Assembly: GCA_946550725.1 (NCBI GenBank)
Contig: CAMNQX010000009.1
Coordinates: 69 to 64,068, forward strand
DNA length: 64,000 nt
Source of the DNA: an uncultured Clostridia bacterium
Lineage (GTDB): Bacteria > Bacillota > Clostridia > Oscillospirales > Oscillospiraceae
Direction of reading: 5' to 3'
Part shown: in pieces, positions 1 to 64,000 of the stretch
Position numbering within the stretch: position 1 is the stretch's first letter
How the letters are laid out: each line of letters starts with the position of its first letter
Notes under the pieces: generated by a model
Database searches by the model: none
What the model was told of the DNA's origin: nothing
What the model saw: only the letters and a program-made list of their open reading frames with translations
Position numbers and translations under genes: made by a program

Positions 1-29
1 ATGGCCGGAATCATCCTTTTTCCTGCCAT
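1..29 (-). CDS. 5' end (9 codons, MAGKRMIPA...) of an ORF that runs off the left edge and is translationally coupled to hsdM. It could be the type I specificity subunit, but it is too short to tell.
   Basis: The reverse complement of nt 1-31 reads TGATGGCAGGAAAAAGGATGATTCCGGCC. The ATG (29..27) shares its A with the hsdM stop TGA (31..29). Confidence 0.3.
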
Positions 30-2587
30 CACACTTTACCTCCCAAAAGAGAAATGAGCTCTTTGATCCCCTGACAGTCGTATTCATTGCCTTCAAGCTG
101 CCGGGCCAGGCCGATCAAGCTCTGTTCCGTTTCCCGCAGCTGCGTTTCAATGTCTTCACAGGTACTTTCATATTTTTTGTCCAGGTCGTTCAGCTTCTTG
201 ACAAAGGCCTCCACCACCTGCATCGGCAGCTGTGCCAGCCCAGACACCACCGGGGCAACCCATTTTTCGTCCAGAAGGGCCATCGCCTGTTCGTCTGTCA
301 GAGTTTCTATGGTCTCCTTGGTCTTCATGTGGAGAGCCGCAGACTCCTCTTTCAACTCCCTCTTGAGCTTTTTCTCCTCGTTAGAAAGGGCGTCCGCTTT
401 TTTGAGAGCCTCCAAGGTCTCCAGCTCACACTCCTGGGCCTTGATCGCCTTCTTGACCTCCGCCCAAACAAAGGCGTCGCCGGTCTCGTTGGTGAAGTCC
501 TTACTCTTATCCTCCTCGCTGAGCGCATCCAGCAGTTCCTCATATTGAGAGGCAATTTCAGAAAGCCGAGCTTCTTTCTCCTGAATGGCGGTCAGCTCTG
601 CCTTCAAATACCGCTCCTGCACCATAGAGAAAGGCATCACATGGCCTACCCAGCCCTCCTGAACCTCCTGATCGTGACCATCCTTTTTCTTCAGTACCAT
701 GTTGGGATCCACCTGCTTGGTGGCAGCAAATCCTTCTGTCTGAATGATCTCCAAATCAATGGAGATATGGCTCCACGCATCGTCCAGCATCTGGTAGGCC
801 TCATAGGGATCCACCAGCGGAATATCGGAAAGGCGTTTGAACACATCCGCACTCAAAATGGATTCTTCCTGGTTGCGGTTCAAAGTCTCCATTTGCTCCA
901 AGAGCTGTCCCCGAAGGAACTGGGGAAGTGTATCCAAGGCGGTATGGTATCCATCCAGAAAATTCTTCACGGACGGATGCTCGAAAACTGCTGTCTTTAC
1001 GTCATCGCTCGAGAAGGTGTAATAAGCGCCGTTTTCAGAGCGTAAGAGAGTATCTTTCAGGCCAGGGAAGGCGGCCCAATAAGCATCCATCTCCGCCAGT
1101 TCGGTTCCTGGAATACCACCAAACATAGAGGCATACAGATCCCAGCTCTCCGCCTTTTCAGACGAGTCCACATAGCGGGGAATATTTAGATTGTAATCGT
1201 TCTGGCGAATCTTTTCGCGGGTAACGACCTCGGCATACTTCTCTACTTTTTCCCTGGCAGTTACTGCGTCTACGATTTTCTTGATGTCTCTGGCTCGGAG
1301 CTTGTTGTTCTTTCCCTCTTTGGCAAATCCTTTAGACGCGTCAATAATCAGCACATCGGTGTTGGGCCTGCGCTGCCGGAGCACCATAATAATGGTAGGA
1401 ATACCGGTGCCAAAGAAGATGTTAGCGGGAAGCCCGATGATCGCGTCAATATGGTTTTGCTCGATCAGGTTTTTGCGGATGGTTCCCTCCTCGCCGCCAC
1501 GGAATAGGACCCCATGGGGCAAAACAATGGTCATAATCCCATCTGGGGTCAGGTGGTAGAGGTCATGGAGCAAAAATGCATAGTCTGCCTTTCCCTTGGG
1601 CGCCAGCCCAAACCGGGCATACCGGGGATCGGAATCCTTGCCAACAGGGTTCCACGCCTGGCTGTACGGGGGATTGGAGACTACCGCATCCACATAGAGG
1701 GGGTCATAGGTACCAACCGGGTCGGCGTCATCAAAGAAGGGCCAGTCCTCCTCTAATGTATCACCGTTCCGGGTGACAATATTGTCAGGCAGAATGCCCC
1801 GCATGACCAAATTCATCCGGGTCAGGTTATATGTATTCTCCTTCAGCTCCTGAGCGTAGTACTTGATTTTGTCCTCGCTGCCCATATAGCGGGCCACGCA
1901 CTTGCCAATATTGATAAGCAGAGAGCCAGATCCGCTGGTGGGGTCATAAATCTTGATTTCTGTGCGGTCCTTTAAGTGATGGGCAACAATCTCGGACATC
2001 AACAGCGAGACCTCATGGGGTGTGTAGAACTCTCCGGCCTTTTTCCCTGCATTGGCAGCGAAATTACTAATCAGGTATTCATAAATAAAACCCAGCACAT
2101 CATAGTCCTGCTTGCCGTCCATGGGGATATCCTTGATTAAGTAAAGAAGGTCACGTATGGCCTTTGTTCTGGCACCAGAGGTCTCACCCAATTTGGAGAG
2201 TCCGGTTTCCAGCGTTTTGAAGATTCCTTCGAATACACGGCGATGCGTGGGATTGATCAGCCGGGCAAAAGAAGAAAGGGCATCCGTAACTTGCCCCGCT
2301 TCGAAGTCGCTCCCCTGGCTAAGCCAAGTAGAAAACAGATACTTGTAGGGAATGAAGTATCCTATGTTTTTCCGAACACTATCAACAGTTTCTGTGTCCT
2401 CCTCTGTTAGCTGAGGAAGGTACTCGTCTGTCCAATCGTGGTCCTTGAGGTATTTTACCTCTTTGTCTGAAAGGAACTTATAGAAAATAAAACCCAGAAT
2501 ATAGTCCTTGTATTCGTTGGCCTCAATCTTGGAGCGCATCTTATTGGCAGATTCCCAAATCTTCGAGGCCAGTTGCTGCTTGTTCAT
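29..2587 (-). CDS. hsdM: Type I restriction-modification DNA methyltransferase subunit (HsdM, N6-adenine), long form with a C-terminal extension of about 360 aa.
   Basis: The N-terminus MNKQQLASKIWESANKMRSKIEANEYKDYILGFIFYKFLSD is a typical HsdM N-terminal domain. AdoMet motif YDPTSGSGSLL and catalytic motif VVSNPPYS (NPPY) are present. The ORF track opens at 2608, but a GGAGGGAG Shine-Dalgarno (2596-2603) lies 8 nt before the in-frame ATG at 2587, so the start is placed there. Confidence 0.9.
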   Translation of the reverse strand: MNKQQLASKIWESANKMRSKIEANEYKDYILGFIFYKFLSDKEVKYLKDHDWTDEYLPQLTEEDTETVDSVRKNIGYFIPYKYLFSTWLSQGSDFEAGQVTDALSSFARLINPTHRRVFEGIFKTLETGLSKLGETSGARTKAIRDLLYLIKDIPMDGKQDYDVLGFIYEYLISNFAANAGKKAGEFYTPHEVSLLMSEIVAHHLKDRTEIKIYDPTSGSGSLLINIGKCVARYMGSEDKIKYYAQELKENTYNLTRMNLVMRGILPDNIVTRNGDTLEEDWPFFDDADPVGTYDPLYVDAVVSNPPYSQAWNPVGKDSDPRYARFGLAPKGKADYAFLLHDLYHLTPDGIMTIVLPHGVLFRGGEEGTIRKNLIEQNHIDAIIGLPANIFFGTGIPTIIMVLRQRRPNTDVLIIDASKGFAKEGKNNKLRARDIKKIVDAVTAREKVEKYAEVVTREKIRQNDYNLNIPRYVDSSEKAESWDLYASMFGGIPGTELAEMDAYWAAFPGLKDTLLRSENGAYYTFSSDDVKTAVFEHPSVKNFLDGYHTALDTLPQFLRGQLLEQMETLNRNQEESILSADVFKRLSDIPLVDPYEAYQMLDDAWSHISIDLEIIQTEGFAATKQVDPNMVLKKKDGHDQEVQEGWVGHVMPFSMVQERYLKAELTAIQEKEARLSEIASQYEELLDALSEEDKSKDFTNETGDAFVWAEVKKAIKAQECELETLEALKKADALSNEEKKLKRELKEESAALHMKTKETIETLTDEQAMALLDEKWVAPVVSGLAQLPMQVVEAFVKKLNDLDKKYESTCEDIETQLRETEQSLIGLARQLEGNEYDCQGIKELISLLGGKV

Positions 2588-2606
2588 CTTTCTATCTCCC
2601 TCCAGC

Positions 2607-2620
2607 ATAAGTAGTACTAC
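2607..2620. repeat. Copy 1 of an identical 14-mer, ATAAGTAGTACTAC, containing the perfect 10-bp palindrome GTAGTACTAC. It lies just upstream of the hsdM ribosome-binding site.
   Basis: Exact string match with 3066-3079. GTAGTACTAC is its own reverse complement. Confidence 0.85.
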
Positions 2621-2659
2621 ATCTCAAAACACATATCAACCACGGCCGAAACGCCATCC

Positions 2660-3040
2660 TTATATGGTACTTTTAATATAGACATAGGATTGAGGTGCCG
2701 CCTTAACTCCGTAATCCGCGAGGGATTTTGCCTTTTTATAACGCCTAACGGTGCCGAGTGCATATGCAACAGCAATGTCTCTTCCAGCATAGTAAACATC
2801 AAAAAACGCTTTATCAATTCCTGCGTCATCAGCGGTGCGCGCCCATATTTTTTCTGGCGTATCTTCTAAAACATCGACAACTTCCGCCTCTGCAACCACC
2901 TGACCCACCGGTGCGGTAGAATAAATAATAATAGATTCAATTTCCTGCTTGCAACGTGTTTTGCGAAATTCAAAATGCTTTTTGCCCGCCAAAATATTTT
3001 CTACATGCTCTGGATTGATAGACATCAGCAGCTTGCACAT
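2660..3040 (-). CDS. ASCH-domain (PUA-like fold) protein, 126 aa.
   Basis: The N-terminus MSINPEHVENILAGKKHFEFRK and the overall size resemble the ASCH/YqfB-like family pattern (I.P.y...Il.G.K..E.R). A GAGGAGAG Shine-Dalgarno precedes the ATG at 3040. Confidence 0.7.
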   Translation of the reverse strand: MCKLLMSINPEHVENILAGKKHFEFRKTRCKQEIESIIIYSTAPVGQVVAEAEVVDVLEDTPEKIWARTADDAGIDKAFFDVYYAGRDIAVAYALGTVRRYKKAKSLADYGVKAAPQSYVYIKSTI

Positions 3041-3065
3041 ATAGCTCTCTCCTCATATTCTTTTG

Positions 3066-3079
3066 ATAAGTAGTACTAC
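3066..3079. repeat. Copy 2 of the 14-mer ATAAGTAGTACTAC (palindrome GTAGTACTAC), upstream of the ASCH gene ribosome-binding site.
   Basis: Exact string match with 2607-2620. Confidence 0.85.
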
Positions 3080-3089
3080 CGCAAATGCC

Positions 3090-3114
3090 AATAAAGCAAG
3101 TCACTTGCTTTATT
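3090..3114. repeat. AT-rich inverted repeat (11-bp stem, 3-nt loop) between the GNAT-fusion stop and the ASCH start.
   Basis: AATAAAGCAAG-TCA-CTTGCTTTATT read directly. No U-tract follows on the minus strand, so it is not called a terminator. Confidence 0.5.
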
Positions 3115-3120
3115 TCTGTA

Positions 3121-4206
3121 TCATAGTCCAAACACGTTCTCAAGTTTGACTCGGGCTGCTTGCCATATGGCCCGGCACTGTGTCGGAGTCAATTGCACTT
3201 GTGTTGGGTATTGTTGTTCGTTGGCCCACAAACCATTTTCTTTTAGCCAAACCATATTGAGGTTGCGCCCTGGGCCAAAATAGCCACAGTAGAGCATAGT
3301 AATAACCGTGATAGTTTGATCGTTGTCAAAGCGTTGCTTTAGCTCTTGCCGATCAAAAACCGTCTTATTTCCTGCCAGTGCTACAAACTCATCAAAGGAC
3401 ATCTTTGCTCGCCCATTTTCTTTTACCGATATCACGCCAGTTACCACACAGTAGGATGTCAAACACGACCTATATCCAGGGCGTCCTTCTGTTCCGGTAT
3501 ATTTGCGATAAATAAAAATTGGCTCTCCTATACGGTAATGCACATTCCAGGCCCTACCAATATACACCTTTGAAACACCATTAGCGGCATCCATGTCAAG
3601 CGGTTCATGTTGTGTATTTTTTAACTCGGAGTATGGAAATAGCGTGTCATGGTAGCCCTCATCAACGATTAAGTAACCACCCTTGCTAAAGTTCGGAGAT
3701 ACAAATGGAAAGGACTTATAAGGATCAGAAAAATCAATATCCTTGCGGCTGCGTAAATAGACTCCCTCTCCTCTGGCGTTGTACCCGGCCAGCTGAAAGC
3801 CAAAACGCTCTACCTGTGCAATTAAGTCCGTATGGCTTGGAAAAATCGTCACATAAATTTCAGCAAGCTTGCTGCGTTGCCAATACCACAGAACAAGTCC
3901 CAAAGCGCCTTCTCCCAAACGCTGCCCACGAAAACGCTCTGCCAACAGCATGGTGGCTATTTTAAGACGGGGCACCGCCGGAAGCTCACCGTTTTGCAAA
4001 AGAATCGGCTCATCTTCTTCCTTCTTCAGAGCAATAAAAGCTCCCAGCCCAGTAGCATCAAAAAATACTACCGCTTTTCGATCCTCTCGTATGCATTTTG
4101 GAAACCATTTGGTCGCAAATTCCGGATAGTCTGCCTTAAGCGAGGCGAATAGGGGATCGTTGATGTCAATTTCAGAAAAAGGTTTCTGCTCAAATTTGCC
4201 CGCCAC
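3121..4206 (-). CDS. GNAT-family acyltransferase-like N-terminal half fused to an unassigned C-terminal region of about 190 aa (361 aa, GTG start).
   Basis: RGQRLGEGALG fits the acetyl-CoA binding motif A (Q/R-x-x-G-x-G/A) of GNAT enzymes. The surrounding pattern (LKIATMLLAERF...IYVTIF...LIAQVERFGFQ) is consistent with a GNAT core. An AGGAGGGG Shine-Dalgarno precedes the GTG at 4206. I recognise no motif in the C-terminal half. Confidence 0.6.
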   Translation of the reverse strand: MAGKFEQKPFSEIDINDPLFASLKADYPEFATKWFPKCIREDRKAVVFFDATGLGAFIALKKEEDEPILLQNGELPAVPRLKIATMLLAERFRGQRLGEGALGLVLWYWQRSKLAEIYVTIFPSHTDLIAQVERFGFQLAGYNARGEGVYLRSRKDIDFSDPYKSFPFVSPNFSKGGYLIVDEGYHDTLFPYSELKNTQHEPLDMDAANGVSKVYIGRAWNVHYRIGEPIFIYRKYTGTEGRPGYRSCLTSYCVVTGVISVKENGRAKMSFDEFVALAGNKTVFDRQELKQRFDNDQTITVITMLYCGYFGPGRNLNMVWLKENGLWANEQQYPTQVQLTPTQCRAIWQAARVKLENVFGL

Positions 4207-4256
4207 TACACACCCCTCCTATTGTGTTATGTACGCCTATTCCCATACAATATATA

Positions 4257-4285
4257 GTATACCTCAAAGTTAGGGCTTTGTAAAT
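4257..4285 (-). promoter_or_regulatory. Sigma-70-like promoter for the GNAT-fusion gene: TTTACA, 17-nt spacer, TATACT.
   Basis: The minus-strand reading is TTTACAaagccctaactttgaggTATACT. The -10 is at 4257-4262 and the -35 at 4280-4285 in plus-strand coordinates. Confidence 0.55.
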
Positions 4286-4358
4286 CCTGGATTTGATCAA
4301 TATGCGGAGCTGCTTTTTTCATTGTTTACAGCATGGTAACGGTCGCCCTTCGGATAGC

Positions 4359-4673
4359 TTACTCGCACTCATCCAGGCAGTCTTGTACCTCGTCCAGCAT
4401 CTCCTCCAGCTTATCGTGGAGGTCTTCCCACTGTTCGTGGGCCTCGGTATCCTCGTCCTCTGGCTCAGCTGCGTCCAGCTGGCTCAACTTGTCCTCCAAC
4501 AGCTCTTCCATTCGGAGCAGTTCTGTTTCCTCCATGCTCTGGAAGTCGGGGCCGGTATCACGCTCAGCACGAACCTCAACCGCCAGTTCTCCATCTTCCT
4601 TGCGGTAAAAGTCAAAGGTCACGCTCAGACCCTCTTCCAGTGCCCTTTTCATGGCGGCAAAGTTATTTTCCAT
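4359..4673 (-). CDS. Hyper-acidic small protein of unknown function (104 aa).
   Basis: A strong Shine-Dalgarno (AAAGGAGG) lies 8 nt before the ATG. By hand count, 37 of 104 residues are Asp/Glu against 9 Lys/Arg. It shares its strand with all neighbouring genes. I recognise no family. Confidence 0.65.
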   Translation of the reverse strand: MENNFAAMKRALEEGLSVTFDFYRKEDGELAVEVRAERDTGPDFQSMEETELLRMEELLEDKLSQLDAAEPEDEDTEAHEQWEDLHDKLEEMLDEVQDCLDECE

Positions 4674-4802
4674 TACAAAAACCTCCTTTTTCGCTCTTCT
4701 GCCTTTGAGATGGCAGGTTTATAGAGAGACCATAGCACAGGATGTGTCCCAAAAGCAGGACTTTTTCCAGTGGGCGAGTGTTTTCTCTGCTTTTCTGCCC
4801 AC

Positions 4803-4841
4803 AAAAATGTAGCGGGCGCAGTCGAAATGACTGCGCCCGCT
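4803..4841 (-). terminator. Rho-independent terminator after the SauUSI-like gene.
   Basis: A perfect 13-bp GC-rich stem (AGCGGGCGCAGTC / GACTGCGCCCGCT) with a 5-nt loop is followed on the minus strand by ATTTTTGT. It lies 22 nt past the stop at 4863. Confidence 0.8.
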
Positions 4842-4862
4842 GTACTTTTCAACCTAATGCCC

Positions 4863-7800
4863 TTATCCCGCAATCAGCTTATTCGTCTTTTTCAAATACT
4901 TTGCTGGGATCGGCGTGTCCAGCTTCCATGTGATGTTCATGGGGCGGCTGCCCTGGTGGTTCATGTAACTTGCCGTTCCGAGGAAGGTGTAGGGGGCCGC
5001 GGCACCGGCTTCTTGCTTGAATTCCCGCACGAAAAGCAGCACGCGGCTACCCTGCTCAGCATGGTGGATGTACCGCTGCCCGGTAGACGATCTTTCTGAT
5101 GTGGTGCTCTGACTTTGCCAGTGAAACAGCGTTTCGTTGATGGAATAGTCCTTGTACATGGTAGTGGGCGAGTAGTCCTTGTCTGCCTTATTGAGCGTCA
5201 CAAAAAATACATCCAGCTTCTTCTCCGGCAGCCACTTCACGCCCTCGCGGACTGTGGCGGGCTTCATAAAGTCCAGCGCCACCAAGAGCTGATCTCGCGT
5301 ATAGGTGCAGTGCACATCCAGCGAGCAGGCAAAGCCCAGATCCGCCGGCGCGTCAATAAAGTCGATATGGTCATACCGGTATTGCAGCAGCCCTATGATC
5401 TCTCCCAGAAGCGCCGGACTGTTGGCCAGCGCGCGAAGATTATTTCGCACACCGTCGCTGTTCCAGTCCTCCGCTGCCTCCTGCCAGATGGTCACATACA
5501 GCATTTGCAGCATCCGCTGTTCCAGCTCCGGCAGCTTTGAAATATCCATCTTGTCCAGCCTGGGCAGCACATCCAGTAGGAAGGAGATCCAGCGGCGGGA
5601 ATCGATGGCGCAGAGCCTGGAAAGGGCTTTCGTCAGCGTAGCCTCCATAGGATCGGCAAAGTCCTCCCGAACTTCCGCTTCCACGCAGAGCCGCGAAAAG
5701 CTATATTTTCCGTAGATCGCCCGCACGTCCAGGTGGTAATAGTCCAGGAAATTGCCGAGCATAAGGGGTAGGCCGGTGTCCTCTTCAAAGGTGGCAATGC
5801 GGCTCACCAAACCGGCCTTCATACCAAAGGAGTTCTTGATATTATCCAGAATGGCCTTTGCCGCCAGCCTCTCCAGCTGGATGTAGCAGCCCTTGGGCAC
5901 AGAAACAAAGCCGTTTTTTAGCTCATGCTGCACGCTATGGGTGGTATTGGACAGCAGCGCCGCAAATTTCTCCTCAAAGTTGTACTTCTGATTGGCTTGG
6001 CCGATGAAGTCCAGGACCGTCAGGCAGTCCTTCCCCTCTGCCAGTCGCAGTCCTCGGCCAAGCTGCTGGAGGAAAATGGTCAGCGACTCGGTGGGACGCA
6101 GGAAAAGCACGGTGTTGACCTCTGGGATATCGACACCCTCATTGTAGATGTCCACCACAAAGATGAACCGCAGCTCGCCGGATATTAACCGGGCTTTGGC
6201 TGTCCGTCGCTCCTCATCGTTAGAGCCTCCCACCAGGGAGATGGAAGGAATGCCGGCAGCGTTGAAGCTCTCCGCCATGAATTTAGCATGCTCAATAGAG
6301 ACGCAGAAGCCCAGCCCCTTCACCGCCTCCATATCGGTGACATACTTGTCCAGGGACTGGATGATGTGATCCACCCGGCGCTGCGCTACGGTCCGGCTCA
6401 GGACATAGACCTTCTCCAGCTCCGACTTCTCATAGCCGCCTCTGGTCCAGCGAAGGTCATTCAGATCCACCGTATCGGTGACGCCAAAATACTGGAACGG
6501 GCACAACAGCTTGCGGTCAATGGCTTCCGGCAGGCGAATTTCCGCCGCGATGCGTCCGCCAAAGTAGTCCAGGATGCTCTTGCCGTCCATACGCTCCGGC
6601 GTCGCGGTAAGCCCCAGCAGGATCTTGGGCTGGAAGTGCTTGAGCAGCTTTTGATAGGTCGGCGCCGCCGCATGGTGGAACTCATCCACCACGATGTAAT
6701 CATAGTAGTCCGCAGGCAGCTTTTCATAGAGCGCTTGGGAATTCAAGGTTTGGACGGAGACGAAAAGGTGATCGACGCCTTCCGGCCTGAACCCGCCCAC
6801 AAAGAGCTCTCCAAAGTTCGGGTCCCTCAATACGCCCCGGAAGGTCTCCTGGCTTTGCTGCAAAATCTCCTCCCGGTGCGCCACAAACAGCAGCCGGTTT
6901 GCTTTCCCTGGATTTGCCTTGCAAAAATGCAGGTAGTCAAAGGCGGAGATCACCGTCTTGCCCGTTCCGGTTGCTGCCACTACCAGGTTGCGGTTCAGCC
7001 CTCGCACCTCTCGCTCCGCCTGGAGTTTGTCTAAGATTTCCTGCTGGTACGGATAGGGGCGAATGTCAAACACAAAGGTGCGGGCAGCCCCTTCCCCCAC
7101 AAAGCGTTCCGAGCGCAGGGCCTGGAAAAGCCGCTCCCTTTCCTCCTCCCGATAGCACTCAAACTCCGAGGAGTTCCAGTAGCTATCGAAGGTGGCCGAA
7201 ATCTTCTGGATGGTGTCCAGCAGGTCCTTGGCCGTCACCTTCACGTTCCACTCCAGTCCGCTGGAAATAGCTGCATTGGAAAGGTTAGATGAGCCCACAT
7301 AGGCAGTGGTAAACCCTGTGTCCCGGTAGAATACATAGGTCTTGGCGTGAAGGCGGGTGCGCTTGGTGTCATAGCTGACCTTGATCTCAGTGTTGGGCAG
7401 CTTCCGCAGCTCTTCAATGGCCTTGAGATCGGTGGCGCCCATGTAGGAGGTGGTGATGATCCGGAGCGTGCCTCCCCGCTGGGTAAATTCCCGCAGCTCA
7501 TCCATAATGAGCCGGAGCCCGCTCCACTTGATGAAGGACACCAGCATGTCGATCCGGTCCGCCGAGCCGATCTCCTTCTTCAGCTCAGAGAACATCTGGG
7601 GCTCATGGACTGCCCCTGTAAAGAGGCTGCTCTGGGCGATGGAGGTCTCCGGGCGGGTCATGTCTGCCGCCGTTTTTCCCGCGGCCAGCATGGGGTCGTT
7701 TTCCTTCAAAAGCGCAAGAAGCTGCTCCGAGCGCTGGTCCACACGCAGCGCGGCGAAGTCAGCCTCCTGGGTTCTCTCTTCAATCAGCCGGACGATCTCA

Positions 7801-8012
7801 TTGGTCAGTGAAATCTGGGACGGAAGCCCATCGCCGCCATCCTTCACATGGTCCAGTCCTTTTTGTATAACCTCGGTCAAATACTGGGTCAGTACCTGCG
7901 CCGCTTCTGCGGCATCGATAGGGGCAGTCGCCTGGCGGGTAGCCGGGAGCGCCGCCAGCTCCTGGCCGATCTCGTCGTTGATCACCTGCTCATAGAGCCC
8001 TGGCTTTAGCAT
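4863..8012 (-). CDS. SauUSI-like type IV (modification-dependent) restriction enzyme candidate with PLD nuclease, SF2 helicase/ATPase and DUF3427 domains (1049 aa).
   Basis: PLD signature LHAKTYVF...VGSSNLS. Helicase motifs VVAATGTGKT (Walker A), VVDEFHH (DExH), TATPER and QQLGRGLR. The C-terminal FFVTLNKADKDYSPTTMYKDYSINETLFHWQSQ string is typical of DUF3427. The domain order matches S. aureus SauUSI. Confidence 0.8.
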   Translation of the reverse strand: MLKPGLYEQVINDEIGQELAALPATRQATAPIDAAEAAQVLTQYLTEVIQKGLDHVKDGGDGLPSQISLTNEIVRLIEERTQEADFAALRVDQRSEQLLALLKENDPMLAAGKTAADMTRPETSIAQSSLFTGAVHEPQMFSELKKEIGSADRIDMLVSFIKWSGLRLIMDELREFTQRGGTLRIITTSYMGATDLKAIEELRKLPNTEIKVSYDTKRTRLHAKTYVFYRDTGFTTAYVGSSNLSNAAISSGLEWNVKVTAKDLLDTIQKISATFDSYWNSSEFECYREEERERLFQALRSERFVGEGAARTFVFDIRPYPYQQEILDKLQAEREVRGLNRNLVVAATGTGKTVISAFDYLHFCKANPGKANRLLFVAHREEILQQSQETFRGVLRDPNFGELFVGGFRPEGVDHLFVSVQTLNSQALYEKLPADYYDYIVVDEFHHAAAPTYQKLLKHFQPKILLGLTATPERMDGKSILDYFGGRIAAEIRLPEAIDRKLLCPFQYFGVTDTVDLNDLRWTRGGYEKSELEKVYVLSRTVAQRRVDHIIQSLDKYVTDMEAVKGLGFCVSIEHAKFMAESFNAAGIPSISLVGGSNDEERRTAKARLISGELRFIFVVDIYNEGVDIPEVNTVLFLRPTESLTIFLQQLGRGLRLAEGKDCLTVLDFIGQANQKYNFEEKFAALLSNTTHSVQHELKNGFVSVPKGCYIQLERLAAKAILDNIKNSFGMKAGLVSRIATFEEDTGLPLMLGNFLDYYHLDVRAIYGKYSFSRLCVEAEVREDFADPMEATLTKALSRLCAIDSRRWISFLLDVLPRLDKMDISKLPELEQRMLQMLYVTIWQEAAEDWNSDGVRNNLRALANSPALLGEIIGLLQYRYDHIDFIDAPADLGFACSLDVHCTYTRDQLLVALDFMKPATVREGVKWLPEKKLDVFFVTLNKADKDYSPTTMYKDYSINETLFHWQSQSTTSERSSTGQRYIHHAEQGSRVLLFVREFKQEAGAAAPYTFLGTASYMNHQGSRPMNITWKLDTPIPAKYLKKTNKLIAG

Positions 8013-8024
8013 CTCCCTGCCCCC

Positions 8025-8411
8025 TCAGTCTCCAAGCCCCTGGAGCTTGCGCAAAATCACATCGTCCGCAGGGCAAAAATCATAGTTTGAAATTTCCTCC
8101 ACAGTGATCCAGCGAATGTCGTTGTGTTCCAGCTTCTGCGGAGTTCCTTCCGTAATCTCCGCCCGGAATAGGGTCAGGTGAACGGTCAGGTCCGGGTACT
8201 CATGGGTGACCTCCATGTAAACCTCGTTGACCGCGACGGTCACGTTGAGCTCCTCTTTGCACTCGCGAATGAGCGCCTGCTCCTTTGTCTCGTCAGGCTC
8301 CACCTTGCCGCCGACGAACTCCCACAGCAGGCCCCTGGCCTTGTGCTCCGGCCGCTGGCAGATCATAAACTTGTCTCCCGCCCAGATGAGGGCAGCTACT
8401 ACTTCGGTCAT
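8025..8411 (-). CDS. Nudix (MutT/NudG-like) nucleoside triphosphate pyrophosphohydrolase.
   Basis: Near-canonical Nudix box GKVEPDETKEQALIRECKEELNV. The ORF track opens at a GTG at 8462, but the ATG at 8411 has a GAGAGGGA Shine-Dalgarno and gives a typical length of about 128 aa. The stop lies 13 nt before the SauUSI-like start, so the two are probably co-transcribed. Confidence 0.85.
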   Translation of the reverse strand: MTEVVAALIWAGDKFMICQRPEHKARGLLWEFVGGKVEPDETKEQALIRECKEELNVTVAVNEVYMEVTHEYPDLTVHLTLFRAEITEGTPQKLEHNDIRWITVEEISNYDFCPADDVILRKLQGLGD

Positions 8412-8462
8412 ATTCTCTTTTCCCTCTCTGTTCGTTCTGGAAAACCCACGTTTGTCAGGCAC

Positions 8463-8491
8463 ATTTTACCACATTTTTACTGTTTTCACAA
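8463..8491 (-). promoter_or_regulatory. Sigma-70-like promoter with extended -10 for the Nudix/type IV operon: TTGTGA, 17-nt spacer, TGgTAAAAT.
   Basis: The minus-strand reading is TTGTGAaaacagtaaaaatgtggTAAAAT. Confidence 0.5.
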
Positions 8492-8780
8492 CTAAAACTT
8501 TCGTGCTGCTGTCTCTTTGTTTACAGCAAGGCAACTGTTCCCCAACCCGGGCCTTGAAAGGTTGTTGGGATCATGGTACAGTACACATGAGCTATGGGTG
8601 CCGGGAGCGCGGGGCACTACTTCTGGAATCGGTTCTGACCACATGTGGCACCACAGTTAGCTCTGGAATGTATGGAGTGGGCGGAGCATTTGCGACTAAA
8701 TAGTGCAAAATTTTGAGCGGAAATATCTAAATAATCTATAAACATCCAGAAAAAGTTTTATCCGCCTTTTCGCAACACGG

Positions 8781-8811
8781 AGGCCGACGGTTCAAATCCG
8801 TTCAGGTCTGT
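8781..8811 (+). other. tRNA 3'-end fragment (variable region, T-arm and acceptor 3' strand) with no 5' half. It may be an att-site remnant.
   Basis: GACGG-TTCAAAT-CCGTT forms a canonical T-stem/loop (GGTTCAAATCC) followed by 7 nt (CAGGTCT). No complementary AGACCTG and no anticodon arm is found in the 80 nt upstream. Confidence 0.4.
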
Positions 8812-8815
8812 CAAC

Positions 8816-8851
8816 AACAAAGAAGGCGGCATATATGCCGCCTTCTTTGTT
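8816..8851. terminator. Bidirectional rho-independent terminator downstream of buk.
   Basis: Perfect inverted repeat AACAAAGAAGGCGGC-atatat-GCCGCCTTCTTTGTT with A-rich and T-rich flanks that work in both orientations. Confidence 0.85.
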
Positions 8852-8911
8852 TCTTGTTCGGGATCGGACCTTCGAAAAACCTCGACAGACGCCAAGAAAA
8901 CGGTCGGTTTC

Positions 8912-10018
8912 CTACGAAAATGAGAAGCCTGTCCAGGTGGGAACGCCGGTGTATGTCTTTAATGCCTCCTTGCCCTCCAAAACGCGGATCACACCTGCGG
9001 CCATGGCCTCCATTTCAAACTCGCCGGGGTAAGAGGTGACCGGGGCAATAAAACTGCAATCCTCGGTGATCCGTTGGACCAGGCCCTGATCGTGTACAAT
9101 GCCGCCGCCTAACAGGATGCCGTCCACCTTGCCCTTTAATACGACGGCCATGGCGCCAATGTATTTTTCGATCTGGTAAATAAAGGCGTCCCACACCAGA
9201 GCTGCCTCCCGGTCGCCTGCTGCGACGCGGGCGGTGATCTCCCTGGCATCGGAGGTCCCCAGGAGGGAAACGAAGCCGCCGGTCTTGACGGCCAAGGCCT
9301 TTACGGCGTTCCCAACGGCGCCGGTGTTCCTCATATAGTTCAGAATTTCAACGACAGGGATGGAACCGCAGCGCGTCGGCGCCATAGGGCCTTCGCCGCC
9401 GACGATATCGTTGCCGTCGATCATTCTGCCGTGATCGTGGGCGCTGACGGACACGCCGCCTCCAATGTGACAAACGATAAAGCTGCAGTCCTCATACCGC
9501 TTGCCGATGTTCTGTGCGTGACGGATGGCGGTCTCTTTCAGGTTCAGGGCGTGAAGATGCACGTTCCGGTACACGCCCTTGATCCCGGTCACCCGGGCGA
9601 CATCCTGAAGCTCATCCGTGTCCGGGGGATTGACAACGTACGCCTTCTTGCCATAGGCGTCCGCATATTTCTGAGCCAGCTGGGGGCCAAGGGTCGCCGG
9701 ATGGGGAACACCGTTTGCGATATGAACTGCGTGGTCCAGCAGTACATCATTCACGGCGTAGGTGCCGCCCTCGACGCCCAAAAGTCCGCCGCCGCGGCCT
9801 ACAAAAGCGTCCACGCCGCTCAGATCCACATGATGCTCCGCCAGCAGACGGCTGATGGTCTCTTCGCGGTAGGGCAGTTGCTGGGAAATGGAGGCAAACT
9901 CTTTGAGTTTGTCCGCGTCGTGGGACACGTTGGCGCCAAACAGCTTTTCTTCCCCGTCAAACAACGCGATCTTGGTAGAGGTCGAGCCGGGATTGACAGC
10001 AAAAATCTTGTAGCCCAT
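8912..10018 (-). CDS. buk: Butyrate kinase.
   Basis: N-terminus MGYKIFAVNPGSTSTKIALF (ASKHA phosphate-1 motif typical of Buk), 368 aa, immediately downstream of a Pta/Ptb-family gene. Confidence 0.9.
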   Translation of the reverse strand: MGYKIFAVNPGSTSTKIALFDGEEKLFGANVSHDADKLKEFASISQQLPYREETISRLLAEHHVDLSGVDAFVGRGGGLLGVEGGTYAVNDVLLDHAVHIANGVPHPATLGPQLAQKYADAYGKKAYVVNPPDTDELQDVARVTGIKGVYRNVHLHALNLKETAIRHAQNIGKRYEDCSFIVCHIGGGVSVSAHDHGRMIDGNDIVGGEGPMAPTRCGSIPVVEILNYMRNTGAVGNAVKALAVKTGGFVSLLGTSDAREITARVAAGDREAALVWDAFIYQIEKYIGAMAVVLKGKVDGILLGGGIVHDQGLVQRITEDCSFIAPVTSYPGEFEMEAMAAGVIRVLEGKEALKTYTGVPTWTGFSFS

Positions 10019-10022
10019 CTGA

Positions 10023-11024
10023 TCACCCGTTTCTCTGTGCTCTGACGCAGCTCATGACCACATTTCCAATCAGCTCCGACACCGGCGAGCTTCTGGAACA
10101 GTCGCAGACGATCTTGTTGAAGCCCTGCAGGAAAGGACCGTACGCGTCGGCGTGCGCAAACTGCTGGACGAGCTTCACACCCACGTTCCCCACGTCGATG
10201 TTGGTCCAGATAATGATATTTGCTTTGCCGGCGACCTTGGAATCCCGCTGGACCTTTTTGGCCGCGACGGCGGGGTCGACGGCGGAATCCAGTTGGAATT
10301 CGCCGTCAATGGCCAGATCCGGCCGCTTTTCGTTGGCGATCCGCACGGCCTCCACCACCTTGTCCACCATCTGCCCCACGCCGGAGCCGCACGTGGAGTA
10401 AGAGAGCATGGCGCATCTTGGCTCCCAGTCGGTCAGGGCGGCAACGGTCTCGCACGCGGAGATGGCGATGCCCGCCAGATCCTCGGCGCTGGGGTCTACG
10501 CACACCGCAGAGTCGCCGAAGGCGAGAAGACTGCCCTCGGACCCGTTATAGCCGGGGATATTGAAAATGCCGCAGCTGGATACCGTGTTGACCCCTTCCT
10601 TCATGCCGATCACCGTTTGGCCCGCTAAGATCACATCGCCTGTGGTATGCGTCAGCCCGGCAAAGGTAACGTCGATCTGGCCGTTGGCCTGCATCATAAG
10701 GGCGGTGAACATGGGGTCGGCGTTTGCCCGCCTTGTCATCGACTTGGCAGAGAACAGGGGATAGGCCGCCACATATTCCGTAACGGTTTTTTCGATGAAC
10801 GCTTCGTCGTATCCGTCCACTACTTGGATGCCCTCCAGAGAAATGCCGAACCGTTCCGCCGCCGCACGGATGTCCGCCGGGCGGCCGACCAGAACGGGGA
10901 TGCAATACCCGTTGTCATGCAATTCCTTTGCCGCCAGCAGGATCTTTTCTTCCGTTGCCTCCGGAAAGGCGACCCGCTGAGGGTGCGCCTTCGCTTTGGC
11001 ATAAATGCGTTCCATCATATCCAT
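10023..11024 (-). CDS. Phosphate acyltransferase of the Pta/Ptb family. Probably a phosphate butyryltransferase given the 4-nt spacing to buk, although its 333 aa is closer to Pta size.
   Basis: The N-terminus ...AKAHPQRVAFPEATEEKILLAAKEL... and the later DGEFQLDSA region are typical of the PTA_PTB family. Confidence 0.8.
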   Translation of the reverse strand: MDMMERIYAKAKAHPQRVAFPEATEEKILLAAKELHDNGYCIPVLVGRPADIRAAAERFGISLEGIQVVDGYDEAFIEKTVTEYVAAYPLFSAKSMTRRANADPMFTALMMQANGQIDVTFAGLTHTTGDVILAGQTVIGMKEGVNTVSSCGIFNIPGYNGSEGSLLAFGDSAVCVDPSAEDLAGIAISACETVAALTDWEPRCAMLSYSTCGSGVGQMVDKVVEAVRIANEKRPDLAIDGEFQLDSAVDPAVAAKKVQRDSKVAGKANIIIWTNIDVGNVGVKLVQQFAHADAYGPFLQGFNKIVCDCSRSSPVSELIGNVVMSCVRAQRNG

Positions 11025-11126
11025 GGATGTTTTTCCTCCTGATCGTTTCGTTTGAAGTCTTTGGAGATGTGTTTGACAGGCCGTTTCGCGGGGGAACGTT
11101 TGGGACCAAACAGGGGAGAGGCCGTG

Positions 11127-12947
11127 TTACCCCCGGTATGTAAACTCTCCGCTGGTGTACTTGGGCGGGATCACAGGGAGCTGCAAATAAGAGGGATAGC
11201 AGCCGCCGGTATGGATCACGTGTTGGACGCCTTCCGGTCCGTTGTCGGTATAGAAGTTCATGCCATGGTCCTCATACCAGTCTGTTTTGATAAATTCGGG
11301 CGTGATCTCGACGCGCAGCTCCTCTCCCGCGTGCCAGATACGGGCGTGGGGGTGGATCTCCACCTCCAACTCGTATACCTGGCCCGCCTCCATCGGCTCA
11401 TCCTTCTGGTGGGCCATGACGGGCTGGAAGTCGGTGGACTCCTTGGGGTCCAGCTGGCGGCGGGAGGCCCGGGACTGGCCCCACGCGCCGCGATAATCAA
11501 AGCCCATACAGTCGATAGGGACGTACTCGCCCTTTGCGTTGTATTTCTTCAGGAATACGAACAGATCCATGTTGTCATAGCCTCTCGCTTCCACAAACAG
11601 ATGAAGCTTGGAATAGCCGATGATCTCAACATCCTGACGGAAGCGAACAGAGAAAACGGCCATGCCGGTCTTGTTGTCATACGCCACCTCGGAGGTGGCT
11701 GTCGGCGGCTCCGGGGACATGGTTTGGTCCGCGGCGTTCAGATACAGCTTGGTGTACTGCGTCCTCTTGATGGGGAATTCCTTTTCCGGCTTGTTGCGGA
11801 TGTAGTCGTAGCTATAGGCGTCCATCACATCCACTCTGACTCTGGGCGTAAATTCCCAACCGTTGCGGATGTCCTTGAGATAACGGTCATAAAACCGTCT
11901 CAGATCAGCCAAATTGTCGGGATCGTAGGTATCCGGCCATTCCATATCTCTGTGGAGCCTCAACCATTTTTTGGGGGAGCGGATCTTCCGGAACCCGACG
12001 CAGGAGCCTCTCAGGTGGAAATGACACATGCCGCCGCACACATACGCGGGAACCTTGATCTTCTCCCACTTGGGCGTCTTGCTTCTCCAATACGCGTCGT
12101 AATAAGGGTGCAGCAGGTACATATTGCCCAGATCCTCGATCCAGCTTTTGCACGCGCACGCGGTAACAATGCCGTTTTCAAACCCCGGGCGGGGGATGCC
12201 GTTGAAGGTCAGGGACTCGGCGTACATGTTTCCGGTCCCCTCCCAGGCGGCGATGCAGGCCAGGTGAGGGGGCTGCTCCGCAGCGATCCTCCAGATCACC
12301 ATGCAGACGCCGGAATTGCCGAACAGGGTAACGCGCCCGTTGCACCAGGGCTGCTGGGCGATCCATTCGATATAGTCGTAGCCGTCCCTGCCGTCTTCGA
12401 CTCCCCAAAGGTTGACGTTTCCTTCGGAATTGCCGATGCCGCGAGGGTCCACATTGGCCACCGCGTAGCCGTAGTGGCACCAGTAAGCGGGATCGGCGGC
12501 CTCAAATTTGGCCATTTCAGATACCGTCTGAGGCGGGACTCCCATGAGCTTCCACCCGTCCTGGCCCTCGTGGGGGCGCTTGCCGAAGGGACCCCAGCAA
12601 ACGATCACGGGAAGCGGCTCGGGCGCGTTCACGGGACGGTAGATGTCGGAATAAATGGTGACGCCGTCTCGCAGGACACAGGGCACATCCTGATCGCAGG
12701 TAATGTGAGGCGCTGCCTTCGTGGCGGTATACGTGCGGGGGTGATATTCCGCGCAGATGGAGAAGTCCGGGACCTGCTGGCCGGAAGCCCGCAGGGCTTC
12801 CACCTCCTTCAAGGTTTTCCCGGGGTGGCCCCGGCGGAAGATGACGTCGATCTCCTCGCCCTCATAGGTGCGCTTTTCCACCATAAAATGCTGGGTATCT
12901 TCCCGGGAATAGGTGGGCATACCGTCAAGCTTTGTGATCTTCTGCAT
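11127..12947 (-). CDS. CocE/NonD-family (peptidase S15-like) alpha/beta hydrolase.
   Basis: YRPV...PVIV...ANVDPRGIGNSEG...WIAQQPWCNGRVTLFGNSGVC (GxSxG nucleophile elbow) and 606 aa are typical of the family. An AAGGAGGA Shine-Dalgarno lies inside the 3' end of the upstream MBL gene. Confidence 0.8.
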   Translation of the reverse strand: MQKITKLDGMPTYSREDTQHFMVEKRTYEGEEIDVIFRRGHPGKTLKEVEALRASGQQVPDFSICAEYHPRTYTATKAAPHITCDQDVPCVLRDGVTIYSDIYRPVNAPEPLPVIVCWGPFGKRPHEGQDGWKLMGVPPQTVSEMAKFEAADPAYWCHYGYAVANVDPRGIGNSEGNVNLWGVEDGRDGYDYIEWIAQQPWCNGRVTLFGNSGVCMVIWRIAAEQPPHLACIAAWEGTGNMYAESLTFNGIPRPGFENGIVTACACKSWIEDLGNMYLLHPYYDAYWRSKTPKWEKIKVPAYVCGGMCHFHLRGSCVGFRKIRSPKKWLRLHRDMEWPDTYDPDNLADLRRFYDRYLKDIRNGWEFTPRVRVDVMDAYSYDYIRNKPEKEFPIKRTQYTKLYLNAADQTMSPEPPTATSEVAYDNKTGMAVFSVRFRQDVEIIGYSKLHLFVEARGYDNMDLFVFLKKYNAKGEYVPIDCMGFDYRGAWGQSRASRRQLDPKESTDFQPVMAHQKDEPMEAGQVYELEVEIHPHARIWHAGEELRVEITPEFIKTDWYEDHGMNFYTDNGPEGVQHVIHTGGCYPSYLQLPVIPPKYTSGEFTYRG

Positions 12948-13767
12948 GGTTTACGATCCTCCTTTTGGCCACAATGATCGCGTGCTTTCCCTTTTGACTT
13001 TCATGTAGGTACATCCTGCCGCCAAATTGAGGGTAGAACGGATCTGCATAATGTGATGTTTTCGCTTCATCATAGCTCTGGGCGCACTCCAGCATCGCCT
13101 CAACATCCTCGCGGGTCAGCAGCTCCTTGCTGTGGGAGGAGAGGAGAAAGGAAAAATCGATGGCTGAAATGTCCTTCAGCATCTGGAGGTGCTGTTTGAC
13201 GGAAGATGCTTCGGGGAAGTTCAAGCACGCCAGGAGGCAGACGGAGTCTCCGCCCAAAAGCAGCTTCCGCTCCTGCACATAGAAGCCGGTCATTCCCGGG
13301 CTGTGGGAACCCATGGGCACAGGTCTGACATGGACCCCGCCGAGATCGATCTCCTCCTCCATATTCAGGGCTTCGACGTTTTCCATGCGGTACGCAAGGT
13401 ATTGCTCTGTGCGCGTTTGGTCCGGCGCCAAACCCATTTGGGCAAAATGCTCCAGCGCCGCGGGCCTGATATCAAGAGCGCTGAGGTACAGACACCCGAC
13501 GGCGAAGTCCTTTTGGTTGAGATAGACCCGGTCAAACTGGTAATTCCCCCCGATGTGGTCCAGGTGCGCGTGGGTGTTGCACACGATGCAGGGCTTGCCG
13601 GTCAAAGCGCCCACCACCGCCTTCAGATCCGCATACCCGGTACAGGTATCCACCAAAAGGGCACGCTCTGCGCCCACGATCAGGGTGGCGCAGACCCCGG
13701 TGGCGTCCTGCATGTGGTACACGCCGTCCAACGGCTGGTAGACGTTCAGATCAAAAATCGTTTGCAT
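12925..13767 (-). CDS. MBL-fold metallo-hydrolase.
   Basis: HxHxDH motif (THAHLDHIGG). Overlaps the CocE/NonD start by 23 nt. Confidence 0.85.
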   Translation of the reverse strand: MQTIFDLNVYQPLDGVYHMQDATGVCATLIVGAERALLVDTCTGYADLKAVVGALTGKPCIVCNTHAHLDHIGGNYQFDRVYLNQKDFAVGCLYLSALDIRPAALEHFAQMGLAPDQTRTEQYLAYRMENVEALNMEEEIDLGGVHVRPVPMGSHSPGMTGFYVQERKLLLGGDSVCLLACLNFPEASSVKQHLQMLKDISAIDFSFLLSSHSKELLTREDVEAMLECAQSYDEAKTSHYADPFYPQFGGRMYLHESQKGKHAIIVAKRRIVNHAEDHKA

Positions 13768-13828
13768 ATCGTTACCCCAAAGCCGGAAATGAGGCCTTCC
13801 CGGTCGTCCCCCCGGCAGACCGGGACGA

Positions 13829-14071
13829 TCAGAACTGTTCTTCCATCCACTGGGCGACCTCGCCGAAGGTCTTCATCTTTTTGATGGTCATGAAGGGCAC
13901 CTCGATCTCAAAGGCGTCCTCCAGGGCGGCGGAGAACTGCACCATATTGGCGGACTTGCAGTGTAGGTCCTCTTCAAATCTGGTGTTTTCGTTCAAGAAG
14001 GACGCGTCGATGCCAAAAATGGCATGCGCCTTGCCGCGCAGCACGTCCAACGCTTCTTCCTTAATTTCCAT
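13829..14071 (-). CDS. Acyl/peptidyl carrier protein-like (80 aa).
   Basis: FEEDLHCKSANMVQFSAALEDAFEIEVP aligns with the ACP pattern F.eDLg.DSl..velv.alEeeFgieip, so the Ser in CKS would be the phosphopantetheine attachment site. Confidence 0.7.
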   Translation of the reverse strand: MEIKEEALDVLRGKAHAIFGIDASFLNENTRFEEDLHCKSANMVQFSAALEDAFEIEVPFMTIKKMKTFGEVAQWMEEQF

Positions 14072-14137
14072 GTTGTTTTCCTCCCTCGTCCCACGACCTT
14101 CTACACATCTGCGTGAAAGGTCATGCGGTGGATGTCC

Positions 14138-14821
14138 TTATGATCTTTTGATCAGCTCAGCCAGCTCGCCCACCGTCTTTGCCCTAGCGGCCGCCTCTGT
14201 GATGGAGATCATCACGTCGAACTCGTCCTCCAGAGACGCGATCAGGCCCACAAACACGACGGATGCGACCTTAAAGCTGTCAAAACGGGTATCTGCGGTG
14301 ATCTCGGAAGGGTCCTTCTTATAAGAACGGGCGACCAGCGGGATCAGACGGGACAGCGTCTCGTCCATGACCGGCGTGGCCCCGGCAGCGGGCGTTGCGG
14401 GCGCCTCCTGCTCCACTTCGTCAATGGTGAAAACAGCGGTCTTGTAGCCGTCCCTCTGAACGATCTTCGCGTGAACGGGGTAGGGGAGCTTCGCGCGGAT
14501 CTGGGCCTCGTTTTCCTTGGTGACCCCGGTGACCATCACATTCCGCTCAATGCCCTCCTTCAGCTTTACCACTGCGTAACAGTAAGGCTCCAGGTCCTTC
14601 AGCGCGGGCTTCAAGCTCATCACGGAGGGGAGGACAAACAACGTCATTTCCCCTTCGCCGCTGATTTCCCTCCATTCGGTCTCCATATGTCCGCAGATAT
14701 TGCAGGCGTATACGGGAGGCCACTCCATATTTCCGCACTTGGGGCAGTAACGGCCCAGGATCTTTCCCTCTTCCAGCTTGTCGTAATAGGTCTTAACGAT
14801 CTTTTCCAACTTTACAGCCAC
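14138..14821 (-). CDS. DUF35-type Zn-ribbon/OB-fold protein fused to a C-terminal carrier-protein-like domain.
   Basis: The N-terminal CPKCGNMEWPPVYACNICG rubredoxin-like Zn ribbon plus following OB region is the usual DUF35 partner of SCP-x-type thiolases. The C-terminal RFDSFKVASVVFVGLIASLEDEFDV...TVGELAELI looks ACP-like. Confidence 0.7.
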   Translation of the reverse strand: MAVKLEKIVKTYYDKLEEGKILGRYCPKCGNMEWPPVYACNICGHMETEWREISGEGEMTLFVLPSVMSLKPALKDLEPYCYAVVKLKEGIERNVMVTGVTKENEAQIRAKLPYPVHAKIVQRDGYKTAVFTIDEVEQEAPATPAAGATPVMDETLSRLIPLVARSYKKDPSEITADTRFDSFKVASVVFVGLIASLEDEFDVMISITEAAARAKTVGELAELIKRS

Positions 14822-14838
14822 GTTGATCTGCCTCCTTC

Positions 14839-16140
14839 TCAGCCCTTGGTACGAATGATGATATTACACAGATTCTGTCCGCCGCCAAACCCGCGGAGGA
14901 AGACGGTCCTGGGGACCTTGCGAATGGGCTTGAACGCCTCCCCACGCATCTGCTTGACCGCGTCATAAAAGTCGGCAAGGCCGGACGCCGCGTGCGCATG
15001 GCCAAATGCCGTGCGGCCGCCGTTGGGGTTGATGGGCTTGTCGCCATCGATGTTGGTGCGGCCCTCCATGACATACTTCCACGCCTCGCCCTCCGGGATG
15101 TAGCCTGTGATCTCCGCGGCAAGGAGCTGGGAGGAGATGATAAAGTCGTTGACGTACATCAGGTCGATCTCCTCGGGCTTTACGCCGGTGGCGTTGTAGA
15201 CCTGGCGGGTCGCTTCGATGGTGCCGGCCACCTCCAGGAAGGGATTGGACGCCTCCAACGCAGCGTTGCCAACACCCAGGATCTCAATGGGTGTGTGGGG
15301 CAGACCGCGGGAAATGGCCCAGTCGGTGGCCGCGACGATCACAGCCGCGGCGCCGTCGCATTTGTGCTCCAGCCCGGAAATACGCATGATGCCGCCCACC
15401 TTGGGATTGTAGGGGGACTCCATGTACTCCAGAACGTCGTCAAAGCCGGCGTTCCGGGCGGCGGTCTCATACAGGCTCTCTTCGGTGTGGTCAATGGCCA
15501 GCGGATTGCCAAGGGCGTTGTGGCGGGCGTTCACCGCCAACATACAAAGCGCGTCGTCGATCTGCTTCGTACTCAGACCGTGCCTTTGCTGATACCATGC
15601 GGCGCCGTTATCGTGGCCGATGTTGCACAGCAGATGACGGGTATAGGCGTTATCGCTCAGCCATTCCGTGGAGATCTGGAACTCTTCAAAGGAGAACTTC
15701 TTGCGCATATGGGCGGGCTTTCCCTGAATGGCAAGGGCGTCGCCAAACTCTACGCAGGCGGTCAGCACGCAGTCGTACTTGCCGGAGGCCACGTCCTTCA
15801 TGGCCTGGTCCACCGCCAGATATCCGGTGCAGCAGGCCTCGGAGTGGTGGACGGACGGCTTCCCCCGCATGCCGATCCACTCGGCGACCTGCATATTGGG
15901 AGTCAGGTAGTTGGAGCCGTTCAGGGGAGAGGCGCAGCCGTGATAGTAAAAATCGACGTCCTTGGGGGTGATCCCCGCGTCCTCCATGGCGGACAGCGCC
16001 GCGTAGCCAAAGAGATCGCCTTCGGTGTAGCCGGCGGTTTCCGGGTCGTTCAGCGTTTCCCGGAAGGGCGTGCATCCCACGCCGATGATGGAAACGCTGC
16101 GCGCAAGCTTCCCGGGGTTGGTCTGATTCACATAGTTCAT
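14839..16140 (-). CDS. Thiolase-superfamily protein (SCP-x/nonspecific lipid-transfer type, the type that pairs with DUF35).
   Basis: 433 aa with the active-site cysteine context SEACCTGYLAVDQA, the C-terminal GGRTAFGHAHAASG and GFGGGQN thiolase signatures, and adjacency to the DUF35 gene. Confidence 0.8.
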   Translation of the reverse strand: MNYVNQTNPGKLARSVSIIGVGCTPFRETLNDPETAGYTEGDLFGYAALSAMEDAGITPKDVDFYYHGCASPLNGSNYLTPNMQVAEWIGMRGKPSVHHSEACCTGYLAVDQAMKDVASGKYDCVLTACVEFGDALAIQGKPAHMRKKFSFEEFQISTEWLSDNAYTRHLLCNIGHDNGAAWYQQRHGLSTKQIDDALCMLAVNARHNALGNPLAIDHTEESLYETAARNAGFDDVLEYMESPYNPKVGGIMRISGLEHKCDGAAAVIVAATDWAISRGLPHTPIEILGVGNAALEASNPFLEVAGTIEATRQVYNATGVKPEEIDLMYVNDFIISSQLLAAEITGYIPEGEAWKYVMEGRTNIDGDKPINPNGGRTAFGHAHAASGLADFYDAVKQMRGEAFKPIRKVPRTVFLRGFGGGQNLCNIIIRTKG

Positions 16141-16322
16141 AAAATGCTTTCTCCTTTTGATTCAAACGGTTTTGTTGTTGAAGCGTCCAGGTTCTTTTAT
16201 TATAGGGGCCGCCCCCTGTGTTTGGTATGTGCGTACGCCTTGAAAATCACGAGATCCGGTGGGTTGCCTTGTGCAAACGCACAATACGCCTTGATGCGGC
16301 TGGCGCCACGGGCTTACGGTGG

Positions 16323-17558
16323 TCATTCCCGCCCCCTTCTTTTCTCTCTGGCCCTGCGGTTCAGAAAAACGACAGAGATCAGAAGGGACACGGCGCAGAT
16401 GCCGATGGAGCAGCCGTAGGTGATCCGGTACCCGGCTGCGGCGGAGGGGGCCAGATCCATGACCTTTCCAAATACGCTGGAAGAGAACAGGATCCCAAAA
16501 TCCATCGTAAAGTAAAACGTCGCGTTTGCCTCAGAGGACCGCTCCTTCGGCGAATCCACCACGGCGATGGCGTTCATCGTCGGAAGCACGGACGCGTTGC
16601 CGATGCCGTACAGGACGCCGCAGAGGAGAAAAAGAGGATAGGTGGCGGGACCGCTTTTCAGGGGAATGAAAATAGCCAGGGCGGCGGCGATGCAAAGATG
16701 GCCCGGCACGATCATCACCAGCTCCCCGTACCGGTCCGCCAGTTTGCCGCCAAACAGCCGGACGACCAGCATCGCCGCAGCGGCGGCAACGTAGAACATG
16801 GAGATCTGGGAGGGGCTTAGCCCCAGCATTTCCTGGGCATATACGGAGGAAAAAACCAAAATACAGGCAAAAGCGGCAAAAAACACCGTGTAGTTGATGC
16901 TGGGGAGCAGCGCCCTTTTCTCCAGCAGCCGTGAAAGACCCTCGCGGGGCGGTTTTTCGGCTGTCCGGCGCGCCGCCCGCTTGACCGGCGTGTATTTCAC
17001 AAAAGCGCCAAACAGAGCGCCGCAGGCGACCACCGCGGCGCAGATCAGAAACATCCGGTCATACCGGTCGTTCGCACCGACCATATGTAATGCGAGCATC
17101 GGTCCGAACGCCATGGCGAATGCGGAGCCAAGGCCGAAAAGTCCCATTCCCTCGTTCATCTGCTCGTCCGGCGTCACATCTGCGATTACAGAAGAACAGG
17201 CTACCGTAATGACGCCCTTGGCGACGCCCTGAAGCAGTCTGGCCAGGAGCGTGATGTGTTCCTTGGGCATCAGCACAAACAGAAGCGTGGAGGCGCCATA
17301 CAGCAGCGAGAAGCTGACAATGGACCGTTTCTTGCCAAATGCTTCAATGAGGGGGGCGGAAAGAAGGGCCATGAGAATAGAGCCTACATTGAAGAACGAG
17401 GTCAAAAGGCCGCCCATCGTTTTGGAACCCCACAAAAAAGCGGCAAAGGGGGAGAGCGTCGTATTCAGCATCTGTGTGGACACGTTCAGGCAAAGGACCG
17501 ACATGGTGGCCATGACGAAGCTTGCGCTCAAAAAGGCTATTTTGGGGGGTGTTTTCAT
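16323..17558 (-). CDS. MFS transporter.
   Basis: About 12 hydrophobic segments. The start is moved to the internal ATG (MKTPPKIAFL...) at 17558, which has an AAAGGGGA Shine-Dalgarno. The upstream 53 codons of the track ORF are not membrane-like. Confidence 0.8.
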   Translation of the reverse strand: MKTPPKIAFLSASFVMATMSVLCLNVSTQMLNTTLSPFAAFLWGSKTMGGLLTSFFNVGSILMALLSAPLIEAFGKKRSIVSFSLLYGASTLLFVLMPKEHITLLARLLQGVAKGVITVACSSVIADVTPDEQMNEGMGLFGLGSAFAMAFGPMLALHMVGANDRYDRMFLICAAVVACGALFGAFVKYTPVKRAARRTAEKPPREGLSRLLEKRALLPSINYTVFFAAFACILVFSSVYAQEMLGLSPSQISMFYVAAAAAMLVVRLFGGKLADRYGELVMIVPGHLCIAAALAIFIPLKSGPATYPLFLLCGVLYGIGNASVLPTMNAIAVVDSPKERSSEANATFYFTMDFGILFSSSVFGKVMDLAPSAAAGYRITYGCSIGICAVSLLISVVFLNRRAREKRRGRE

Positions 17559-17590
17559 TTTTGTTTCCCCTTTCGACGGCTGATGGCTGC

Positions 17591-17620
17591 AAACGGCAGG
17601 CCCCGAAGGGCCTGCCGTTT
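17591..17620 (-). other. Very stable hairpin in the 5' leader of the MFS/thiolase operon (13-bp perfect stem, UUCG loop on the transcript).
   Basis: AAACGGCAGGCCC-cgaa-GGGCCTGCCGTTT read directly. It lies 33-62 nt upstream of the MFS ATG. Confidence 0.6.
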
Positions 17621-17836
17621 CGGTGCTTCCCATTATATCGGTTGTTTCGTGACCCGTATATGTGCGCGCGCCTTGAAAAAGAGAAAATATGACGGAATAC
17701 TTTGTGCGAACGAACAATTTGGCGGCAAGAGGAAAACGAGGACTTCTGCATCTCCTTTGATATATTTAGGGGAATGAAAGAGAGGATTTTCGGACAAATA
17801 GAACGGTTCCCTTTCGCTTTTTATGGAACGGGCGAC

Positions 17837-17865
17837 TTGAAAAGCAACAGTTCTTGTGCTATCCT
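17837..17865 (+). promoter_or_regulatory. Sigma-70-like promoter for the PPTase gene: TTGAAA, 17-nt spacer, TATCCT.
   Basis: Read directly. The -10 ends only 8 nt before the ATG at 17874, and no Shine-Dalgarno is present. Confidence 0.4.
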
Positions 17866-17873
17866 TTATACAT

Positions 17874-18485
17874 ATGAACAACAAGAAAAGCACGGCCATT
17901 CTCTTAACAGACGTCAGATCCTTTGAGGATCAGGCGCTCTTCCTCCACTATCTGTCCAGGGCAAACGCGGAAAGGCGGCGTGAGGTTGAAGAAGAGCAAT
18001 TTGCTGACGACAGATACCTTTCTTTGGGAGGCGGGGCGCTTCTGGACCGGCTGTTGACGGAATGGGGGATCCATGGAGAGATCCGGCATGATGAGCAGGG
18101 AAAGCCTGTGGTTGACCGGCGCCCGGAGCTGCATGTCTCTCTCACCCACGCGTATCCGTATGCCGCCGCCATGATCTCCGACGCGCCCTGCGGGCTGGAT
18201 ATTGAGCGCAGGGACCGGGAGCTGGAGGCGGTCGTGCGGCGCTATTACAACGAGCGGGAAAAACGCTATGCTGGAGGGGATCAGGACAGGATCACGGACG
18301 TCTGGTGCCGGAAGGAATGCGTCATTAAATGCTGGGGGCCTCGGGACGTCAGAGAGATCGACACCTTTGCCATTCCGCCGGATCACGAGTACGTCAGTAT
18401 TCCGCTGCCCGGCTACTCCTTTGAGGTCCTCAAGAAAAAGGGAGACTACCTCTTCCGGAACGTCCGCCTGGACACGGACTGGTGA
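17874..18485 (+). CDS. Sfp-type 4'-phosphopantetheinyl transferase.
   Basis: PPTase motifs GKPVV, HVSLTHA, GLDIER and VWCRKECVIKCWG (W..KE...K). Confidence 0.85.
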   Translation: MNNKKSTAILLTDVRSFEDQALFLHYLSRANAERRREVEEEQFADDRYLSLGGGALLDRLLTEWGIHGEIRHDEQGKPVVDRRPELHVSLTHAYPYAAAMISDAPCGLDIERRDRELEAVVRRYYNEREKRYAGGDQDRITDVWCRKECVIKCWGPRDVREIDTFAIPPDHEYVSIPLPGYSFEVLKKKGDYLFRNVRLDTDW

Positions 18486-18587
18486 CCTACCTTCGTGCAA
18501 ACGAACCGGGCAACGCAGGCGCTTTGGCCGGGGACCTGTTCCGCAAGAAGACCCGCCCCATGTGTATAATAGAGGGAGGTATAGTTT

Positions 18588-20231
18588 GTGATCTTTCAGG
18601 AGCTGCTGGCGGCGTTGGCGGACGACCATCCGGTCGCTTTTGCGCAGGCGTGCCCTGAGGTACCCATCCATACGGTGATGCCGCTGGACCACCCGGTCGA
18701 GGCACGAGGCAACATCCTGTATATCGCCCGGTCGGCAGACCGCCTGACAGACCTGAGCGTTCCGGCGGACGACGCGATCTGCAATATACTGGTGCTTCAG
18801 CACATTCGGACGCTCCCGGAGAACCTGGCCCGGGGGCGTCTGAACCTGTACTGTCTTTCCGGGCCGGAGCTTTATCCCACTGTGATGGAGGAGATCGCGC
18901 GGCTGAACAGCCTTGAGATGAAGCGCAACGAATCCATAGGGGTCCTGACGGCGGCGCTGCTGTCCAACCGGGGGAATCAGAACCTTTTGGACCGGGCGCA
19001 CGAGCTGCTGGGGCATCCCATCCTGCAGATCAGCCTGGCCAGCGAAAACATACTCTATTCCTGCAGTAGGGAAGAGCTGGCGGCCTGCCCGGAGCTGGAG
19101 AAGACCATCGCGCAGATCCGCAGCGGGAAGCTGACCTCCTCCTCGTCCGCCGCCATGCTGCGGCTGCTGGGCAGCGAGGCTGTTTCCATGCTGACCGGCG
19201 AGCCTGCCCCGGAAATACTCCGGCGATTCAATGACGAGCTGCAGACAGAACAGATCTCTGTGCTGCTGCGGGTCAAGCATCTGGAAGTGGGGATCATCAC
19301 GGTATATGCCGCGGGACGTCCCTTTCAGGCGCCGGATGAAGAGATCATTCAGCGCCTGAGCGTATTGGCGGGCCAGGAGCTGCAAAAAAAGAGCCTTTAT
19401 ACCCGCAATCCAAACGAGATCAAGGCTCAATTCCTGAATCATCTGATCTCGTCGCGCACCGTTTCCGAGGACTACATTTACCAGATGACCCAACTGCGGT
19501 ATGTGACGGAGATCAAGGACAAGTTTTACCTGATGGTGGTAGAAAGCATGGATGACGTGGCGCAGTTGGACACCAACCTGTTTTCCGCCCTGCTGGCGCA
19601 GATCCAGCCGATCCTGGTCCGCGCTCTGTACCTGATCCGGGATACGGAGCTGGTGGTTCTGTTCAACCTACCGGAAAGGGCTGATATTCACAGGCTGATC
19701 GACCAGGTGCTCGCGCCGAAATGCGAAAAATATCACCTGATCGCCGGCATCAGCAACATGTACCGGGACCTGCGGGAAACCGGGAAATACTATCATCAGG
19801 CGCAGAAATCCGCGTCCCTTGGGGCGATCTATCAGGACAGCGCGCTGAACTATTTTTCGGATATCGCGCCCAAGGAGATCCTGCACTACATGGCGGGACA
19901 GGAGGACCTGCTGTCCTTTTGCGTCCCGGAGGTGCTGGACCTGATGAACTACGACAAGGAAAACGGGACGGAGCTGACAGACACGCTGTATGTCTATCTG
20001 GAGCACGTGGGTAGGACGGCGCCCACGGCCCAGGCGCTGTATATTCACAAAAATACCTTACTCTACCGCATCTCCAGGATCAAAGATATCCTTCACTGCA
20101 CCATGGAAGAGGGCGAGGATGTCTATAAGCTGATGCTGTCCATTCGGATCCTGCGTACGCTGGCGCTGTATACGCCGCCGGAGCTGCGGAAAAAGCAGAA
20201 CGATTTTTCCGCAGCTTTACGGAAGAATTGA
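18588..20231 (+). CDS. PucR-family transcriptional regulator (GTG start).
   Basis: The C-terminal LTDTLYVYLEHVGRTAPTAQALYIHKNTLLYRISRIKDIL is the PucR-type helix-turn-helix. An AGAGGGAGG Shine-Dalgarno precedes the GTG. Confidence 0.8.
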   Translation: MIFQELLAALADDHPVAFAQACPEVPIHTVMPLDHPVEARGNILYIARSADRLTDLSVPADDAICNILVLQHIRTLPENLARGRLNLYCLSGPELYPTVMEEIARLNSLEMKRNESIGVLTAALLSNRGNQNLLDRAHELLGHPILQISLASENILYSCSREELAACPELEKTIAQIRSGKLTSSSSAAMLRLLGSEAVSMLTGEPAPEILRRFNDELQTEQISVLLRVKHLEVGIITVYAAGRPFQAPDEEIIQRLSVLAGQELQKKSLYTRNPNEIKAQFLNHLISSRTVSEDYIYQMTQLRYVTEIKDKFYLMVVESMDDVAQLDTNLFSALLAQIQPILVRALYLIRDTELVVLFNLPERADIHRLIDQVLAPKCEKYHLIAGISNMYRDLRETGKYYHQAQKSASLGAIYQDSALNYFSDIAPKEILHYMAGQEDLLSFCVPEVLDLMNYDKENGTELTDTLYVYLEHVGRTAPTAQALYIHKNTLLYRISRIKDILHCTMEEGEDVYKLMLSIRILRTLALYTPPELRKKQNDFSAALRKN

Positions 20232-20299
20232 GCTTGAAAGAGATTTTCTCTGATGATACATTGGAAGAAGCTTCTAACTGTATTTTTGGGGGGATCACG

Positions 20300-20788
20300 A
20301 TGAAACCGGAATTCAAGCAGCTTTTACAGATCGGCATTATTGTACGGGATGTGGACAAGGCGGTCCGCTACTATGAAGACGTGCTGGGTATGGGGCCTTG
20401 GGAAGTGAGCTTCATGCGCGGCGACCAGCCGCCCACGGACGACCTGATGATCGACGGGAAGCGCGAGACGGGGATCGTCAGCAAGCTGGCCTTCCTTCAC
20501 GCTTACGGGATCGAGATCGAGTTGATCCAACCCATCGGCGACAGCGCCTTCAAAACGTGGCTGGAGGAACACGGCCCCGGCATCCACCATATTGCCGCCG
20601 TGACCGACACGCCCTATGAACAACTGCTGGAGGACTACAAAACGTCCACCGGCCGGGACGTGTGGATCCGCGGGCAGGGCATCGGCGGATTGATGGACTA
20701 CTCCTTCCTGGACCTGCGGGAGGAAACGGGCCTGATCGTGGAGTGCTACAAAAACGTGCATCCCGACCGGCCCCGCGTTGATTATTGA
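20300..20788 (+). CDS. VOC-family (glyoxalase/epimerase-fold) protein.
   Basis: LLQIGIIVRDVDKAVRYYEDVLGMGPW...IELIQP...GPGIHHIA is the typical VOC/methylmalonyl-CoA-epimerase-like pattern. The start is placed at the ATG at 20300 (MKPEF...). Confidence 0.75.
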   Translation: MKPEFKQLLQIGIIVRDVDKAVRYYEDVLGMGPWEVSFMRGDQPPTDDLMIDGKRETGIVSKLAFLHAYGIEIELIQPIGDSAFKTWLEEHGPGIHHIAAVTDTPYEQLLEDYKTSTGRDVWIRGQGIGGLMDYSFLDLREETGLIVECYKNVHPDRPRVDY

Positions 20789-20796
20789 GCCTTGAT

Positions 20797-20835
20797 GAAA
20801 AAGCCTTGACACAGGTAACTGTGTCAAGGCTTTTT
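20797..20835. terminator. Bidirectional terminator between the convergent VOC and LacI genes.
   Basis: GCCTTGACACAG-gtaa-CTGTGTCAAGGC flanked by an A-run and a T-run. It overlaps the LacI stop codon. Confidence 0.8.
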
Positions 20836-21885
20836 GTAAATAGCGGAGTAGGAATCGGGAGCGCGGTCAGCGCTCTTTTCTATGATGGGGCTGGATTCCC
20901 GCAGGATCAGCTCCGCGTCCAGAAGCAGGGAGTGGGGGAGAGAGTCTGGGTTGTTGATCCGCTCCGCCAGGGTCTCGCAGGCCGTGAAGCCGATCTGAAA
21001 ACAGGGCTGATTGATGGTGGAGATCGTGGGGGAGACCATGGCGGCAATATCGATGTTATCAAAGCCGATGATACTCAGCTCCTGCGGGACCCGCAGGCCA
21101 AAGCGGCGGGCGGCCCGCAGCGCGGCGATGGCAAACACATCGGACATGGCAAAAATGGCGTTTGGCCGGTTGGAGCTGCTCAGAAGCTGGCAGATCGAGG
21201 AATACCCGATGTCGTAGGAAATGTCCGGCAGGGAGATCTTCCAGTTTTGCGGCACCGTGACATTATGCCGCTCCAGGGAGGCTTCAAACCCGCGCAGCCG
21301 CTCCTGCGCATAGTTGAATGTGAGCGGCCCGTTGACAAAGGCGATTTTTTTCCGCCCGGAGGACAAAAGATAATCTGTCACGCTTTGCGCCGCGTTGAAG
21401 TCGTTGATGCCCACATACGGCACGTGGGACTTGCTGTTATATTCACAGCATTGTACCACCGGCGCGTAGCTGTCCAAGGTGTCCAGAAGGCTGGGGTCGA
21501 TCTTCGCGCTGAGGGTGATGATGCCGCCGATGTTGGCGTACTGGCGAATGTCGTTGAACCGGCTGATGGTGGAGCGGGAGATGACCTCGGGGTAGATCAG
21601 CGTATAAAAGCCGTGGGCATTGGCGGAGGCGGTGATGCCCTTCAAGATGTTGCTGTAAAAGGGATTTGCGATGGAGGGCAGGCAGACCAGGATCAGCGAC
21701 CCTGTCGGATTTCCCCCGGAGGGGAGCTCATCCGACGTGTACCCGAACTGCTGCATGACCTCCCGGACCTTGCATATGGTGCTAGCCTTCACGGTTTTTG
21801 GGTGGTTGATCACGCGGGAAACTGTGGCGGGAGACACTCCGGCGGCCTTCGCCACTTCGGACATGGATGCCTTTTTGTTGATCAT
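20824..21885 (-). CDS. LacI-family transcriptional regulator.
   Basis: N-terminal HTH MSEVAKAAGVSPATVSRVINHP and a periplasmic-binding-protein-like C-terminal part. Confidence 0.9.
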   Translation of the reverse strand: MINKKASMSEVAKAAGVSPATVSRVINHPKTVKASTICKVREVMQQFGYTSDELPSGGNPTGSLILVCLPSIANPFYSNILKGITASANAHGFYTLIYPEVISRSTISRFNDIRQYANIGGIITLSAKIDPSLLDTLDSYAPVVQCCEYNSKSHVPYVGINDFNAAQSVTDYLLSSGRKKIAFVNGPLTFNYAQERLRGFEASLERHNVTVPQNWKISLPDISYDIGYSSICQLLSSSNRPNAIFAMSDVFAIAALRAARRFGLRVPQELSIIGFDNIDIAAMVSPTISTINQPCFQIGFTACETLAERINNPDSLPHSLLLDAELILRESSPIIEKSADRAPDSYSAIYKKP

Positions 21886-22084
21886 AGCAACAACACCCTC
21901 CTATTTGTTTGGAATAATACTATTTTAGCAGATATTTTTGAATTTGCAACAGTATTTTCAGAAAAATGAAAAACTTTTCAAAAAGCTTTCACTTCGACTG
22001 AAAAAGCGCAAAAAATCGAGGTAAATCTGCATATTGTGCCTTGAGGCGCCTTGTGCAACACGACGAAATGCACAAGCGAGAAGT

Positions 22085-22120
22085 TGAAAACGTTGATTTG
22101 CTTGGACAATATGATAGAAT
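22085..22120 (+). promoter_or_regulatory. Candidate promoter of the sugar ABC operon (TTGATT, 16-nt spacer, TGaTAGAAT) overlapped by a cre/LacI-operator-like site, TGAAAACGTTGATT.
   Basis: Read directly. The operator-like site matches TGWAANCGNTNWCA at 12 of 14 positions and covers the -35. Confidence 0.4.
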
Positions 22121-22245
22121 GAAATCAGCCGAAGGGAGCGCAACGATGCACTGCGAAACGTTCTTAAAAAAATGAAAACAATTAAGAAAGATCCTGTGCA
22201 TCGCGCGGACCTTCAAAAACATCAGATTAGAAAGGAAGAACAAAA

Positions 22246-23286
22246 ATGAAGAAGACGATTGCAATGTTGCTGGCGGTGGCCATGATGTTCGGTCTGGTCG
22301 CGTGCGGGAACAAGCCCGTGGAACCCACGGACGCCCAAGGCAGTAACCCCACCGCTCCCGCCGTGGAGCCCAACACCCCCGACGACACCCAGAAGACCTC
22401 CTACAAGGTGGGCATCTCCATGTTCGTCATGGATGCGGGCATGACCGCCCTGACCGGCCTGATGCAGGACACGTTGGAAAACGCGGATGTGGACATCGAA
22501 GTGTTCACCACCTCTGCCGACTCCAGCACGGACAAGCAGAACTCCGACATCGAGGACCTGGTCACCAAGGGCTGCGACCTGATCTGGGTGCAGGGCTTTG
22601 ACAAGGACGCCATCGTTGGCGCGCTGGAGAGCGCCACGGCCGCCGGGGTGAAGGTCGCGATCTCCACCGCCGCGGAGACCGACTCCTTCACCTACCGCTA
22701 CGCCAACTCCACCGACGAGCAGACCGGCGAGATGCAGGCGGAGTGGTTCATTGAGAAGTACCTGAAGGCGAACCCCGACAAGACTTACAAGATCGCGATG
22801 TGCAACGGCACCATGTCCACCCCCGGCGGCGCCGGCCGCCGCAACGGTGTTGTCTGGACGCTGGAGGAGAGCGGCTGCACCAACTACGAGATCGTGACCG
22901 AGCAGGACAACAACTATATCACCGAAACGGCCCAGGCCTGGGCAGAGGGCCTGATGACCTCTCACCCCGAAGTGGACGTGATCTTCTGCGGGAATGACGA
23001 CATGGCCATGGGCGTGGCCAACGCCATCGACGCGGTGGGCCGTACCGGCGAGATCGTTCTGATGGGCACCGACGGCCACGACGTGGGCCTGTCGCTGATG
23101 CGGGAGGGCAAGATGTCCGCCACCGTCAGAATGAACGTGGAAGAGATCGGTAAGGGCATGGCGAATTCCATGATCGAATGCCTGAAGGGCACTCTGGAGG
23201 TCAACGAGAACAAGATGACCTACGGCGATGCTTCCAAGCTCTATACGCTGCTGGACGAGACCAACTATCAAAACTATAACGACTGA
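22246..23286 (+). CDS. Sugar ABC transporter substrate-binding lipoprotein (RbsB-like, periplasmic binding protein type 1).
   Basis: Lipobox MMFGLVAC|G and a PBP1 sugar-binding pattern, followed by the ATPase and permease genes. Confidence 0.85.
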   Translation: MKKTIAMLLAVAMMFGLVACGNKPVEPTDAQGSNPTAPAVEPNTPDDTQKTSYKVGISMFVMDAGMTALTGLMQDTLENADVDIEVFTTSADSSTDKQNSDIEDLVTKGCDLIWVQGFDKDAIVGALESATAAGVKVAISTAAETDSFTYRYANSTDEQTGEMQAEWFIEKYLKANPDKTYKIAMCNGTMSTPGGAGRRNGVVWTLEESGCTNYEIVTEQDNNYITETAQAWAEGLMTSHPEVDVIFCGNDDMAMGVANAIDAVGRTGEIVLMGTDGHDVGLSLMREGKMSATVRMNVEEIGKGMANSMIECLKGTLEVNENKMTYGDASKLYTLLDETNYQNYND

Positions 23287-23366
23287 TCAAATGCAGATTC
23301 GCTCTGGCCTTTGCCGGCTTCTGCCGGCAAAGGCCAGTTTAAAAAGGCGAGGACAAGGAGAACACT

Positions 23367-24863
23367 ATGACCAATCAAGTTATCTTGTCTGTGGAAGGCG
23401 TATCCAAGAGCTTTTTGGGTACAAAAGCGTTGAACAAGGTTTCTCTGGAAGTCTGCGAAGGTGAGGTCCATGGCGTGATCGGCGAAAACGGCGCCGGGAA
23501 ATCCACCTTAATGAACACCATTTTCGGCAGCCTGCAGCGGGATGAGGGCACCATCCGCTTCATGGGCGAGGAAGTTAACTTTAAGTACCCTGCTGATGCC
23601 TTAAAAGCGGGGATCTCCATGATCCACCAGGAAACGAGCCTGGTACAGCAGTTCACTGCATCGGAAAACATTTGGCTGGGCATGGAAGACCGCTTTGTGA
23701 AGAACGGCGTTCTGGATAACGGCGCCCGCGACGAGGCCACCAAGAAGCTGTTCGAGGAGTATGATCTGTCCATTCGCCACAACGCGGTGGTCAGCCAGAT
23801 CTCCATGGCCGCCTGTCAGATGATCGAGGTCATCCGCGCCGTAGCGGGAAACGCCAAGCTGATCATCATGGATGAGCCTACCTCCTCCTTGTCGGAAAAC
23901 GAGGTCGGCGTGCTGTTCCGCATCATCCGCAAGCTGACGAGCCAGGGCGTGGCCATCATCTATATCTCCCATAAAATCGAAGAAATTCAGGAAATCTGTG
24001 ACAGAGTTTCTGTTTACCGTGACGGCAACTATATCGGCACGCGCCCCGTTGCCGACGTTGACCGCAATCAGATCGTCTCCATGGTCGTGGGACGGGAACT
24101 GACCAGCCTCTTCCCCAAGGCGGAGGCGGAGATCGGCGACACGGTTCTGGAAGTGAAGAACCTGACCCGCTACGGCAAATTCCGTGACGTTAGCTTTACC
24201 CTGCGTAAGGGCGAGATCCTGGGCTTTGCCGGTCTGGAAGGAGCGGGGCGCAGCGAGGTGGCCTCCTGTATCTTCGGGATCGACCAGGCGGATGAAGGCG
24301 AGATCCTGATCAACGGAAAAAAGGTCAGCATCAAATCGCCCTCCGAGGCCGTTGAACTGGGGATCGGCATGGTGACGGAGGACCGGCTGCGCCGGGGCAT
24401 TATTGCCCAGATGTCCGTGAAGCACAATATGACCATGGCGCGGCTCAAGAAGTTCTGCGGAAAGGGGTTTGGCATCATCCGCGAGCGGGAAGAGACCGGC
24501 GCGGTGGATGAAATGATCAAAACCGTGCAGATCAAGGTCTCCGACCGAAACCAGCGCATCGACTCGCTGTCCGGCGGTAACCAGCAAAAGGTAATCATCG
24601 GGCGCTGGATCATGACCACCCCCCAGATCCTGATCCTGGATGAACCGACCCGGGGGATCGACGTTGGCTCCAAGAGCGAGATCCACCGCCTGATGAGCAG
24701 CTTCGTGCAGCAGGGGATGTCCATTATCCTGATCTCCTCCGAAATGCCGGAGGTTTTGGGCATGGCCGACCGCATCGTGGTCATGCGCGAAGGCAGAGCG
24801 GTGTTTACCTGCGACCGCGAAGAGGCCAACCAGGAGCTGCTTGGCAAGTATGTACTTGGATAA
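23367..24863 (+). CDS. Sugar ABC transporter ATP-binding protein (duplicated ABC cassette, RbsA/MglA type).
   Basis: Two Walker A sites (GENGAGKST, GLEGAGRSE) and the signature LSGGNQQK. Confidence 0.9.
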   Translation: MTNQVILSVEGVSKSFLGTKALNKVSLEVCEGEVHGVIGENGAGKSTLMNTIFGSLQRDEGTIRFMGEEVNFKYPADALKAGISMIHQETSLVQQFTASENIWLGMEDRFVKNGVLDNGARDEATKKLFEEYDLSIRHNAVVSQISMAACQMIEVIRAVAGNAKLIIMDEPTSSLSENEVGVLFRIIRKLTSQGVAIIYISHKIEEIQEICDRVSVYRDGNYIGTRPVADVDRNQIVSMVVGRELTSLFPKAEAEIGDTVLEVKNLTRYGKFRDVSFTLRKGEILGFAGLEGAGRSEVASCIFGIDQADEGEILINGKKVSIKSPSEAVELGIGMVTEDRLRRGIIAQMSVKHNMTMARLKKFCGKGFGIIREREETGAVDEMIKTVQIKVSDRNQRIDSLSGGNQQKVIIGRWIMTTPQILILDEPTRGIDVGSKSEIHRLMSSFVQQGMSIILISSEMPEVLGMADRIVVMREGRAVFTCDREEANQELLGKYVLG

Positions 24864-24877
24864 AGGGAGATAAAACC

Positions 24878-25924
24878 ATGAAAGAAAAAAACAATGAAAA
24901 AGTGAAGGGCAGCTCCGGCGCCCAGGCGCAGGGGAAGAGGGCCCTGAAAGGCGAAGCGGTCGTTCGCTTCATGCTGGACAACAAGGCTTTGATCCTCCTG
25001 ATCGTTTTGTTTGTCGCGCTTTCCATCGCTTCTCCGTACTTCCTGACGGTGCGCAACCTGCTGAATGTGGTTCGCCAGGCTTGCGGCCTGGCCATTATGG
25101 GCATCGGCTTCACACTGCTGTTAGGCTCCGGCAGCATGGACCTCTCCGTCGGTAACCTGATGGCGCTGATCGGCGTTTCCGCCGCTCTGCTGGATACGAG
25201 GCTCCATGCGCACCCCGTGCTGATCATTGTCATCTGCCTGGCGATCGGTATCGCGGGCCTGTGCTTCAACACCTTCCTGGTCCAAAAGTTCCAGCTGCCC
25301 GGGTTCATTCTCACGCTGGCCACCGGCTACATTTTTACCGGCATTATGTGGCTGATCTCCGGCGGCCAGTCCATCGCGGGCATCAGCGAATGGATGCGGT
25401 TCATCGGCCAGGGCACCCTGTTGGGGATCCCGTTCCAGATCTACCTGATGCTTCTTCTGGCCATCCTGTTCACCTTCCTGATCCGCAAGACCAAGTTTGG
25501 CCGCCATTCCCTGGCCATGGGCGGCAACGAGAACGCGGCCCGGGTGTGCGGCATCAACATCACCAAGGGCAAGTTCCTCATCGCCACCATTATGGGCGCC
25601 TGCGTGACCGTGGCGGCTCTGGTGACCACCGGCCGCGCGTCTTCCGCGCAGCTTTCCGCCGGCTCTGATACCGCGATGGACACCATCGCGGCCGTGGTCA
25701 TCGGCGGCACGCCCATGAACGGCGGCGTGGCGAATGTCCCCGGCACGGTGATCGGATGCCTGCTGATCCAGTTGATCTCCAACGGGCTGAACCTGCTGGA
25801 CGTCAACTCCAACTGGCATAAGATCGCGAAGGGCATCATCATTATCATCGCGGTGATCCTGGACGTTCAGGGCACCAAGATCATTGACCGCCTGCGCGTG
25901 AAGAGCCAGGAGAAAAACAAATAA
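24878..25924 (+). CDS. Sugar ABC transporter permease (RbsC-like).
   Basis: Multi-pass hydrophobic protein in operon position. The pattern is typical of branched-chain/monosaccharide-type permeases. Confidence 0.85.
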   Translation: MKEKNNEKVKGSSGAQAQGKRALKGEAVVRFMLDNKALILLIVLFVALSIASPYFLTVRNLLNVVRQACGLAIMGIGFTLLLGSGSMDLSVGNLMALIGVSAALLDTRLHAHPVLIIVICLAIGIAGLCFNTFLVQKFQLPGFILTLATGYIFTGIMWLISGGQSIAGISEWMRFIGQGTLLGIPFQIYLMLLLAILFTFLIRKTKFGRHSLAMGGNENAARVCGINITKGKFLIATIMGACVTVAALVTTGRASSAQLSAGSDTAMDTIAAVVIGGTPMNGGVANVPGTVIGCLLIQLISNGLNLLDVNSNWHKIAKGIIIIIAVILDVQGTKIIDRLRVKSQEKNK

Positions 25925-25942
25925 TTATTAGGAGTGAAAAAC

Positions 25943-26464
25943 ATGAGAGATGTTAAATCCCTGTTCCACATCAACTTCCCGACCTCTAACTGGGACGCCA
26001 TGGTGGACTACTATGTGAATGTCTGCGGCTTTGACCAGGCGTTTGTCATCTACACGGCCGACATGAAGAAGATGTTTGGCCAGCCCATCGAGGAGGGGGA
26101 TGACAAGCTCCCGCAGATCACCTATATCCGTGTCAGCCCCAACTCTTACATTGAGCTGGCAAACGCCGGCAAGGACAGAAGGACCATTTCCTGCGATCCC
26201 GCCTCCGCCTTCCACCACTTCTCGCTGCTGACCGACGATCTGGAGCGCACCTGCAGAAACATGGCGGCCAAGGGCCATCCTCTGTTCAACAATCCTCTGG
26301 ACCCCACGCCCGTTTGCCTGGAGCCATTCTCGCCCCACAAGGGGGAGGACGGCGCTCTGATCGCGTGGATGCAGGACCCGGACGGTCACTTCATTGAGGT
26401 CATGCAGCTCTCCGGCAACACCATGCAGGAGAAGTTTGAGAGAGAAAATCCCATTGTGGACTAA
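25943..26464 (+). CDS. VOC-family (glyoxalase/dioxygenase-fold) protein.
   Basis: LFHINFPTSNWDAMVDYYVNVCGF...HHFSLLTDDLE...DPDGHFIEVMQ is the VOC pattern. An AGGAG Shine-Dalgarno lies 8 nt before the ATG at 25943. Confidence 0.7.
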   Translation: MRDVKSLFHINFPTSNWDAMVDYYVNVCGFDQAFVIYTADMKKMFGQPIEEGDDKLPQITYIRVSPNSYIELANAGKDRRTISCDPASAFHHFSLLTDDLERTCRNMAAKGHPLFNNPLDPTPVCLEPFSPHKGEDGALIAWMQDPDGHFIEVMQLSGNTMQEKFERENPIVD

Positions 26465-26476
26465 GGAGAGACAACT

Positions 26477-26971
26477 ATGAGAGAATTTAACAAGCTGTTC
26501 CATCTCGCCCTGCACGTGACCGACATGGAAAAGTCGGTGGAGTTCTACGAGAAGCTGGGGTTTGAGAAGGTCTTTTCCCTGGATCTGCCCGACGGCCGCG
26601 TCTGGCTGACCTATATCCGCGTCACGGAGCTGCAGTATCTGGAGCTGTTCCAGATCTATCCCGACCATCCCATGACGCCCAGAGATCATATCTCCCACGG
26701 GGAGAACGACTTCTTTGCCCACCTCTCCGTGCTGGTCCCCGACATTTATGAGACCGCGAAACACTGGGCGGCCAAGGGCGTCAACGTGGTGTACGCTCCC
26801 TTCAAGCCGGAAGCGATCCCCCTGGAGGACGACTCTGTGATCCGGGGCCGTTACGGCGCCGACAAAAACTACATCTGCTGGGTCGTCGATCCGGACGGAA
26901 ACTGGATCGAAGTGATGGAGGAGCGGGAGGACAGCTGGCAGAAGGTATTTGAGGAAAAGAATCCGTTCTGA
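26477..26971 (+). CDS. VOC-family (glyoxalase/dioxygenase-fold) protein, second tandem copy.
   Basis: LFHLALHVTDMEKSVEFYEKLGF...AHLSVLVPD...DPDGNWIEVME. Confidence 0.7.
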   Translation: MREFNKLFHLALHVTDMEKSVEFYEKLGFEKVFSLDLPDGRVWLTYIRVTELQYLELFQIYPDHPMTPRDHISHGENDFFAHLSVLVPDIYETAKHWAAKGVNVVYAPFKPEAIPLEDDSVIRGRYGADKNYICWVVDPDGNWIEVMEEREDSWQKVFEEKNPF

Positions 26972-26983
26972 GGACAGGAGCAG

Positions 26984-28132
26984 ATGAGTATGTTAAAAGC
27001 TGCAGTAATTGGCGCCGGCTTTATCGGCGCCGCCCATGTGGAGGCAATTCGCCGCCTTGGAAATGTAGAACTGGTCGCCCTTTGCGACGCGATGGGCGTG
27101 GAGGCCAAGGCCGCGCAGATGAACATCGGGAAAGCCTATTCCGATTATAAGCAAATGATGGATGAGCTGGAGCTGGATGTGATCCACATCTGCACCCCCA
27201 ACCACACCCATTATGAGATCGCCAAGTGCGCCATTGAGCACGGGATCAACTTCATTTGTGAAAAACCCTTTACCACCACCGTGGAGCAGGCCGAGGAGCT
27301 GGTGGCGCTGGCCCGGGAGAAGGGCGTCAAGGGCATGGTCAACTTCCATAACCGGGTTTATCCCATGACCAACGAGATCCGCGAAATGGTCCGTGCAGGC
27401 GAGCTGGGCAGCCTTTTTTCCATTCACGGTGAGTATGTGCAGGACTGGCTCATGTACCAGACCGACTACTCCTGGCGTCTGGAGGGCAGCCAGGTGGGGG
27501 CCACCCGCGCGGTGGCGGACATCGGTTCACACTGGATGGATCTGGCCGAGTTTATCTCCGGCATGAAGATCAGCCGTGTTTGCGCCAAGTTCAGCACCGT
27601 CTATCCCGTGCGCAAGAAGCCCGCCGGCAAGGTGGAGACCTTTGCCTCTGCCGGCGCGGACGCCGCGTATGTGGACATTCCCATCAACACCGAGGATATT
27701 GCCGCCGTGCTGTTTGAGTTTGAGAACGGCGCCATTGGAAGCCTGATGGTGTCTCAGGTGTTTTCCGGGAAGAAAAACACCACGGTCCTGAACGTATCGG
27801 GCAGCAAAAAGTCCGCCGTATGGACCTCCGAGGCGCTGAACGACCTGTACATCGGCCACCGCGACCAGGCAAATGAGATCCTGACTAAGGACGCCGGCCT
27901 GATGCACCGCCACGCGGCCGCCAACGCCTCCTACCCCAGCGGCCACATCGAGGGGTTCCCCGACGCGTTCAAGAACGGCTTCCGCCAGTTCTATACCAGC
28001 CTGACCCAGGAAGGCGACTATGACTACGCCACGCTGGAGGACGGGCTGAGGGAGACGGTTCTTTGCGACGCGGTGTTCCAGAGCGCCCAACAGGGCGCCT
28101 GGGTCGATGTGCCGAAAGGAGGATGCGTATGA
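26984..28132 (+). CDS. Gfo/Idh/MocA-family NAD(P)-dependent oxidoreductase (DgpA-like candidate).
   Basis: N-terminal Rossmann motif MLKAAVIGAGFIGAAHVEA plus an EKP motif (CEKPF). Confidence 0.85.
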   Translation: MSMLKAAVIGAGFIGAAHVEAIRRLGNVELVALCDAMGVEAKAAQMNIGKAYSDYKQMMDELELDVIHICTPNHTHYEIAKCAIEHGINFICEKPFTTTVEQAEELVALAREKGVKGMVNFHNRVYPMTNEIREMVRAGELGSLFSIHGEYVQDWLMYQTDYSWRLEGSQVGATRAVADIGSHWMDLAEFISGMKISRVCAKFSTVYPVRKKPAGKVETFASAGADAAYVDIPINTEDIAAVLFEFENGAIGSLMVSQVFSGKKNTTVLNVSGSKKSAVWTSEALNDLYIGHRDQANEILTKDAGLMHRHAAANASYPSGHIEGFPDAFKNGFRQFYTSLTQEGDYDYATLEDGLRETVLCDAVFQSAQQGAWVDVPKGGCV

Positions 28133-29043
28133 AGCTGGGATTTATCACCTCGATCCTGCAGGATTATACCTTTGAGCAGGTCATCGATTTTGCGGCTGAG
28201 CAGGGCTTTGCGTGTGTGGAGGTCGCCTGCTGGCCCCAGGGGAAGGCGGAGCGCCGCTATGCCGGGGTAAGCCATCTGGACGTTGCCGGCATGACGCCCG
28301 AAAAGGCCGCCGAGATCAACCGGCTGTGCCGGGAAAAGAACGTGGCCATTTCCTCTCTGGCCTTCTACCCCAACACCATGGACGGCGACCTGAACAAACG
28401 GCAGAGCGCCATCGATCACCTGTACACGGTCATCGACGCCTCCGCCATGCTGGGCGTGAATATGGTCACCACCTTCATCGGCCGAGATCAAAGCAAGACC
28501 GTGGAAGAGAATCTGGCGATCTTCCAAGAGGTCTGGACGCCTATCATCCGCAGAGCCGAGGAGAAGAAGGTCCGGATCGCCATTGAAAACTGCCCCATGC
28601 TGTTCGGCGCCGACCAGTGGCCCGGCGGGCAGAATCTGTTCACCACGCCTGTGCTGTGGAGAAAGATGTTTGAGATCATCGACAGCGACTACTTTGGCAT
28701 CAACTATGACCCCTCCCATTTCGTGTGGCAGATGATGGACTACATCCAGCCCATCTACGAGTTCAAGGACAAGATCTTCCACGCCCACGTCAAGGACATC
28801 AAGCTCTACAAGGACAAGCTGGCGCAGTATGGCACCATGGCCTATCCCCTGGACTATATGTCCCCCAAGCTGCCTGGTTTGGGCGACGTGGATTGGGGCA
28901 AGTACATCTCCGCTCTGACGGACATCGGCTATACGGGCTATGTCGCCCTGGAGATCGAGGACAAAGCCTTTGAGGGCAGCGAGCGGGATGTACTGAACTC
29001 GCTGATCCTGTCCAAGCGGTACATGACCCAATTCGTCATTTGA
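28129..29043 (+). CDS. Sugar phosphate isomerase/epimerase (xylose-isomerase-like TIM barrel).
   Basis: MKLGFITSILQDYTFEQVIDFAAEQGFACVEV... is typical of AP_endonuc_2/xylose-isomerase-like TIM-barrel proteins. The start ATG at 28129 overlaps the upstream stop (ATGA). Confidence 0.8.
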   Translation: MKLGFITSILQDYTFEQVIDFAAEQGFACVEVACWPQGKAERRYAGVSHLDVAGMTPEKAAEINRLCREKNVAISSLAFYPNTMDGDLNKRQSAIDHLYTVIDASAMLGVNMVTTFIGRDQSKTVEENLAIFQEVWTPIIRRAEEKKVRIAIENCPMLFGADQWPGGQNLFTTPVLWRKMFEIIDSDYFGINYDPSHFVWQMMDYIQPIYEFKDKIFHAHVKDIKLYKDKLAQYGTMAYPLDYMSPKLPGLGDVDWGKYISALTDIGYTGYVALEIEDKAFEGSERDVLNSLILSKRYMTQFVI

Positions 29044-29052
29044 GGTGGCGCC

Positions 29053-29481
29053 ATGGAGGAAAGGATCGTACCCAGAAAATATGTGCTGTGTGAGGACGGG
29101 TTTGAAACGGTCATCGCCGATGGCCGGACGGTGGGCTTTCAGGTCAAGCTGCGCATCCCGGAGTACAGAGGGTTGCCCCTTGCGCTGGTGGGCGGAGTGA
29201 AGGTGGCGGTGGACGGGGTGGAGTATCCGCCCGAGTCCATGACCTTCACCTCGGAGGGATATACCTTTACGCGGGAGGAAATGGAGACCGTGACCGACGT
29301 GTATTGGCTGGTGGACCAGCCCCTGGTCGTGACGGTCCGCACGGACGCTCCTCCCGCACCCGGAGCGCACAAGGTCGCCGCCTATGCGGCCGTGCGGATC
29401 AGCTACATGCCTGTTGAACTGTACGCCGGGGAGGAAAAGACATTGACCCTGGACGAAGGGAGGGAACGCGATGGCGATTAA
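29053..29481 (+). CDS. Small protein resembling the beta subunit of C-glycoside deglycosidases (DgpB/CarC family).
   Basis: 142 aa. The FQVKLRIPEYRGLPLALVGGVKVAVDGVEY pattern matches my recollection of the beta-subunit family. It overlaps the following TIM-barrel gene by 11 nt, suggesting coupled translation of a heteromer. The assignment is from memory of the family, not a search. Confidence 0.5.
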   Translation: MEERIVPRKYVLCEDGFETVIADGRTVGFQVKLRIPEYRGLPLALVGGVKVAVDGVEYPPESMTFTSEGYTFTREEMETVTDVYWLVDQPLVVTVRTDAPPAPGAHKVAAYAAVRISYMPVELYAGEEKTLTLDEGRERDGD

Positions 29482-30571
29482 ATTAGGCGCGTCCTCCTAC
29501 AGCTACCAGGATGAATACGCGCTGGGCCTGATGACGCTGGAGGACACGATGGCGGCTCTGGCCGCCGCAGGCGGCACCGGCTATGAGGCGATCCTGGAGC
29601 AGATGGTTCCCGGCGGGAACTTCATGCACCTGTCCGACGAATTTGTGGGCAGATGGTTTGACGGCCTGGTCAAATATGGCCTGGAACCGACCTGCGCCGA
29701 CATTTTTGACGATTTCAATCTGTACCGTGGCCGCACCCTGACCGAGCGGGAACAGCTGAACCAGATGAAGCACTATCTGTCTGTGGCCCAAAGGCTGGGC
29801 TTTCAGTCCGTCCGCGTGCTGTGCAATACGCCGCTGACGGTGCTGGAGAAAGCGATCCCCATGGCAGAAGACTACGGCGTCAAGCTTGGCCTGGAGATCC
29901 ACGCCCCGCTGTCGATGAAGTCCCGTTGGGCCATCAACTGGATGGAGATGATTGACCGCGCCAACACCAAGTATGCCGGCATCATCCCTGATTTCGGGAT
30001 CTTCGGCCTGCGGCCCCTGACGCTGAACGTGGACAAGGCCATTCGCGCCGGCGCGGACCCCGAGCTGTGTCACTTCATCGTGGAGGAGTACAAAAAGAAC
30101 GCCAAGAAGCGGGCCGAGTCCAACCAGATCCTGGAGCACGCCTCGCCCGAGGAGATGATGCACCGGGGCGCCGAAGGGTCCGTGGAGCTGGAGGAAAAGG
30201 TGCGCGAGATGGGCGGCGGCCCTCTGGAGCTGGAGCTGGTCAACGCCCGGCTGTCCTATGACAACCCCCTGTGGCTGGTGGAGTACATGGACAAGATCGT
30301 CCATATCCACGCCAAGTTCTACGAGATGGTCCCCGATGGCAGCGGCGGCTATACCGATCCCAATATCGACACCGAGACGGTGGTCCGGGTCCTGCGGGAC
30401 AATGGCTACGACGGGTATCTTTCCAGCGAATACGAGGGGCAGGGCTTTTTTCGCGACCCCGGTTTCCCGGAGTACCCCGACGGGCCGGAACAGATCAGGC
30501 GGCATCATATCATGATCCGCAAAGTACTGAGCGAGCCTTATGTGGGCAAGCTGAGATCCTATGGAAGATAA
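29471..30571 (+). CDS. Xylose-isomerase-like TIM-barrel protein, candidate C-glycoside deglycosidase alpha subunit (DgpC/CarB-like).
   Basis: 366 aa and a TIM-barrel pattern (LGFQSVRV...GLEIHAP...HIHAKFYE). Translationally coupled to the small upstream ORF. Confidence 0.55.
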   Translation: MAIKLGASSYSYQDEYALGLMTLEDTMAALAAAGGTGYEAILEQMVPGGNFMHLSDEFVGRWFDGLVKYGLEPTCADIFDDFNLYRGRTLTEREQLNQMKHYLSVAQRLGFQSVRVLCNTPLTVLEKAIPMAEDYGVKLGLEIHAPLSMKSRWAINWMEMIDRANTKYAGIIPDFGIFGLRPLTLNVDKAIRAGADPELCHFIVEEYKKNAKKRAESNQILEHASPEEMMHRGAEGSVELEEKVREMGGGPLELELVNARLSYDNPLWLVEYMDKIVHIHAKFYEMVPDGSGGYTDPNIDTETVVRVLRDNGYDGYLSSEYEGQGFFRDPGFPEYPDGPEQIRRHHIMIRKVLSEPYVGKLRSYGR

Positions 30572-30589
30572 CAAACGGAGGTAATCTTA

Positions 30590-31489
30590 ATGGAAAGCAA
30601 AGTATATTCTCAGGTTTATTCTATTTTGAAGACATCCAGGGAAGGCGTTCTGGACGCGATCAAGGGCCTGGCGGAGATCGGCTTTGACGGCATCGAGGCC
30701 ATGGGTACCAACACCGGCAATCTGAGCAAGGCCGATTTCCACAAGTTCATCGATGATCTGGGCATCAAGATCATCTCCTTCCACAGCCTGCGCGACGACG
30801 ATGACCGCGCGTTCGCCCAGGAGTTTGGCGCGCAGTTTACCGACGTCCGCCCGCTGGACCACCTGGTCACCGTGGATGACTGCAAGAAAAGCGCCGAGAT
30901 GATGACCCAGACCTGCGAGCATCTGCGCAAGTTCGGCCTGACCGGCATCGTCCATAACCATGCGTCCGAGTTCCGCAAGGTGGCCGACGATCCCCAGCAT
31001 ACTCTGTACGACCTGCTGCTGGAGTACACCGATCCCGAGCTGGTGAAATTCGAGCTGGATGTGGGCTGGGCGGCCCGGGCCGGTGTCAATGTGGGCGACC
31101 TGATCCGCAAGTACGCCGGCCGGTTCCCCGTCCTTCACGTGAAGGAGTGCGACGCTGTGGCGACCTGCGATGACGATCTGGACCACTTCCCCAAGAAGGT
31201 CATGGAAATGATGAAGGTGGAGACCGCTTCCGCCGACAACAAGAAGGTGGTCAAGGGCGCCCCTGTGTTCTCCCCCGCGCAGATCGAGATCCTGTGCAAC
31301 TCCCGCTCCTGGAACGCCGAGCTGGGCAAGGGGATCATCGACTGGCAGGACGTAAAGGCGGCCGCGGAAGCTCAGCCCGGCGGCTGCGCGGCCTATATCA
31401 GCGAGCGCGAATTCTTTGGCTTCTACGGTCAGGAAGGGGACCCCATGGAGTTTGCAAAGCGCGACTACGAGTTCCTCCGCTCTCTCTAA
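30590..31489 (+). CDS. Sugar phosphate isomerase/epimerase (xylose-isomerase-like TIM barrel).
   Basis: GFDGIEA...IVHNHASEF...FELDVGW...LHVKE is the typical family pattern. Confidence 0.75.
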   Translation: MESKVYSQVYSILKTSREGVLDAIKGLAEIGFDGIEAMGTNTGNLSKADFHKFIDDLGIKIISFHSLRDDDDRAFAQEFGAQFTDVRPLDHLVTVDDCKKSAEMMTQTCEHLRKFGLTGIVHNHASEFRKVADDPQHTLYDLLLEYTDPELVKFELDVGWAARAGVNVGDLIRKYAGRFPVLHVKECDAVATCDDDLDHFPKKVMEMMKVETASADNKKVVKGAPVFSPAQIEILCNSRSWNAELGKGIIDWQDVKAAAEAQPGGCAAYISEREFFGFYGQEGDPMEFAKRDYEFLRSL

Positions 31490-31558
31490 GATATCAAGAA
31501 AAATGGCCTTCTCAAAAGAGAAGGCCATTTTTCTACGGGACGGTGTGGGAACGGAGCC

Positions 31559-32200
31559 TTATACCGCCTGGTCCTTGGCGATCAGGGCCTGCATGGCCGC
31601 TTCGCCCTCCCGGCTCATAGGCTGATAGCAGCCCAGCAGCTTGGCGTAGTAAGTGGTTTGCGCCATCTCCTCGGTGTAGACCGCTGCGGCCATAGCGGCC
31701 TTGATGTTCTTGCCGCAGGTGAACATGCCGTGGTTTTTCAGAAGCACGGAGCGGCCCTTGCTGCCCAGCGTCTCCACCACCGCGCCAGCCAGATCGTTGG
31801 TGCCGGGCATTGTGAAGGGGACCACCTGGACGGGGGTAAACTCGGCCTGGGGAGGCGTGATGGGACGCATGGGCTCGTCGGTCATGGCCATAATGGTGCA
31901 AAACATTCCGTGGGTATGGACCGTGGCGTTGATCTCCGGCCTGGCCTGGAGCACGGCCGTGTGCATGGGGGTCTCGGAGGAGGGCTTGAACTTTCCGTCC
32001 AGCCATTTGCCCTCGGGGGAGACGATCGCGATATCCTCCTCGGTCATGGTGGAGTAGGAAATCCCGCTGGGGGTGATGGCGATCATACCGGTCTCGGGGT
32101 CGCGGACGGCGATATTGCCGGAAGTGCCGTGGATCAGGCCCAGCTCCACAGCCTCTTTGATCGCGGTCAAAACCTGATGGCGGATCTCATAATGTTCCAT
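31559..32200 (-). CDS. Class II aldolase/adducin-family protein (fuculose-phosphate aldolase / ribulose-5-phosphate 4-epimerase-like).
   Basis: GTSGNIAVRD...ITPSG...KPSSETPMH...VHTHG motifs. The start is placed at the internal ATG (MEHYEIR) at 32200. Confidence 0.8.
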   Translation of the reverse strand: MEHYEIRHQVLTAIKEAVELGLIHGTSGNIAVRDPETGMIAITPSGISYSTMTEEDIAIVSPEGKWLDGKFKPSSETPMHTAVLQARPEINATVHTHGMFCTIMAMTDEPMRPITPPQAEFTPVQVVPFTMPGTNDLAGAVVETLGSKGRSVLLKNHGMFTCGKNIKAAMAAAVYTEEMAQTTYYAKLLGCYQPMSREGEAAMQALIAKDQAV

Positions 32201-32305
32201 TTGGCATACGCTCCTTCTTCCAGATTGATAAGACAAACATACTGATTCTCGGGGGAAATAGCAAATTCCGTTTTTCCGCATGAAAACGGAAAAACGGAAT
32301 GGGAT

Positions 32306-33763
32306 TCAGGAGAAGTGTTTTTGCAGCATCGTTTCATATGCCATCTGGTTGATAGCCCCGAAGTCCGCCGGGGTCAGGTGGGGAGAAATGGTGACGGCAG
32401 GTACAGCCAGACTGCGGAAGCCGGTCATATCCACGGTGGAGATCAGAAAATCGCAGTCGGTGTGCTCCAGAGCGCCGCGGTCGTAGACGGGGAAGGGGCC
32501 TTGAAGCCTCAGCCGCCCGGCAAAGTGCTGGGAGAGGCGCTCGCACAAATAGACGCTCAGACTGTCGGGGAGATGGCACACCACCAGCGCCACGGGTTGG
32601 ATCTCCGGGTGCCGGGTGATGAACCGGTTTTTCGCCGCGATCAGGCTGGGCAGCAGGGTCAGCGGGTCCACAGCGGTGTTGGGCAGGTCCAAAAGCTGCA
32701 GGGCCTGCTGCGTCAAAAAGCGGGAGAGCTGGGCCAGGTCCGGGTTCGCCGACTCCAGCTCCAGCAGCAGGTCCTGGCTGTCGAACCGGGGGAAGGCCAT
32801 GCGGTTGGTGCAGTCGCAGATAAAATTGCGAAAGGCGTTAAAAAACCGTTCCGAATCCAAAAAAGGAGCGGGAAATTCTTTGGCGGCGGCGCCGATGGCC
32901 TGATGCATCACGGCTTCCATGGCCTGGCTTGGCTGGCGCTGAAGCTTGGCCAGGGTGTCCTGGAGCCAGAACAGCTCGGACAGGGGCAGCGGGATCTCAT
33001 ACTTCCCGGAAAACAACTGGGCGACATCCTGCATGACGGCCTGCAGAGGAGGGGCGACGTCGGGACAGATCTGGGGCAGCCTTCCGGTGCGGAAGGAGCT
33101 GACCCAGGCGGCCAGGGCAAAATAGATGAAGCTGAAATCATCCAGAAGGATCTTGTGGCGGACCAGAAGATGACGGAGATCGGAGCGAAGCACCGACAAC
33201 TGCTCCAGATTCAACGTGCCGCCTGCGGATATAATGCCGGATCGGGAGTTAAAGTCGATGTTTTCGCTGTAAAGCCGCAAAAAGGCGATGCGGATCTCAG
33301 GCTCCTCCTGGACCAGAAACAAGGTGTCCCGGTGGCGGAGAAATTGAAGCCGGTCCGTGATCCAGCTGCTTTGCAACGCCCGGATGTCGTTTTCCAGGGT
33401 GGTGCGGCTGATATACATTTCGTCCTCCAAAAGATCCAGGCGGAGAGGGGCCTCGCTCCACAGCAGCCGCAGCAGCAGGTACTGGGTGCGGTCCTCCCGG
33501 GTCAGCAGCGCCACGTTGCGGGAGATGTAATTGTGGAAGCGGTCCCGGTCGGCGATCTCCAACCGGTAACCTTTGCCGCGGTAGGCGGTGATCACGGCAA
33601 CGGTGGGGTCGATGCAGCGGTTGATCTCCACGATATCGCTTCGCACCGTGCGGGCGGAGACGTTCAGCCGCTCGGCCAGGGCCTGCCCTGTCATGTATAT
33701 CTGGTTGCCGTTGAGAAAGCGGAGGATCCTCCGCTGCCGGTCCCGCAAGATGACATTGTCCAA
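32306..33763 (-). CDS. HTH-domain transcriptional regulator (Mga/MtlR/LicR-like architecture suspected).
   Basis: The N-terminus RQRRILRFLNGNQIYMTGQALAERLNVSARTVRSDIVEIN is a DeoR/HTH_11-type helix-turn-helix, on a long 485-aa body. PRD/EIIB-like parts were not verified. Confidence 0.6.
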   Translation of the reverse strand: MDNVILRDRQRRILRFLNGNQIYMTGQALAERLNVSARTVRSDIVEINRCIDPTVAVITAYRGKGYRLEIADRDRFHNYISRNVALLTREDRTQYLLLRLLWSEAPLRLDLLEDEMYISRTTLENDIRALQSSWITDRLQFLRHRDTLFLVQEEPEIRIAFLRLYSENIDFNSRSGIISAGGTLNLEQLSVLRSDLRHLLVRHKILLDDFSFIYFALAAWVSSFRTGRLPQICPDVAPPLQAVMQDVAQLFSGKYEIPLPLSELFWLQDTLAKLQRQPSQAMEAVMHQAIGAAAKEFPAPFLDSERFFNAFRNFICDCTNRMAFPRFDSQDLLLELESANPDLAQLSRFLTQQALQLLDLPNTAVDPLTLLPSLIAAKNRFITRHPEIQPVALVVCHLPDSLSVYLCERLSQHFAGRLRLQGPFPVYDRGALEHTDCDFLISTVDMTGFRSLAVPAVTISPHLTPADFGAINQMAYETMLQKHFS

Positions 33764-33926
33764 GGCGATCCCTCCGTTCCTTTTTGTCCATCTTACTATA
33801 TCCGGGCCGGAGTGTCAATGAAGGGGCAGCAAAGAGCAGCCATATTTTCCGCTTTGCATAGGAAAAGGTCGGCCTTTTCTTTCCAAAAGAAATCCAGTAC
33901 ACTAGGAGAAAAAGAGGGGTGATACT

Positions 33927-35456
33927 TTGGAATATCTGCTGGGCATGGATATCGGAACGACCAATCAAAAGGCTCTGCTGGTCGCGGCGTCCGGCGAGAT
34001 CGTGGCTTCTGCCTCCCGGAAAAATCAGCTGATCCATCCCGGACCCAACATGGTGGAGCAGGACCCGGACCAGTGGTGGAGGAACACCGTGGAGATCCTG
34101 CAGGAGCTGGCCCGCTCCGTCGGGCAGGAGCAGCTGCGGCGTGTCCGGGCCGTCTGCGTCAGCAGCCAGACGGTCACCCTGCTGCCGGTGGACCGGGACG
34201 GGAATGCGCTGATGAACGCACTGATCTGGATGGACGGAAGGAGCGGCGATGAGCTGGGGCAGGTGCTGGACCGGGTCGGCAGGGAAGCGTTCATCTCCAT
34301 TGTGGGCGGCCGGCCCGATGTGGTGTTTCTGCCGGGAAAGCTGCGCTGGTTTGCGAAGAATAAGCCCCGGCTGCTGGAGAAGACGAAATGGTTCCTGCAG
34401 GCAAACGGCTATGTCAACTTGAAGCTGACCGGCAGGGCGTCGCTGGATCTGGACCAGGCAAGCCGCACGCAGTGTTACGACCTGGCCGGGCGGTGCTGGT
34501 CACGGACCATCGGAAACGCCATCGGGGTGGAGCTGGACGAGCTGCTGCCCAAGCCCTCCGCGGTCACCGACATCATCGGCCATGTGACCGAGGACGCGGC
34601 GGCGCTTACGGGCCTGGCCGCCGGTACGCCCGTGGTGGCAGGCTGCTGTGACGCCATGGCGTCGCTGTGTGCCATCGGCATCAAAAAGCCGGGGCAGGCA
34701 GGGGAATCCTCGGGGACTTCTTCGCTGGTCTTTGTCGGTGCGTCCAGCCCCAGCGCGACGAATGTTCCGGTGGTGGCCCGCCCCTGCCCGGTCAAAGGCG
34801 TGCCGTATGTGTTTGACGCGCCCATCAACGCCACCGGCGGGGCGATCAAGTGGTTCCTGGACAATATGGCCGGGGAACAGCTGCTGCAGGAAAGGCAGGC
34901 AGGCGGCGATGTGTATGCGCGGATGAATGAGATGGCCGCGCGCTCTGCGCCGGGGGCCAATGGCCTGCTGTTCCTGCCCTATCTGCACGGCGAGCGGGCG
35001 CCCCTGTGGAACTCCGCCGCCCGGGGGATGCTGATCGGTTTGACCACGGATACCACCCAGGAGGATATGGCCCGCGCTGTCTTCGAGGGCACCGCGTTCG
35101 CGCTGCGCCATGTGGTGGAAACCATCCGGGAGACCGGAACAGAGGTCTCCTCGCTGCGGATCACGGGGGGCGGCGCCCGGAGCGTTGAGTGGGCGCGCAT
35201 CAAGGCCGATGTGCTGCAGCTTCCCGTGGAGCTGATGGACGGCGTGTCAGGCGATGTGCCTCTGGGCGATGCGCTGATCGCCGGTCAGGCCGTGGGCCTG
35301 GGAGAGCTGTCGGACCGGGTGCTGAAGCCGGTGCGTGTCCTGGAGCCGGACCTGAAGGCACGCCCGGTCTATGACGAGATGTACGGTCTTTTCCGCTCGG
35401 TCTATGAAAAATTAGTGCCGGAGCAGAAACGGCTGGAAGAATTCAAGCGAAGGTAA
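33927..35456 (+). CDS. FGGY-family carbohydrate kinase (xylulokinase/glycerol-kinase-like), TTG start.
   Basis: LGMDIGTTNQKALL (phosphate-1) and the later GGGARS motif. A GAGGGG Shine-Dalgarno precedes the TTG. Confidence 0.85.
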   Translation: MEYLLGMDIGTTNQKALLVAASGEIVASASRKNQLIHPGPNMVEQDPDQWWRNTVEILQELARSVGQEQLRRVRAVCVSSQTVTLLPVDRDGNALMNALIWMDGRSGDELGQVLDRVGREAFISIVGGRPDVVFLPGKLRWFAKNKPRLLEKTKWFLQANGYVNLKLTGRASLDLDQASRTQCYDLAGRCWSRTIGNAIGVELDELLPKPSAVTDIIGHVTEDAAALTGLAAGTPVVAGCCDAMASLCAIGIKKPGQAGESSGTSSLVFVGASSPSATNVPVVARPCPVKGVPYVFDAPINATGGAIKWFLDNMAGEQLLQERQAGGDVYARMNEMAARSAPGANGLLFLPYLHGERAPLWNSAARGMLIGLTTDTTQEDMARAVFEGTAFALRHVVETIRETGTEVSSLRITGGGARSVEWARIKADVLQLPVELMDGVSGDVPLGDALIAGQAVGLGELSDRVLKPVRVLEPDLKARPVYDEMYGLFRSVYEKLVPEQKRLEEFKRR

Positions 35457-35501
35457 CGAGCCGCTCGCCGCCCGGCGCGCGGAACAGGAAAGGAGCTGCA
35501 T

Positions 35502-36644
35502 ATGGACCGTTTTTTTGCGGGAAGCGACATCATCTTTGGCCGGGAGAGCCTGCTGGCCCTGCCTAACATCTGGAAGGAGTTCGGAGCCAAGCGTGCGCTG
35601 GTCGTTTCAGACCGGGGGGTCTGCGCCGCGGGCATTCCCCAGAAGGTCATCTCCGTGATGGAGGAGGGGGGACTGGTCACCGACCTGTACAGCGACGTAC
35701 AGCCCAACCCCACCAACGAAAATGTGATGGAAGCGGCGGAGCGGGCCAAGGCGTTTGCGCCCGACCTGTTGGTCGCGGTGGGAGGCGGCAGCAGCATCGA
35801 CTTAGCGAAGGCGGTCAGCCTGCTGATGACCAACGAAGGTCCCATCGAGCGTTACGCAGGGATCGGAAAGGTGCCGAAGAAGGGACTGCCCCTCGTTGCG
35901 GTGCCCACCACCTCCGGCACCTCCAGCGAGATCACCAATGTGTGCGCCCTGATCGACACGAAAAAGGTGGTCAAGTATGTGATCATCGACAATAAGATCA
36001 CGCCGGACCGGGTGATCGCCGACCCCTGCCTGACTATGACGGTGCCGCCGTCTGTCACGGCGGCAACAGGAATGGACGCCATCACCCACGCCATTGAGAG
36101 CTACGTCTCCAACATGGCCTCGCCCTTGACGGCCTATCATTCCCTGACCGGCCTGCGGATCTTGTATGAGAATCTGCCCAAGGCCTACGAAAACGGGGCC
36201 GACGCCGAGGCCAGGGAGCAGATGATGCTGGGCTGTCTGATCACCGGGTTTGGCTTCTCCAACGCGAATCTGGGCCTGGTCCACGGGATCGCCCATACCC
36301 TCAGCGCGCACTTCGGCCTGGCTCATGGCGCGGCCAACGCCGCCGTTTTGCCCTATGTCATCGCATATAATGCGCCGGCCTGCCCGGAAAAGATGACCGA
36401 TATGGCCCGCCAGCTCGGCCTGCCGCTGACCGGGGACCGGAACGGGGACCTGTATGCGTTGGCGGAGGCGGTGAAGGCTCTCAACACCCGGCTGAACATC
36501 CGGACCCTGTCTCAGAGCGGGATCCGGGAGGCTGACCTCCCGATGCTGGCAAAGGATGTGCTGGCGGAGCCGGTGCTGGGCTTCAATCCTCGCCAAGGCA
36601 TTACGGAAGCGGACGTGCTGCATATCTTAAAGGAAGCGTTCTGA
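35502..36644 (+). CDS. Iron-containing (group III) alcohol dehydrogenase.
   Basis: GGGSSIDLAKA and the His-rich metal site region (HAIESY...HGIAH). Confidence 0.85.
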   Translation: MDRFFAGSDIIFGRESLLALPNIWKEFGAKRALVVSDRGVCAAGIPQKVISVMEEGGLVTDLYSDVQPNPTNENVMEAAERAKAFAPDLLVAVGGGSSIDLAKAVSLLMTNEGPIERYAGIGKVPKKGLPLVAVPTTSGTSSEITNVCALIDTKKVVKYVIIDNKITPDRVIADPCLTMTVPPSVTAATGMDAITHAIESYVSNMASPLTAYHSLTGLRILYENLPKAYENGADAEAREQMMLGCLITGFGFSNANLGLVHGIAHTLSAHFGLAHGAANAAVLPYVIAYNAPACPEKMTDMARQLGLPLTGDRNGDLYALAEAVKALNTRLNIRTLSQSGIREADLPMLAKDVLAEPVLGFNPRQGITEADVLHILKEAF

Positions 36645-37807
36645 TGGGGAAGTGGAAGGTAAAAGCCGCCGTGGTGCTGATGTCCCTGTGTCAGGGGCTG
36701 CAGTACACGGTGAGTCCGGTGCTGAACCAGATCAGCCGCCATTACCGCTCGGTCCCCACCAGCATGATCCAGACCCTTGTAACAGCGCCGGCGCTGGCGT
36801 CCATGGTCATGGCGCTGATCTCCGGCTGGCTGGTCACCAAGATCAGCAAGAAAACGCTGGTGCTCAGCGGCAGCTTCCTCATGGGCGCGATGGGGCTGCT
36901 GCCCTTGCTGAGCGACCACTTCTGGGTGCTGTTTGCCTCCCGGATTATGCTGGGCGTCGGCATGGGACTGCTTATGGCGCTGAGTACGGCAGTGATCGCG
37001 GAGCATTTTGAAGGCGGGGAACGCTCGGCGACCATGGGCATCCAGGGCGCCAGCGTGGGTGTGGGCGTGCTCCTGGCGTCCAGCTTGGCGGGGATGGTGG
37101 GGAAGGCGGATTTCCATGCCGTCTACTTCATCCACCTGCTTGCGTTCGCGGAGATGATCGGTCTGGCGCTCTTTTTGCCGGAGACCGGCAAAACGCGGCT
37201 TCAGACCGATGAGAAGCTGAAGATCAACGGACGGGTCCTGGCGCTCTGTGCGCTGACCTTCCTGGAGGCCATGTTCTTTAGCGCCTTCACTACAAATATA
37301 GCCTTGCACCTGGTGGGGGATGCGGGGGCGGTGACCGCCCGCGCGGGACGGCTGACGGCTGTGTTCTCCGCCACCCAGATCGTGGCCGGGATGGCCCTGG
37401 GCTTCGTCAGCGCCAGGACAAAGAGATTTACCCTGTCTCTGGGTGTACTTCTGTGCGCGTTGGGGAGTCTGATGCTGATGCTGTCCGCCACCGAACCGGT
37501 GCCGCTGGTGCTGGGAGCGGTGCTTTTCGGGATCTCGCAGGGACTGTTTGTACCGCACGCGATGTTTGAGGTGTCGGAGATGGTCAGCTCCGCGTCGGTG
37601 GCGCTGGCCTCCGCATGCTTGACCGTGGCGATCAATGTCGGGCAGCTGGTCTCTCCCGCGGCGCTGAATTTTACGGCGTCCTCTGTCCTGGGCCGCGCCG
37701 GTACCCGGGGCGTATTTGAAAGCGTGGCCATCGGCGGGGCCGCGGCTGCGCTGATCTCCGCCGCACTTCCCTTTATTCAAACTGTTCATAAGGAGGAAAA
37801 AACATGA
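36644..37807 (+). CDS. MFS transporter.
   Basis: 12-TM-like hydrophobic profile. ATGA overlap with the upstream ADH stop. Confidence 0.8.
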   Translation: MGKWKVKAAVVLMSLCQGLQYTVSPVLNQISRHYRSVPTSMIQTLVTAPALASMVMALISGWLVTKISKKTLVLSGSFLMGAMGLLPLLSDHFWVLFASRIMLGVGMGLLMALSTAVIAEHFEGGERSATMGIQGASVGVGVLLASSLAGMVGKADFHAVYFIHLLAFAEMIGLALFLPETGKTRLQTDEKLKINGRVLALCALTFLEAMFFSAFTTNIALHLVGDAGAVTARAGRLTAVFSATQIVAGMALGFVSARTKRFTLSLGVLLCALGSLMLMLSATEPVPLVLGAVLFGISQGLFVPHAMFEVSEMVSSASVALASACLTVAINVGQLVSPAALNFTASSVLGRAGTRGVFESVAIGGAAAALISAALPFIQTVHKEEKT

Positions 37808-38853
37808 AAAAGAAACTGGCTCTGTGTACGCCGATCCCTGCCAAGGAGATGGAACAGATCGAGACCTACTGCGACGTGACCGTCTGCGGCGAATTGAAGC
37901 ACGGGAAAGGAAATGTGGAGGAGGCGCAGCTGCGCGAGGAGTGCATGGGCGCTGAACTGGTGGTGCTGGGCGATGAGGCCGCCGGGGCGGATACGATCCG
38001 CGCCTGGGCCGAAAGCGGCATGAAGTTCATCGGCGTTGCCAAGGGCACCCCGGTCACGGTGGACTTTGAGGCGCTGAAGGAAGTGGGCCTTTCCCTTTCC
38101 TACACCCCCGGCAGAAACGCGGTGACGGTGGCGGAGTACTGCTTCGGCCTGATGATCGCCGTCACGCGCAATATCGCCGCCAGCAGCACCGGCTTACACT
38201 GCGGCGAGCACGTGGGCGAGTGCGTGGAGGATATTTACAAGGTTCCCAAGGTGCGCAACGTCATTTGGGGACCGTTGGATGAGAAGCACCCCTTTACCGA
38301 TTACGGGATCGGCTTTGAACTGTATGGCAAGACCCTGGGGGTTGCGGGCTACGGCGCCATCGGCAGACAGGTGGCAAAGCGGGCGCTGGCCTTCGGCATG
38401 AGGGTTCTGTCCTATGACCCGTACTATCCCGCGGACCAGATGCGGGAGCAGGGGGTGGAGCCTGCCTCTCTGGAGCAAATGCTTTCCGAGAGCGACATCG
38501 TCAGCATCCACCTGCCGGTGATGCCCGCCACCGAGGGGATCGTGGACAAGACCTGGTTTGACCGGATGAAGCCCACCGCTTACTTTATCAACACCGCCCG
38601 CGCGGCCGTGGTCGATCAGAGAGCCTTGGTGGAGGCTTTGGAGAACCATACCATCAAGGGCGCCGCCATCGATGTGTTCTGGCAGGAGCCTATTCCGGCC
38701 AACCACCCCCTGCTGAAGATGCGGAATGTGTTGTTGACGCCCCATATGGCGGGTTTGACGACCGATGTTGACGGCTGGTCCGGTGCCATTATGGCGGAAG
38801 ATGTGCTGGCTTACCTGCAGGGTAAGCCCCGCACCCATCTGTGGAAGCTGTAA
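37804..38853 (+). CDS. D-isomer-specific 2-hydroxyacid dehydrogenase family protein.
   Basis: NAD-binding GKTLGVAGYGAIGRQVAKR and the later catalytic His region LLTPHMAG. Confidence 0.85.
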   Translation: MKKKLALCTPIPAKEMEQIETYCDVTVCGELKHGKGNVEEAQLREECMGAELVVLGDEAAGADTIRAWAESGMKFIGVAKGTPVTVDFEALKEVGLSLSYTPGRNAVTVAEYCFGLMIAVTRNIAASSTGLHCGEHVGECVEDIYKVPKVRNVIWGPLDEKHPFTDYGIGFELYGKTLGVAGYGAIGRQVAKRALAFGMRVLSYDPYYPADQMREQGVEPASLEQMLSESDIVSIHLPVMPATEGIVDKTWFDRMKPTAYFINTARAAVVDQRALVEALENHTIKGAAIDVFWQEPIPANHPLLKMRNVLLTPHMAGLTTDVDGWSGAIMAEDVLAYLQGKPRTHLWKL

Positions 38854-38864
38854 AGGAGAGGTAA

Positions 38865-40838
38865 ATGGAAAAACAAAGTATGTGGAGCGGGGTGGAGCAA
38901 TTCCCTCATTTGTTTGCCCCACTGCGGATCGGTACGCTCCGCCTGAAAAACCGGATGATCGCCGCCCCCACCAGCCCCAGCATGATCAGCACCGAGGGAC
39001 ATTTTACGCCGGCCATGATCGCCTACCTGGAGGAGAAAGCGAAGGGCGGCGCGGCGGTGGTGACCTACGGCGAGGGTATTGTCCACTCGGCCACAGGCAA
39101 ATCGCACAACAAGCAGCTCCAATTAGACGCGTTTGGCGTGAAGCAGGGGCTGGCGGAGGCCGCCCGCGCCATTCATAACGGCGGCGCCTATGCCAACATT
39201 CAGCTCTCCCACGGCGGAAAATACGGAGGACTGGCAAGCGTGGGCGGCGACCAGGGCCGCTGCGCGGTCGCTTACGGTCCCAGCGCCGAAGAGACGCCGG
39301 TCGGCAGCGTCAAAGAAATGCCCCGGGAGCTGATCCTGGAGATCGTGGATTCTTACGGGAAAGCCGCGAAGCTCTGCAAGGACTGCGGCTTTGACATGGT
39401 CCAGGTCCATGCCGCCCATGGCTGGCTGTTCTCCCAGTTCCTCTCGCCGAAGCAGAACAGAAGGACAGACGAGTTCGGCGGTCCGCTGGAAAACAGGGCC
39501 AGGTTTCTGCTGATGGCTCTGGACGCGGTCCGCAAGGCGGTGGGTCCGGGATTCCCCATTGAGATCCGCTTGTCCGGGGACGACCTGAGCAGCAACGGCA
39601 TGAGCGCGCAGGAATGTATGGCGGTGGCCAAGCTGATCGACGGCAAGGTGGACCTGATCAACGTTTCCTGCGGCGATCACGAGGACCCCGCGCTCTTTTG
39701 CCGCACGCATCCCTCCTTCTTCTATCCCCACGGCGTCAACGTGCCCTTTGCCAAAGCGATCCGCCAGGCGGTCAAGACCCCGGTGGCCTGCGTCGGCGCG
39801 CTCAACGATCCGGCGCAGATGGACCGGATCATCGCGGACGGGGAAGCTGACTGCGTCGAGCTGGGGCGGGCGCTGCTGGCAGACCCCTATCTTCCCCAAA
39901 AGGCCGCCCTTGGCCGGGCGGCGGACATTACGCCCTGCATCCGGTGCTTTGAATGCTTTGCCGAGACCGGAAAGAGCGAAACGGTAAAGTGTACCGTCAA
40001 TCCGCGGATGGGAGAGCAGCTCCGGGTATGCGAGCGGCTGCCTGCCGCGCAGACGCGCAAAAAAGTGCTGGTCGTGGGGGGCGGACCCGCCGGGATGGAG
40101 GCCGCGCTGACCGCCGCCGCCCGTGGCCACGAGGTGGTTTTGGCGGAGAAGTCCGACAGGCTGGGCGGCAACCTGGTGGCGGCCTCTGCGGCGTACTTTA
40201 AAGAAGACCTGCGCCAGTTCCTGGAGGTCATGCGCAGCCGCGTGGCGGCGTCTGATGTGCAGGTGATGCGGAACACCACGGTAGACGGCGAGTTTGTCCG
40301 CCGGATGGCTCCTGACGCCCTGGTGGTGGCGGTGGGCGCCGAGGCGGTTCGCCCCCCGATCCCCGGTCTGGACAAGCCCCTGGTCAAGATGGCGGTCGAG
40401 GCGGAACTGAAGCCCCAGAGCTTGGGCGACAAGGTCGTGATCATAGGCGGCGGGCTGGTGGGCTGCGAACTGGCCATTTCCCTGAAGCACGAGGGAAAAC
40501 AGGTCGCCGTGGTGGAGATGCGAGATACGGTCGCGGCGGATGTGAACTCGTTTTACCGCGGCGGTCTGATGCCTCAACTGGAGGCGGCGGCTGAACTCTA
40601 TACCGGCGCCACGGTCTGCTCCATTTCCGACCAGGGCGTTGTGGTGAGTCTGCAGGGGCAGGAGCGGACTATTTTGGCGGACAGCGTGGTCTGCGCCGCA
40701 GGGTTCCGCGCGCCTTACGCCCTGGTGGACGAGCTGTGCGCCCTGGTCCCGGAAAGCTATGTAGTGGGCGATTGCGGCAAGGTCGGGCAGATCTATCAGG
40801 CGATGAATCAGGGCTATTTCAGCGCCAGAAGGATCTGA
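38865..40838 (+). CDS. 2-enoate reductase / 2,4-dienoyl-CoA reductase-type flavoenzyme (OYE-like FMN domain, Fe-S cysteine cluster and FAD/NAD(P) domain).
   Basis: OYE-like FAPLRIGTLRLKNRMIAAPT and HAAHGWLFSQFLSPKQNRRTDEFGG. Cysteine cluster CIRCFECF...C. Two dinucleotide folds, VLVVGGGPAGMEAA and VVIIGGGLVGCELA. Confidence 0.85.
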   Translation: MEKQSMWSGVEQFPHLFAPLRIGTLRLKNRMIAAPTSPSMISTEGHFTPAMIAYLEEKAKGGAAVVTYGEGIVHSATGKSHNKQLQLDAFGVKQGLAEAARAIHNGGAYANIQLSHGGKYGGLASVGGDQGRCAVAYGPSAEETPVGSVKEMPRELILEIVDSYGKAAKLCKDCGFDMVQVHAAHGWLFSQFLSPKQNRRTDEFGGPLENRARFLLMALDAVRKAVGPGFPIEIRLSGDDLSSNGMSAQECMAVAKLIDGKVDLINVSCGDHEDPALFCRTHPSFFYPHGVNVPFAKAIRQAVKTPVACVGALNDPAQMDRIIADGEADCVELGRALLADPYLPQKAALGRAADITPCIRCFECFAETGKSETVKCTVNPRMGEQLRVCERLPAAQTRKKVLVVGGGPAGMEAALTAAARGHEVVLAEKSDRLGGNLVAASAAYFKEDLRQFLEVMRSRVAASDVQVMRNTTVDGEFVRRMAPDALVVAVGAEAVRPPIPGLDKPLVKMAVEAELKPQSLGDKVVIIGGGLVGCELAISLKHEGKQVAVVEMRDTVAADVNSFYRGGLMPQLEAAAELYTGATVCSISDQGVVVSLQGQERTILADSVVCAAGFRAPYALVDELCALVPESYVVGDCGKVGQIYQAMNQGYFSARRI

Positions 40839-40976
40839 CGCTGCCCGCGTTCCGGCGCGGGCCGTCTGCGCAGAGCATAAAAGGGTTCCATCCCGTTGGG
40901 TCTGGTGCTATAATAACGACGGCCGCCGTATCAAGCACGGCGATCCGACAGCTCGAACGAGAAAGGAACTGGTATC

Positions 40977-41390
40977 ATGTGGTTTTGGCTTGCGCTGGGT
41001 TCCGCGGTATTTGCCGCGCTGACCTCCATTTTGGCGAAGGTGGGGATCGAGGGGGTCAATTCGAACCTCGCCACCGCACTGCGCACTGTGGTGGTGCTGG
41101 TCATGGCGTGGGGGATGGTGTTCCTCACCGACGCCCAAAAGGGGATCTCACAGATCAGCCAGAAAAGCTGGCTGTTCCTGATCTTGTCCGGTCTGGCCAC
41201 CGGGGCGTCGTGGCTGTGCTATTATAAGGCGCTGCAGATCGGCGAGGCGTCCAAAGTCGTTCCCATTGACAAGCTGAGCGTGGTGATCACGCTGGTGCTG
41301 GCCTTTGTGTTCCTGCACGAGAAGGTCACGGTAAAGTCGGCGGTGGGGTGCCTCCTGATCGGGGCCGGGACGCTGCTGATGGTGCTGTGA
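40977..41390 (+). CDS. Small EamA-like (DMT superfamily) membrane protein.
   Basis: 137 aa, about 4 TM segments, and the pattern LTSILAKVGIEGVNSNLATALRT typical of single-EamA-domain proteins. Confidence 0.7.
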   Translation: MWFWLALGSAVFAALTSILAKVGIEGVNSNLATALRTVVVLVMAWGMVFLTDAQKGISQISQKSWLFLILSGLATGASWLCYYKALQIGEASKVVPIDKLSVVITLVLAFVFLHEKVTVKSAVGCLLIGAGTLLMVL

Positions 41391-41443
41391 GCGGGGAAGC
41401 GGTTCGCCCTGGGGGCATGTTTGGCGCGGCAGACGACGCGAAG

Positions 41444-41477
41444 CGGCGGTGGCAGGATTGCCATCCGCCGTTTTTTT
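41444..41477 (+). terminator. Rho-independent terminator after the EamA-like gene.
   Basis: GCGGCGGTGGCA-ggat-TGCCATCCGCCG (one bulge) followed by TTTTTTT. Confidence 0.7.
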
Positions 41478-41592
41478 GCGCCGCAAAAGGCGAATTGTGA
41501 GAATTACCAAAAAAGGGCAAAAACTTTGTGCACAATGCGGGATAAAAAAAGAAAGTATTTTTGAATTTGTAACTGATTTTGTAACCGGACTG

Positions 41593-41601
41593 TGCTATAA
41601 T
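41593..41601 (+). promoter_or_regulatory. Extended -10 element (TGcTATAAT), candidate promoter of the giant surface-protein gene.
   Basis: Read directly, about 110 nt upstream of the ATG. No good -35 was found. Confidence 0.35.
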
Positions 41602-41713
41602 GGGTTATCACCAAAAAGTGGGCGGAATAGCTCCACAGAACTAGGCAGTTCGACGGAACACAGCAAAACAGGGAAGGCAAAGGGTACAACTAATTTTAGG
41701 GAGTGATCAAGGC

Positions 41714-41800
41714 ATGAAAAGTAAAACCTGGAAGAGACTTTTGGCGTGTGTTTTGGCGCTGGTGATGGTGGTGGGCATGCTGCCCATCTCCGCGCTGGCA
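41714..41800 (+). other. Sec signal peptide of the giant protein (cleavage after ALA predicted by eye).
   Basis: Basic n-region (KSKTWKR), hydrophobic core LLACVLALVMVVGMLPI, then SALA|AW. Confidence 0.75.
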
Positions 41801-44800
41801 GCCTGGGTGGACGATGTGCCCCTGGCCGCCGCCCCCGCCGGGGAGGAGGTGCAAGTGGCCGCGCCGGAGGCCGGGACAAGCCGCGACAGCGCGCAGACCC
41901 TGGCAGGGGAGACCTATACCCCGGAAGTCGCCAAAGCGGAGGGTAAAGAGGTCCATTACCTGGCCTTTGACGCCGCTGGGTTTACCAACGGCACCACCGC
42001 TACAGCGCTGACGATCCAGAACGCTTCCGGTGTGGCCATTTCTACTGCCCCGGCTACCGGGACCGGTTACCGCATTGTCTGCGGCAACCAGATCATGAGC
42101 GCGATCTACACCTCCGGGTCGGAAAAGGTGACCTTCCGTTCCGCAAACAACAATATTCCCGCCAGCGGCACTGGATATCAGTTCAAGCTGCTTGCGGGAG
42201 CGAACGGCGGCTATAAGATCCAAAGCCAGAATAACACTGCGTATTATCTGACCCATGGGATCAAAGAAAATGTTACCCTGGGGGCCAACCCCGCGTTTAA
42301 CGCTTATATTTTGAATACCACCGGAGAAGAGTTTTTCATTACTCCCGTAACGGATGGCTCGGACGGGTCTTACCATGTTTGGTATGCCGTCGAGCCGCAG
42401 CAGACTCCCTACACTCCGGACAAGGCGGAGGCGGACGGGCTTGACGTGCATTACTTCGCCAAATATACCAACGGCTGGACGATCCAGGATGAGGCCGCGA
42501 CGGTCACCGTGAAAAACGGCGATACGGCAGTGACCGGTGAGTTGTCCGCCGATGCGCAGTATCAAATTTACGACGGGAGCGTGGTTTTGAACGCGCCGTA
42601 TACCAATGCTGGCGCTGGCGTCACCAATGTGACCGCGCAAGGCATCTCCACGGACTTTGACTTTGTCCCCGTGGAAAACTCCAACGGAGCCTATCAGATC
42701 AAGCCGCACAGCAGCGAGCTGTATTTGACGCATACCGTGGTGGACTTTAACCTGAGCAACAAGGCTTGGAAGGGAATCCAGCTTGCCGGGGTGGGAGAGA
42801 CCTTCTATATCACCCCCGCCAACGACCCCAACGACGGTACCTATTATATTTGGTATACCACCGAGCGGGTGACTCCGCCCGAACCCGAGGAGACCATTGA
42901 GCACCATCAGCCCACCGAGGGGATGGTGCAGTATTACCTGAAGAAGGAGGGCGGCTGGGTCGGCAGCACCACGGCTTCCGACGTCAAGCTTGCTACAAAC
43001 AACGGGGCTGATCAGTGTTCTGCGGAGGACATTGACAGCGGTATCTATGGTATTTGGAGCCTCACCCATTGGATGCATGTTGCTGACAGCACTGTCAACT
43101 ATTGCACTACGTGGGGCGGTCACAACGATCAGCACAGCTTCCGCTTTGCCTATGATGCGACAGCAAAGGGCTACACCATTCAAAGTCAAAGTACCGGAAA
43201 ATACCTGCGGGCGGAGCGTGGGACCCTCTCCATGGGCGATGCCGGCACGATCTTCTATATTGATAAGGTAAGCGGCACGAATTTCTATCATGTTTGGTGG
43301 GAGAGCGAGATCCGTCCCGGCGAGGCCATCAGCGGGATGTTCGACGCCGCCCCGGACAACACCTGGGTGTTCACCGGCGGCGAGGACGTGGCCGGCGGCT
43401 GGGCCCAGACCGGGGGCCAGCGCAACTTCATGGGCCACTTTGAGGAGTATGTCCGCTGGACCTATGCTCAAAGCGGCTATCGGGATAGCACGACCAAGGA
43501 GCGCTATACCGTCAACACCGCCTACGCCGGTTTGACCCTGGCGGACATTGTCGGCTATTGGAACAAGTACGTGGCGAAGTACGATCCCCGGGCCGCAGTC
43601 TACATGGTGGGCGCGGAGGATAAGGACGACGCCAGTTTCAGCGAGCACCTGACCGCCTTTATCAACAGCGCCATCGCCCTGCGGGAGGACAACGGCTTTG
43701 CTGTTATCATAAAGTCCTATGACAGCAGCCTGTCCGCCCTGAACACCGCCGTGGACACGGCGGTGGACGGCCTCAAGAGCGATACGGCCAAGTTCAACCG
43801 CGTGGTGGTGGTGAACACCGCCCTCACTGACGCGCAGTTGGCCGACGACGGCCACCCCAACGCTGCGGGCCATCTGGAGCTGAGCAAGCAGCTGGTGATG
43901 GCGGCCTGCTCCAACGGCAGCACCGGCGGGAACTATCCCGGCGGCATTGGGATCAAGAGCTTCCAAACGGCAGACGCGCCTGAGACCTATGATACCGAAA
44001 AGGTGCCCACCGTTAGTGCGACAGAGGGCACGATGACCATTACCCTGGCTGGGGTGGACGCTTTCCACTATGAGCTGCGGCTGAACAACGGCGTGACCAT
44101 CTCCGGCACCGGCGCGGACGGCTCCGCCACCGTGACTGATGTGCCTGAGAACGTGGGCTACACTCTGGTCACCCGCTCCACCGACGGCGCGACCCAGTAC
44201 AAGACTGTAACGACGGTGGAAGCAGAGCTGAGCACGCTTCAGCGGACGCTCGTGGACAAGGTGAACGACAAGACTACGCCGTTGACCTGGCTGTTTATGG
44301 GCGACTCCATCACCCACGCCTGCCACTGGCTGGGCGGCTATGATTCTGTGGCCCAGCTGACAGAGGACTTCCTGGGTACCATTGGCCGGGACAAGGATGT
44401 GGTCATCAACACCGCCGTGTCCAGCGCCACCACCACCAGCACGCTGGACAACATCCAGTACCGCCTGAACCAGTTCCCCGCCCCCGATGTGGCGTCCATC
44501 ATGCTGGGCACCAACGACTGCGGCGGAATTGACGCGGCGACTACCTATAAGACGAATCTGAACAGCATCATTACCGCCATTCGAGCGAAAAATCCGAATG
44601 CGATCATCATTTTGCGCTCTCCCACCGGGAACTGGACGCCCCGCGCAGTGGGACCTTACTGCGAGGCGATGAAGGAAGTGGCGGAGGAGCAGAACTGCAT
44701 CTACATCGACCAGTACACCGAGACCCAGGGGATGCTGGACACCTACAGCAGCTGGATCCGGAACAACACCGCAAACTTCCCGAATCAGGTGTATTACGGA

Positions 44801-47800
44801 AATAACCTCCATCCCGGCGCGAAGGCCCAGCTGGACATGGCCAAGATGCTCTTCAAGGGGATCGGCCTGTGGGATGAGGATAACCCCATTTCCAATCTTG
44901 ATTATGTCCTGACCACCGCTGAGACTGACCCCACCAGTGTCCGCGGCGCGCTGACGCATGAGACGGGAACTTTGACCCTGAACGTCGGCGCCCTGGGCGG
45001 CGGTCTGGGGGAGATCACCCTCACCGCCACCAACGCGGCGGGCCAGAGCTGGAGCGTCACCGCCAAGGCGGGGACGGATCCCGCGTTGACCCTGCCTGAC
45101 GGCACCTACACCGTGACCGCCTCCGGCATCAAGACCAGCGAGGCCAAGACGGTGACCTTTGCGTCGGCGGAGGTGAAGGTCGGCCAGAGCGCGCCGCCCA
45201 TTGAGATCGAGACCAGTGGCTATCCCGAACCCGACGCGAGCAAGGTGCAGAACTATCTGGACTTTGGCGCTACTTGGGTCAGCGTGACCGCTCCCGCCGC
45301 TTTGGAGCTGCATGGCGTCTCCGGTAGCACCTTTACCAAAGACACCGACGGCATTGATTCCGGCGTGTACGGGATCTTGGATTCCACCCCCGGCGACGGG
45401 GGCGCTGCCCGCTGGATGCACGTGGACGGCAACGTGACCAACCAGTGCAGCGGTGAGCCGAATACTCATGTTGCTGCCCACAGCTTTACCTTTACCTACA
45501 ATGCCGAGAAAAAGGCGTATACCATCCAGAGCGTCAGCACCGGCAAGTACCTGACCCAGACCCGCAGCGGCAGCCAGTTCGCGGTGAACGACACGCCCAC
45601 CTGGTTCTATGTCTCTCCGGTTGACCCGGAAAACAACGACGGCACGTATTACATCTGGTGGGAGACCGAGCCGCAGTTGGGCGGCGCCATCAGCGAGATG
45701 TTCAACGCCGAGCCGGGCAACACCTGGGTGTTTACCGGCGGTGTGGATGTGGCGGGCCAGTTTGACCAGACCCGGGGCAGACGGAACTTCGCGGGCCACT
45801 TTGAGGAGCACGCCCGCTGGAATACAAGGAACAATTTGGTCGGCGACGAGAACGCCGTGGGCGGCTTCAGCCCCTCCAGACAACGCTATGTGATCAACAC
45901 CGCCTACAAGGGCCTGGATTTGCATACAGTCGTCAGCGAGGACGGCTGGGCCGAGCGGGTGACGGCCTTCGCCCCCCGGGCCGTGACCTACATGGTGGGC
46001 GAGGAGGACAAGGATTCCGCGTCCTTTGAAACCGACCTGGCCGCCTTCATCGACAAGGCCACCGCCCTGCGGAACGGAAACGGCTTTGCCGTCATCATGA
46101 AGTCCTACGACAGCGCTTTGGCCGACCTGAACGCCAAGGTGGACGGCGTGGTAGAAGAGTATCGAACCACCGCGGCCCGGAAGTACAGCCACATCGTTGT
46201 GGTGGACGCACCCACCCTGACCACGGCTCAGATGACCGCCGACGGTCACCCCAACGCTGACGGCCACATAGAGCTGGGCCGCAATCTGGCGGTGGCGGTG
46301 GGCGGCTCGGCCAATAACTTCCCCAGCAACGCCCAAAACCGCTATACCGAGGCGGCCATGCCCACCTTTAATAAGGAGGTCACACCCACGGTGGCGTGGA
46401 CCGAAGAGGGCAACATGACCATCAGCGGCCTGACCGGCGAATTTGCCTATCAGGTGAAGCTGGCAAGCGGCGTGACCGTGTCCGGCACAGGCACGAATAC
46501 CGCCACCGTCACCGATCTGCCTGACGGGGAGATCTACTCCCTCATTACCCGCACCGCCAACGGCTTGACCCAGTACCAGACCGTCACCGGCCTGGTGGGC
46601 GGCGGCGAAGTCCCGGCCAAGACCGGCGAGCAGAAGAAGATCGCCGACCTGCTGGCGACCCATTCCAACGACGACCCCCTGACCTGGCTCTTTGTGGGCG
46701 ACTCCATCACCCACGGCATTCTCGTGAGCGGCTATGACTCCGCGCCTCAGCTGATGGAGGAGTATCTGGACACCATCGGCCGGACGAAGGACGTGGTGGT
46801 GAACGCCGGCGTGTCCAGCGCCACCACAGCCAGCACGCTGAACGCTAAGGCATATCGCCTGGAGCCCTTCACCGCCGATGTGGCGATCATCATGCTGGGC
46901 ACCAACGACTGCTCCACCAACCTGACGGGCAACAAGGCCATCTCCAAGGAGACGTACAAGGAGAATTTGGGGAAGATCGTGGATGCCATTCGGGCCAACA
47001 ACCCCAACGCGATCATCGTCATGCGTACCCCCACCGGCTTCTGGGATGACAGGCATCCCCAGATGAGCGAGTATGTGGCCCAGTTGAAGGCCTTTGCGGA
47101 GGAGCAGGGCCTGATCCTGGTGGACCAGATGACGGCTACCCAGCACGCCATCAACACCTATCCCTGGAGCAAGAGCGGCGCCCAGTTCTATGGCGACAAC
47201 CTCCACCCCGGCGTGGTGGGCCAGCTGAAGATCTTCCAGATGCTCATTCGGGAAATGGGTCTGTGGAATGACGACAACGAGATCTGCAACCTGGACTACC
47301 TCTGGACGGGCATGACCACGGAGAACTCTGCCACCGTCGTCAGCGACGCGGTGCGCACCAACGGCAGCAAGCTGATCCTGTCGCCCGGCACGCTGGACGC
47401 GAATCTGGGACGCACCACCCTCACCGCCACCAATGAGGCGGGCCAGAGTTGGTCTGTCACCGCCGAGGCGGGGGAGACGCCCAGCCTGACCCTGCCCGAC
47501 GGCACGTATACCGTCGCCGCCACCGGCGTGATGAAGAACACGGCCAAGACGGTGACCTTTGCCGCTGCGCAGGTGGAGATCGACGCCAACGCCGAACCGG
47601 AAAAGCTGCCCGCGCCGGCGGAACCCAAGGCCTATGAGTATGTACTGACCAGCGGTGAGCTGACCCCCGGTATTTATGCCATCGTGGCCGGCACCTCGGA
47701 GGACGCAAATAACTATCCCCGCTCCATGCACTACTGGACGGACGCCAGGACCAACCTGGATCAGTGCAGCAGCGGCGTTCCCGCCAACGCGGAGAAGGTG

Positions 47801-50800
47801 GCGTTCAGCGACATTTCCGCGAACCATCTCTGGAACGTGGAAAAGAAGGCGAACGGCAAGTATACCTTCGCGGCGGTGGCCGCTGAGGGCAATTACCTCA
47901 CCGGCGGCGCGGCAGGAGCGTTGACCCGGGGAACGGAAGCCACCGAGTTTACCGTAGCGGCGCGCGCGGGCAGCGGCTATGACCTGAGTTGGGAAAACGG
48001 CGGAACCACATACTATCTCAACTGGGCGCAGACCCATAGCCCCCGCTGGTACGGTGCGGAGAGCCAATACCAGATCAACCTCTACCGCCAGACGGAGGCT
48101 GCTCTGGAAGTGGCCGAGACCCACATCACCGGCGAGAACACCGAGCCCATGAACGTGGATAACCCCGACAGCTACTACCGCATCCCGTCGTTGATCACTC
48201 TGTCCAACGGCTGGATCATGGCCGCCTCGGACATTCGGTGGTACACCACCTTTGACTCTCCCAACAATTTGGACACCATCGTCTCCATTTCCAAGGACGG
48301 CGGCGAGACCTGGGAGTATGAAGTCGTGAACTATATGCCCGACTACGCCAACACCAAGAACCTTCAGGTGACTTACGGCGCCAATAAGGGCGGCAGCGCC
48401 TCCTTCATTGATCCCTCCGCAGTTCAGGACAGCAACGGCACCGTCTATCTGCTGGTGGATCTCCAGTCGCCCTACATCAACGGCGGCAAGAACGGAACCG
48501 GGTTTGACGCCCAGGGCCGTCTGCAGATCGGCTACATTGCCAATCCCAGCACGTACACCAATGTTGACGCCATCGGCAGCTACGATTACTATGTGGATCT
48601 CAACAACGCTGAGGCCGGGGCGAGCCAGACGGTGAACATGACTGCCCTGAACGGCGCGCAAGACGCGGCAGTGAAGCTGTGGCCCATCTGCGCCACGGCG
48701 GATGACAGCGTGACCGGCTACTATGTGGACGCCTTCTTCAACACCTATTACGACTATGGAGAGGACGGCTTCATGCCTGTACTCGCGGTGCAGCACGATG
48801 GCACAAAGCTCATCCACAACAACCTGTTCTACACCCAGTCCAGCTGGAGAGCCTTCCCCACCGCCTTTATCATGCTTCGCAAGGCTACCGTCACCGCCGA
48901 CGGTCTGTCCTGGGGCGAACCCTATCTGCTCAACGACCAGATCAAGAGTGCTGCCGAGGGATTCATCGGCGTGTGCCCGGGCCGTGGCGTCACCGTCACC
49001 GTGACGGTGGACGGCGCGCAGAAGGAGCGCATCATCTTCCCCCTGTATGATAACAGCACCGGCACGGAGATGGCCAGCGTCATTTATTCCGACGACGGCG
49101 GCGTGACTTGGACGCGGAGCCAACGGGTGCCCACGGGCAATACCGGCAAGACCAGCGAATCTCAGATCGTCGTGCTGCCCGACGGCAACGGCGGGACCTT
49201 CCTGCGGATGTATTCCCGCAACGTTGCCCCCTGCATCAGCTATGCCGACAGCACCGACGGCGGCGCCACCTGGACGACCTCCACGCAGGACAGCAACCTG
49301 AATGGGGACAACAGAACAAATGGCTGCATGGTGTCCTTTATCAACCTGGAAGGCGTAGTCCGCGGTCCCGACGGAACGGTCTATGAGAACCTGGTCCTTG
49401 CCTCCTATCCCCAGGGCCTCCACAATGGTACGAGGAAGCGCACTAACGGCACCATCCGTTTGGGTTCCTTCAACGAGGAGACGCAGACCATGGCGTGGCT
49501 CAATGAGGAGACCGTCCGCTATAACATCGACTACCTCTACTCCTGCCTGACCCAGAAGCGGGCGGGGACTCCCGCGGTCGCTACAGAGGGGATCGGATTG
49601 CTGTATGAGACCGAGGGTGTGGAGGCCAACGCCGCCGGGCAGAAGTATACGGACATCGTGTACGATGACTTTACTGTCACCGAGCTCATGGGCGACGGCT
49701 GGGAATGGGCGCTGACGGAAGAGGGCCTGTCTCCCTTTGAGCCGGTGGTACCCACCCTGCCGGACGGAGCGGTCTGGGCCTATGTGAGCTTCACCTCCGG
49801 GACGCCCGGCCCGAACGCTGGCTGGGGCACCAGCGCGGAGCCGTACGGCATCACCCTCTACAAGGAGAGCGCCACGGGCACCGACGGAGAAAAGGTCACC
49901 AGCATGACCGACGGGGTCTATAAGCTCTGGTCCGGCAACCGCTGGATGCATGTGGACAATACGAATAACAAGGATCAGACCAACCAGTGTACCGGGAACG
50001 AAGAAGACGCCCACAAGTTCCGCTTCGCCAGCACCGGCGACGGCTATTACACCATCAAGAGCGTGGCCAGCACCAGCCAGGACCGCTACCTGAACATCGG
50101 CGAGCTTGGCAGCTATAATCAGCTTCCCTGCACGGAGACCCCCACCAAGTTCGTGGTGGAGAAGGTGGACGGGCAAGACGGGGCGTTCTATATCAAGGCC
50201 GCGACCTATCCGACCATCCAGTTCAAGAACCCTGTCACCACAGGTATTAACCAGACCCTGACCTATCAGCAGGTGACGGAGCGCAGCGACGTTAAGGGCG
50301 ACGGGACGATGTACGTGGTCGTGGCCCCCAACGTCAACGGCGGCTCCCGCACCCTCTATAACAGCAGCAGCGACGGCGGACGCACCGACCAGTATTCCAC
50401 CACGCTGACCGAGAACGAGACCCGCGTGACGCTGGGCGGGGACGTGAGCCGGCAGACTTGGGCGATCCAGCCCGCCGAGAGCGGCTACAAGCTGGTGAGC
50501 TGCCAGAGCAGCACCAACAGAGTGTATTTGACCACCACGGCCACGGGCAGCCAGCTTGCGCTGAACGCCACGGGCAGCGTGTTCACCGTGGAGGCCGGGA
50601 CAACGGCCGGGACCTTCTACCTGAAGTCCGGCACCCAGTACCTGTCGTGGAACGGCGGCTGGCAGATGGCAAGCGCTCCCTTCGCCATGAAGCTGTATAC
50701 GCCGGTGCTGGAGACCCTGGACCTCACCGGACGGGAAGAGGCGCAGCTCCTGTTCAGCGGCACGGGCAGCGACCAGCCCTGTGAGCCCGGCCTGGGCGGC

Positions 50801-53431
50801 AGCCAGCAGTTCCGCATCCCCGCGCTCATCACCCTGTCCAACGGCTGGCTGGTGGCGGCGGCGGACGTGCGCTGGAGCCACGGCCGGGATAACCCCAGCA
50901 ACCTGGAAACCATCGTCTCCGTCTCCAAGGACAACGGCCAGACCTGGGACTGGGAGTTCGTCAACTACTTCGGTGATTACGCCAACACCGCCGACGACAG
51001 GCTGAGCACAGCGTTCATCGACCCGGCGCTGATCCAGGATCCCGCCACGGGCAAGGTTTGGATGCTGGTGGACGTGACCTCCGCCGACGGCAAGGGCACC
51101 TCCGGCAGCACCGGCTTTGACAGCCAGGACCGCCTGCTGGTGGCCCACGTGCCGGCGTATGTGAACCAGAAGGCCCCCGGCGACGCCGGCCTGTATACCT
51201 ACTACATGAGCAAGGTAGGAACGGAGTTCACGGTGAACGGCGAGACTGTCACCCTCTATCCCATCGAAAGCTCTACCGGCGCCACCGACTGCGACGGCCT
51301 CTATGTGGACGCGTTCTACAACATCTACCATGTGAACGGCAATACCGTCCAGCGGGAGATGGTGGCGCAGTACGGCAGCGACAAGATCGTGCAGGATAAC
51401 CTGTTCTTCCGGCAGTCCGAGTGGAGGGTGTTCCCCACCTGCTTCCTGATGCTCCGCAGCGCGGAGGTCAACGAGACCACCGGCAAGCTGGAGTGGAGCG
51501 ATCCCATTCTCACCAACCTGCGGGGTACGACTCCGGGCGCCGGAGCGGCCTTCTTCGGCGCGGGTCCCGGCCGGGGCTTTATCGCCGATGACGGGCGCAT
51601 CCTCTTCCCGGTGTACGACAATGTGGGCGGCGAGCATGCCAGCGCCATCTACTCCGACGACCACGGCGTCACCTGGCAGCGCGGCGGCCGCGCCCAGAAC
51701 ACGGTGGGCCAGAAGACCAGCGAATCTCAGATCATCCGCCTGCCTGACGGCTCCCTGCGGATGTACTCCCGCAACCGCGGCCGGTATGTGGGCTACAGCG
51801 ACAGCACCGACGGCGGTGTGACCTGGGGCGAGACCAAGCTGGACGAAGGGTTGGCTTACTGCGGCAACTGCATGGTCTCCGTGATCAATGTGGAAGGAAA
51901 GCTGACCGATCCCGACGGCAACGTCTATGAGAATATCATCATGGCGTCCTATCCCGAGGGCAACGGAAACTACAATCCCGGCGAGGCGTGGAGCTATCGC
52001 GACACCGGCGCGGTGCGCTTTGGTTCCGTCAGCACCGAAGAAGGCCACCCGGTCACCTGGCTGGGCGAGGTGAAGCAGCTGCTGGGTACGGCGGGCTTCG
52101 TGTACTCCTGCCTGACCCAGCTGCAGGTGGACGGCAAGGCCTCCGACCGTTTCGGCTGGCTCTACGAGCCGTGGAACGTGATCAACTATGTGACCTATAA
52201 GGAACTGACCGTGGAAGAGGTTCTGGGCGAGGGCTGGACGCTGACGGTGGATGACGACGAGCCTGTGGTCCACACCTATACCGTGAACGACATCGCCGAC
52301 CAGACCTATACCGGCGCGGCCATCGAGCCGGTGATCACCGTCCTGCGGGACGGGGAGGTCATGACCGGGGGCTACACGGTGACATACCGCGACAACACCG
52401 CCGTGGGCACCGCCACCGTGACCGTGCTGGTGGACGGCGTGGCGGTGGCGACCAAGACCTTTGCGATCGTGGCCGCGCCCGAAGAGCCGGACGGCCTGCG
52501 CGATGCGGTGGTGACGGTGAGTCCCACCTCCGTGACCGCCGGCGAGACCGTGACCGTGACTGTGACCGGGATCCCCGCTGACGTGACCGGCGTGACGCTG
52601 ACAAAGGACGGGGACGAGGTGGTCCTGACCAAGGATGAAAACGGCGTGTATACAGGCTCCACGACCGCGCCTGCGGGCAGCGGGCTGCGCACCCTCGTCT
52701 TTATCCTGAGTGCGGATAACTGCGATGTCAGACGGATGGATGTGACCGTCACTCTGACGGAGAGCGGCACCGGTGGCAGCACCGGCGGAACCGGCGGCGG
52801 CACCCGTCCCGTCACGCCGCCTGAGGAGGACCTGAACGATCCCGACGTGCCTCTGGCGGACCGTCCCCAGATCTTTGAGGACGTGAAGGACAGCGACTGG
52901 TTCTATGACGCGGCCCAGTTCGTGGCACAGAAGGGTCTGATGCGCGGCGTGTCCGAGACCGAATTCAAGCCGGAGATGAACACCACCCGCGGCATGATCG
53001 TGACCATCCTCTACCGCATGGAGAACGAGCCTGAGGTGGAGCCGACCAAGTTCCTGGACGTGTCCCAGACCGCCTGGTACGGCAACGCCGCCGCCTGGGG
53101 CGAGAAGACGGGCATCGCCAAGGGCATGTCTGACGGCAACTTCTACGCCATGAACGACGTGACCCGGGAGCAGCTGGCGGCGTTCCTGTTCCGCTTCGCG
53201 GAGTACCGCGGCTACGACGTGACTGCCCGGGGCGACCTGACTGCCTTCTCTGACGGCGGATCGGTCTCCAGCTGGGCGGAGGACGCCATGAGCTGGGCGG
53301 TGGCCACGGGCCTCATCAAGGGCAAGGGCGCGGCTGGACTCGATCCCACGAGCACGGCCACCCGCGGCGAAGTCGCGACCATCCTGATGCGGTTCTGCCA
53401 AACCGTAGAAGGGGAAGCGGAAGCCGAATAA
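41714..53431 (+). CDS. Giant (3905 aa) secreted, SLH-anchored multidomain glycan-processing protein. Order: lectin-like modules, 2 x (degenerate SGNH + canonical SGNH esterase), 2 x GH33 sialidase, Ig-like domains, 3 SLH domains.
   Basis: An AGGGAG Shine-Dalgarno lies 10 nt upstream. The signal peptide is MKSKTWKRLLACVLALVMVVGMLPISALA. See the domain sub-features for FRIP and Asp-box motifs, GDSITH/GTNDC/DxxH motifs and SLH repeats. Confidence 0.95.
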   Translation: MKSKTWKRLLACVLALVMVVGMLPISALAAWVDDVPLAAAPAGEEVQVAAPEAGTSRDSAQTLAGETYTPEVAKAEGKEVHYLAFDAAGFTNGTTATALTIQNASGVAISTAPATGTGYRIVCGNQIMSAIYTSGSEKVTFRSANNNIPASGTGYQFKLLAGANGGYKIQSQNNTAYYLTHGIKENVTLGANPAFNAYILNTTGEEFFITPVTDGSDGSYHVWYAVEPQQTPYTPDKAEADGLDVHYFAKYTNGWTIQDEAATVTVKNGDTAVTGELSADAQYQIYDGSVVLNAPYTNAGAGVTNVTAQGISTDFDFVPVENSNGAYQIKPHSSELYLTHTVVDFNLSNKAWKGIQLAGVGETFYITPANDPNDGTYYIWYTTERVTPPEPEETIEHHQPTEGMVQYYLKKEGGWVGSTTASDVKLATNNGADQCSAEDIDSGIYGIWSLTHWMHVADSTVNYCTTWGGHNDQHSFRFAYDATAKGYTIQSQSTGKYLRAERGTLSMGDAGTIFYIDKVSGTNFYHVWWESEIRPGEAISGMFDAAPDNTWVFTGGEDVAGGWAQTGGQRNFMGHFEEYVRWTYAQSGYRDSTTKERYTVNTAYAGLTLADIVGYWNKYVAKYDPRAAVYMVGAEDKDDASFSEHLTAFINSAIALREDNGFAVIIKSYDSSLSALNTAVDTAVDGLKSDTAKFNRVVVVNTALTDAQLADDGHPNAAGHLELSKQLVMAACSNGSTGGNYPGGIGIKSFQTADAPETYDTEKVPTVSATEGTMTITLAGVDAFHYELRLNNGVTISGTGADGSATVTDVPENVGYTLVTRSTDGATQYKTVTTVEAELSTLQRTLVDKVNDKTTPLTWLFMGDSITHACHWLGGYDSVAQLTEDFLGTIGRDKDVVINTAVSSATTTSTLDNIQYRLNQFPAPDVASIMLGTNDCGGIDAATTYKTNLNSIITAIRAKNPNAIIILRSPTGNWTPRAVGPYCEAMKEVAEEQNCIYIDQYTETQGMLDTYSSWIRNNTANFPNQVYYGNNLHPGAKAQLDMAKMLFKGIGLWDEDNPISNLDYVLTTAETDPTSVRGALTHETGTLTLNVGALGGGLGEITLTATNAAGQSWSVTAKAGTDPALTLPDGTYTVTASGIKTSEAKTVTFASAEVKVGQSAPPIEIETSGYPEPDASKVQNYLDFGATWVSVTAPAALELHGVSGSTFTKDTDGIDSGVYGILDSTPGDGGAARWMHVDGNVTNQCSGEPNTHVAAHSFTFTYNAEKKAYTIQSVSTGKYLTQTRSGSQFAVNDTPTWFYVSPVDPENNDGTYYIWWETEPQLGGAISEMFNAEPGNTWVFTGGVDVAGQFDQTRGRRNFAGHFEEHARWNTRNNLVGDENAVGGFSPSRQRYVINTAYKGLDLHTVVSEDGWAERVTAFAPRAVTYMVGEEDKDSASFETDLAAFIDKATALRNGNGFAVIMKSYDSALADLNAKVDGVVEEYRTTAARKYSHIVVVDAPTLTTAQMTADGHPNADGHIELGRNLAVAVGGSANNFPSNAQNRYTEAAMPTFNKEVTPTVAWTEEGNMTISGLTGEFAYQVKLASGVTVSGTGTNTATVTDLPDGEIYSLITRTANGLTQYQTVTGLVGGGEVPAKTGEQKKIADLLATHSNDDPLTWLFVGDSITHGILVSGYDSAPQLMEEYLDTIGRTKDVVVNAGVSSATTASTLNAKAYRLEPFTADVAIIMLGTNDCSTNLTGNKAISKETYKENLGKIVDAIRANNPNAIIVMRTPTGFWDDRHPQMSEYVAQLKAFAEEQGLILVDQMTATQHAINTYPWSKSGAQFYGDNLHPGVVGQLKIFQMLIREMGLWNDDNEICNLDYLWTGMTTENSATVVSDAVRTNGSKLILSPGTLDANLGRTTLTATNEAGQSWSVTAEAGETPSLTLPDGTYTVAATGVMKNTAKTVTFAAAQVEIDANAEPEKLPAPAEPKAYEYVLTSGELTPGIYAIVAGTSEDANNYPRSMHYWTDARTNLDQCSSGVPANAEKVAFSDISANHLWNVEKKANGKYTFAAVAAEGNYLTGGAAGALTRGTEATEFTVAARAGSGYDLSWENGGTTYYLNWAQTHSPRWYGAESQYQINLYRQTEAALEVAETHITGENTEPMNVDNPDSYYRIPSLITLSNGWIMAASDIRWYTTFDSPNNLDTIVSISKDGGETWEYEVVNYMPDYANTKNLQVTYGANKGGSASFIDPSAVQDSNGTVYLLVDLQSPYINGGKNGTGFDAQGRLQIGYIANPSTYTNVDAIGSYDYYVDLNNAEAGASQTVNMTALNGAQDAAVKLWPICATADDSVTGYYVDAFFNTYYDYGEDGFMPVLAVQHDGTKLIHNNLFYTQSSWRAFPTAFIMLRKATVTADGLSWGEPYLLNDQIKSAAEGFIGVCPGRGVTVTVTVDGAQKERIIFPLYDNSTGTEMASVIYSDDGGVTWTRSQRVPTGNTGKTSESQIVVLPDGNGGTFLRMYSRNVAPCISYADSTDGGATWTTSTQDSNLNGDNRTNGCMVSFINLEGVVRGPDGTVYENLVLASYPQGLHNGTRKRTNGTIRLGSFNEETQTMAWLNEETVRYNIDYLYSCLTQKRAGTPAVATEGIGLLYETEGVEANAAGQKYTDIVYDDFTVTELMGDGWEWALTEEGLSPFEPVVPTLPDGAVWAYVSFTSGTPGPNAGWGTSAEPYGITLYKESATGTDGEKVTSMTDGVYKLWSGNRWMHVDNTNNKDQTNQCTGNEEDAHKFRFASTGDGYYTIKSVASTSQDRYLNIGELGSYNQLPCTETPTKFVVEKVDGQDGAFYIKAATYPTIQFKNPVTTGINQTLTYQQVTERSDVKGDGTMYVVVAPNVNGGSRTLYNSSSDGGRTDQYSTTLTENETRVTLGGDVSRQTWAIQPAESGYKLVSCQSSTNRVYLTTTATGSQLALNATGSVFTVEAGTTAGTFYLKSGTQYLSWNGGWQMASAPFAMKLYTPVLETLDLTGREEAQLLFSGTGSDQPCEPGLGGSQQFRIPALITLSNGWLVAAADVRWSHGRDNPSNLETIVSVSKDNGQTWDWEFVNYFGDYANTADDRLSTAFIDPALIQDPATGKVWMLVDVTSADGKGTSGSTGFDSQDRLLVAHVPAYVNQKAPGDAGLYTYYMSKVGTEFTVNGETVTLYPIESSTGATDCDGLYVDAFYNIYHVNGNTVQREMVAQYGSDKIVQDNLFFRQSEWRVFPTCFLMLRSAEVNETTGKLEWSDPILTNLRGTTPGAGAAFFGAGPGRGFIADDGRILFPVYDNVGGEHASAIYSDDHGVTWQRGGRAQNTVGQKTSESQIIRLPDGSLRMYSRNRGRYVGYSDSTDGGVTWGETKLDEGLAYCGNCMVSVINVEGKLTDPDGNVYENIIMASYPEGNGNYNPGEAWSYRDTGAVRFGSVSTEEGHPVTWLGEVKQLLGTAGFVYSCLTQLQVDGKASDRFGWLYEPWNVINYVTYKELTVEEVLGEGWTLTVDDDEPVVHTYTVNDIADQTYTGAAIEPVITVLRDGEVMTGGYTVTYRDNTAVGTATVTVLVDGVAVATKTFAIVAAPEEPDGLRDAVVTVSPTSVTAGETVTVTVTGIPADVTGVTLTKDGDEVVLTKDENGVYTGSTTAPAGSGLRTLVFILSADNCDVRRMDVTVTLTESGTGGSTGGTGGGTRPVTPPEEDLNDPDVPLADRPQIFEDVKDSDWFYDAAQFVAQKGLMRGVSETEFKPEMNTTRGMIVTILYRMENEPEVEPTKFLDVSQTAWYGNAAAWGEKTGIAKGMSDGNFYAMNDVTREQLAAFLFRFAEYRGYDVTARGDLTAFSDGGSVSSWAEDAMSWAVATGLIKGKGAAGLDPTSTATRGEVATILMRFCQTVEGEAEAE
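43330..43920 (+). other. SGNH-like module A1 with substituted catalytic blocks (approximate boundaries).
   Basis: Block I is WVFTGGEDVAG (GGE where the B modules have GDS). Block III is MVGAEDKD (GAED instead of GTND). Block V, DDGHPN, is retained. Confidence 0.6.
44270..44880 (+). other. Canonical SGNH/GDSL esterase module B1 (approximate boundaries).
   Basis: LTWLFMGDSITHA (block I), IMLGTNDC (block III) and GNNLHPG (block V His). Confidence 0.8.
45690..46290 (+). other. SGNH-like module A2 with substituted catalytic blocks (approximate boundaries).
   Basis: WVFTGGVDVAG (GGV instead of GDS), MVGEEDKD (GEED instead of GTND) and ADGHPN retained. Confidence 0.6.
46670..47290 (+). other. Canonical SGNH/GDSL esterase module B2 (approximate boundaries).
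   Basis: LTWLFVGDSITHG, IMLGTNDC and GDNLHPG (DxxH). Confidence 0.8.
48130..49720 (+). other. GH33 exo-alpha-sialidase catalytic domain 1 (approximate boundaries).
   Basis: FRIP-type motif YYRIPSLITLSNGW. Asp boxes SKDGGETW, SDDGGVTW and STDGGATW. Also TSESQIVVLPDG and the nucleophile-Tyr context YLYSCLTQ. Confidence 0.85.
50790..52200 (+). other. GH33 exo-alpha-sialidase catalytic domain 2 (approximate boundaries).
   Basis: FRIPALITLSNGW. Asp boxes SKDNGQTW, SDDHGVTW and STDGGVTW. Also TSESQIIRLPDG and FVYSCLTQ. Confidence 0.85.
52866..53400 (+). other. Three S-layer homology (SLH) domains forming a cell-wall anchor.
   Basis: FEDVKDSDWFYDAAQFVAQKGLMRG...TRGMIVTILYR, then FLDVSQTAWYGNAAAWGEKTGIAKG...TREQLAAFLFR, then FSDGGSVSSWAEDAMSWAVATGLIKG...TRGEVATILMR. 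Confidence 0.9.
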
Positions 53432-53447
53432 GGAAACAACGAAAGAA

Positions 53448-53478
53448 GGGGTACGGGCGCAAGCCCGTACCCCTTTTT
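53448..53478 (+). terminator. Rho-independent terminator of the giant gene.
   Basis: GGGGTACGGGC-gcaa-GCCCGTACCCC followed by TTTTT. A second hairpin (TCCCAAAGG...CCTTTGGGA, 53484-53510) follows. Confidence 0.85.
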
Positions 53479-53548
53479 ATCCGTCCCAAAGGGCCGTCGG
53501 TCCTTTGGGAAACTTTACGAGGTTTTTAAGCGGAGACCTCAGTCTGCG

Positions 53549-54925
53549 TTACAACGTGATCCAACCCAGGACGTTAGCGATGGAACTGACCAGGATGATC
53601 ATGAGGCAGATGGGAGCCAGATACTTCATGAAGAAGCAGTAAAGCCGCTTGCGGCGGAAGCGGGAGGACAGCTCGATCTCCTCTGCAAGGCGCTGGAAGC
53701 CCACCACTCGGACGATGAGGAAGCAGGTGGCCAGCGCGGCAAAGGGCATCATGACGGAGTTGGTGATGAAGTCAAAGAAGTCCAGGAACTGCATCCCCAG
53801 CAGGCGGACGTTGCTCCAAACGCCGAAGCCCAGGGCGGAGGCGGAGCCGAGTACGAAGATGATGCCGCCCAAGACAAGGCAGGCCACAGGGCGGGAGAGG
53901 TGAAGCTCGTCCTCCATGGTGGAAATGCAGGTCTCCAGCAGGGAAATGGCGCTGGTCAGGGCGGCGAAGAAGAACATGAGGAAGAAGGCAACCCCCACGA
54001 TACGGCCCACCCCCATGCTGGCAAAGACCTTGGGGAGGGTGATGAAGGTAAGGGACGGCCCCGCCTGCAGCGTGGCCATGTCGCCGCCGGAGAACACAAA
54101 GACGGCGGGAATGATCATCAGTCCGCTGAGCATAGCGATGGCGGTGTCGAAGATCTCCACCTGTGAGGTGCTCTTCTCCAGGTCCACGTCCTTGCCAATG
54201 TAGGAACCATAGGTGCAGAGGATGCCCATGGCGATGGACAGGGAGTAGAACATCTGCCCCATGGCGGCCACCACCGTCATGAAGGAGAAATCCTCCCACT
54301 TGGGAATGAGGAAGTATTTGACGCCCTCCCACGCGCCGGGGCGGGTGACGGAATAGGCCGCCACCGCCACTGCCAGCAGGATCAGCGCGGGCATCATCAC
54401 CTTGGACACCCGCTCCACCCCCTGCTTCACCCCGGCCAGAATGACCGCGAAGGACAAGAGAGTGAACAGCAGGAACCAAAATTCCACCTGCCCGGAGGCG
54501 GCGGTAAACCCGCCGAAATACCCGTCCCCGGCCAGGGCGGCGGAGCTGCCCCGGAGGTACTCAAAGAGATACTTCAGCACCCAGCCGCCGATGACGCTGT
54601 AATAGGGCGCGATAAGGAAGGGCACGATGGCGTTGACCCATCCGCCGATGTGGAAGGGCAGGGTCCGGCCAAAGGCGTGGAACGCCCCCACAGGGCTTTT
54701 CCTGGTCATGCGGCCCAGAGCGGTCTCCGACATGATGAGGGCGTAGCCGAAGGTGAGGGTCAAGACCAGATAGGTCAGCAAAAACATCCCGCCGCCGTAT
54801 TTGGCGGCCAGATAGGGGAAACGCCAGATGTTTCCCAGTCCCACGGCGGAGCCTGCCACGGCCAGCACATAACCGATGCGGCCGGAGAAGCTGCTGCGGG
54901 CTGCGGGGGCGGAATTTTCTTTCAT
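53549..54925 (-). CDS. Sodium-dependent transporter of the neurotransmitter:sodium symporter (NSS/SNF) family.
   Basis: Hallmark GLGNIWRFPYLAAKYGGG near the N-terminus, in a polytopic membrane protein. Confidence 0.9.
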   Translation of the reverse strand: MKENSAPAARSSFSGRIGYVLAVAGSAVGLGNIWRFPYLAAKYGGGMFLLTYLVLTLTFGYALIMSETALGRMTRKSPVGAFHAFGRTLPFHIGGWVNAIVPFLIAPYYSVIGGWVLKYLFEYLRGSSAALAGDGYFGGFTAASGQVEFWFLLFTLLSFAVILAGVKQGVERVSKVMMPALILLAVAVAAYSVTRPGAWEGVKYFLIPKWEDFSFMTVVAAMGQMFYSLSIAMGILCTYGSYIGKDVDLEKSTSQVEIFDTAIAMLSGLMIIPAVFVFSGGDMATLQAGPSLTFITLPKVFASMGVGRIVGVAFFLMFFFAALTSAISLLETCISTMEDELHLSRPVACLVLGGIIFVLGSASALGFGVWSNVRLLGMQFLDFFDFITNSVMMPFAALATCFLIVRVVGFQRLAEEIELSSRFRRKRLYCFFMKYLAPICLMIILVSSIANVLGWITL

Positions 54926-55002
54926 GTCATGGCCTCCGTGTCAACATAGTGTTCCCATCATACCATTCTTTTGACATTTATTCAACCCCGACGGGAAAAG
55001 CG

Positions 55003-55035
55003 AAAAAAGGAGGACACGCCAGCGGCGTGTCCTCC
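55003..55035 (-). terminator. Rho-independent terminator of the amino-acid ABC operon.
   Basis: GGAGGACACGCC-agc-GGCGTGTCCTCC. On the minus strand it is followed by TTTTTTCGCTTTT. Confidence 0.8.
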
Positions 55036-55058
55036 CAAACCGTATCAGGGAAAACAGA

Positions 55059-55847
55059 TCAATTCTCCCCGTAACGGGCCAAAAACTGACGGGTGCGCTC
55101 CTCCTTGGGGTGGTCGATGACCTCCCTGGCGGGGCCTTGCTCCACGATGACGCCGCCGTCCATGAAGATGACCTGGTCGGCCACATCCCGGGCAAAGGCC
55201 ATCTCGTGGGTGACGATGACCATGGTGGTGTTTTGCTCCGCCAGGGAACGGATGACCTTCAACACCTCCCCGGTCAGCTCCGGGTCCAGGGCGGAGGTTG
55301 GCTCATCAAAGCAGAGAATGTCGGGGCTGAGGGCCAGGGCGCGGGCGATGGCCACCCGCTGCTGCTGGCCGCCGGAGAGCTGGTGGGGATAGTGCCCCGC
55401 CCGGTCGGCCAGCCCCATCTGGGCCAGCAGCTCCTTGCCCCGGGTGTCGATGTCGGCAAACAGTTGCTTTTTACGAGCCTTGAAATCGGGCTGTTCCTTG
55501 GCCAGCAGCTTGCTCGCCAGGGTGACGTTTTCCAGGGCGGTGTACTGGGGAAAGAGGTTGAAGGACTGGAACACCAGCCCGAAGTGGAGCCGCTTGCGGC
55601 GCACCTCCTCCTCCCGCTGGGTGGAGAGGTCGGCGGTGTCGAACAGCGTCTCGCCGTTTACGGTGATGCGGCCCTTGTCCGGCGTCTCCAGGAAATTGAG
55701 ACAGCGCAGCAGGGTGGTCTTGCCGCTGCCGGACGAGCCGATGATGGCAAGAGCCTGCCCCTTTTCCAGGGAGAAGGTGATGTCCTCCAGCACCCGGGTG
55801 TCGCCAAAGTGCTTTTCGATGTTTTGTACGTCTAAGATCGCAGACAC
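55059..55847 (-). CDS. Polar amino-acid ABC transporter ATP-binding protein (GlnQ/HisP-like).
   Basis: [15 protein letters not shown] (Walker A), [15 protein letters not shown] (signature) and [12 protein letters not shown] (Walker B). Confidence 0.9.
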
Positions 55848-55859
55848 ATGCCCACCCCC

Positions 55860-56534
55860 TCAGCGGAAATAGTCCAGCTTCTTCTCCAGCCGGCCCAGCA
55901 GGACGGTCACCACCCCGTTGAACACCAGATAGTATATCCCGGTGAAAAACAGGGGCCAGAGCAGGCCGGAGTAACCGTGAGAGGTCTTCATAAAGGCTTG
56001 CCCCGCCCAGATGACCTCCTGGAAGGAGATGATGCGGGCCAGGGAGGTGTCCTTCACCAGGGTGATGATCTCGTTGGACATGGGCGGGACGATGCGCTTG
56101 ACCATCTGCAGCAGAGTGACCTTGAAAAAGATGTCCCGCCTGGTCATACCCAGCACCAGCCCCGCCTCCTGCTGGCCCACGGGAACGCCCTGGATGCCGC
56201 CCCGGTAGATCTCGGAGAAGTAGCAGGCGTAGTTGATGATGAAGGCGATGGCGGAGGCGAGAAAACGCCCCGCCTCCCCGGTGCCCCAGGGGGAGTACCC
56301 CAAGACCTTGCCCGGGACGTAGTAGAGGATAATGAGTTGGAGCATCAGGGGGGTGCCCCGAATGACCCAGATGACGGTGCGGGTGAGCCACCGCAAGGGG
56401 GCGAACCGGCTCATGGAGCCGAAGGAGATGATCAGCCCCAGGGGCAGCGCGCCCAGGAGGGTGACCACAAACAGCTTCAGCGTCTGCAAAAAGCCCTCGT
56501 TCAGCGCGCCGACAACAACAGCAAGGACCTCCAC
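55860..56534 (-). CDS. Polar amino-acid ABC transporter permease (HisM/GlnP-like).
   Basis: The pattern IRGTPLMLQLIILYY...EIYRGGIQGVPVGQQEAG...LG is typical of the His/Glu/Gln/Arg permease family. Confidence 0.9.
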   Translation of the reverse strand: MEVLAVVVGALNEGFLQTLKLFVVTLLGALPLGLIISFGSMSRFAPLRWLTRTVIWVIRGTPLMLQLIILYYVPGKVLGYSPWGTGEAGRFLASAIAFIINYACYFSEIYRGGIQGVPVGQQEAGLVLGMTRRDIFFKVTLLQMVKRIVPPMSNEIITLVKDTSLARIISFQEVIWAGQAFMKTSHGYSGLLWPLFFTGIYYLVFNGVVTVLLGRLEKKLDYFR

Positions 56535-56537
56535 GGC

Positions 56538-57332
56538 TTACTTCTGCTCAATGAGCTTGTCGCCGATGCCGTAGGTATCGGCGATCTTCTGCATGGTGCC
56601 GTCGGCGTAGGCGGTCTTGAAGAAGGCGTTCAGCTCGGCGGCCAGGTCACTGCCCTTGCGGAAGCCCACGCCGTACTCTTCGCTGTTCAGCTCGCAGGTG
56701 TATGTAAGGTCGGCGTAGCTGGTGCCCTCGCCCACGGTGGCCGCGGCCATGAGGTAGTCAATGACCGCCGCGTCAGCGGTGCCGGAGGACACCTCCAGCA
56801 GAGCGGTGGCCTGATCCAGCACGGGGGTGTAGGACGCGCCCAGCGCCTCCACCTGCTCCATACCGGCGGAGCCGTCCTCCACGGCGAACTGGAGACCCTT
56901 CACGCTGTCGGCGGTCTGGTAATCGGCGGCCTTGTCCGCCTTGACGATGACCACCTGGGCGTTGTTGAAGTAGGGGTTGGAGCACTCCATGGCCGCCTTC
57001 ACGTCGTCGGTGAGGGTCATGCCGTTCCACACCACGTCGATGGTCTTGCCCTCCAGCTCGGAGATCTTCTGGTTCCAGTCGATGATCTGGAACTCCGCCT
57101 CCACGCCCAGACTCTCAGCAAAGGCCTTGGCCAGGTCGGCGTCAAAGCCGACCCACTCGCCATTGGCGTCGGTGTAGTCCATTGGCTCAAACTCGGTGAT
57201 GCCCACGATCAACTTACCTTGGTCTTTGACATAGGCCAGGTCGCTGCCGGCGGCTTTGTTCCCGCCGGCGCAGGCGGTGAGGGCGGCCATCAGGGCCAGT
57301 GCCAGGGTCAACGCAAGAAGCTTTCTCTTCAT
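56538..57332 (-). CDS. Amino-acid ABC transporter substrate-binding lipoprotein.
   Basis: Lipobox LTAC|AG and a type 3 solute-binding pattern (LIVGITEFEPMDY...IDVVWNGMT). Confidence 0.85.
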   Translation of the reverse strand: MKRKLLALTLALALMAALTACAGGNKAAGSDLAYVKDQGKLIVGITEFEPMDYTDANGEWVGFDADLAKAFAESLGVEAEFQIIDWNQKISELEGKTIDVVWNGMTLTDDVKAAMECSNPYFNNAQVVIVKADKAADYQTADSVKGLQFAVEDGSAGMEQVEALGASYTPVLDQATALLEVSSGTADAAVIDYLMAAATVGEGTSYADLTYTCELNSEEYGVGFRKGSDLAAELNAFFKTAYADGTMQKIADTYGIGDKLIEQK

Positions 57333-57461
57333 ATTTCATTCCTCCATGTGCGCGCCTAAAGTATAGTAGCACGCTAACGATTTACTATGTTAGCATACGA
57401 AAGCGTTTTTGTAAAGATGCCGGACGAAATTTTTTTCGAAGCGGGAACGGGAGGGCGGGCG

Positions 57462-57490
57462 TTGCGCTGGCGGGACGGGTATGGTATACT
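57462..57490 (+). promoter_or_regulatory. Sigma-70-like promoter for the FAD-protein operon: TTGCGC, 17-nt spacer, TGgTATACT.
   Basis: Read directly, about 35 nt upstream of the AAGGAGGA Shine-Dalgarno and the ATG at 57524. Confidence 0.45.
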
Positions 57491-57523
57491 TTGGATAAGA
57501 TACCTATTAAGGAGGAAACACCC

Positions 57524-58912
57524 ATGAAACAGAAATGGGACGTGATCATCATTGGCGCGGGGGAGGCGGGCATCTACGCCGCCTGGGAGCTGTCCAAGCT
57601 CCGCTCCGACCTGTCCGTTCTGGTACTGGACCAGGGCAGGGACATCTACCACCGGGCCTGCCCCATTGTGGCGGGGAAGGTGAAGAGCTGCGTCCAGTGC
57701 GGCGTGTGCGACACCATGTGCGGCTTCGGCGGCGCGGGGGCGTTCTCCGACGGCAAGTTCAACTTCACCACCGCCTTCGGCGGCTGGCTGACGGATTTTC
57801 TGCCCCAGAAGGAGGTCATGGACCTCATCGACTATGTGGACGACATCAATGTGGCTCATGGGGCGACCACGGAGGTCTTTTCCACCAACTCCCCGGCGGC
57901 GAAGGCGCTGGAGAAGAAGGCGCTGGGCTTCGACCTCCACCTTCTGTCTGCCAAGGTGAAGCATCTGGGTACGGAAAACAACCTGAACATCCTGAAGGCC
58001 CTCTACGAGGACTTGAAGGAGCGGGTCACCTTTGCCTTTGGCGCGGCGGTGGAGACCATCGCCCGGGACGGGGACGGCTACGCGCTCACCTTGGCGGGGG
58101 GCGAGACGGAGATCTGCCGCTATCTCATCGGCGCGCCGGGGCGCAGCGGGGCGGAGTGGTTCGCCAAGCAGTGCAAGGCCCTGGGGCTGGAGCTTCTGAA
58201 CAACCAGGTGGACATCGGCGTGCGGGTGGAGCTGCCCGCGGCGGTGTTTTCCCACATTACCGACGTGGTGTACGAGTCCAAGCTGGTCTACCGCACGAAG
58301 CAGTACGGTGACAGCGTGCGCACCTTCTGCATGAATCCGTACGGCCATGTGGTCACCGAGAACGTGGAGGGCATCAACACGGTGAACGGCCACTCCTACT
58401 CCGACCCCGCCCTCCAAAGCGACAACACCAACTTCGCCCTGCTGGTGTCCAACCGCTTCACCCAGCCCTTTGACGAGCCGTACCGCTATGGCAAGCACGT
58501 GGCGTCCCTCTCGAATATGCTGGCGGGGGGCGTGCTGGTGCAGCGGTTCGGCGACCTCATCAACGGCCGGCGCACCAACGAACACCGGCTGAGCAAGTCC
58601 TTCACCCGGCCCACCCTCACCGCCGCCATCCCCGGCGACCTGTCTCTGGCCCTGCCCAAGCGGCAGCTGGACGACATCGTGGAGATGATCTACGCCCTGG
58701 ACAAGCTGGCTCCCGGCACCGCCAACTATGACACGCTGCTCTACGGCGCGGAGGTGAAGTTTTATTCCTCCAGATTGCAGCTCTCCGGGGAGCTGGAGAC
58801 CAAGCTCCCCGGCTTCTTCGCCGTGGGCGACGGCGCGGGAGTCACCCGCGGCCTGGCCCAGGCCGGCGCGTCGGGCGTCAAGGCCGCCCGGGCCATCGCG
58901 GGGAGGAAATGA
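57524..58912 (+). CDS. FAD-dependent oxidoreductase of unknown substrate.
   Basis: DVIIIGAGEAGIYAAWEL dinucleotide fold, a CxxCxxC-like cluster (CVQCGVCDTMC) and C-terminal FAVGDGAG. The start is moved to ATG 57524, which has a strong Shine-Dalgarno. Confidence 0.8.
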   Translation: MKQKWDVIIIGAGEAGIYAAWELSKLRSDLSVLVLDQGRDIYHRACPIVAGKVKSCVQCGVCDTMCGFGGAGAFSDGKFNFTTAFGGWLTDFLPQKEVMDLIDYVDDINVAHGATTEVFSTNSPAAKALEKKALGFDLHLLSAKVKHLGTENNLNILKALYEDLKERVTFAFGAAVETIARDGDGYALTLAGGETEICRYLIGAPGRSGAEWFAKQCKALGLELLNNQVDIGVRVELPAAVFSHITDVVYESKLVYRTKQYGDSVRTFCMNPYGHVVTENVEGINTVNGHSYSDPALQSDNTNFALLVSNRFTQPFDEPYRYGKHVASLSNMLAGGVLVQRFGDLINGRRTNEHRLSKSFTRPTLTAAIPGDLSLALPKRQLDDIVEMIYALDKLAPGTANYDTLLYGAEVKFYSSRLQLSGELETKLPGFFAVGDGAGVTRGLAQAGASGVKAARAIAGRK

Positions 58913-59587
58913 GTGGTGCTGACCTACGAAGCCGCCGGTGAGGACATCCTCGCCCTGCTGGATAAAGAGTGGTTGAACACGCGGGACCTTCAAACGCTGG
59001 CGCAACTTCTCCCGGACTGTGATGTCGATCTGCGGCAGTCCATCGCGGAGCAGCTGATCAACGCCGAGCCGGACGAGGCGTGGCCGCTGCTGCGGACGCT
59101 GGCGGAAGACGAAAATTGGGTGGTGCGGGCGGAGGCGTGCCAGTCGCTGAGCGTCAATCACGGGGACGGGGCGCGAGCGCTGCTGGAAAGGATCTGCCGG
59201 GACGAGGAGAACGAGACCGTCCGCGCCTACGCCATCCAGTCCTTGGGCGCGGTGTTGAAGGCGGGGAAGGAGACGCGGCGCGGCGTGGCCCTGCTGCGGG
59301 AGCTGAAACAGAGCCAACCGGGAGCGCGGGTCCAAATGGCAGTGCTGGAGGCGTTGTACGGCGTGGAGCCACAGCAAGGATATCTGGAGGAGCTGGCGGA
59401 GTATCTCCGCTGGGACGACTATACCATCCGCTGCACCGCGCTGAATCACCTCTCGGAAATGGCGGCGGAAGAAAACCGGACGCTGATCCAAGAGTACTTG
59501 ACACAGCTCAAGCAAAGGGAAAGCACCCGGGCGGTGCGGAGCACGATCAAGAGACTGGAACGGAAGCTGGAGGAGATGGGAGAATGA
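58913..59587 (+). CDS. HEAT-repeat protein (GTG start).
   Basis: Repeated ...D.NW.VRA.A..SLG... units (DENWVVRAEACQSL, NETVRAYAIQSLG, DDYTIRCTALNHL). Confidence 0.7.
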   Translation: MVLTYEAAGEDILALLDKEWLNTRDLQTLAQLLPDCDVDLRQSIAEQLINAEPDEAWPLLRTLAEDENWVVRAEACQSLSVNHGDGARALLERICRDEENETVRAYAIQSLGAVLKAGKETRRGVALLRELKQSQPGARVQMAVLEALYGVEPQQGYLEELAEYLRWDDYTIRCTALNHLSEMAAEENRTLIQEYLTQLKQRESTRAVRSTIKRLERKLEEMGE

Positions 59588-61032
59588 ACCGCAAGCAAGT
59601 TGCCCGCTGTGCGTTTGGGGAGGCCCTGTGCGCTTTGCTGATGCTGGTGGGCTGCCGAAGGGGAGGGGACATACCCCAGCCGCCGGAGCCAACCGTCCAG
59701 ACCTCCGTCTCTCCAAGCCCGTCGCCGTCTCCTGACCGGGAGGTGGAGCCGGTGTCCCTTGACGACTTCCTGAGTGAGGTCAACCAGCGACGCCAGGCCG
59801 CGACGGAGGGGGAGCCTCTGGACCTGTCCGCCTACATGACCGACCACCCGGAGCAGGCCCAAACCTACACGGACGAGGAGCTGGCGCTTCTCACCACCAA
59901 CCGGGGCAAGGGGGAGGAGCTGACGAAGGAACAGCTGCTGGCCGATGTGGACAGCTGTTTGACCTTGCTGCAAACCACCTACGGGGCTTATGACTACTTT
60001 GGCGGGGACGAGGTGTTCATGCCGCTGATGGCGGGGGTGAAGGAGGAGCTGGAAGCTCTGGAGGCCCCCACCGCCGCCGACCTGGAAAACGCGCTGGCGG
60101 ACAGTCTGGCCCAGGTGGTGCGGGACGGGCATTTCCAGGTGGGAAGTCATGCCCTGCGGGACAGCTTTTCCCAAGAGATGTACTATGTTCCCGGTCTCTA
60201 CTTTGACGACCTGGCGGGCCGGACCATGGACTATGTGAAGCCCACCATCGGCCCCGACGGGCGGATCTGTTACTGGTACGCCGCCCTGAGCCACGACGGG
60301 AGCGATCTGCCCGGCGAGCTGGACGGGGAGACGCTGAGCTGGACCAGGGCGGGGACCATCCGCTCTGACGGCACGGTGTTCCGGACGTTGGAGCAGAGCG
60401 GCGTGCCCGTATTGGTTTCCCGGGCCATGTGGGCGGGCATGACAAGCTCCAAGGAGAAACAGCTGGAGCGGCTGGCCGCCTGCGGCGGGGACTACGCCGA
60501 CGCGCCTCTGCTGGTGTTCGACGTGATGGGCAACGGCGGCGGCGACGACGGGTATATTCTGGACTGGTTTGAGGGCTGGACTGGGCAGTATGACCCGCGG
60601 CGGATCGTCTTTGCCCGCCGCTTGAGCCAGCTGGCCCGCTATGTCATGCCCAGCTACGCCGACTACGGGGCGCCGGGTTGCTGGGCCAGTGGAGCGGAAA
60701 CGGGAAGCTGGACCGGGCGGGAGGGCGTGACCTTTGTCCTCACCGACAAGGGGGTGGCCTCCTCGGGAGAGTCGGCGGTGGAGCTGTTCCGCACCGTGGA
60801 AAACACCCTTTTTATAGGGGGGCCAACCACTGGGTGCGCCCTGGTTCCAAACAATTTGGCGTTCTATTTGCCCAACTCCGGCCTGGGGCTTTATTTTGGC
60901 ACCGGACTGAGCGCGGCGGAGGACGTGGAGAACCGGGACGGGGTGGGATACCTCCCCGACCTGTGGGTGGAGCCGCTGGACGCCCGCAAGGCGGTGTTTC
61001 AGCTGATGGAGCATTATGAGATGGTGGGCTGA
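59584..61032 (+). CDS. Lipoprotein, S41 (tail-specific protease-like) peptidase family candidate.
   Basis: An internal ATG overlaps the HEAT stop (ATGA). Lipobox LLMLVGC|R. FDVMGNGGGDD and TDKGVASSGESAVELF resemble the S41 motifs (DLRGNGGG and the catalytic Ser region). Confidence 0.6.
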   Translation: MNRKQVARCAFGEALCALLMLVGCRRGGDIPQPPEPTVQTSVSPSPSPSPDREVEPVSLDDFLSEVNQRRQAATEGEPLDLSAYMTDHPEQAQTYTDEELALLTTNRGKGEELTKEQLLADVDSCLTLLQTTYGAYDYFGGDEVFMPLMAGVKEELEALEAPTAADLENALADSLAQVVRDGHFQVGSHALRDSFSQEMYYVPGLYFDDLAGRTMDYVKPTIGPDGRICYWYAALSHDGSDLPGELDGETLSWTRAGTIRSDGTVFRTLEQSGVPVLVSRAMWAGMTSSKEKQLERLAACGGDYADAPLLVFDVMGNGGGDDGYILDWFEGWTGQYDPRRIVFARRLSQLARYVMPSYADYGAPGCWASGAETGSWTGREGVTFVLTDKGVASSGESAVELFRTVENTLFIGGPTTGCALVPNNLAFYLPNSGLGLYFGTGLSAAEDVENRDGVGYLPDLWVEPLDARKAVFQLMEHYEMVG

Positions 61033-61043
61033 GGGGCCTTGAC

Positions 61044-61065
61044 GGGCGGCTGGGGACAGCCGCCC
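61044..61065. repeat. GC-rich hairpin repeat type 1 (GGGCGGCTG-nnnn-CAGCCGCCC), copy a.
   Basis: 9-bp perfect stem followed by CTAC. The reverse complement is nearly identical to copy d (GTAGGGGCGGCTGTCCYCAGCCGCCC). Confidence 0.8.
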
Positions 61066-61100
61066 CTACGGCACGCTCAGGACCTGCGTTAGTCTCGTAG

Positions 61101-61122
61101 GGGCCGATGTCCACATCGGCCC
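61101..61122. repeat. GC-rich hairpin repeat type 2 (GGGCCGATG-nnnn-CATCGGCCC), copy b.
   Basis: 9-bp perfect stem preceded by CGTAG. Related to copy c. Confidence 0.8.
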
Positions 61123-61213
61123 GCGAACGCCGTACCTTCGACCAGGTTTACCCATAATTATTTTCTACACCTACCTTTCACCCTGTTTTTTCCAAGGCCA
61201 AAAAGTCGGAAAA

Positions 61214-61220
61214 TGTCGAA
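61214..61220 (+). promoter_or_regulatory. Perfect Spo0A-box-like heptamer TGTCGAA. A 6/7 copy, TGTCGAT, is at 61276-61282.
   Basis: String match to the 0A-box consensus TGNCGAA. A heptamer alone is weak evidence. Confidence 0.3.
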
Positions 61221-61238
61221 AGCCCATGACTGCGGGGA

Positions 61239-61267
61239 ATTTCCACATTTCCACAAAGTTTTCCACA
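61239..61267 (+). promoter_or_regulatory. Cluster of three same-orientation DnaA-box-like 9-mers upstream of mnmE.
   Basis: ATTTCCACA (61239-61247) and ATTTCCACA (61247-61255) match TTATCCACA at 7/9. TTTTCCACA (61259-61267) matches at 8/9. Confidence 0.45.
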
Positions 61268-61379
61268 TGGGGGAATGTCGATGTCAAGAGGAAAGTGGGA
61301 AAAACAGTTTACATAAATTTCTGTCAAGTCATTTTTTCATAAAATATTACACAAACTTTCACAGAGAGGAGGCAGAGGC

Positions 61380-62750
61380 ATGGAAGAGCTGATCGCCGCC
61401 ATCGCCACAGGTCCGGTGAAGTCCGCCGTGGGGGTTATCCGCCTGTCGGGAGAGGGCGCGATCCCTTGCGCCGCAAAGGTTTTCCGTCCCAAGAGCGGCA
61501 AGGTGTTCGGCATGGGCGCACCCCGCCGCCTGACCCTGGGCGACGTGGTGGACGGGGAGGGAACGGTCATCGACCAAGCCCTTGCCACCTTCTCCATCGC
61601 TCCCAACAGCTACACCGGGGAGGACACGGTGGAGCTTCACTGCCACGGCTCGCCCACGGTGCTGGCGTTGACCCTGGAGGTGCTGTTTCAACACGGCGCC
61701 CGGCAGGCCAGGGCGGGGGAGTTCACCCGCCGGGCCTTCTTGAACGGCAAGCTGGACCTGACCCAGGCGGAGGCGGTGGCTGACCTCATCGACGCCCAGA
61801 CTCCCGCCGCGGCTGTGCGGGCGGCGGGCCAGCTGGGCGGGGAGCTGTCTCGGAGGATCGAGGCGGTCTATGACGATCTGACTGATCTTTTGGCCCATTT
61901 TCATGTGCTGGTGGACTACCCCGACGAGGACCTGGAGCCTATGGACAGCCCCCAGATCGCCGCGCGGCTGGCGGGGGCCAGGGAGACGCTGGAGCAAATG
62001 TTGGAGGGCTACCGGCGCAGCGGACAGTATCTGCGGGGCATCCCCACCGCCATCGTGGGGCTGCCCAACGCGGGGAAATCCTCCCTCTTAAACGCCCTTT
62101 TGGGCTACGACCGGGCCATCGTCACCGACATTCCCGGCACCACCCGGGACACGGTGGAGGAGACCTGCCAGCTGGGGCGGAATCTGCTGCGGCTCACCGA
62201 CACGGCGGGCCTGCGGGACACCCACGACGCGGTGGAACAGCAAGGCGTGGCGCGCAGCCGCAGGGCTATGGAGGAAGCGGCGCTGATCCTGGCAGTGGTG
62301 GACGGAACGCGGGGGGTCACGGAGGAGGATGTCCAACTGCTTCGGGAGGTGGAGGAGACAGGCAAGCCCTGGATCTTTGTGGCCTCCAAAAAGGATCTGG
62401 TCAACGGCAGCCGCGCCATAGGAGTTGTAGGCAGCGGCGCGCCTTCCTCGGTGGCGGTTTCCGCCAAGACAGGGGAGGGGCTGGACGAGCTGGCAAAGGA
62501 GATCGGCGCGTTGTTTCCCGCCGGGGCGGGGGAGACCGTCTACTTCACCAACGCCCGTCAGGCCGCGGCGGCGGGAGAGGCGGTGGAGTGCCTGACGCGG
62601 GCCGTAGAAGGGCTGGCGGCGGGGATGGCCCCCGACGGCCCCCTGAGCGACGTGGAGCTTGCCATGAGCGCTTTGGGCGAATTGACCGGCCGCAATATCC
62701 AGGAGGACGTGGTGGACCGTATCTTCAGCCGGTTCTGCGTGGGCAAATAG
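61380..62750 (+). CDS. mnmE: tRNA modification GTPase MnmE (TrmE/ThdF).
   Basis: The N-terminus IAAIATGPVKSAVGVIRLSG, G-domain motifs GLPNAGKSSLLNAL and DTAGLR, and the C-terminal FCVGK (C-I/V-G-K) motif. Confidence 0.95.
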   Translation: MEELIAAIATGPVKSAVGVIRLSGEGAIPCAAKVFRPKSGKVFGMGAPRRLTLGDVVDGEGTVIDQALATFSIAPNSYTGEDTVELHCHGSPTVLALTLEVLFQHGARQARAGEFTRRAFLNGKLDLTQAEAVADLIDAQTPAAAVRAAGQLGGELSRRIEAVYDDLTDLLAHFHVLVDYPDEDLEPMDSPQIAARLAGARETLEQMLEGYRRSGQYLRGIPTAIVGLPNAGKSSLLNALLGYDRAIVTDIPGTTRDTVEETCQLGRNLLRLTDTAGLRDTHDAVEQQGVARSRRAMEEAALILAVVDGTRGVTEEDVQLLREVEETGKPWIFVASKKDLVNGSRAIGVVGSGAPSSVAVSAKTGEGLDELAKEIGALFPAGAGETVYFTNARQAAAAGEAVECLTRAVEGLAAGMAPDGPLSDVELAMSALGELTGRNIQEDVVDRIFSRFCVGK

Positions 62751-62772
62751 GGCCCAATGCCCTCATCGGGCC
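62751..62772. repeat. GC-rich hairpin repeat type 2, copy c (GGCCCAATG-ccct-CATCGGGCC, one mismatch).
   Basis: Starts directly after the mnmE stop codon. Confidence 0.7.
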
Positions 62773-62908
62773 GTTGTCACGCTCCCGTTGGACACGCACA
62801 CGGTCGCATTTTCGCTTCGTCTCGGGCCAAATCGCGGCGGCTTCGCCGCCTTACCAATTCGGCCCTCGCTCCGCTCAGATGTTCCCTGCGTGTCTACGGG
62901 TCGCGCTT

Positions 62909-62930
62909 CGCTTTTGTAGGGGCGGCTGTC
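62909..62930. repeat. GC-rich hairpin repeat type 1, copy d (GGGCGGCTG-tcct-CAGCCGCCC).
   Basis: 9-bp perfect stem preceded by GTA. Inverted relative to copy a. Confidence 0.8.
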
Positions 62931-62988
62931 CTCAGCCGCCCGCCGGGCAGGGCAGACGCGCCGCCCCAAACAAATTTTGCGACAGGGG

Positions 62989-63017
62989 TTGACATTTCCT
63001 CTTTTGGGGTCTATAAT
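62989..63017 (+). promoter_or_regulatory. Consensus sigma-70 promoter: TTGACA, 17-nt spacer, TATAAT.
   Basis: Both hexamers are perfect and the spacer is exactly 17 nt. It lies about 70 nt upstream of the ATG at 63088. Confidence 0.75.
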
Positions 63018-63087
63018 ACGGACATTCCCGGCGCGATTTAACACCACAACGTGCTAAAGTGCTCTGCCGATTATAGGAGGAAATGTT

Positions 63088-64000
63088 ATGAAGAAGCTTG
63101 TGAAAGTGCTCTGTTTGGCCCTGGCCGTGGTCATGCTGTTTGGCTTGGTGGCCTGTACCGGCGGCAACCAGCCTGCCGCCGACGATCCCACTGACGTGGT
63201 TGACCCCACCCCCGACAACCAGGGCGGGGACGAGAAGTACACGGTGGGCATCTGCCAGCTGGCGCCTCACCCTGCGCTGGACGCCGCCACCGAGGGCTTT
63301 ATCGCCGCGCTGAATGAGAAGCTGCCCGGCCAGGTGAAGTTCGACAACCAGAACGCCGCCGGCGACAGCCCCACCTGCTCCACTATCATCAACGGCTTCG
63401 TGTCCAATCAGGTGGACCTGATCATGGCCAACGCCACCGCGCCGCTCCAGGCGGCGGCCTCCGCCACCGACACCATCCCCGTGCTGGGCACCTCCATCAC
63501 CGAGTACGGCGTGGCCCTGAACATTGAGAACTTCAGCGGCACCGTGGGCACCAACGTGTCCGGCACCTCCGACCTGGCCCCCCTGGACCAGCAGGCGCAG
63601 ATGATCAAGGAGTGGTACCCCGACGCCAAGACCGTGGGCCTCATTTACTGCTCCGCCGAGCCGAACAGCCAGTACCAGGTGGACAACGTCCAGAAGTATC
63701 TGGAGGACATGGGCTACACCTGCAAGCAGTACGCCTTCTCCGACACCAACGACATGGCCTCCGTGGTGCAGAACGCCTGTGACAACTCCGACGTGCTCTA
63801 CGTCCCCACCGATAACACCGCCGCCAACAACACCGGCATCATCAATAACATCTGCCAGGGCGTGAAGCCCGTGTTCGCCGGCGAGGAGGGTATCTGCGGC
63901 GGCTGCGGCATCGCCACCCTGTCCATCAGCTACTACGACATCGGCTACAAGACCGGCGAGATGGCCGCCGACATCCTGGCCAACGGCGCGGATATCTCCA
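63088..64000 (+). CDS. ABC transporter substrate-binding lipoprotein (ABC_sub_bind family), 3'-truncated by the window edge and absent from the supplied ORF track.
   Basis: Translated by hand with no stop to the window end. Lipobox LFGLVAC|T and a TAGGAGG Shine-Dalgarno. Family strings: VGICQLAPHPALDAATEGF, DLIMANATAPLQAA, NVSGTSD, VGLIYCSAEPNS, VLYVPTDNT and ISYYDIGYKTGEMAADIL. Confidence 0.85.
   Translation, partial: MKKLVKVLCLALAVVMLFGLVACTGGNQPAADDPTDVVDPTPDNQGGDEKYTVGICQLAPHPALDAATEGFIAALNEKLPGQVKFDNQNAAGDSPTCSTIINGFVSNQVDLIMANATAPLQAAASATDTIPVLGTSITEYGVALNIENFSGTVGTNVSGTSDLAPLDQQAQMIKEWYPDAKTVGLIYCSAEPNSQYQVDNVQKYLEDMGYTCKQYAFSDTNDMASVVQNACDNSDVLYVPTDNTAANNTGIINNICQGVKPVFAGEEGICGGCGIATLSISYYDIGYKTGEMAADILANGADIS

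Follow-up and report, generated by a model that had tools for sequence, protein, structure and literature searches.

The window, by which we mean the whole 64-kb stretch of DNA that was analysed, carries on its minus strand a gene for a 361-aa protein (gene A), a gene for a 126-aa ASCH protein (gene B) and, directly following this pair, hsdM of a type I restriction-modification (RM) system. The features of the locus are:

4206..3121, minus strand: gene A, encoding the 361-aa protein; GTG start, RBS AGGAGGGG
3718..4206, minus strand: GNAT acetyltransferase domain of the gene A product, N-terminal, about residues 1-163, with RGQRLGEGALG at 93-103
3121..3717, minus strand: predicted PUA-like (ASCH/EVE-type) β-barrel of the gene A product, residues 164-361, stop codon included
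3040..2660, minus strand: gene B, encoding the 126-aa ASCH protein, assigned to the ZmASCH type; PDC-M11B, orthologue of 'GevA'
29..2608, minus strand: hsdM, a context gene, long-form type I methyltransferase (Pfam HsdM_N and N6_Mtase, TIGR00497, PADLOC MTase_I)
4256..4284, minus strand: module promoter, with -35 TTTACA at 4284..4279, a 17-nt spacer and -10 TATACT at 4261..4256
3090..3114, minus strand: 11-bp stem-loop, AAUAAAGCAAG-UGA-CUUGCUUUAUU, just past the stop codon of gene A, with no U-tract
3066..3079, minus strand: 14-mer copy 1, GTAGTACTACTTAT, exact, 25 nt upstream of the gene B start codon
2607..2620, minus strand: 14-mer copy 2, GTAGTACTACTTAT, exact, 19 nt upstream of the likely hsdM start codon (2587)

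A sequence-only reading of this DNA had reported the genes, the GNAT motif RGQRLGEGALG, the ASCH assignment and the adjacency to hsdM, and all of these sequence-level statements were upheld. It had also called the pair the most AT-rich part of the island; the G+C content is 0.43-0.46 over 2250-4000, the minimum of the island, compared to 0.50-0.60 on both sides. The gene order A-ASCH-hsdM, on one strand, is common to the window and two relatives, L093 and L097 (79% and 87% protein identity). hsdM is outside the conserved module, yet lies downstream of the pair in these closest relatives; translation of it probably begins at the ATG at 2587 (852 aa), rather than at 2608. A scan for terminators found none between gene B and hsdM. 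The pair had further been described as embedded between a methylase and a type IV restriction enzyme. The position itself was correct, as the pair has hsdM on its 3' side and, on its 5' side, a type IV gene that is terminated separately. However, hsdS and hsdR are beyond the window edge, so that the pair flanks the hsd operon and a position inside it cannot be claimed. An exact-match lookup with the HsdM protein yielded no contig extending further, on which hsdS and hsdR might have been seen.

Both proteins matched the models of a catalogued candidate system. PADLOC PDC-M11A matched the 361-aa protein at 1e-56 (residues 5-354 against model positions 12-351 of 357), and PDC-M11B matched the ASCH protein at 1e-41 (residues 3-124 against positions 2-124 of 132). 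Orthologues in a lambdoid E. coli phage (GenBank PV340567.1), annotated 'GevT toxin' and 'GevA antitoxin', matched the same two models at 2e-133 and 7e-52; the gene A product shares 30% identity with GevT across 97% of its length, and the gene B product 44% with GevA. PDC-M11 is a phage defence candidate, from a set defined by embedding in RM, BREX or DISARM loci (Payne et al., bioRxiv 10.1101/2024.01.29.577857). Operons of (PIN)-GNAT-EVE and ASCH genes with an optional AAA_17 P-loop protein, in which PIN and AAA_17 are frequent but not invariable, were described as putative toxin-antitoxin systems by Bell, Wolf and Koonin in 2020 (PMC7641849). The pair is a copy of this catalogued candidate module, GNAT-EVE/ASCH (PADLOC PDC-M11; 'GevT/GevA'), and no new kind of system. 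The statement that no described defence system has this composition found no support, given the PADLOC entry, the paper of Bell et al. (PMC7641849) and the GevT/GevA annotation.

The window copy resembles the module of PDC-M11 and Bell et al. in that both proteins match over their full length, with a GNAT followed by a C-terminal PUA-like domain and an ASCH gene alongside, and in its mobile and defence context, which includes type I RM neighbours. It differs in that its 361-aa protein lacks a PIN domain and that a search of the full 64 kb found no AAA_17-like gene. With GevT/GevA it shares an orthologous family, the gene order and the PADLOC models, but the E. coli genes overlap and lie in a prophage directly after cI, whereas in the window a gap of 80 nt separates the two genes, which are chromosomal and precede hsdM. 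The literature library that we searched returned no experimental paper on the GNAT-EVE/ASCH family or the Gev names. Thus a large and widespread family for which no biochemistry paper was found there makes a good experimental target.

The N-terminal half of the gene A product is a GNAT domain. The window protein alone gave a weak score with Pfam Acetyltransf_3 (E 0.032, below the cut-off); Pfam Acetyltransf_1 was matched by 32 of 45 family members, and a PDB profile search gave GNAT matches at E 1e-4. The acetyl-CoA motif residues R96, G98, E99 and G100 were invariant (45 homologues), as was the motif R/Q-x-x-G-x-G/A in the family. The AF2 model of the full protein had a pLDDT of 86.7, and its N-terminal half retrieved only GNATs from the PDB with Foldseek (NatD, PaiA, Ard1, AAC(2')); against viral structures the full model retrieved just generic GNATs. 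These structural matches were not specific to tRNA-acetylating toxins, one of which (7byy) appeared at rank 45. Val or Leu takes the place of the motif-B tyrosine that is canonical in many GNATs, so catalytic competence of the gene A product is not assured. TmcA/NAT10, the ac4C writers, have a helicase-type ATPase fused to a GNAT and a tRNA-binding tail. In contrast, no helicase domain was found in the 361-aa protein by domain search or in the AF2 model, and its relatives have just a small separate AAA_17 P-loop protein.

Foldseek searches of the whole model against the PDB were dominated by the GNAT half, so we modelled the C-terminal domain separately (AF2, pLDDT 84.8). Its matches in the PDB were ZmASCH (5guq; E 7.5e-5, target TM 0.68-0.70) and YqfB (9kyf; target TM 0.68), then MJECL36, the McrB N-terminal domain and YTH. 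With respect to class, the barrel is near ZmASCH, YqfB, the McrB N-terminal domain and YTH, with ASCH structures fitting better than EVE structures (Foldseek) and no match to Pfam EVE or ASCH. The domain contains a disordered loop at residues 193-208, and among its many invariant positions, polar and aromatic, are H186, D187, K213, Y233, R234, S247, C248, T250, S251, N280, Y306 and W320. A structure prediction for residues about 170-361, which the sequence-only reading could not assign, had been proposed as a check, and from these models the C-terminal half is predicted to be a second PUA-like (ASCH/EVE) barrel, a fold of nucleic-acid or modified-base readers, which makes the 361-aa protein a GNAT-PUA fusion. 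Such a reader fold would be in keeping with a GNAT acting on nucleic acid. Sequence homology between this domain and the ASCH partner was considered and rejected (hhalign probability 1%); the likeness is at the level of the fold only.

The 126-aa partner scored 21.2 bits with Pfam ASCH, right at the cut-off. In a PDB profile search it matched ZmASCH at E 2.4e-14 over residues 5-123, and by sequence it belongs to the ZmASCH subfamily. It aligns with ZmASCH (PDB 5GUQ) over its full length and keeps the GxKxxExR motif; its invariant residues include G19, K21, E24, R26, Y40 and S118, of which Y40 and S118 correspond to the cleft residues Tyr47 and Ser128 of ZmASCH. Lys53 of ZmASCH is not conserved, however, and while the PDB entry is titled 'helix-turn-helix domain-containing protein', the gene B product has no HTH. 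Mg-dependent binding and cleavage of ssRNA, described as weak, have been reported in vitro for ZmASCH alone (Kim et al. 2017, PMC5615036). On at least 7 plasmids, chiefly alpha-proteobacterial ones, a ZmASCH-like gene was located about 0.5 kb from a gene A homologue. In addition, NF008917, a family of L22 ribosomal-protein fusions, matched the gene B product through its C-terminal domain (E 4e-11); this match and the PIN fusions in relatives (PMC7641849) are hints of RNA or translation.

The partner had been proposed to be an eraser of the type of YqfB, the E. coli N4-acetylcytidine amidohydrolase, and this proposal was not supported. YqfB uses Thr24 as an essential nucleophile (T24A is inactive), in a Thr24-Lys21-Glu74 triad with Arg26 as the oxyanion hole (PMC6972931). 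The gene B product has the ASCH fold and equivalents of Lys21 and Arg26, but position 24 is an invariant Glu in its family (35 sequences), and no counterpart of Glu74 could be aligned. The alignment to YqfB was limited to the GxKxxxxR motif (17 columns, hhalign probability 3.3%), and the PDB profile search with the gene B product gave no match to YqfB at E up to 10. YqfB, moreover, is a stand-alone housekeeping enzyme. With Glu in place of the Thr nucleophile and no sequence relationship by profile search or hhalign, we rejected a YqfB-type eraser for gene B.

The sequence-only reading had given the pair its own TTTACA-17-TATACT promoter, and this was borne out. The site has 10 of 12 consensus matches in a consensus scan, although the whole scan returned 5 sites against 4.2 expected, which is not above chance. 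The promoter block, GATTTACAAA...TATACTATATATTGTAT, is kept nearly base for base in L093 and L097 (79% and 87% protein identity), in which the flanks have diverged. The 14-mer GTAGTACTACTTAT, reported to precede both gene B and hsdM, is indeed exact at both sites (chance expectation 0.03 matches), and its core GTAGTACTAC is a 10-bp palindrome. The regulatory coupling proposed from it found no support in conservation: an exact copy occurred only in the window and in the identical metagenomic contigs L081 and L082, and relatives of 79-87% identity had at most a degenerate look-alike, for which MAFFT may have forced the alignment. We therefore rejected the 14-mer as a conserved operator and regard it as a candidate regulatory element. 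The 80-nt spacer between genes A and B contains the stem-loop at 3090..3114; the spacer RNA folds at -18.9 kcal/mol, and the terminator scan made no call there.

Genes A and B are strictly linked. The ASCH gene was downstream of gene A and on the same strand in all 80 species-level loci, and the two reading frames overlapped or were at most 5 nt apart in 69 of them. Natural fusions comprised ASCH-GNAT-PUA, ASCH-PIN-GNAT-PUA and GNAT-PUA-AAA_17. An AAA_17 P-loop gene adjoined the pair in 46 of 75 informative loci (61%), and no nuclease or other restriction partner was conserved with it; the core consists of A and B only. An acidic 104-aa ORF upstream of the pair was rejected as a third component, being confined to contigs identical to the window and absent in L093, L094, L097 and L001-L080. 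The gene A family has more than 1000 cluster representatives at 50% identity, in which the PUA-like fusion is obligate, and is spread patchily across phyla (Bacillota, Proteobacteria, Actinomycetota, Verrucomicrobiota and archaea). Among 5426 complete E. coli genomes, 275 (5%) had the GevT/GevA allele.

The module is found on mobile elements (prophages and temperate phages, plasmids, integrative elements), and a homologue was present in 15 phage and 33 plasmid records; the majority of the 80 loci, like the window, are chromosomal or island-borne among host defence genes. The sequence-only reading had asked whether the pair co-occurs and lies next to defence genes, and a survey of neighbourhoods confirmed both, with RM and other defence genes the commonest neighbours overall and type I RM the commonest single one. 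In 36 loci, mostly from Bacillota, a true HsdM was at most four genes away in 9 (25%), in varying orientation; within four genes on each side there were also specificity subunits (8), ResIII (7), type III methyltransferases (about 5), SNF2 and SIR2. Individual loci had HpaII RM genes with an integrase and Mob, or SbcCD-like genes with GmrSD, and elsewhere the neighbours were type II RM, type III RM, integrases and Fic. In the lambdoid E. coli phage the order is cI-GevT-GevA-kil, with the module directly after cI and just upstream of kil. We take this slot to be about where lambda carries rexAB, and such a placement would presumably mean expression in the lysogen rather than early in the lytic cycle. 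As three quarters of the 36 loci have no true HsdM that close, the module appears autonomous, and a wiring to hsd like that of PrrC, which had also been suggested, finds no support, given also the type II and III RM neighbours, the integrases and the cI-kil slot.

To these data the window adds a PIN-less form immediately 5' of a type I hsdM, a conserved module promoter, and an ASCH partner that falls in the structurally solved ZmASCH subfamily and not in the YqfB deacetylase branch; these three points sharpen the choice of experiments. What makes the target attractive is a GNAT whose aim would be set by a PUA-like reader and which comes with an ASCH partner and, in some cases, a kinase.

How might the module work? 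The linkage in 80 of 80 loci, the fusions, the mobile elements and the RM neighbours make the GNAT fusion and its ASCH partner a credible defence or toxin-antitoxin candidate, as had been suspected from its place in a defence island. We think it probable that GNAT-PUA plus ASCH form a defence module similar to toxin-antitoxin systems, in which the acetyltransferase is directed at nucleic acid. We infer the toxin and antitoxin roles from the depositor's annotation and operon logic; the substrate and the trigger are presumed. The gene A product would be an acetyl-CoA-dependent GNAT fused to a reader barrel of the PUA-like (ASCH/EVE) kind, which would dock the enzyme on nucleic acid, probably RNA with a particular or modified nucleotide, such as tRNA or aminoacyl-tRNA, and acetylation of this target would lead to toxicity and a stop in translation. 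The gene B product, as an obligate partner, would keep the gene A product harmless in uninfected cells, by binding it, occupying its nucleic-acid site or processing its product. Phage infection might then upset the balance between A and B, resulting in abortive infection or exclusion. In the window, the low-G+C cassette with its own promoter, beside a type I hsdM and a type IV enzyme, would be an extra layer of the defence island, independent of RM.

TacAT, AtaRT, ItaRT and KacAT also combine a GNAT enzyme with a small neutralising partner (putative here) in a two-gene mobile operon, and a translation block by acetylation would, by analogy, be a plausible shared logic. In those systems, however, the toxin is a GNAT of about 170 aa on its own, preceded by the gene of a DNA-binding RHH/DUF1778 antitoxin, and in TacAT, AtaRT and ItaRT it acetylates the α-amine of aminoacyl-tRNA. 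In the window the GNAT carries a PUA-like domain as well, and its ASCH partner is encoded downstream; HMM searches found no RHH or DUF1778 match at the pair.

Some observations run against a toxin-antitoxin reading. The toxin and antitoxin labels have the GenBank annotation as their sole source, and the ASCH partner is not a classical DNA-binding antitoxin. The window genes, with a hairpin in their 80-nt spacer, are not translationally coupled as in most loci. The motif-B substitution and the broad GNAT fold matches described above apply here too, since the former leaves catalytic competence not assured and the latter show no preference for tRNA-acetylating toxins. DNA might just as well be what the PUA-like domain reads, and the toxin-antitoxin reading gives no part to AAA_17, adjacent in most informative loci and missing in the window.

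If the domain read DNA, the GNAT-PUA protein could acetylate an exocyclic amine of a DNA base, and the ASCH protein could read or remove the mark, labelling self or disabling invading DNA. DNA-base acetylation was proposed by Iyer et al. in 2013, who first noted GNAT-EVE operons, as cited by Bell et al. (PMC7641849), and the 'self-marking chemistry' of the sequence-only reading is close to it. It would suit a protein pair with two PUA-like domains, of classes that read modified DNA bases, as well as the known HTH-ASCH and HsdS-ASCH fusions (PMC7641849), the frequent RM neighbours and the position directly 5' of hsdM in the window and two close relatives. We nevertheless consider it unlikely, as the conserved surroundings offer a P-loop protein instead of a nuclease or restriction partner, the gene B product does not have the Thr nucleophile found in the one ASCH deacetylase known so far, and PIN RNase fusions point to RNA. 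The slot after cI, if it is the rexAB site as we assume, would also suit an exclusion or toxin system better than genome marking. The hsdM adjacency could alternatively mean that the pair is a second-line effector like PrrC, held latent by the type I RM proteins and freed when a phage inhibits them. The window and its 79% and 87% relatives keep A-ASCH-hsdM on one strand, the scan found no terminator between gene B and hsdM, each of these two genes has the 14-mer in front of it, no single neighbour is commoner than type I RM, and the PDC set was itself defined by RM, BREX or DISARM embedding. Like the anticodon nucleases PrrC/RloC, which lie within hsd loci, the pair would be a possibly toxic accessory effector next to type I RM. 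We give this reading little credence, however. The pair has neither an ABC-ATPase nor an anticodon-nuclease domain and, lying 5' of hsdM, appears to be outside the hsd operon rather than between hsd genes; its hsd association is facultative (25% of loci) and varies in orientation, the 14-mer is not kept in the closest relatives, and prophages, plasmids and loci with unrelated systems also carry the module as a unit.

Carriage by temperate phages, plasmids and integrative elements is what would be expected if the module served counter-defence, protecting phages from host RM, or were a selfish addiction module that stabilises the island by post-segregational killing and has no anti-phage role. 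The low-G+C cassette and the compact overlapping pair, as in addiction modules, would fit, and Bell et al. speculated that GNAT-EVE may shield phages from host RM (PMC7641849). Against this, the window and most of the 80 loci are chromosomal or island-borne among host defence genes. The phage copy after cI, presumably expressed in the lysogen rather than early in the lytic cycle, would likewise be at odds with it, and we regard both variants as improbable. An ordinary metabolic or resistance acetyltransferase (for polyamines, aminoglycosides or similar) beside an unrelated small RNA-binding protein is hardly credible: the best matches of the GNAT half do include spermidine acetyltransferases, PaiA and AAC(2'), but the obligate PUA-like fusion in more than 1000 cluster representatives, the invariable ASCH linkage, the PIN, ASCH and P-loop fusions, the patchy spread across phyla including archaea, and the mobile and defence context all speak against it.

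A broader form of base acetylation, which we likewise hold with low confidence, would make the GNAT-PUA protein a nucleic-acid base acetyltransferase leaving an RNA or DNA mark, with the ZmASCH-type partner and the P-loop kinase of most relatives reading, reversing or gating the mark, and with co-expression with the downstream type I RM in the lineage of the window. If true, bacteria would have in GNAT-PUA their first immune chemistry based on acetylation. The pockets of both PUA-like domains show high conservation, and the absent YqfB-type nucleophile is the sole argument against an eraser.

The GNAT-PUA gene A and the ASCH gene B are not a novel pair but another copy of a known, biochemically uncharacterised module. 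Both proteins matched PADLOC models over their full length (A to PDC-M11A, 1e-56; B to PDC-M11B, 1e-41). The PDC set comprises 145 untested 'phage defence candidates' from genes inside BREX, DISARM or type I RM loci (Payne et al., bioRxiv 10.1101/2024.01.29.577857). Bell, Wolf and Koonin (BMC Biol 2020, PMC7641849) described GNAT proteins with a C-terminal EVE domain and often an N-terminal PIN domain, whose operons nearly always include an ASCH gene and frequently an AAA_17 ATPase gene, and regarded them as a putative toxin–antitoxin system; the PIN form was associated with type I RM, the PIN-less form occurred in prophages, and no module of this type had then been characterised. That paper credits the first description, and the idea of DNA-base acetylation, to Iyer et al. 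2013. The sequence-only reading had seen in the pair a possible undescribed defence-type module acting on nucleic acid; that interpretation is supported in part, as to a defence-type module directed at nucleic acid, and the novelty is lost to the match with PDC-M11 and the 2020 description.

The A family is carried by 15 phage records, as found by tblastn against phage genomes. The two genes of Escherichia phage PhiR47_2 carry the annotations 'GevT toxin' and 'GevA antitoxin' and directly follow cI (gene order cI-GevT-GevA-kil), roughly the position of rexAB in lambda. They matched the same PADLOC models (2e-133 and 7e-52), GevA is 44% identical to B, and 275 of 5426 complete E. coli genomes carry the PhiR47_2 allele. 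A literature search found neither a GevT/GevA paper nor an experimental study of the A/B family. The interest of the locus stems from the open biochemistry of this whole family, not from the copy in the window.

All relevant genes of the locus lie on the minus strand.

Features of the locus
8012..4863, minus: 1049-aa PLD-helicase-DUF3427 protein (PLD nuclease, DEAD/ResIII helicase, DUF3427); PADLOC mREase_IV, type IV restriction enzyme, 7e-234
4841..4811, minus: strong, GC-rich terminator-like hairpin (13-bp) after the type IV gene; terminator scan
4673..4359, minus: very acidic 104-aa ORF between the type IV terminator and the module promoter
4284..4256, minus: promoter-like site TTTACA-17-TATACT; promoter scan
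4206..3121, minus: A, 361 aa; GTG start, good ribosome-binding site
3114..3090, minus: perfect 11-bp stem-loop without a U-tract, directly after the A stop codon in the A–B spacer
3040..2660, minus: B, 126-aa ASCH protein
2608..29 (as listed), minus: hsdM; type I methyltransferase by Pfam, PADLOC and TIGR00497

The N-terminal half of A is a GNAT. The Pfam GNAT match of A alone was below threshold; Acetyltransf_1 was matched in 32 of 45 homologues, the family profile retrieved GNAT structures at E 1e-4, and the corresponding half of the AF2 model (pLDDT 86.7, pTM 0.85) matched GNATs only in a structure search. The acetyl-CoA motif at residues 93-103 is invariant among homologues, and the motif-B tyrosine that serves as general acid in many GNATs is replaced in the family by a hydrophobic residue. 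Because the sequence-only reading could not assign the C-terminal half, we modelled it separately (pLDDT 84.8). It is a PUA-like beta-barrel: its best PDB match was the Zymomonas mobilis ASCH protein (ZmASCH; E 7.5e-5, target TM 0.68-0.70), E. coli YqfB was matched with a target TM of 0.68, and further structural matches included MJECL36, the McrB N-terminal domain and YTH domains. Profile comparison detected no sequence similarity between this half and B, and there was no Pfam EVE or ASCH match to it. Many polar and aromatic residues of this half are invariant in the homologue alignment, which suggests a specific pocket.

B was assigned by profile to the ZmASCH subfamily of ASCH proteins: ZmASCH was retrieved from the PDB over the full length (E 2.4e-14), the canonical GxKxxExR motif is present, and two invariant residues, Y40 and S118, are the equivalents of Tyr47 and Ser128 in ZmASCH. 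B also matched the C-terminal domain (model positions 192-311, E 4e-11) of NF008917, an NCBIfam '50S ribosomal protein L22/unknown domain fusion protein', which hints that this subfamily can act at the ribosome. At least seven plasmids, mostly alpha-proteobacterial (examples: NZ_CP120375.1, 554178-556029; NZ_CP141214.1, 878256-880107), carry ZmASCH-like genes ~0.5 kb upstream of A homologues. This linkage ties the one relative of B that has been both solved and assayed to the same operon type, and the solved ZmASCH structure is probably that of a partner protein of a GNAT-PUA/ASCH module, a link that the ZmASCH paper (PMC5615036) does not appear to draw.

The A family comprised 1017 representatives at 50% clustering (E up to 1e-3). 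A scan restricted to a single genome from each species yielded 80 loci, mostly from Bacillota and also from Actinomyces, Akkermansia, Coriobacteriales, Pirellulales, Listeria and methanogenic archaea. A is a GNAT fused to a PUA-like reader with an obligate partner of ZmASCH type: an ASCH homologue lay downstream on the same strand in 80/80 loci, with the two frames overlapping or at most 5 nt apart in 69/80. Natural fusions take the forms ASCH-GNAT-PUA, ASCH-PIN-GNAT-PUA and GNAT-PUA-AAA_17. A P-loop protein and a PIN domain are optional in relatives; of 75 informative loci, 46 have an adjoining small AAA_17/AAA_18 P-loop gene, which precedes A in 43 and separates A from ASCH in the other 3, and none was found in a search of the whole 64-kb window. 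This recurrent third gene encodes a kinase-like protein of ~170 aa (for example in relatives L083, 9475-9990, and L087, 11093-11620), which weakly matched PADLOC 'VakA' (2e-5) and is fused to an A-type C-terminus in one protein (P0346). The A–ASCH gap is 80-100 nt in the lineage of the window, where it measures 80 nt. Two relatives of ~60% identity (L003, 7294-7758; L004, 1663-2146) have ~470 nt between the GNAT and ASCH genes that do not encode AAA_17 and may hold a different small gene.

The module has spread horizontally and resides in defence islands and prophages, and defence and mobility genes predominate among its neighbours. When the four nearest ORFs on either side were tallied for 36 loci, the most frequent families after AAA_17 were HsdM (9), type I specificity subunits (8), ResIII helicase-nucleases (7), type III methyltransferases (~5), SNF2 and SIR2; these are raw counts of ORFs called by a crude script rather than an enrichment statistic against a matched background. 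At one locus, Vsr, an integrase and a Mob relaxase accompany an HpaII RM system; another has SbcCD-like genes and GmrSD, and a third lies on a conjugative-type element together with Fic proteins and an ABC ATPase. Relatives of 87% (L097) and 79% (L093) protein identity share the order A-ASCH-hsdM and the long HsdM family of the window, and a relative of 70% had A-ASCH-Fic instead.

The most likely reading, at moderate confidence, is that A and B form a toxin–antitoxin-like defence module, in which the PUA-like domain would direct GNAT acetylation onto nucleic acid, most probably RNA of the translation system, and B would hold the activity of A in check. The substrate of A is a guess, and a doubtful one; RNA is hinted at by the PIN fusions in relatives, by the match of B to the L22 fusion family and by the preference of ZmASCH for single-stranded RNA in vitro (PMC5615036). 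The alternative that A writes and B erases an acyl mark, by analogy with the N4-acetylcytidine amidohydrolase YqfB, has lost ground because B has Glu at the position of the essential Thr24 nucleophile of YqfB and is otherwise unrelated to it in sequence, although B might conceivably have a different hydrolytic chemistry. The suggestion that hsd proteins hold the pair latent, as with PrrC, is likewise weakened since the hsd association is facultative and its orientation variable. As far as the window covers the hsd operon, the pair is its 5' flank and not placed between hsd genes; hsdS and hsdR must be past the left window edge.

At the level of sequence, the earlier description of layout, low G+C, promoter and duplicated 14-mer was borne out. 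G+C drops to 0.43-0.46 over 2250-4000, compared to 0.50-0.60 on both sides; the type IV gene is host-like (0.55-0.60), in contrast to the low-G+C cassette downstream. The 14-mer GTAGTACTACTTAT, which contains the palindrome GTAGTACTAC, has two exact copies, one 25 nt ahead of the B start and the other 19 nt ahead of the probable start of hsdM (chance expectation 0.03). The exact form is restricted to the window and two identical metagenomic contigs, with at most a degenerate look-alike in relatives. The promoter block GATTTACAAA...TATACTATAT(A/G)TTGTAT is nearly base-for-base constant across the three aligned A-ASCH-hsdM loci, whose flanking DNA has diverged; this supports a real promoter at 4284..4256 and perhaps an operator within the block. 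By eye, an inverted repeat CAAAG-N6-CTTTG lies between the -35 and -10 hexamers and another, ATAC-N8-GTAT, overlaps the -10 (4256-4290); both are present in the window and L097, are less perfect in L093, and are possible operators for autoregulation. For the stem-loop at 3114..3090, which lies between A and B, attenuation, RNA processing and control of RNA stability are possible functions.

The PADLOC and TIGR00497 alignments of HsdM start at residue 8-10 and a second ATG has a good ribosome-binding site (GGAGGG) ~10 nt upstream, so that the true start is probably at 2587 and the listed one, at 2608, seven codons too early. From 2587, HsdM is a long form of 852 aa with a C-terminal extension of ~360 aa, and it matches the PADLOC MTase_I model PDLC03022 end to end. 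The 104-aa ORF (pI 4.05; 37 Asp/Glu against 9 Lys/Arg; own ribosome-binding site) had no significant Pfam match (three below cut-off, E 0.009-0.07) and no NCBIfam or PADLOC match; it was seen on window-identical contigs only, being absent beside other family members, and might act as a regulator or as a DNA mimic. The type IV gene is immediately preceded by a MutT-like NUDIX hydrolase gene (8025-8462, minus), and beyond it lie (8912-11024, minus) an apparent butyrate kinase and phosphate butyryltransferase, judged from N-terminal sequences alone. These genes suggest a right-hand island border near 8.0-8.5 kb and a butyrate-producing member of the Clostridia as host.

What the first reader, a model, noticed from the sequence alone, without database searches (positions are those of the whole stretch)
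11127..18485. Carrier-protein-dependent thiolase/DUF35 cassette with MBL and CocE/NonD hydrolases, dedicated PPTase and PucR regulator, directly upstream of ptb-buk
Seen in the sequence: one minus-strand array runs MFS transporter, SCP-x-type thiolase, DUF35 Zn-ribbon/OB protein with a fused carrier-protein-like domain, free 80-aa carrier protein, MBL-fold hydrolase and CocE/NonD serine hydrolase. The last two overlap by 23 nt. After a 100-bp gap come a Pta/Ptb-family gene and buk. An Sfp-type phosphopantetheinyl transferase and a PucR regulator are transcribed divergently. Established: DUF35/thiolase pairs normally act on CoA thioesters. Examples are the archaeal thiolase/HMG-CoA-synthase complex, BbsAB, steroid side-chain aldolases, and PhlB/PhlC in the PhlACB Friedel-Crafts acetyltransferase. 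Inference: a DUF35 fused to a carrier domain, a second carrier and a private PPTase together suggest C-C bond formation or cleavage on a phosphopantetheine-tethered substrate. The two hydrolases could release or open the product, and ptb-buk could harvest the acyl unit as ATP. I know of no characterised pathway with this gene set. It has no KS/AT or NRPS domains.
Basis: partly seen in the sequence, partly recalled or inferred. Interest (0 to 1): 0.65.

Follow-up and report, generated by a model that had tools for sequence, protein, structure and literature searches.

The report
Carrier-protein thiolase–kinase polyphenol catabolic module
This is a conserved, so far undescribed gene set of gut Clostridia that most likely cuts an acyl group off plant polyphenols (flavonoid-type compounds) onto a carrier protein and converts it to ATP, which would be a new way for gut bacteria to gain energy from dietary flavonoids.

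Summary
All ten genes carry the stated domains, the 23-nt overlap and about 100-nt gap are correct, and both carrier domains keep the modifiable serine.

The cassette is one variant of a widespread module. Thiolase, DUF35, ACP, a Pta-like phosphotransacylase and butyrate kinase stay together, through rearrangements, in loci from many Lachnospiraceae, Oscillospiraceae and Erysipelotrichaceae. PucR, a PPTase and an MBL or alpha/beta hydrolase are often present.

The variable neighbours point to polyphenol catabolism:
- Full-length flavone-reductase (FLR) homologues in 22 of 80 loci.
- C-glycoside deglycosidase genes in the same operon in several lineages, and 9 kb away in this window.
- Enoate reductases.

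Three sequence signatures fit this reading:
- The thiolase keeps the Cys/His pair but has lost the HDxF histidine, as in the Friedel-Crafts acylases PhlC and MucB.
- It has an invariant His at the position of PhlC's phenol-binding His56.
- The Pta-like enzyme keeps its catalytic Ser-Arg but never has the two CoA-binding arginines.

Best reading (inferred, untested): thiolytic removal of an acyl group from an acyl-phenol onto ACP, then acyl-phosphate, then ATP. I found no paper describing this module.

The parts
8816..8851 (.). Perfect 16-bp palindromic hairpin just downstream of buk. It is the likely terminator of the minus-strand operon.
   Evidence: No comparably strong terminator-like site lies between MFS and buk.
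8912..10018 (-). Butyrate kinase family (Buk). Proposed step: acyl-phosphate + ADP gives acid + ATP.
   Evidence: TIGR02707 scores 372 bits against a cut-off of 289. Buk is found with the module in 33 of 45 long loci.
10023..11024 (-). Divergent Pta-like phosphotransacylase. Proposed step: acyl-S-ACP + Pi gives acyl-phosphate + holo-ACP.
   Evidence: PF01515 matches at 1.9e-83, but the protein scores below the NCBIfam Pta cut-offs. Ser309/Arg310 equivalents are kept. Arg87 is replaced by Phe (phmmer pairwise; MAFFT places Tyr) and Arg133 by Leu here. Neither position is ever Arg in 69 cluster-linked homologues.
11127..12947 (-). CocE/NonD-family serine hydrolase, an accessory of a minority variant. 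Its role is unknown; ester hydrolysis or acyl transfer are possible.
   Evidence: TIGR00976 scores 206 bits. The best PDB match is the uncharacterised 3ib3 at 2.6e-74, with the nucleophile Ser aligned. It is present in 6 of 80 GTDB loci.
12925..13767 (-). MBL-fold hydrolase with an intact HxHxDH motif. It is a candidate thioesterase that frees mis-acylated ACP, or a ring-opening enzyme.
   Evidence: PF00753 matches. There is no close solved relative. Fifteen of 80 loci carry MBL (7) or an alpha/beta hydrolase (8), never both in one locus.
13829..14071 (-). Free 80-aa acyl carrier protein, with Ser in 'HCKSANMV'. It is the counterpart of the free ACP that precedes pta-buk in other loci.
   Evidence: PF00550 matches and the Ser aligns with E. 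coli ACP Ser36. In L014 and L015 this ACP type sits directly before PTA-BUK, and in L013 directly before a second BUK.
14138..14821 (-). DUF35 (Zn ribbon + OB fold) fused through an Ala/Pro linker to an ACP domain (Ser187).
   Evidence: (Cys26/29/40/43 invariant). Fused forms occur in 19 of 80 loci, some with two ACP domains.
14839..16140 (-). SCP-x/ACAT-type thiolase. Cys103 is the nucleophile and His381 is kept. The HDxF histidine is replaced (Asn331). His67 is invariant.
16269..16284 (.). Palindrome TTGTGCAAACGCACAA, 128 nt upstream of the thiolase start. It is a candidate operator. It lies inside a 60-nt module repeated at 17659-17718.
   Evidence: In other genomes 13 of 18 matches with at most one mismatch lie within 600 nt upstream of the thiolase gene.
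16323..17558 (-). MFS transporter. The ORF runs to 17717, but the start is probably near 17558.
   Evidence: PF07690 matches. It is called as 411 aa on identical public contigs.
17702..17717 (.). Second, imperfect copy of the palindrome (TTGTGCGAACGAACAA), upstream of the MFS gene in the divergent promoter region.
17856..18485 (+). Sfp-type 4'-phosphopantetheinyl transferase.
   Evidence: PF01648 matches. A PPTase (Sfp or AcpS type) is found in 31 of 80 loci.
18588..20231 (+). PucR-family regulator (GGDEF-like domain + HTH_30). It is the candidate binder of the palindrome.
   Evidence: One BLAST cluster of PucR proteins alone is present in 21 of 45 long loci, usually divergent from the thiolase.
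20228..20788 (+). VOC/glyoxalase-fold protein. Its start overlaps the PucR stop by 4 nt.
   Evidence: The same family follows PucR in L010.
20824..31489 (.). Adjacent C-glycoside utilisation locus. It comprises LacI (20824-21885, minus), a sugar ABC system (22246-25924), two VOC proteins (25934-26971), a DgpA-like Gfo/Idh/MocA oxidoreductase (26984-28132) and a TIM barrel (28063-29043). It also holds the C-glycoside deglycosidase beta subunit (29053-29481), the alpha-like subunit (29471-30571) and a further TIM barrel (30590-31489).
   Evidence: Pfam results, including PF19906 CGDB at 1.5e-30. The alpha-like subunit was found by tblastn. The same genes share an operon with the module in L054, L050 and L011.
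38865..40838 (+). Enoate reductase (Oxidored_FMN + Pyr_redox_2). It is 69% identical to a family found beside the module in 8 other loci.

Best explanation
**Proposal**
The cassette is a variant of a conserved catabolic module of gut Firmicutes. The module removes an acyl side chain from a plant-derived acyl-phenol and conserves the bond energy as ATP without using CoA.

**Proposed steps (all inferred)**
1. The thiolase, held by its DUF35 partner, attacks the aryl-ketone carbonyl with Cys103. The likely substrate is a dihydrochalcone such as phloretin, or a related acyl-phloroglucinol or beta-dicarbonyl made from flavonoids or their C-glycosides. This is the PhlC-type Friedel-Crafts acyl transfer run in reverse. 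The phenol (phloroglucinol-type ring) leaves and the enzyme becomes acylated.
2. The acyl group passes to the phosphopantetheine thiol of the ACP. In this variant one ACP is fused to DUF35 and another is free. Both would be primed by the cluster's own PPTase.
3. The Pta-like enzyme phosphorolyses acyl-S-ACP to an acyl-phosphate. This is PlsX-like chemistry in a Pta fold.
4. Butyrate kinase makes ATP and releases the acid, for example a 3-arylpropionate.

**Accessory functions**
- MFS, DUF1097 or MATE proteins would move substrates and products.
- The MBL (or, elsewhere, an alpha/beta hydrolase) would rescue mis-acylated ACP or help ring opening.
- A PucR-type regulator probably acts at a conserved TTGTGC-N4-GCACAA palindrome before the thiolase gene.
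- Upstream enzymes differ by locus. Some loci have an FLR homologue plus a FAD_binding_2/Fe-S reductase set. Others, and this window nearby, have C-glycoside deglycosidase genes and an enoate reductase.

**What is shown**
Gene content, conservation, domain integrity and the residue signatures are shown. Substrate, direction and every chemical step are inferred.
For: **1. The core is conserved.** In 45 GTDB loci of at least 15 kb the counts are thiolase+DUF35 45, ACP 42, Pta-like 39 and Buk 33. The gene orders differ between loci.

**2. The ACP belongs to the thiolase.** DUF35 and ACP are fused in 19 of 80 loci, sometimes with two ACP domains. The carrier serine is conserved. A PPTase is present in 31 of 80 loci.

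**3. The context is polyphenol catabolism.**
- A 320-aa FMN_red protein next to the core in 22 of 80 loci is a full-length homologue of flavone reductase. Its match to PDB 7D38 has E 1.8e-36.
- The Butyrivibrio copy keeps FLR His271 and Ile275.
- A 29.7%-identical FLR has been verified genetically.
- C-glycoside deglycosidase subunits lie in the same tightly spaced operon in L054, L050 and L011, and 9 kb away in the window.
- Overall, 26 of 45 long loci have at least one such neighbour.

**4. The thiolase has an acyl-enzyme active site of the PhlC type.**
- Cys103 and His381 are invariant.
- The HDxF histidine, essential for acetoacetyl-CoA chemistry and lost in PhlC/MucB, is Asn in at least 95% of 76 family members.
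- Invariant His67 aligns with PhlC His56. That residue binds a phloroglucinol OH and is essential. The archaeal ACATs have Val or Ile there.

**5. The Pta-like enzyme has altered thiol-substrate binding.** It keeps catalytic Ser309/Arg310 in 67 of 69 homologues. It never has Arg at positions 87 and 133. Those residues bind CoA and set its Km. All five solved Ptas shown keep Arg133.

**6. Nothing else can load the ACP.** An adenylating ligase signature occurs in 1 of 89 loci. The ACP must therefore be acylated by the thiolase or through acyl-phosphate.

**7. The kinase is a true Buk family member.** This fits an acyl group larger than acetyl.
Against: - No biochemical or clean expression evidence exists. 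The RNA-labelled runs gave either DNA-like long contigs or thin, even cover.
- No PhlA/HMGS-like third subunit occurs in any locus, so this is not a PhlACB-type complex.
- Other PhlC pocket residues are not matched. His383 and Ser386 stand where PhlC has Ser349 and Asp352.
- Asn-Asp-Phe at the HDxF site resembles the NEAF motif of classical thiolases (own knowledge). Ordinary thiolysis of a beta-ketoacyl thioester is therefore not excluded.
- Loss of Arg87/Arg133 is compatible with an ACP substrate but does not prove it. In PgPta these mutations had only moderate effects.
- Pta and Buk are reversible, so direction cannot be read from sequence.
- Nineteen of 45 long loci show no flavonoid-type neighbour within 10 kb.
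- This window's variant lacks FLR and the FAD_binding_2 reductase set. It has a CocE/NonD hydrolase and a second ACP that the model does not explain.
- The energetics of thiolysis of an aryl ketone are not established.
Confidence: 0.45

Rival explanations
1. The module and the ATP-yielding logic are the same, but the thiolase does ordinary thiolysis of an aliphatic beta-dicarbonyl. One candidate is a free beta-diketo acid from phloroglucinol ring cleavage, such as 3,5-dioxohexanoate (triacetate). Another is a beta-ketoacyl-ACP first loaded through Buk and the Pta-like enzyme running in reverse. Two acyl-ACPs would then yield two acyl-phosphates, for a net gain of one ATP.
For: - DUF35-associated thiolases such as BbsAB and the archaeal ACAT act on beta-keto thioesters. 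These are the closer sequence relatives (7yvy 2.4e-32 and BbsB 6.7e-22, against PhlC 8e-16).
- Two or three ACP domains per locus in some variants would suit a two-thiol reaction.
- Asn-Asp-Phe resembles the classical NEAF motif (own knowledge).
- The polyphenol context fits equally well, because phloroglucinol is degraded via triacetate.
Against: - The HDxF histidine is absent from the whole family. It is required for acetoacetyl-CoA cleavage in DUF35-type ACATs.
- No phloroglucinol reductase, cyclohydrolase or 3-hydroxyacyl dehydrogenase family recurs in the loci.
- The invariant His67 equivalent of PhlC His56 is unexplained.
Confidence: 0.2
2. The module is biosynthetic. Buk and the Pta-like enzyme activate a short-chain acid with ATP and load it on ACP. 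The thiolase/DUF35 pair then C-acylates a phenolic or enolic acceptor, as in PhlACB or MucABC. The product would be an acylated small molecule exported by the MFS or MATE pump.
For: - The thiolase signatures are PhlC/MucB-like.
- An ACP, a dedicated PPTase and a thioesterase-like hydrolase are typical of biosynthetic clusters.
- Export-type transporters are common neighbours.
- Pta and Buk are reversible.
Against: - No PKS, NRPS or type III PKS is present to make an acceptor.
- The module shares operons with catabolic and uptake genes: C-glycoside deglycosidase, GPH and ABC sugar importers, and FLR.
- PucR/LacI/AraC-type catabolic regulation is seen.
- 217 stretches in the GTDB species set encode a DUF35 relative, and the 80 fetched loci have very variable upstream enzymes, as in substrate-specific utilisation loci.
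Confidence: 0.12
3. The adjacency is fortuitous. On this view pta-buk are the organism's general fermentation genes and the thiolase/DUF35/ACP genes are an unrelated unit.
For: In the window a 102-nt gap separates CocE/NonD from pta.
Against: - Pta-like and Buk genes accompany the thiolase/DUF35/ACP genes in 31 of 45 long loci. They do so in several orders and often with 0-80 nt spacing.
- The Pta-like proteins form a distinct group lacking Arg87/Arg133.
- No terminator-like hairpin comparable to the one after buk lies between CocE/NonD and pta.
Confidence: 0.03

Closest known systems
PhlACB (Pseudomonas protegens) and MucABC/SmaATase (Streptococcus) Friedel-Crafts C-acyltransferases
   Same: - Both pair an ACAT-type thiolase subunit with a DUF35 subunit.
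- Both have an acyl-Cys intermediate (Cys88 aligns with Cys103), the GHx histidine and the aligned Glu116/Glu131.
- Both have lost the HDxF histidine.
- As in PhlC, a His stands at the phloroglucinol-binding position 56.
- The DUF35 fold matches PhlB and the MucABC subunit.
   Different: - No HMGS-like PhlA/MucA subunit is present.
- The thiol partner appears to be an ACP, often fused to DUF35, rather than CoA.
- The module is coupled to a phosphotransacylase and a kinase.
- The context is catabolic, not an antibiotic cluster.
- Several PhlC pocket residues differ.
[quoted passage not shown]
   Same: - Each has an SCP-x/ACAT-type thiolase-fold enzyme bound to a DUF35 Zn-ribbon/OB protein.
- These are the closest sequence and fold relatives.
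   Different: - They act on CoA thioesters.
- BbsB and the archaeal ACAT keep the HDxF histidine.
- None has an ACP, a PPTase or a pta-buk pair.
Pta-Ack and Ptb-Buk substrate-level phosphorylation; PlsX (acyl-ACP:phosphate acyltransferase)
   Same: - The order of events is thioester, then acyl-phosphate, then ATP.
- The Pta fold and catalytic Ser-Arg are kept.
- Buk passes its equivalog cut-off.
- PlsX is the known precedent for phosphorolysis of an acyl-ACP (own knowledge).
   Different: - The Pta-like enzyme falls below the Pta family cut-offs and lacks both CoA-binding arginines.
- It is paired with a Buk rather than an Ack.
- It is not a PlsX-family protein. Only a weak PF02504 hit was seen, in one homologue.
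Known gut flavone pathway: FLR, chalcone isomerase, enoate reductase (EnoR/Fcr), phloretin hydrolase (Phy)
   Same: - FLR homologues and enoate reductases are neighbours of the module.
- The proposed products, a phloroglucinol-type phenol plus an arylpropionate, are those of Phy.
   Different: - Phy hydrolyses the C-C bond and wastes the energy.
- Here the cleavage would be thiolytic and ATP-yielding.
- No CHI or Phy was recognised among the recurrent neighbours, although these two families were not searched for specifically.

Membership tests
DUF35-associated thiolase complex (BbsAB / archaeal ACAT type) | Thiolase fold with a nucleophilic Cys (CxS) and a GHx histidine | tested here: met
   Cys103 (the motif reads C-C-T) and His381 align with the 7yvy motifs. 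Both are invariant in 76 family members.
DUF35-associated thiolase complex (BbsAB / archaeal ACAT type) | Adjacent DUF35 protein with a Cys4 Zn ribbon and an OB fold | tested here: met
   PF12172 and PF01796 match. Cys26/29/40/43 are invariant. The fold matches DUF35 subunits.
DUF35-associated thiolase complex (BbsAB / archaeal ACAT type) | HDxF motif histidine, needed for Claisen or thiolytic chemistry on beta-ketoacyl-CoA | tested here: not met
   The motif is Asn331-Asp332-Phe333 in at least 95% of 76 sequences. The criterion comes from PMC12960953.
PhlACB/MucABC Friedel-Crafts acyltransferase | ACAT subunit that keeps CxS and GHx but lacks the HDxF histidine | tested here: met
PhlACB/MucABC Friedel-Crafts acyltransferase | Phenol-binding His56 (PhlC type) | tested here: met
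   A profile alignment to 9skh_I places invariant His67 on PhlC His56. The ACATs 7yvy and 6esq have Val and Ile there. MucB has Ala.
PhlACB/MucABC Friedel-Crafts acyltransferase | HMGS-like PhlA/MucA subunit encoded with the other two | tested here: not met
   No such family appears among the recurrent neighbours in 89 loci.
PhlACB/MucABC Friedel-Crafts acyltransferase | Acyl transfer to or from an activated phenol or enol carbon | not testable with these tools
   This needs an enzyme assay.
Phosphate acetyltransferase (Pta) | PTA_PTB fold with catalytic Ser309/Arg310 | tested here: met
   PF01515 matches at 1.9e-83. The Ser-Arg pair is kept in 67 of 69 homologues.
Phosphate acetyltransferase (Pta) | Score above the curated family cut-off | tested here: not met
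   TIGR00651 scores 246 against 311. NF007233 scores 263 against 310.
Phosphate acetyltransferase (Pta) | CoA-binding Arg87 and Arg133 | tested here: not met
   Neither is ever Arg in 69 cluster-linked proteins. Position 133 is L/A/Q/M/I and position 87 is P/N/E/Y/D/Q. The role of these residues comes from PMC6461089.
Butyrate kinase | Equivalog model score above the cut-off | tested here: met
   TIGR02707 scores 372 against 289. NF002834 scores 412 against 222.
Phosphopantetheine carrier protein system | PP-binding fold with Ser at the start of helix II, and a PPTase at hand | tested here: met
   An Sfp-type PPTase is encoded at 17856-18485.
Phosphopantetheine carrier protein system | Actual modification and acylation of the carriers | not testable with these tools
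   This needs intact-protein mass spectrometry.
PKS / FAS / NRPS biosynthetic cluster | KS, AT, A or C domains, or an adenylating loader | tested here: not met
   None is found in the window cassette. The AMP-binding signature occurs in 1 of 89 loci.

The most novel reading that the evidence does not exclude
Gut Firmicutes possess a CoA-independent, carrier-protein-based way of conserving energy from dietary polyphenols. It would combine three things. The first is a catabolic 'reverse Friedel-Crafts' thiolase that transfers the acyl side chain of dihydrochalcone-type compounds to an ACP. The second is the first Pta-family acyl-ACP:phosphate transacylase. The third is a butyrate-kinase-type enzyme that makes ATP while releasing arylpropionates such as desaminotyrosine. 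This route would replace the energy-wasting phloretin hydrolase step.
Probability: 0.35. Interest if true: 0.9.

Novelty: new variant of a known kind. Interest (0 to 1): 0.78.

Why it matters
**Physiology.** Flavonoid breakdown by gut bacteria sets which bioactive phenolic acids reach the host. The only known C-C cleavage of the dihydrochalcone intermediate is hydrolytic (Phy). A thiolytic, ATP-yielding route would explain why many Lachnospiraceae, Oscillospiraceae and Erysipelotrichaceae carry one or several copies of this module next to FLR-like and C-glycoside deglycosidase genes. It would give a growth benefit to polyphenol degradation. It would also add marker genes for predicting flavonoid metabolism from metagenomes.

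**Enzymology.** It would be the first catabolic use of a DUF35/thiolase complex with an ACP. It would also be the first Pta-fold enzyme acting on acyl-ACP. The module would be a natural, reversible route between acyl-phosphates, acyl-ACPs and C-acylated phenols, which is of interest for biocatalytic Friedel-Crafts chemistry.

**Testability.** Several cultured carriers exist: Butyrivibrio sp. AC2005, Faecalicatena fissicatena, Dielma fastidiosa, Enterocloster citroniae, Schaedlerella arabinosiphila and Hungatella hathewayi.

Tried and rejected
**Literature.** None returned a paper on a thiolase/DUF35/ACP/Pta/Buk cluster or linking DUF35 to flavonoids. Subscription journals are not covered, so prior description cannot be excluded.

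**Expression.**
- Two runs labelled RNA (X7, X8) gave single 13-25 kb contigs of flat depth across divergent genes. They look like DNA.
- Rat and mouse gut RNA-labelled runs gave thin, roughly even cover from buk to PucR. That is compatible with low expression or with DNA carry-over, so co-expression remains untested.

**Known phloroglucinol pathway.** This pathway (PGR, DPGC, TfD, TAL) was considered and not adopted. None of those families recurs next to the module.

**An adenylating acyl-ACP ligase as loader.** Rejected, because the signature occurs in 1 of 89 loci.

**Characterised relatives of the two hydrolases.** Searches for solved relatives of the MBL and CocE/NonD proteins gave only uncharacterised or distant hits. 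Their roles stay open.

**Housekeeping-type neighbours.** Those in the Limivicinus-type loci (L016-L019) carried no information.

**Method note.** Greedy longest-ORF gene calling was abandoned. In this G+C-rich DNA, shadow ORFs can be longer than the real genes, for example 11052-12977 on the plus strand over the CocE/NonD gene.

Full report
**1. Check of the observation**

The ORF list gives, on the minus strand:
- buk (8912-10018)
- a Pta/Ptb-family gene (10023-11024)
- a CocE/NonD hydrolase (11127-12947)
- an MBL-fold hydrolase (12925-13767)
- an 80-aa carrier protein (13829-14071)
- a 227-aa DUF35 protein with a C-terminal carrier domain (14138-14821)
- a 433-aa thiolase (14839-16140)
- an MFS transporter (16323-17717; probably starting near 17558, because identical public contigs call it as 411 aa)

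On the plus strand it gives a PPTase (17856-18485) and a PucR regulator (18588-20231).

Pfam and NCBIfam confirm every assignment. The MBL/CocE overlap is 23 nt and the gap before pta is 102 nt.

An AlphaFold model of the fusion (pLDDT 83.4) shows a helix, a Zn ribbon and an OB fold. A disordered linker (139-151) follows, then a four-helix bundle with Ser187 at the start of its second helix. Foldseek matches the first half to DUF35 subunits of known thiolase-type complexes and the second half to ACPs.

One correction is needed. The 'ptb' is nearer to Pta than to Ptb, yet below NCBI's cut-offs for Pta. The kinase is a bona fide butyrate kinase.

**2. The cassette is one variant of a widespread conserved module**

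Homologues of the DUF35 protein fall into two groups:
- fused forms of 226-350 aa, some with two ACP domains
- unfused forms of about 136 aa, at 53-60% identity

Contexts of four homologues already showed the same partners in different orders. One of these is a Hungatella locus whose DUF35 protein is indexed in 169 blocks of the public collection.

A scan of one genome per GTDB species found 217 stretches encoding a relative. I fetched 80 loci, from Lachnospiraceae, Oscillospiraceae and Erysipelotrichaceae.

I clustered all ORFs of the loci by BLASTP and removed shadow ORFs. Counts in the 45 loci of at least 15 kb:

| Gene | Loci (of 45) |
|---|---|
| thiolase + DUF35 | 45 |
| ACP, free or fused | 42 |
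| Pta-like | 39 |
| Buk | 33 |
| Pta-like and Buk together | 31 |
| PucR (one BLAST cluster only) | 21 |
| PPTase | 20 |

Two operon examples with tight spacing:
- Butyrivibrio sp. AC2005: FLR-like, FAD_binding_2, GltD/NuoG-like, NuoF/Fe-S, thiolase, DUF35, ACP, Pta-like, Buk, DUF1097, MBL, MFS, Sfp. The gaps are 10-78 nt apart from one of 712 nt, and PucR is divergent.
- Faecalicatena fissicatena: GPH transporter, DgpA-like, CGD-beta, CGD-alpha, thiolase, DUF35, ACP, Pta-like, Buk, DUF1097, MATE.

So pta-buk belongs to the unit. The CocE/NonD gene is present in 6 of 80 loci. The window-type second ACP (4 of 80) marks a minority variant, shared with Dielma fastidiosa and some Erysipelotrichaceae and Oscillospiraceae MAGs. 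In L014 and L015 of that variant the second ACP sits directly before pta-buk, and in L013 directly before a second buk. It is therefore the counterpart of the canonical free ACP, and the DUF35-fused ACP is the extra one.

**3. What the variable neighbours say**

- The 320-aa FMN_red protein found in 22 of 80 loci is a full-length homologue of flavone reductase FLR. Its match to PDB 7D38 has E 1.8e-36 over residues 1-289, and the identity of that entry is confirmed in PMC7862272.
- The Butyrivibrio copy keeps His271 and Ile275, which hold the flavone A/C rings. Thr279 and Lys282 differ.
- The same paper verified genetically a C. ljungdahlii FLR that is only 29.7% identical.
- C-glycoside deglycosidase beta subunits (PF19906), with their TIM-barrel partners and DgpA-like oxidoreductases, occur in 8 of 80 loci. 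In several they share the operon.
- In the window itself a complete C-glycoside utilisation locus lies at 20.8-31.5 kb. It comprises LacI, a sugar ABC system, VOC proteins, a DgpA-like gene, CGD-beta at 29053-29481 and CGD-alpha-like at 29471-30571.
- An enoate reductase at 38865-40838 is 69% identical to a family that neighbours the module in 8 other loci.
- Altogether 26 of 45 long loci have at least one such neighbour.
- The Catenibacillus genome paper, which catalogues flavonoid genes in a genus that carries the module (L048, L084), does not mention these genes. It notes one species with FLR, Fcr and CHI but no phloretin hydrolase.

**4. Active-site signatures: thiolase**

- Cys103 and His381 align with the catalytic Cys and GHx His of the ACAT 7yvy. 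Both are invariant in 76 family members.
- The position of the HDxF histidine is Asn331 throughout the family.
- PMC12960953 shows that this histidine is essential for acetoacetyl-CoA chemistry in DUF35-type ACATs. Its loss marks the Friedel-Crafts acylases PhlC and MucB.
- A profile of the N-terminal half aligns invariant His67 with PhlC His56. That residue hydrogen-bonds a phloroglucinol hydroxyl, and its replacement abolishes activity. The two archaeal-type ACATs have Val or Ile there.
- Cys103 aligns with PhlC Cys88, and Glu131 with Glu116.
- Against membership in the PhlACB kind: no PhlA/HMGS-like gene occurs in any locus, and the residues after the GHx histidine differ from PhlC.

**5. 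Active-site signatures: Pta-like enzyme**

- Aligned to Methanosarcina thermophila Pta, catalytic Ser309/Arg310 are kept in 67 of 69 cluster-linked proteins. Asp316 is Glu in 67 of 69.
- Arg87 and Arg133 are never arginine.
- These two residues lie in the CoA site occupied by acetyl-CoA in the P. gingivalis structure, and they set the Km for CoA.
- All five solved Ptas displayed keep Arg133.
- This fits a thiol substrate without the 3'-phospho-ADP part of CoA, that is, phosphopantetheine on ACP. It is not proof.
- Only 1 of 89 loci has an ORF with the adenylate-forming signature. The ACP can therefore be acylated only by the thiolase or through acyl-phosphate.

**6. Regulation**

A 60-nt module is repeated before the thiolase gene (16226-16285) and before the MFS gene (17659-17718). 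It contains the palindrome TTGTGCAAACGCACAA.

In the window there are 8 matches with up to two mismatches, against 2.8 expected. In 1.23 Mb of GTDB loci, 13 of 18 matches with at most one mismatch lie within 600 nt upstream of the thiolase ORF, often in the PucR-thiolase divergent region. This is a candidate operator of the PucR-type regulator (inference).

A 16-bp perfect hairpin at 8816-8851 follows buk. No comparable site lies inside the array. This is consistent with transcription from MFS or the thiolase through to buk.

**7. Most likely mechanism (inferred)**

1. An acyl-phenol produced from flavonoids or their C-glycosides is attacked by Cys103. A dihydrochalcone is the leading candidate. 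The phenol leaves.
2. The acyl group moves to the ACP thiol.
3. The Pta-like enzyme makes the acyl-phosphate.
4. Buk makes ATP and the free acid.

In canonical loci, the FLR-like enzyme and the FAD_binding_2/Fe-S reductase set would supply the two reductions from flavone to dihydrochalcone. In this window the supply would come from C-deglycosylation and the enoate reductase. The roles of CocE/NonD and MBL are unresolved.

Confidence in this full chain is about 0.45. Confidence in the more general statement is about 0.65. That statement is that this is a catabolic, ACP-dependent acyl-transfer module feeding substrate-level phosphorylation in polyphenol utilisation loci.

Rivals:
- Ordinary thiolysis of an aliphatic beta-dicarbonyl from phloroglucinol breakdown (0.2).
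- A biosynthetic C-acylation running in the opposite direction (0.12).
- Chance adjacency (0.03).

**8. Comparison with known systems, and novelty**

The module works like a PhlC-type acyltransferase joined to a PlsX-like phosphorolysis and a Ptb-Buk-like ATP step. It is not a member of the PhlACB/MucABC family, because the third subunit is missing. It is not a member of the BbsAB/archaeal ACAT kind, because the HDxF histidine is lost. Its phosphotransacylase does not qualify as Pta.

I found no description of it in ten full-text searches. Closed-access literature could not be checked. I rate it a new variant of a known kind, with a substantial chance of being a new mode of energy conservation.

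**9. What could not be settled**

Expression and co-expression remain open. The available runs were DNA-like or too thin. Substrate, direction and carrier modification all need experiments.

Noticed in passing
window 41714-53431 (+) and 41696-53401 (-): A giant 3,905-aa predicted surface protein carries two GDSL lipase domains, BNR/sialidase-like repeats, a ricin-type lectin domain and SLH domains. The opposite strand holds a stop-free antisense ORF of 3,901 codons over the same 11.7 kb. That is an unusually long shadow frame.
   Followed up: partly
window 4863-8012 (-): A 1,049-aa protein combines a PLD-nuclease domain, a ResIII/helicase domain and DUF3427, a defence- or restriction-like architecture. 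A NUDIX gene follows at 8025-8462. The first 6 kb of the window have lower G+C (0.45-0.52) than the rest (0.55-0.65).
   Followed up: no
window 20228-20788, 25934-26464, 26477-26971: Three VOC/glyoxalase-fold proteins lie in and beside the C-glycoside locus. The first overlaps the PucR stop codon, and the same family follows PucR in L010. Their role in polyphenol or keto-sugar chemistry is unknown.
   Followed up: no
window 32315-38853: Genes run in one direction between the C-glycoside locus and the enoate reductase. They encode a DUF6925 protein (535 aa), an FGGY sugar kinase, an iron-type alcohol dehydrogenase, a second MFS transporter and a D-2-hydroxyacid dehydrogenase. They may process the sugar released by C-deglycosylation.
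   Followed up: no
loci L015, L022, L023, L013, L029: Some genomes carry tandem or multiple copies of parts of the module: two thiolase/DUF35-ACP pairs in L015, two Pta-Buk pairs in L022 and L023, and a second Buk in L013. Several genomes have two separate loci (L020 with L038, L025 with L044, L026 with L058). This suggests substrate-specific paralogues, as in polysaccharide utilisation loci.
   Followed up: partly
loci L005, L032, L045, L059 and others; 20 of 80 GTDB loci: DUF1097, a small membrane protein of unknown function, follows buk in most canonical loci. Other loci have a different 152-aa membrane protein before the thiolase gene. These are candidate transporters for the phenolic substrate or product.
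   Followed up: no
window 8819-8851 in runs X7 and X8: Public assemblies break exactly at the palindromic hairpin after buk. Runs flagged 'RNA?' (X7, X8) contain 13-25 kb contigs of flat depth across divergent genes, so they are probably DNA libraries.
   Followed up: yes
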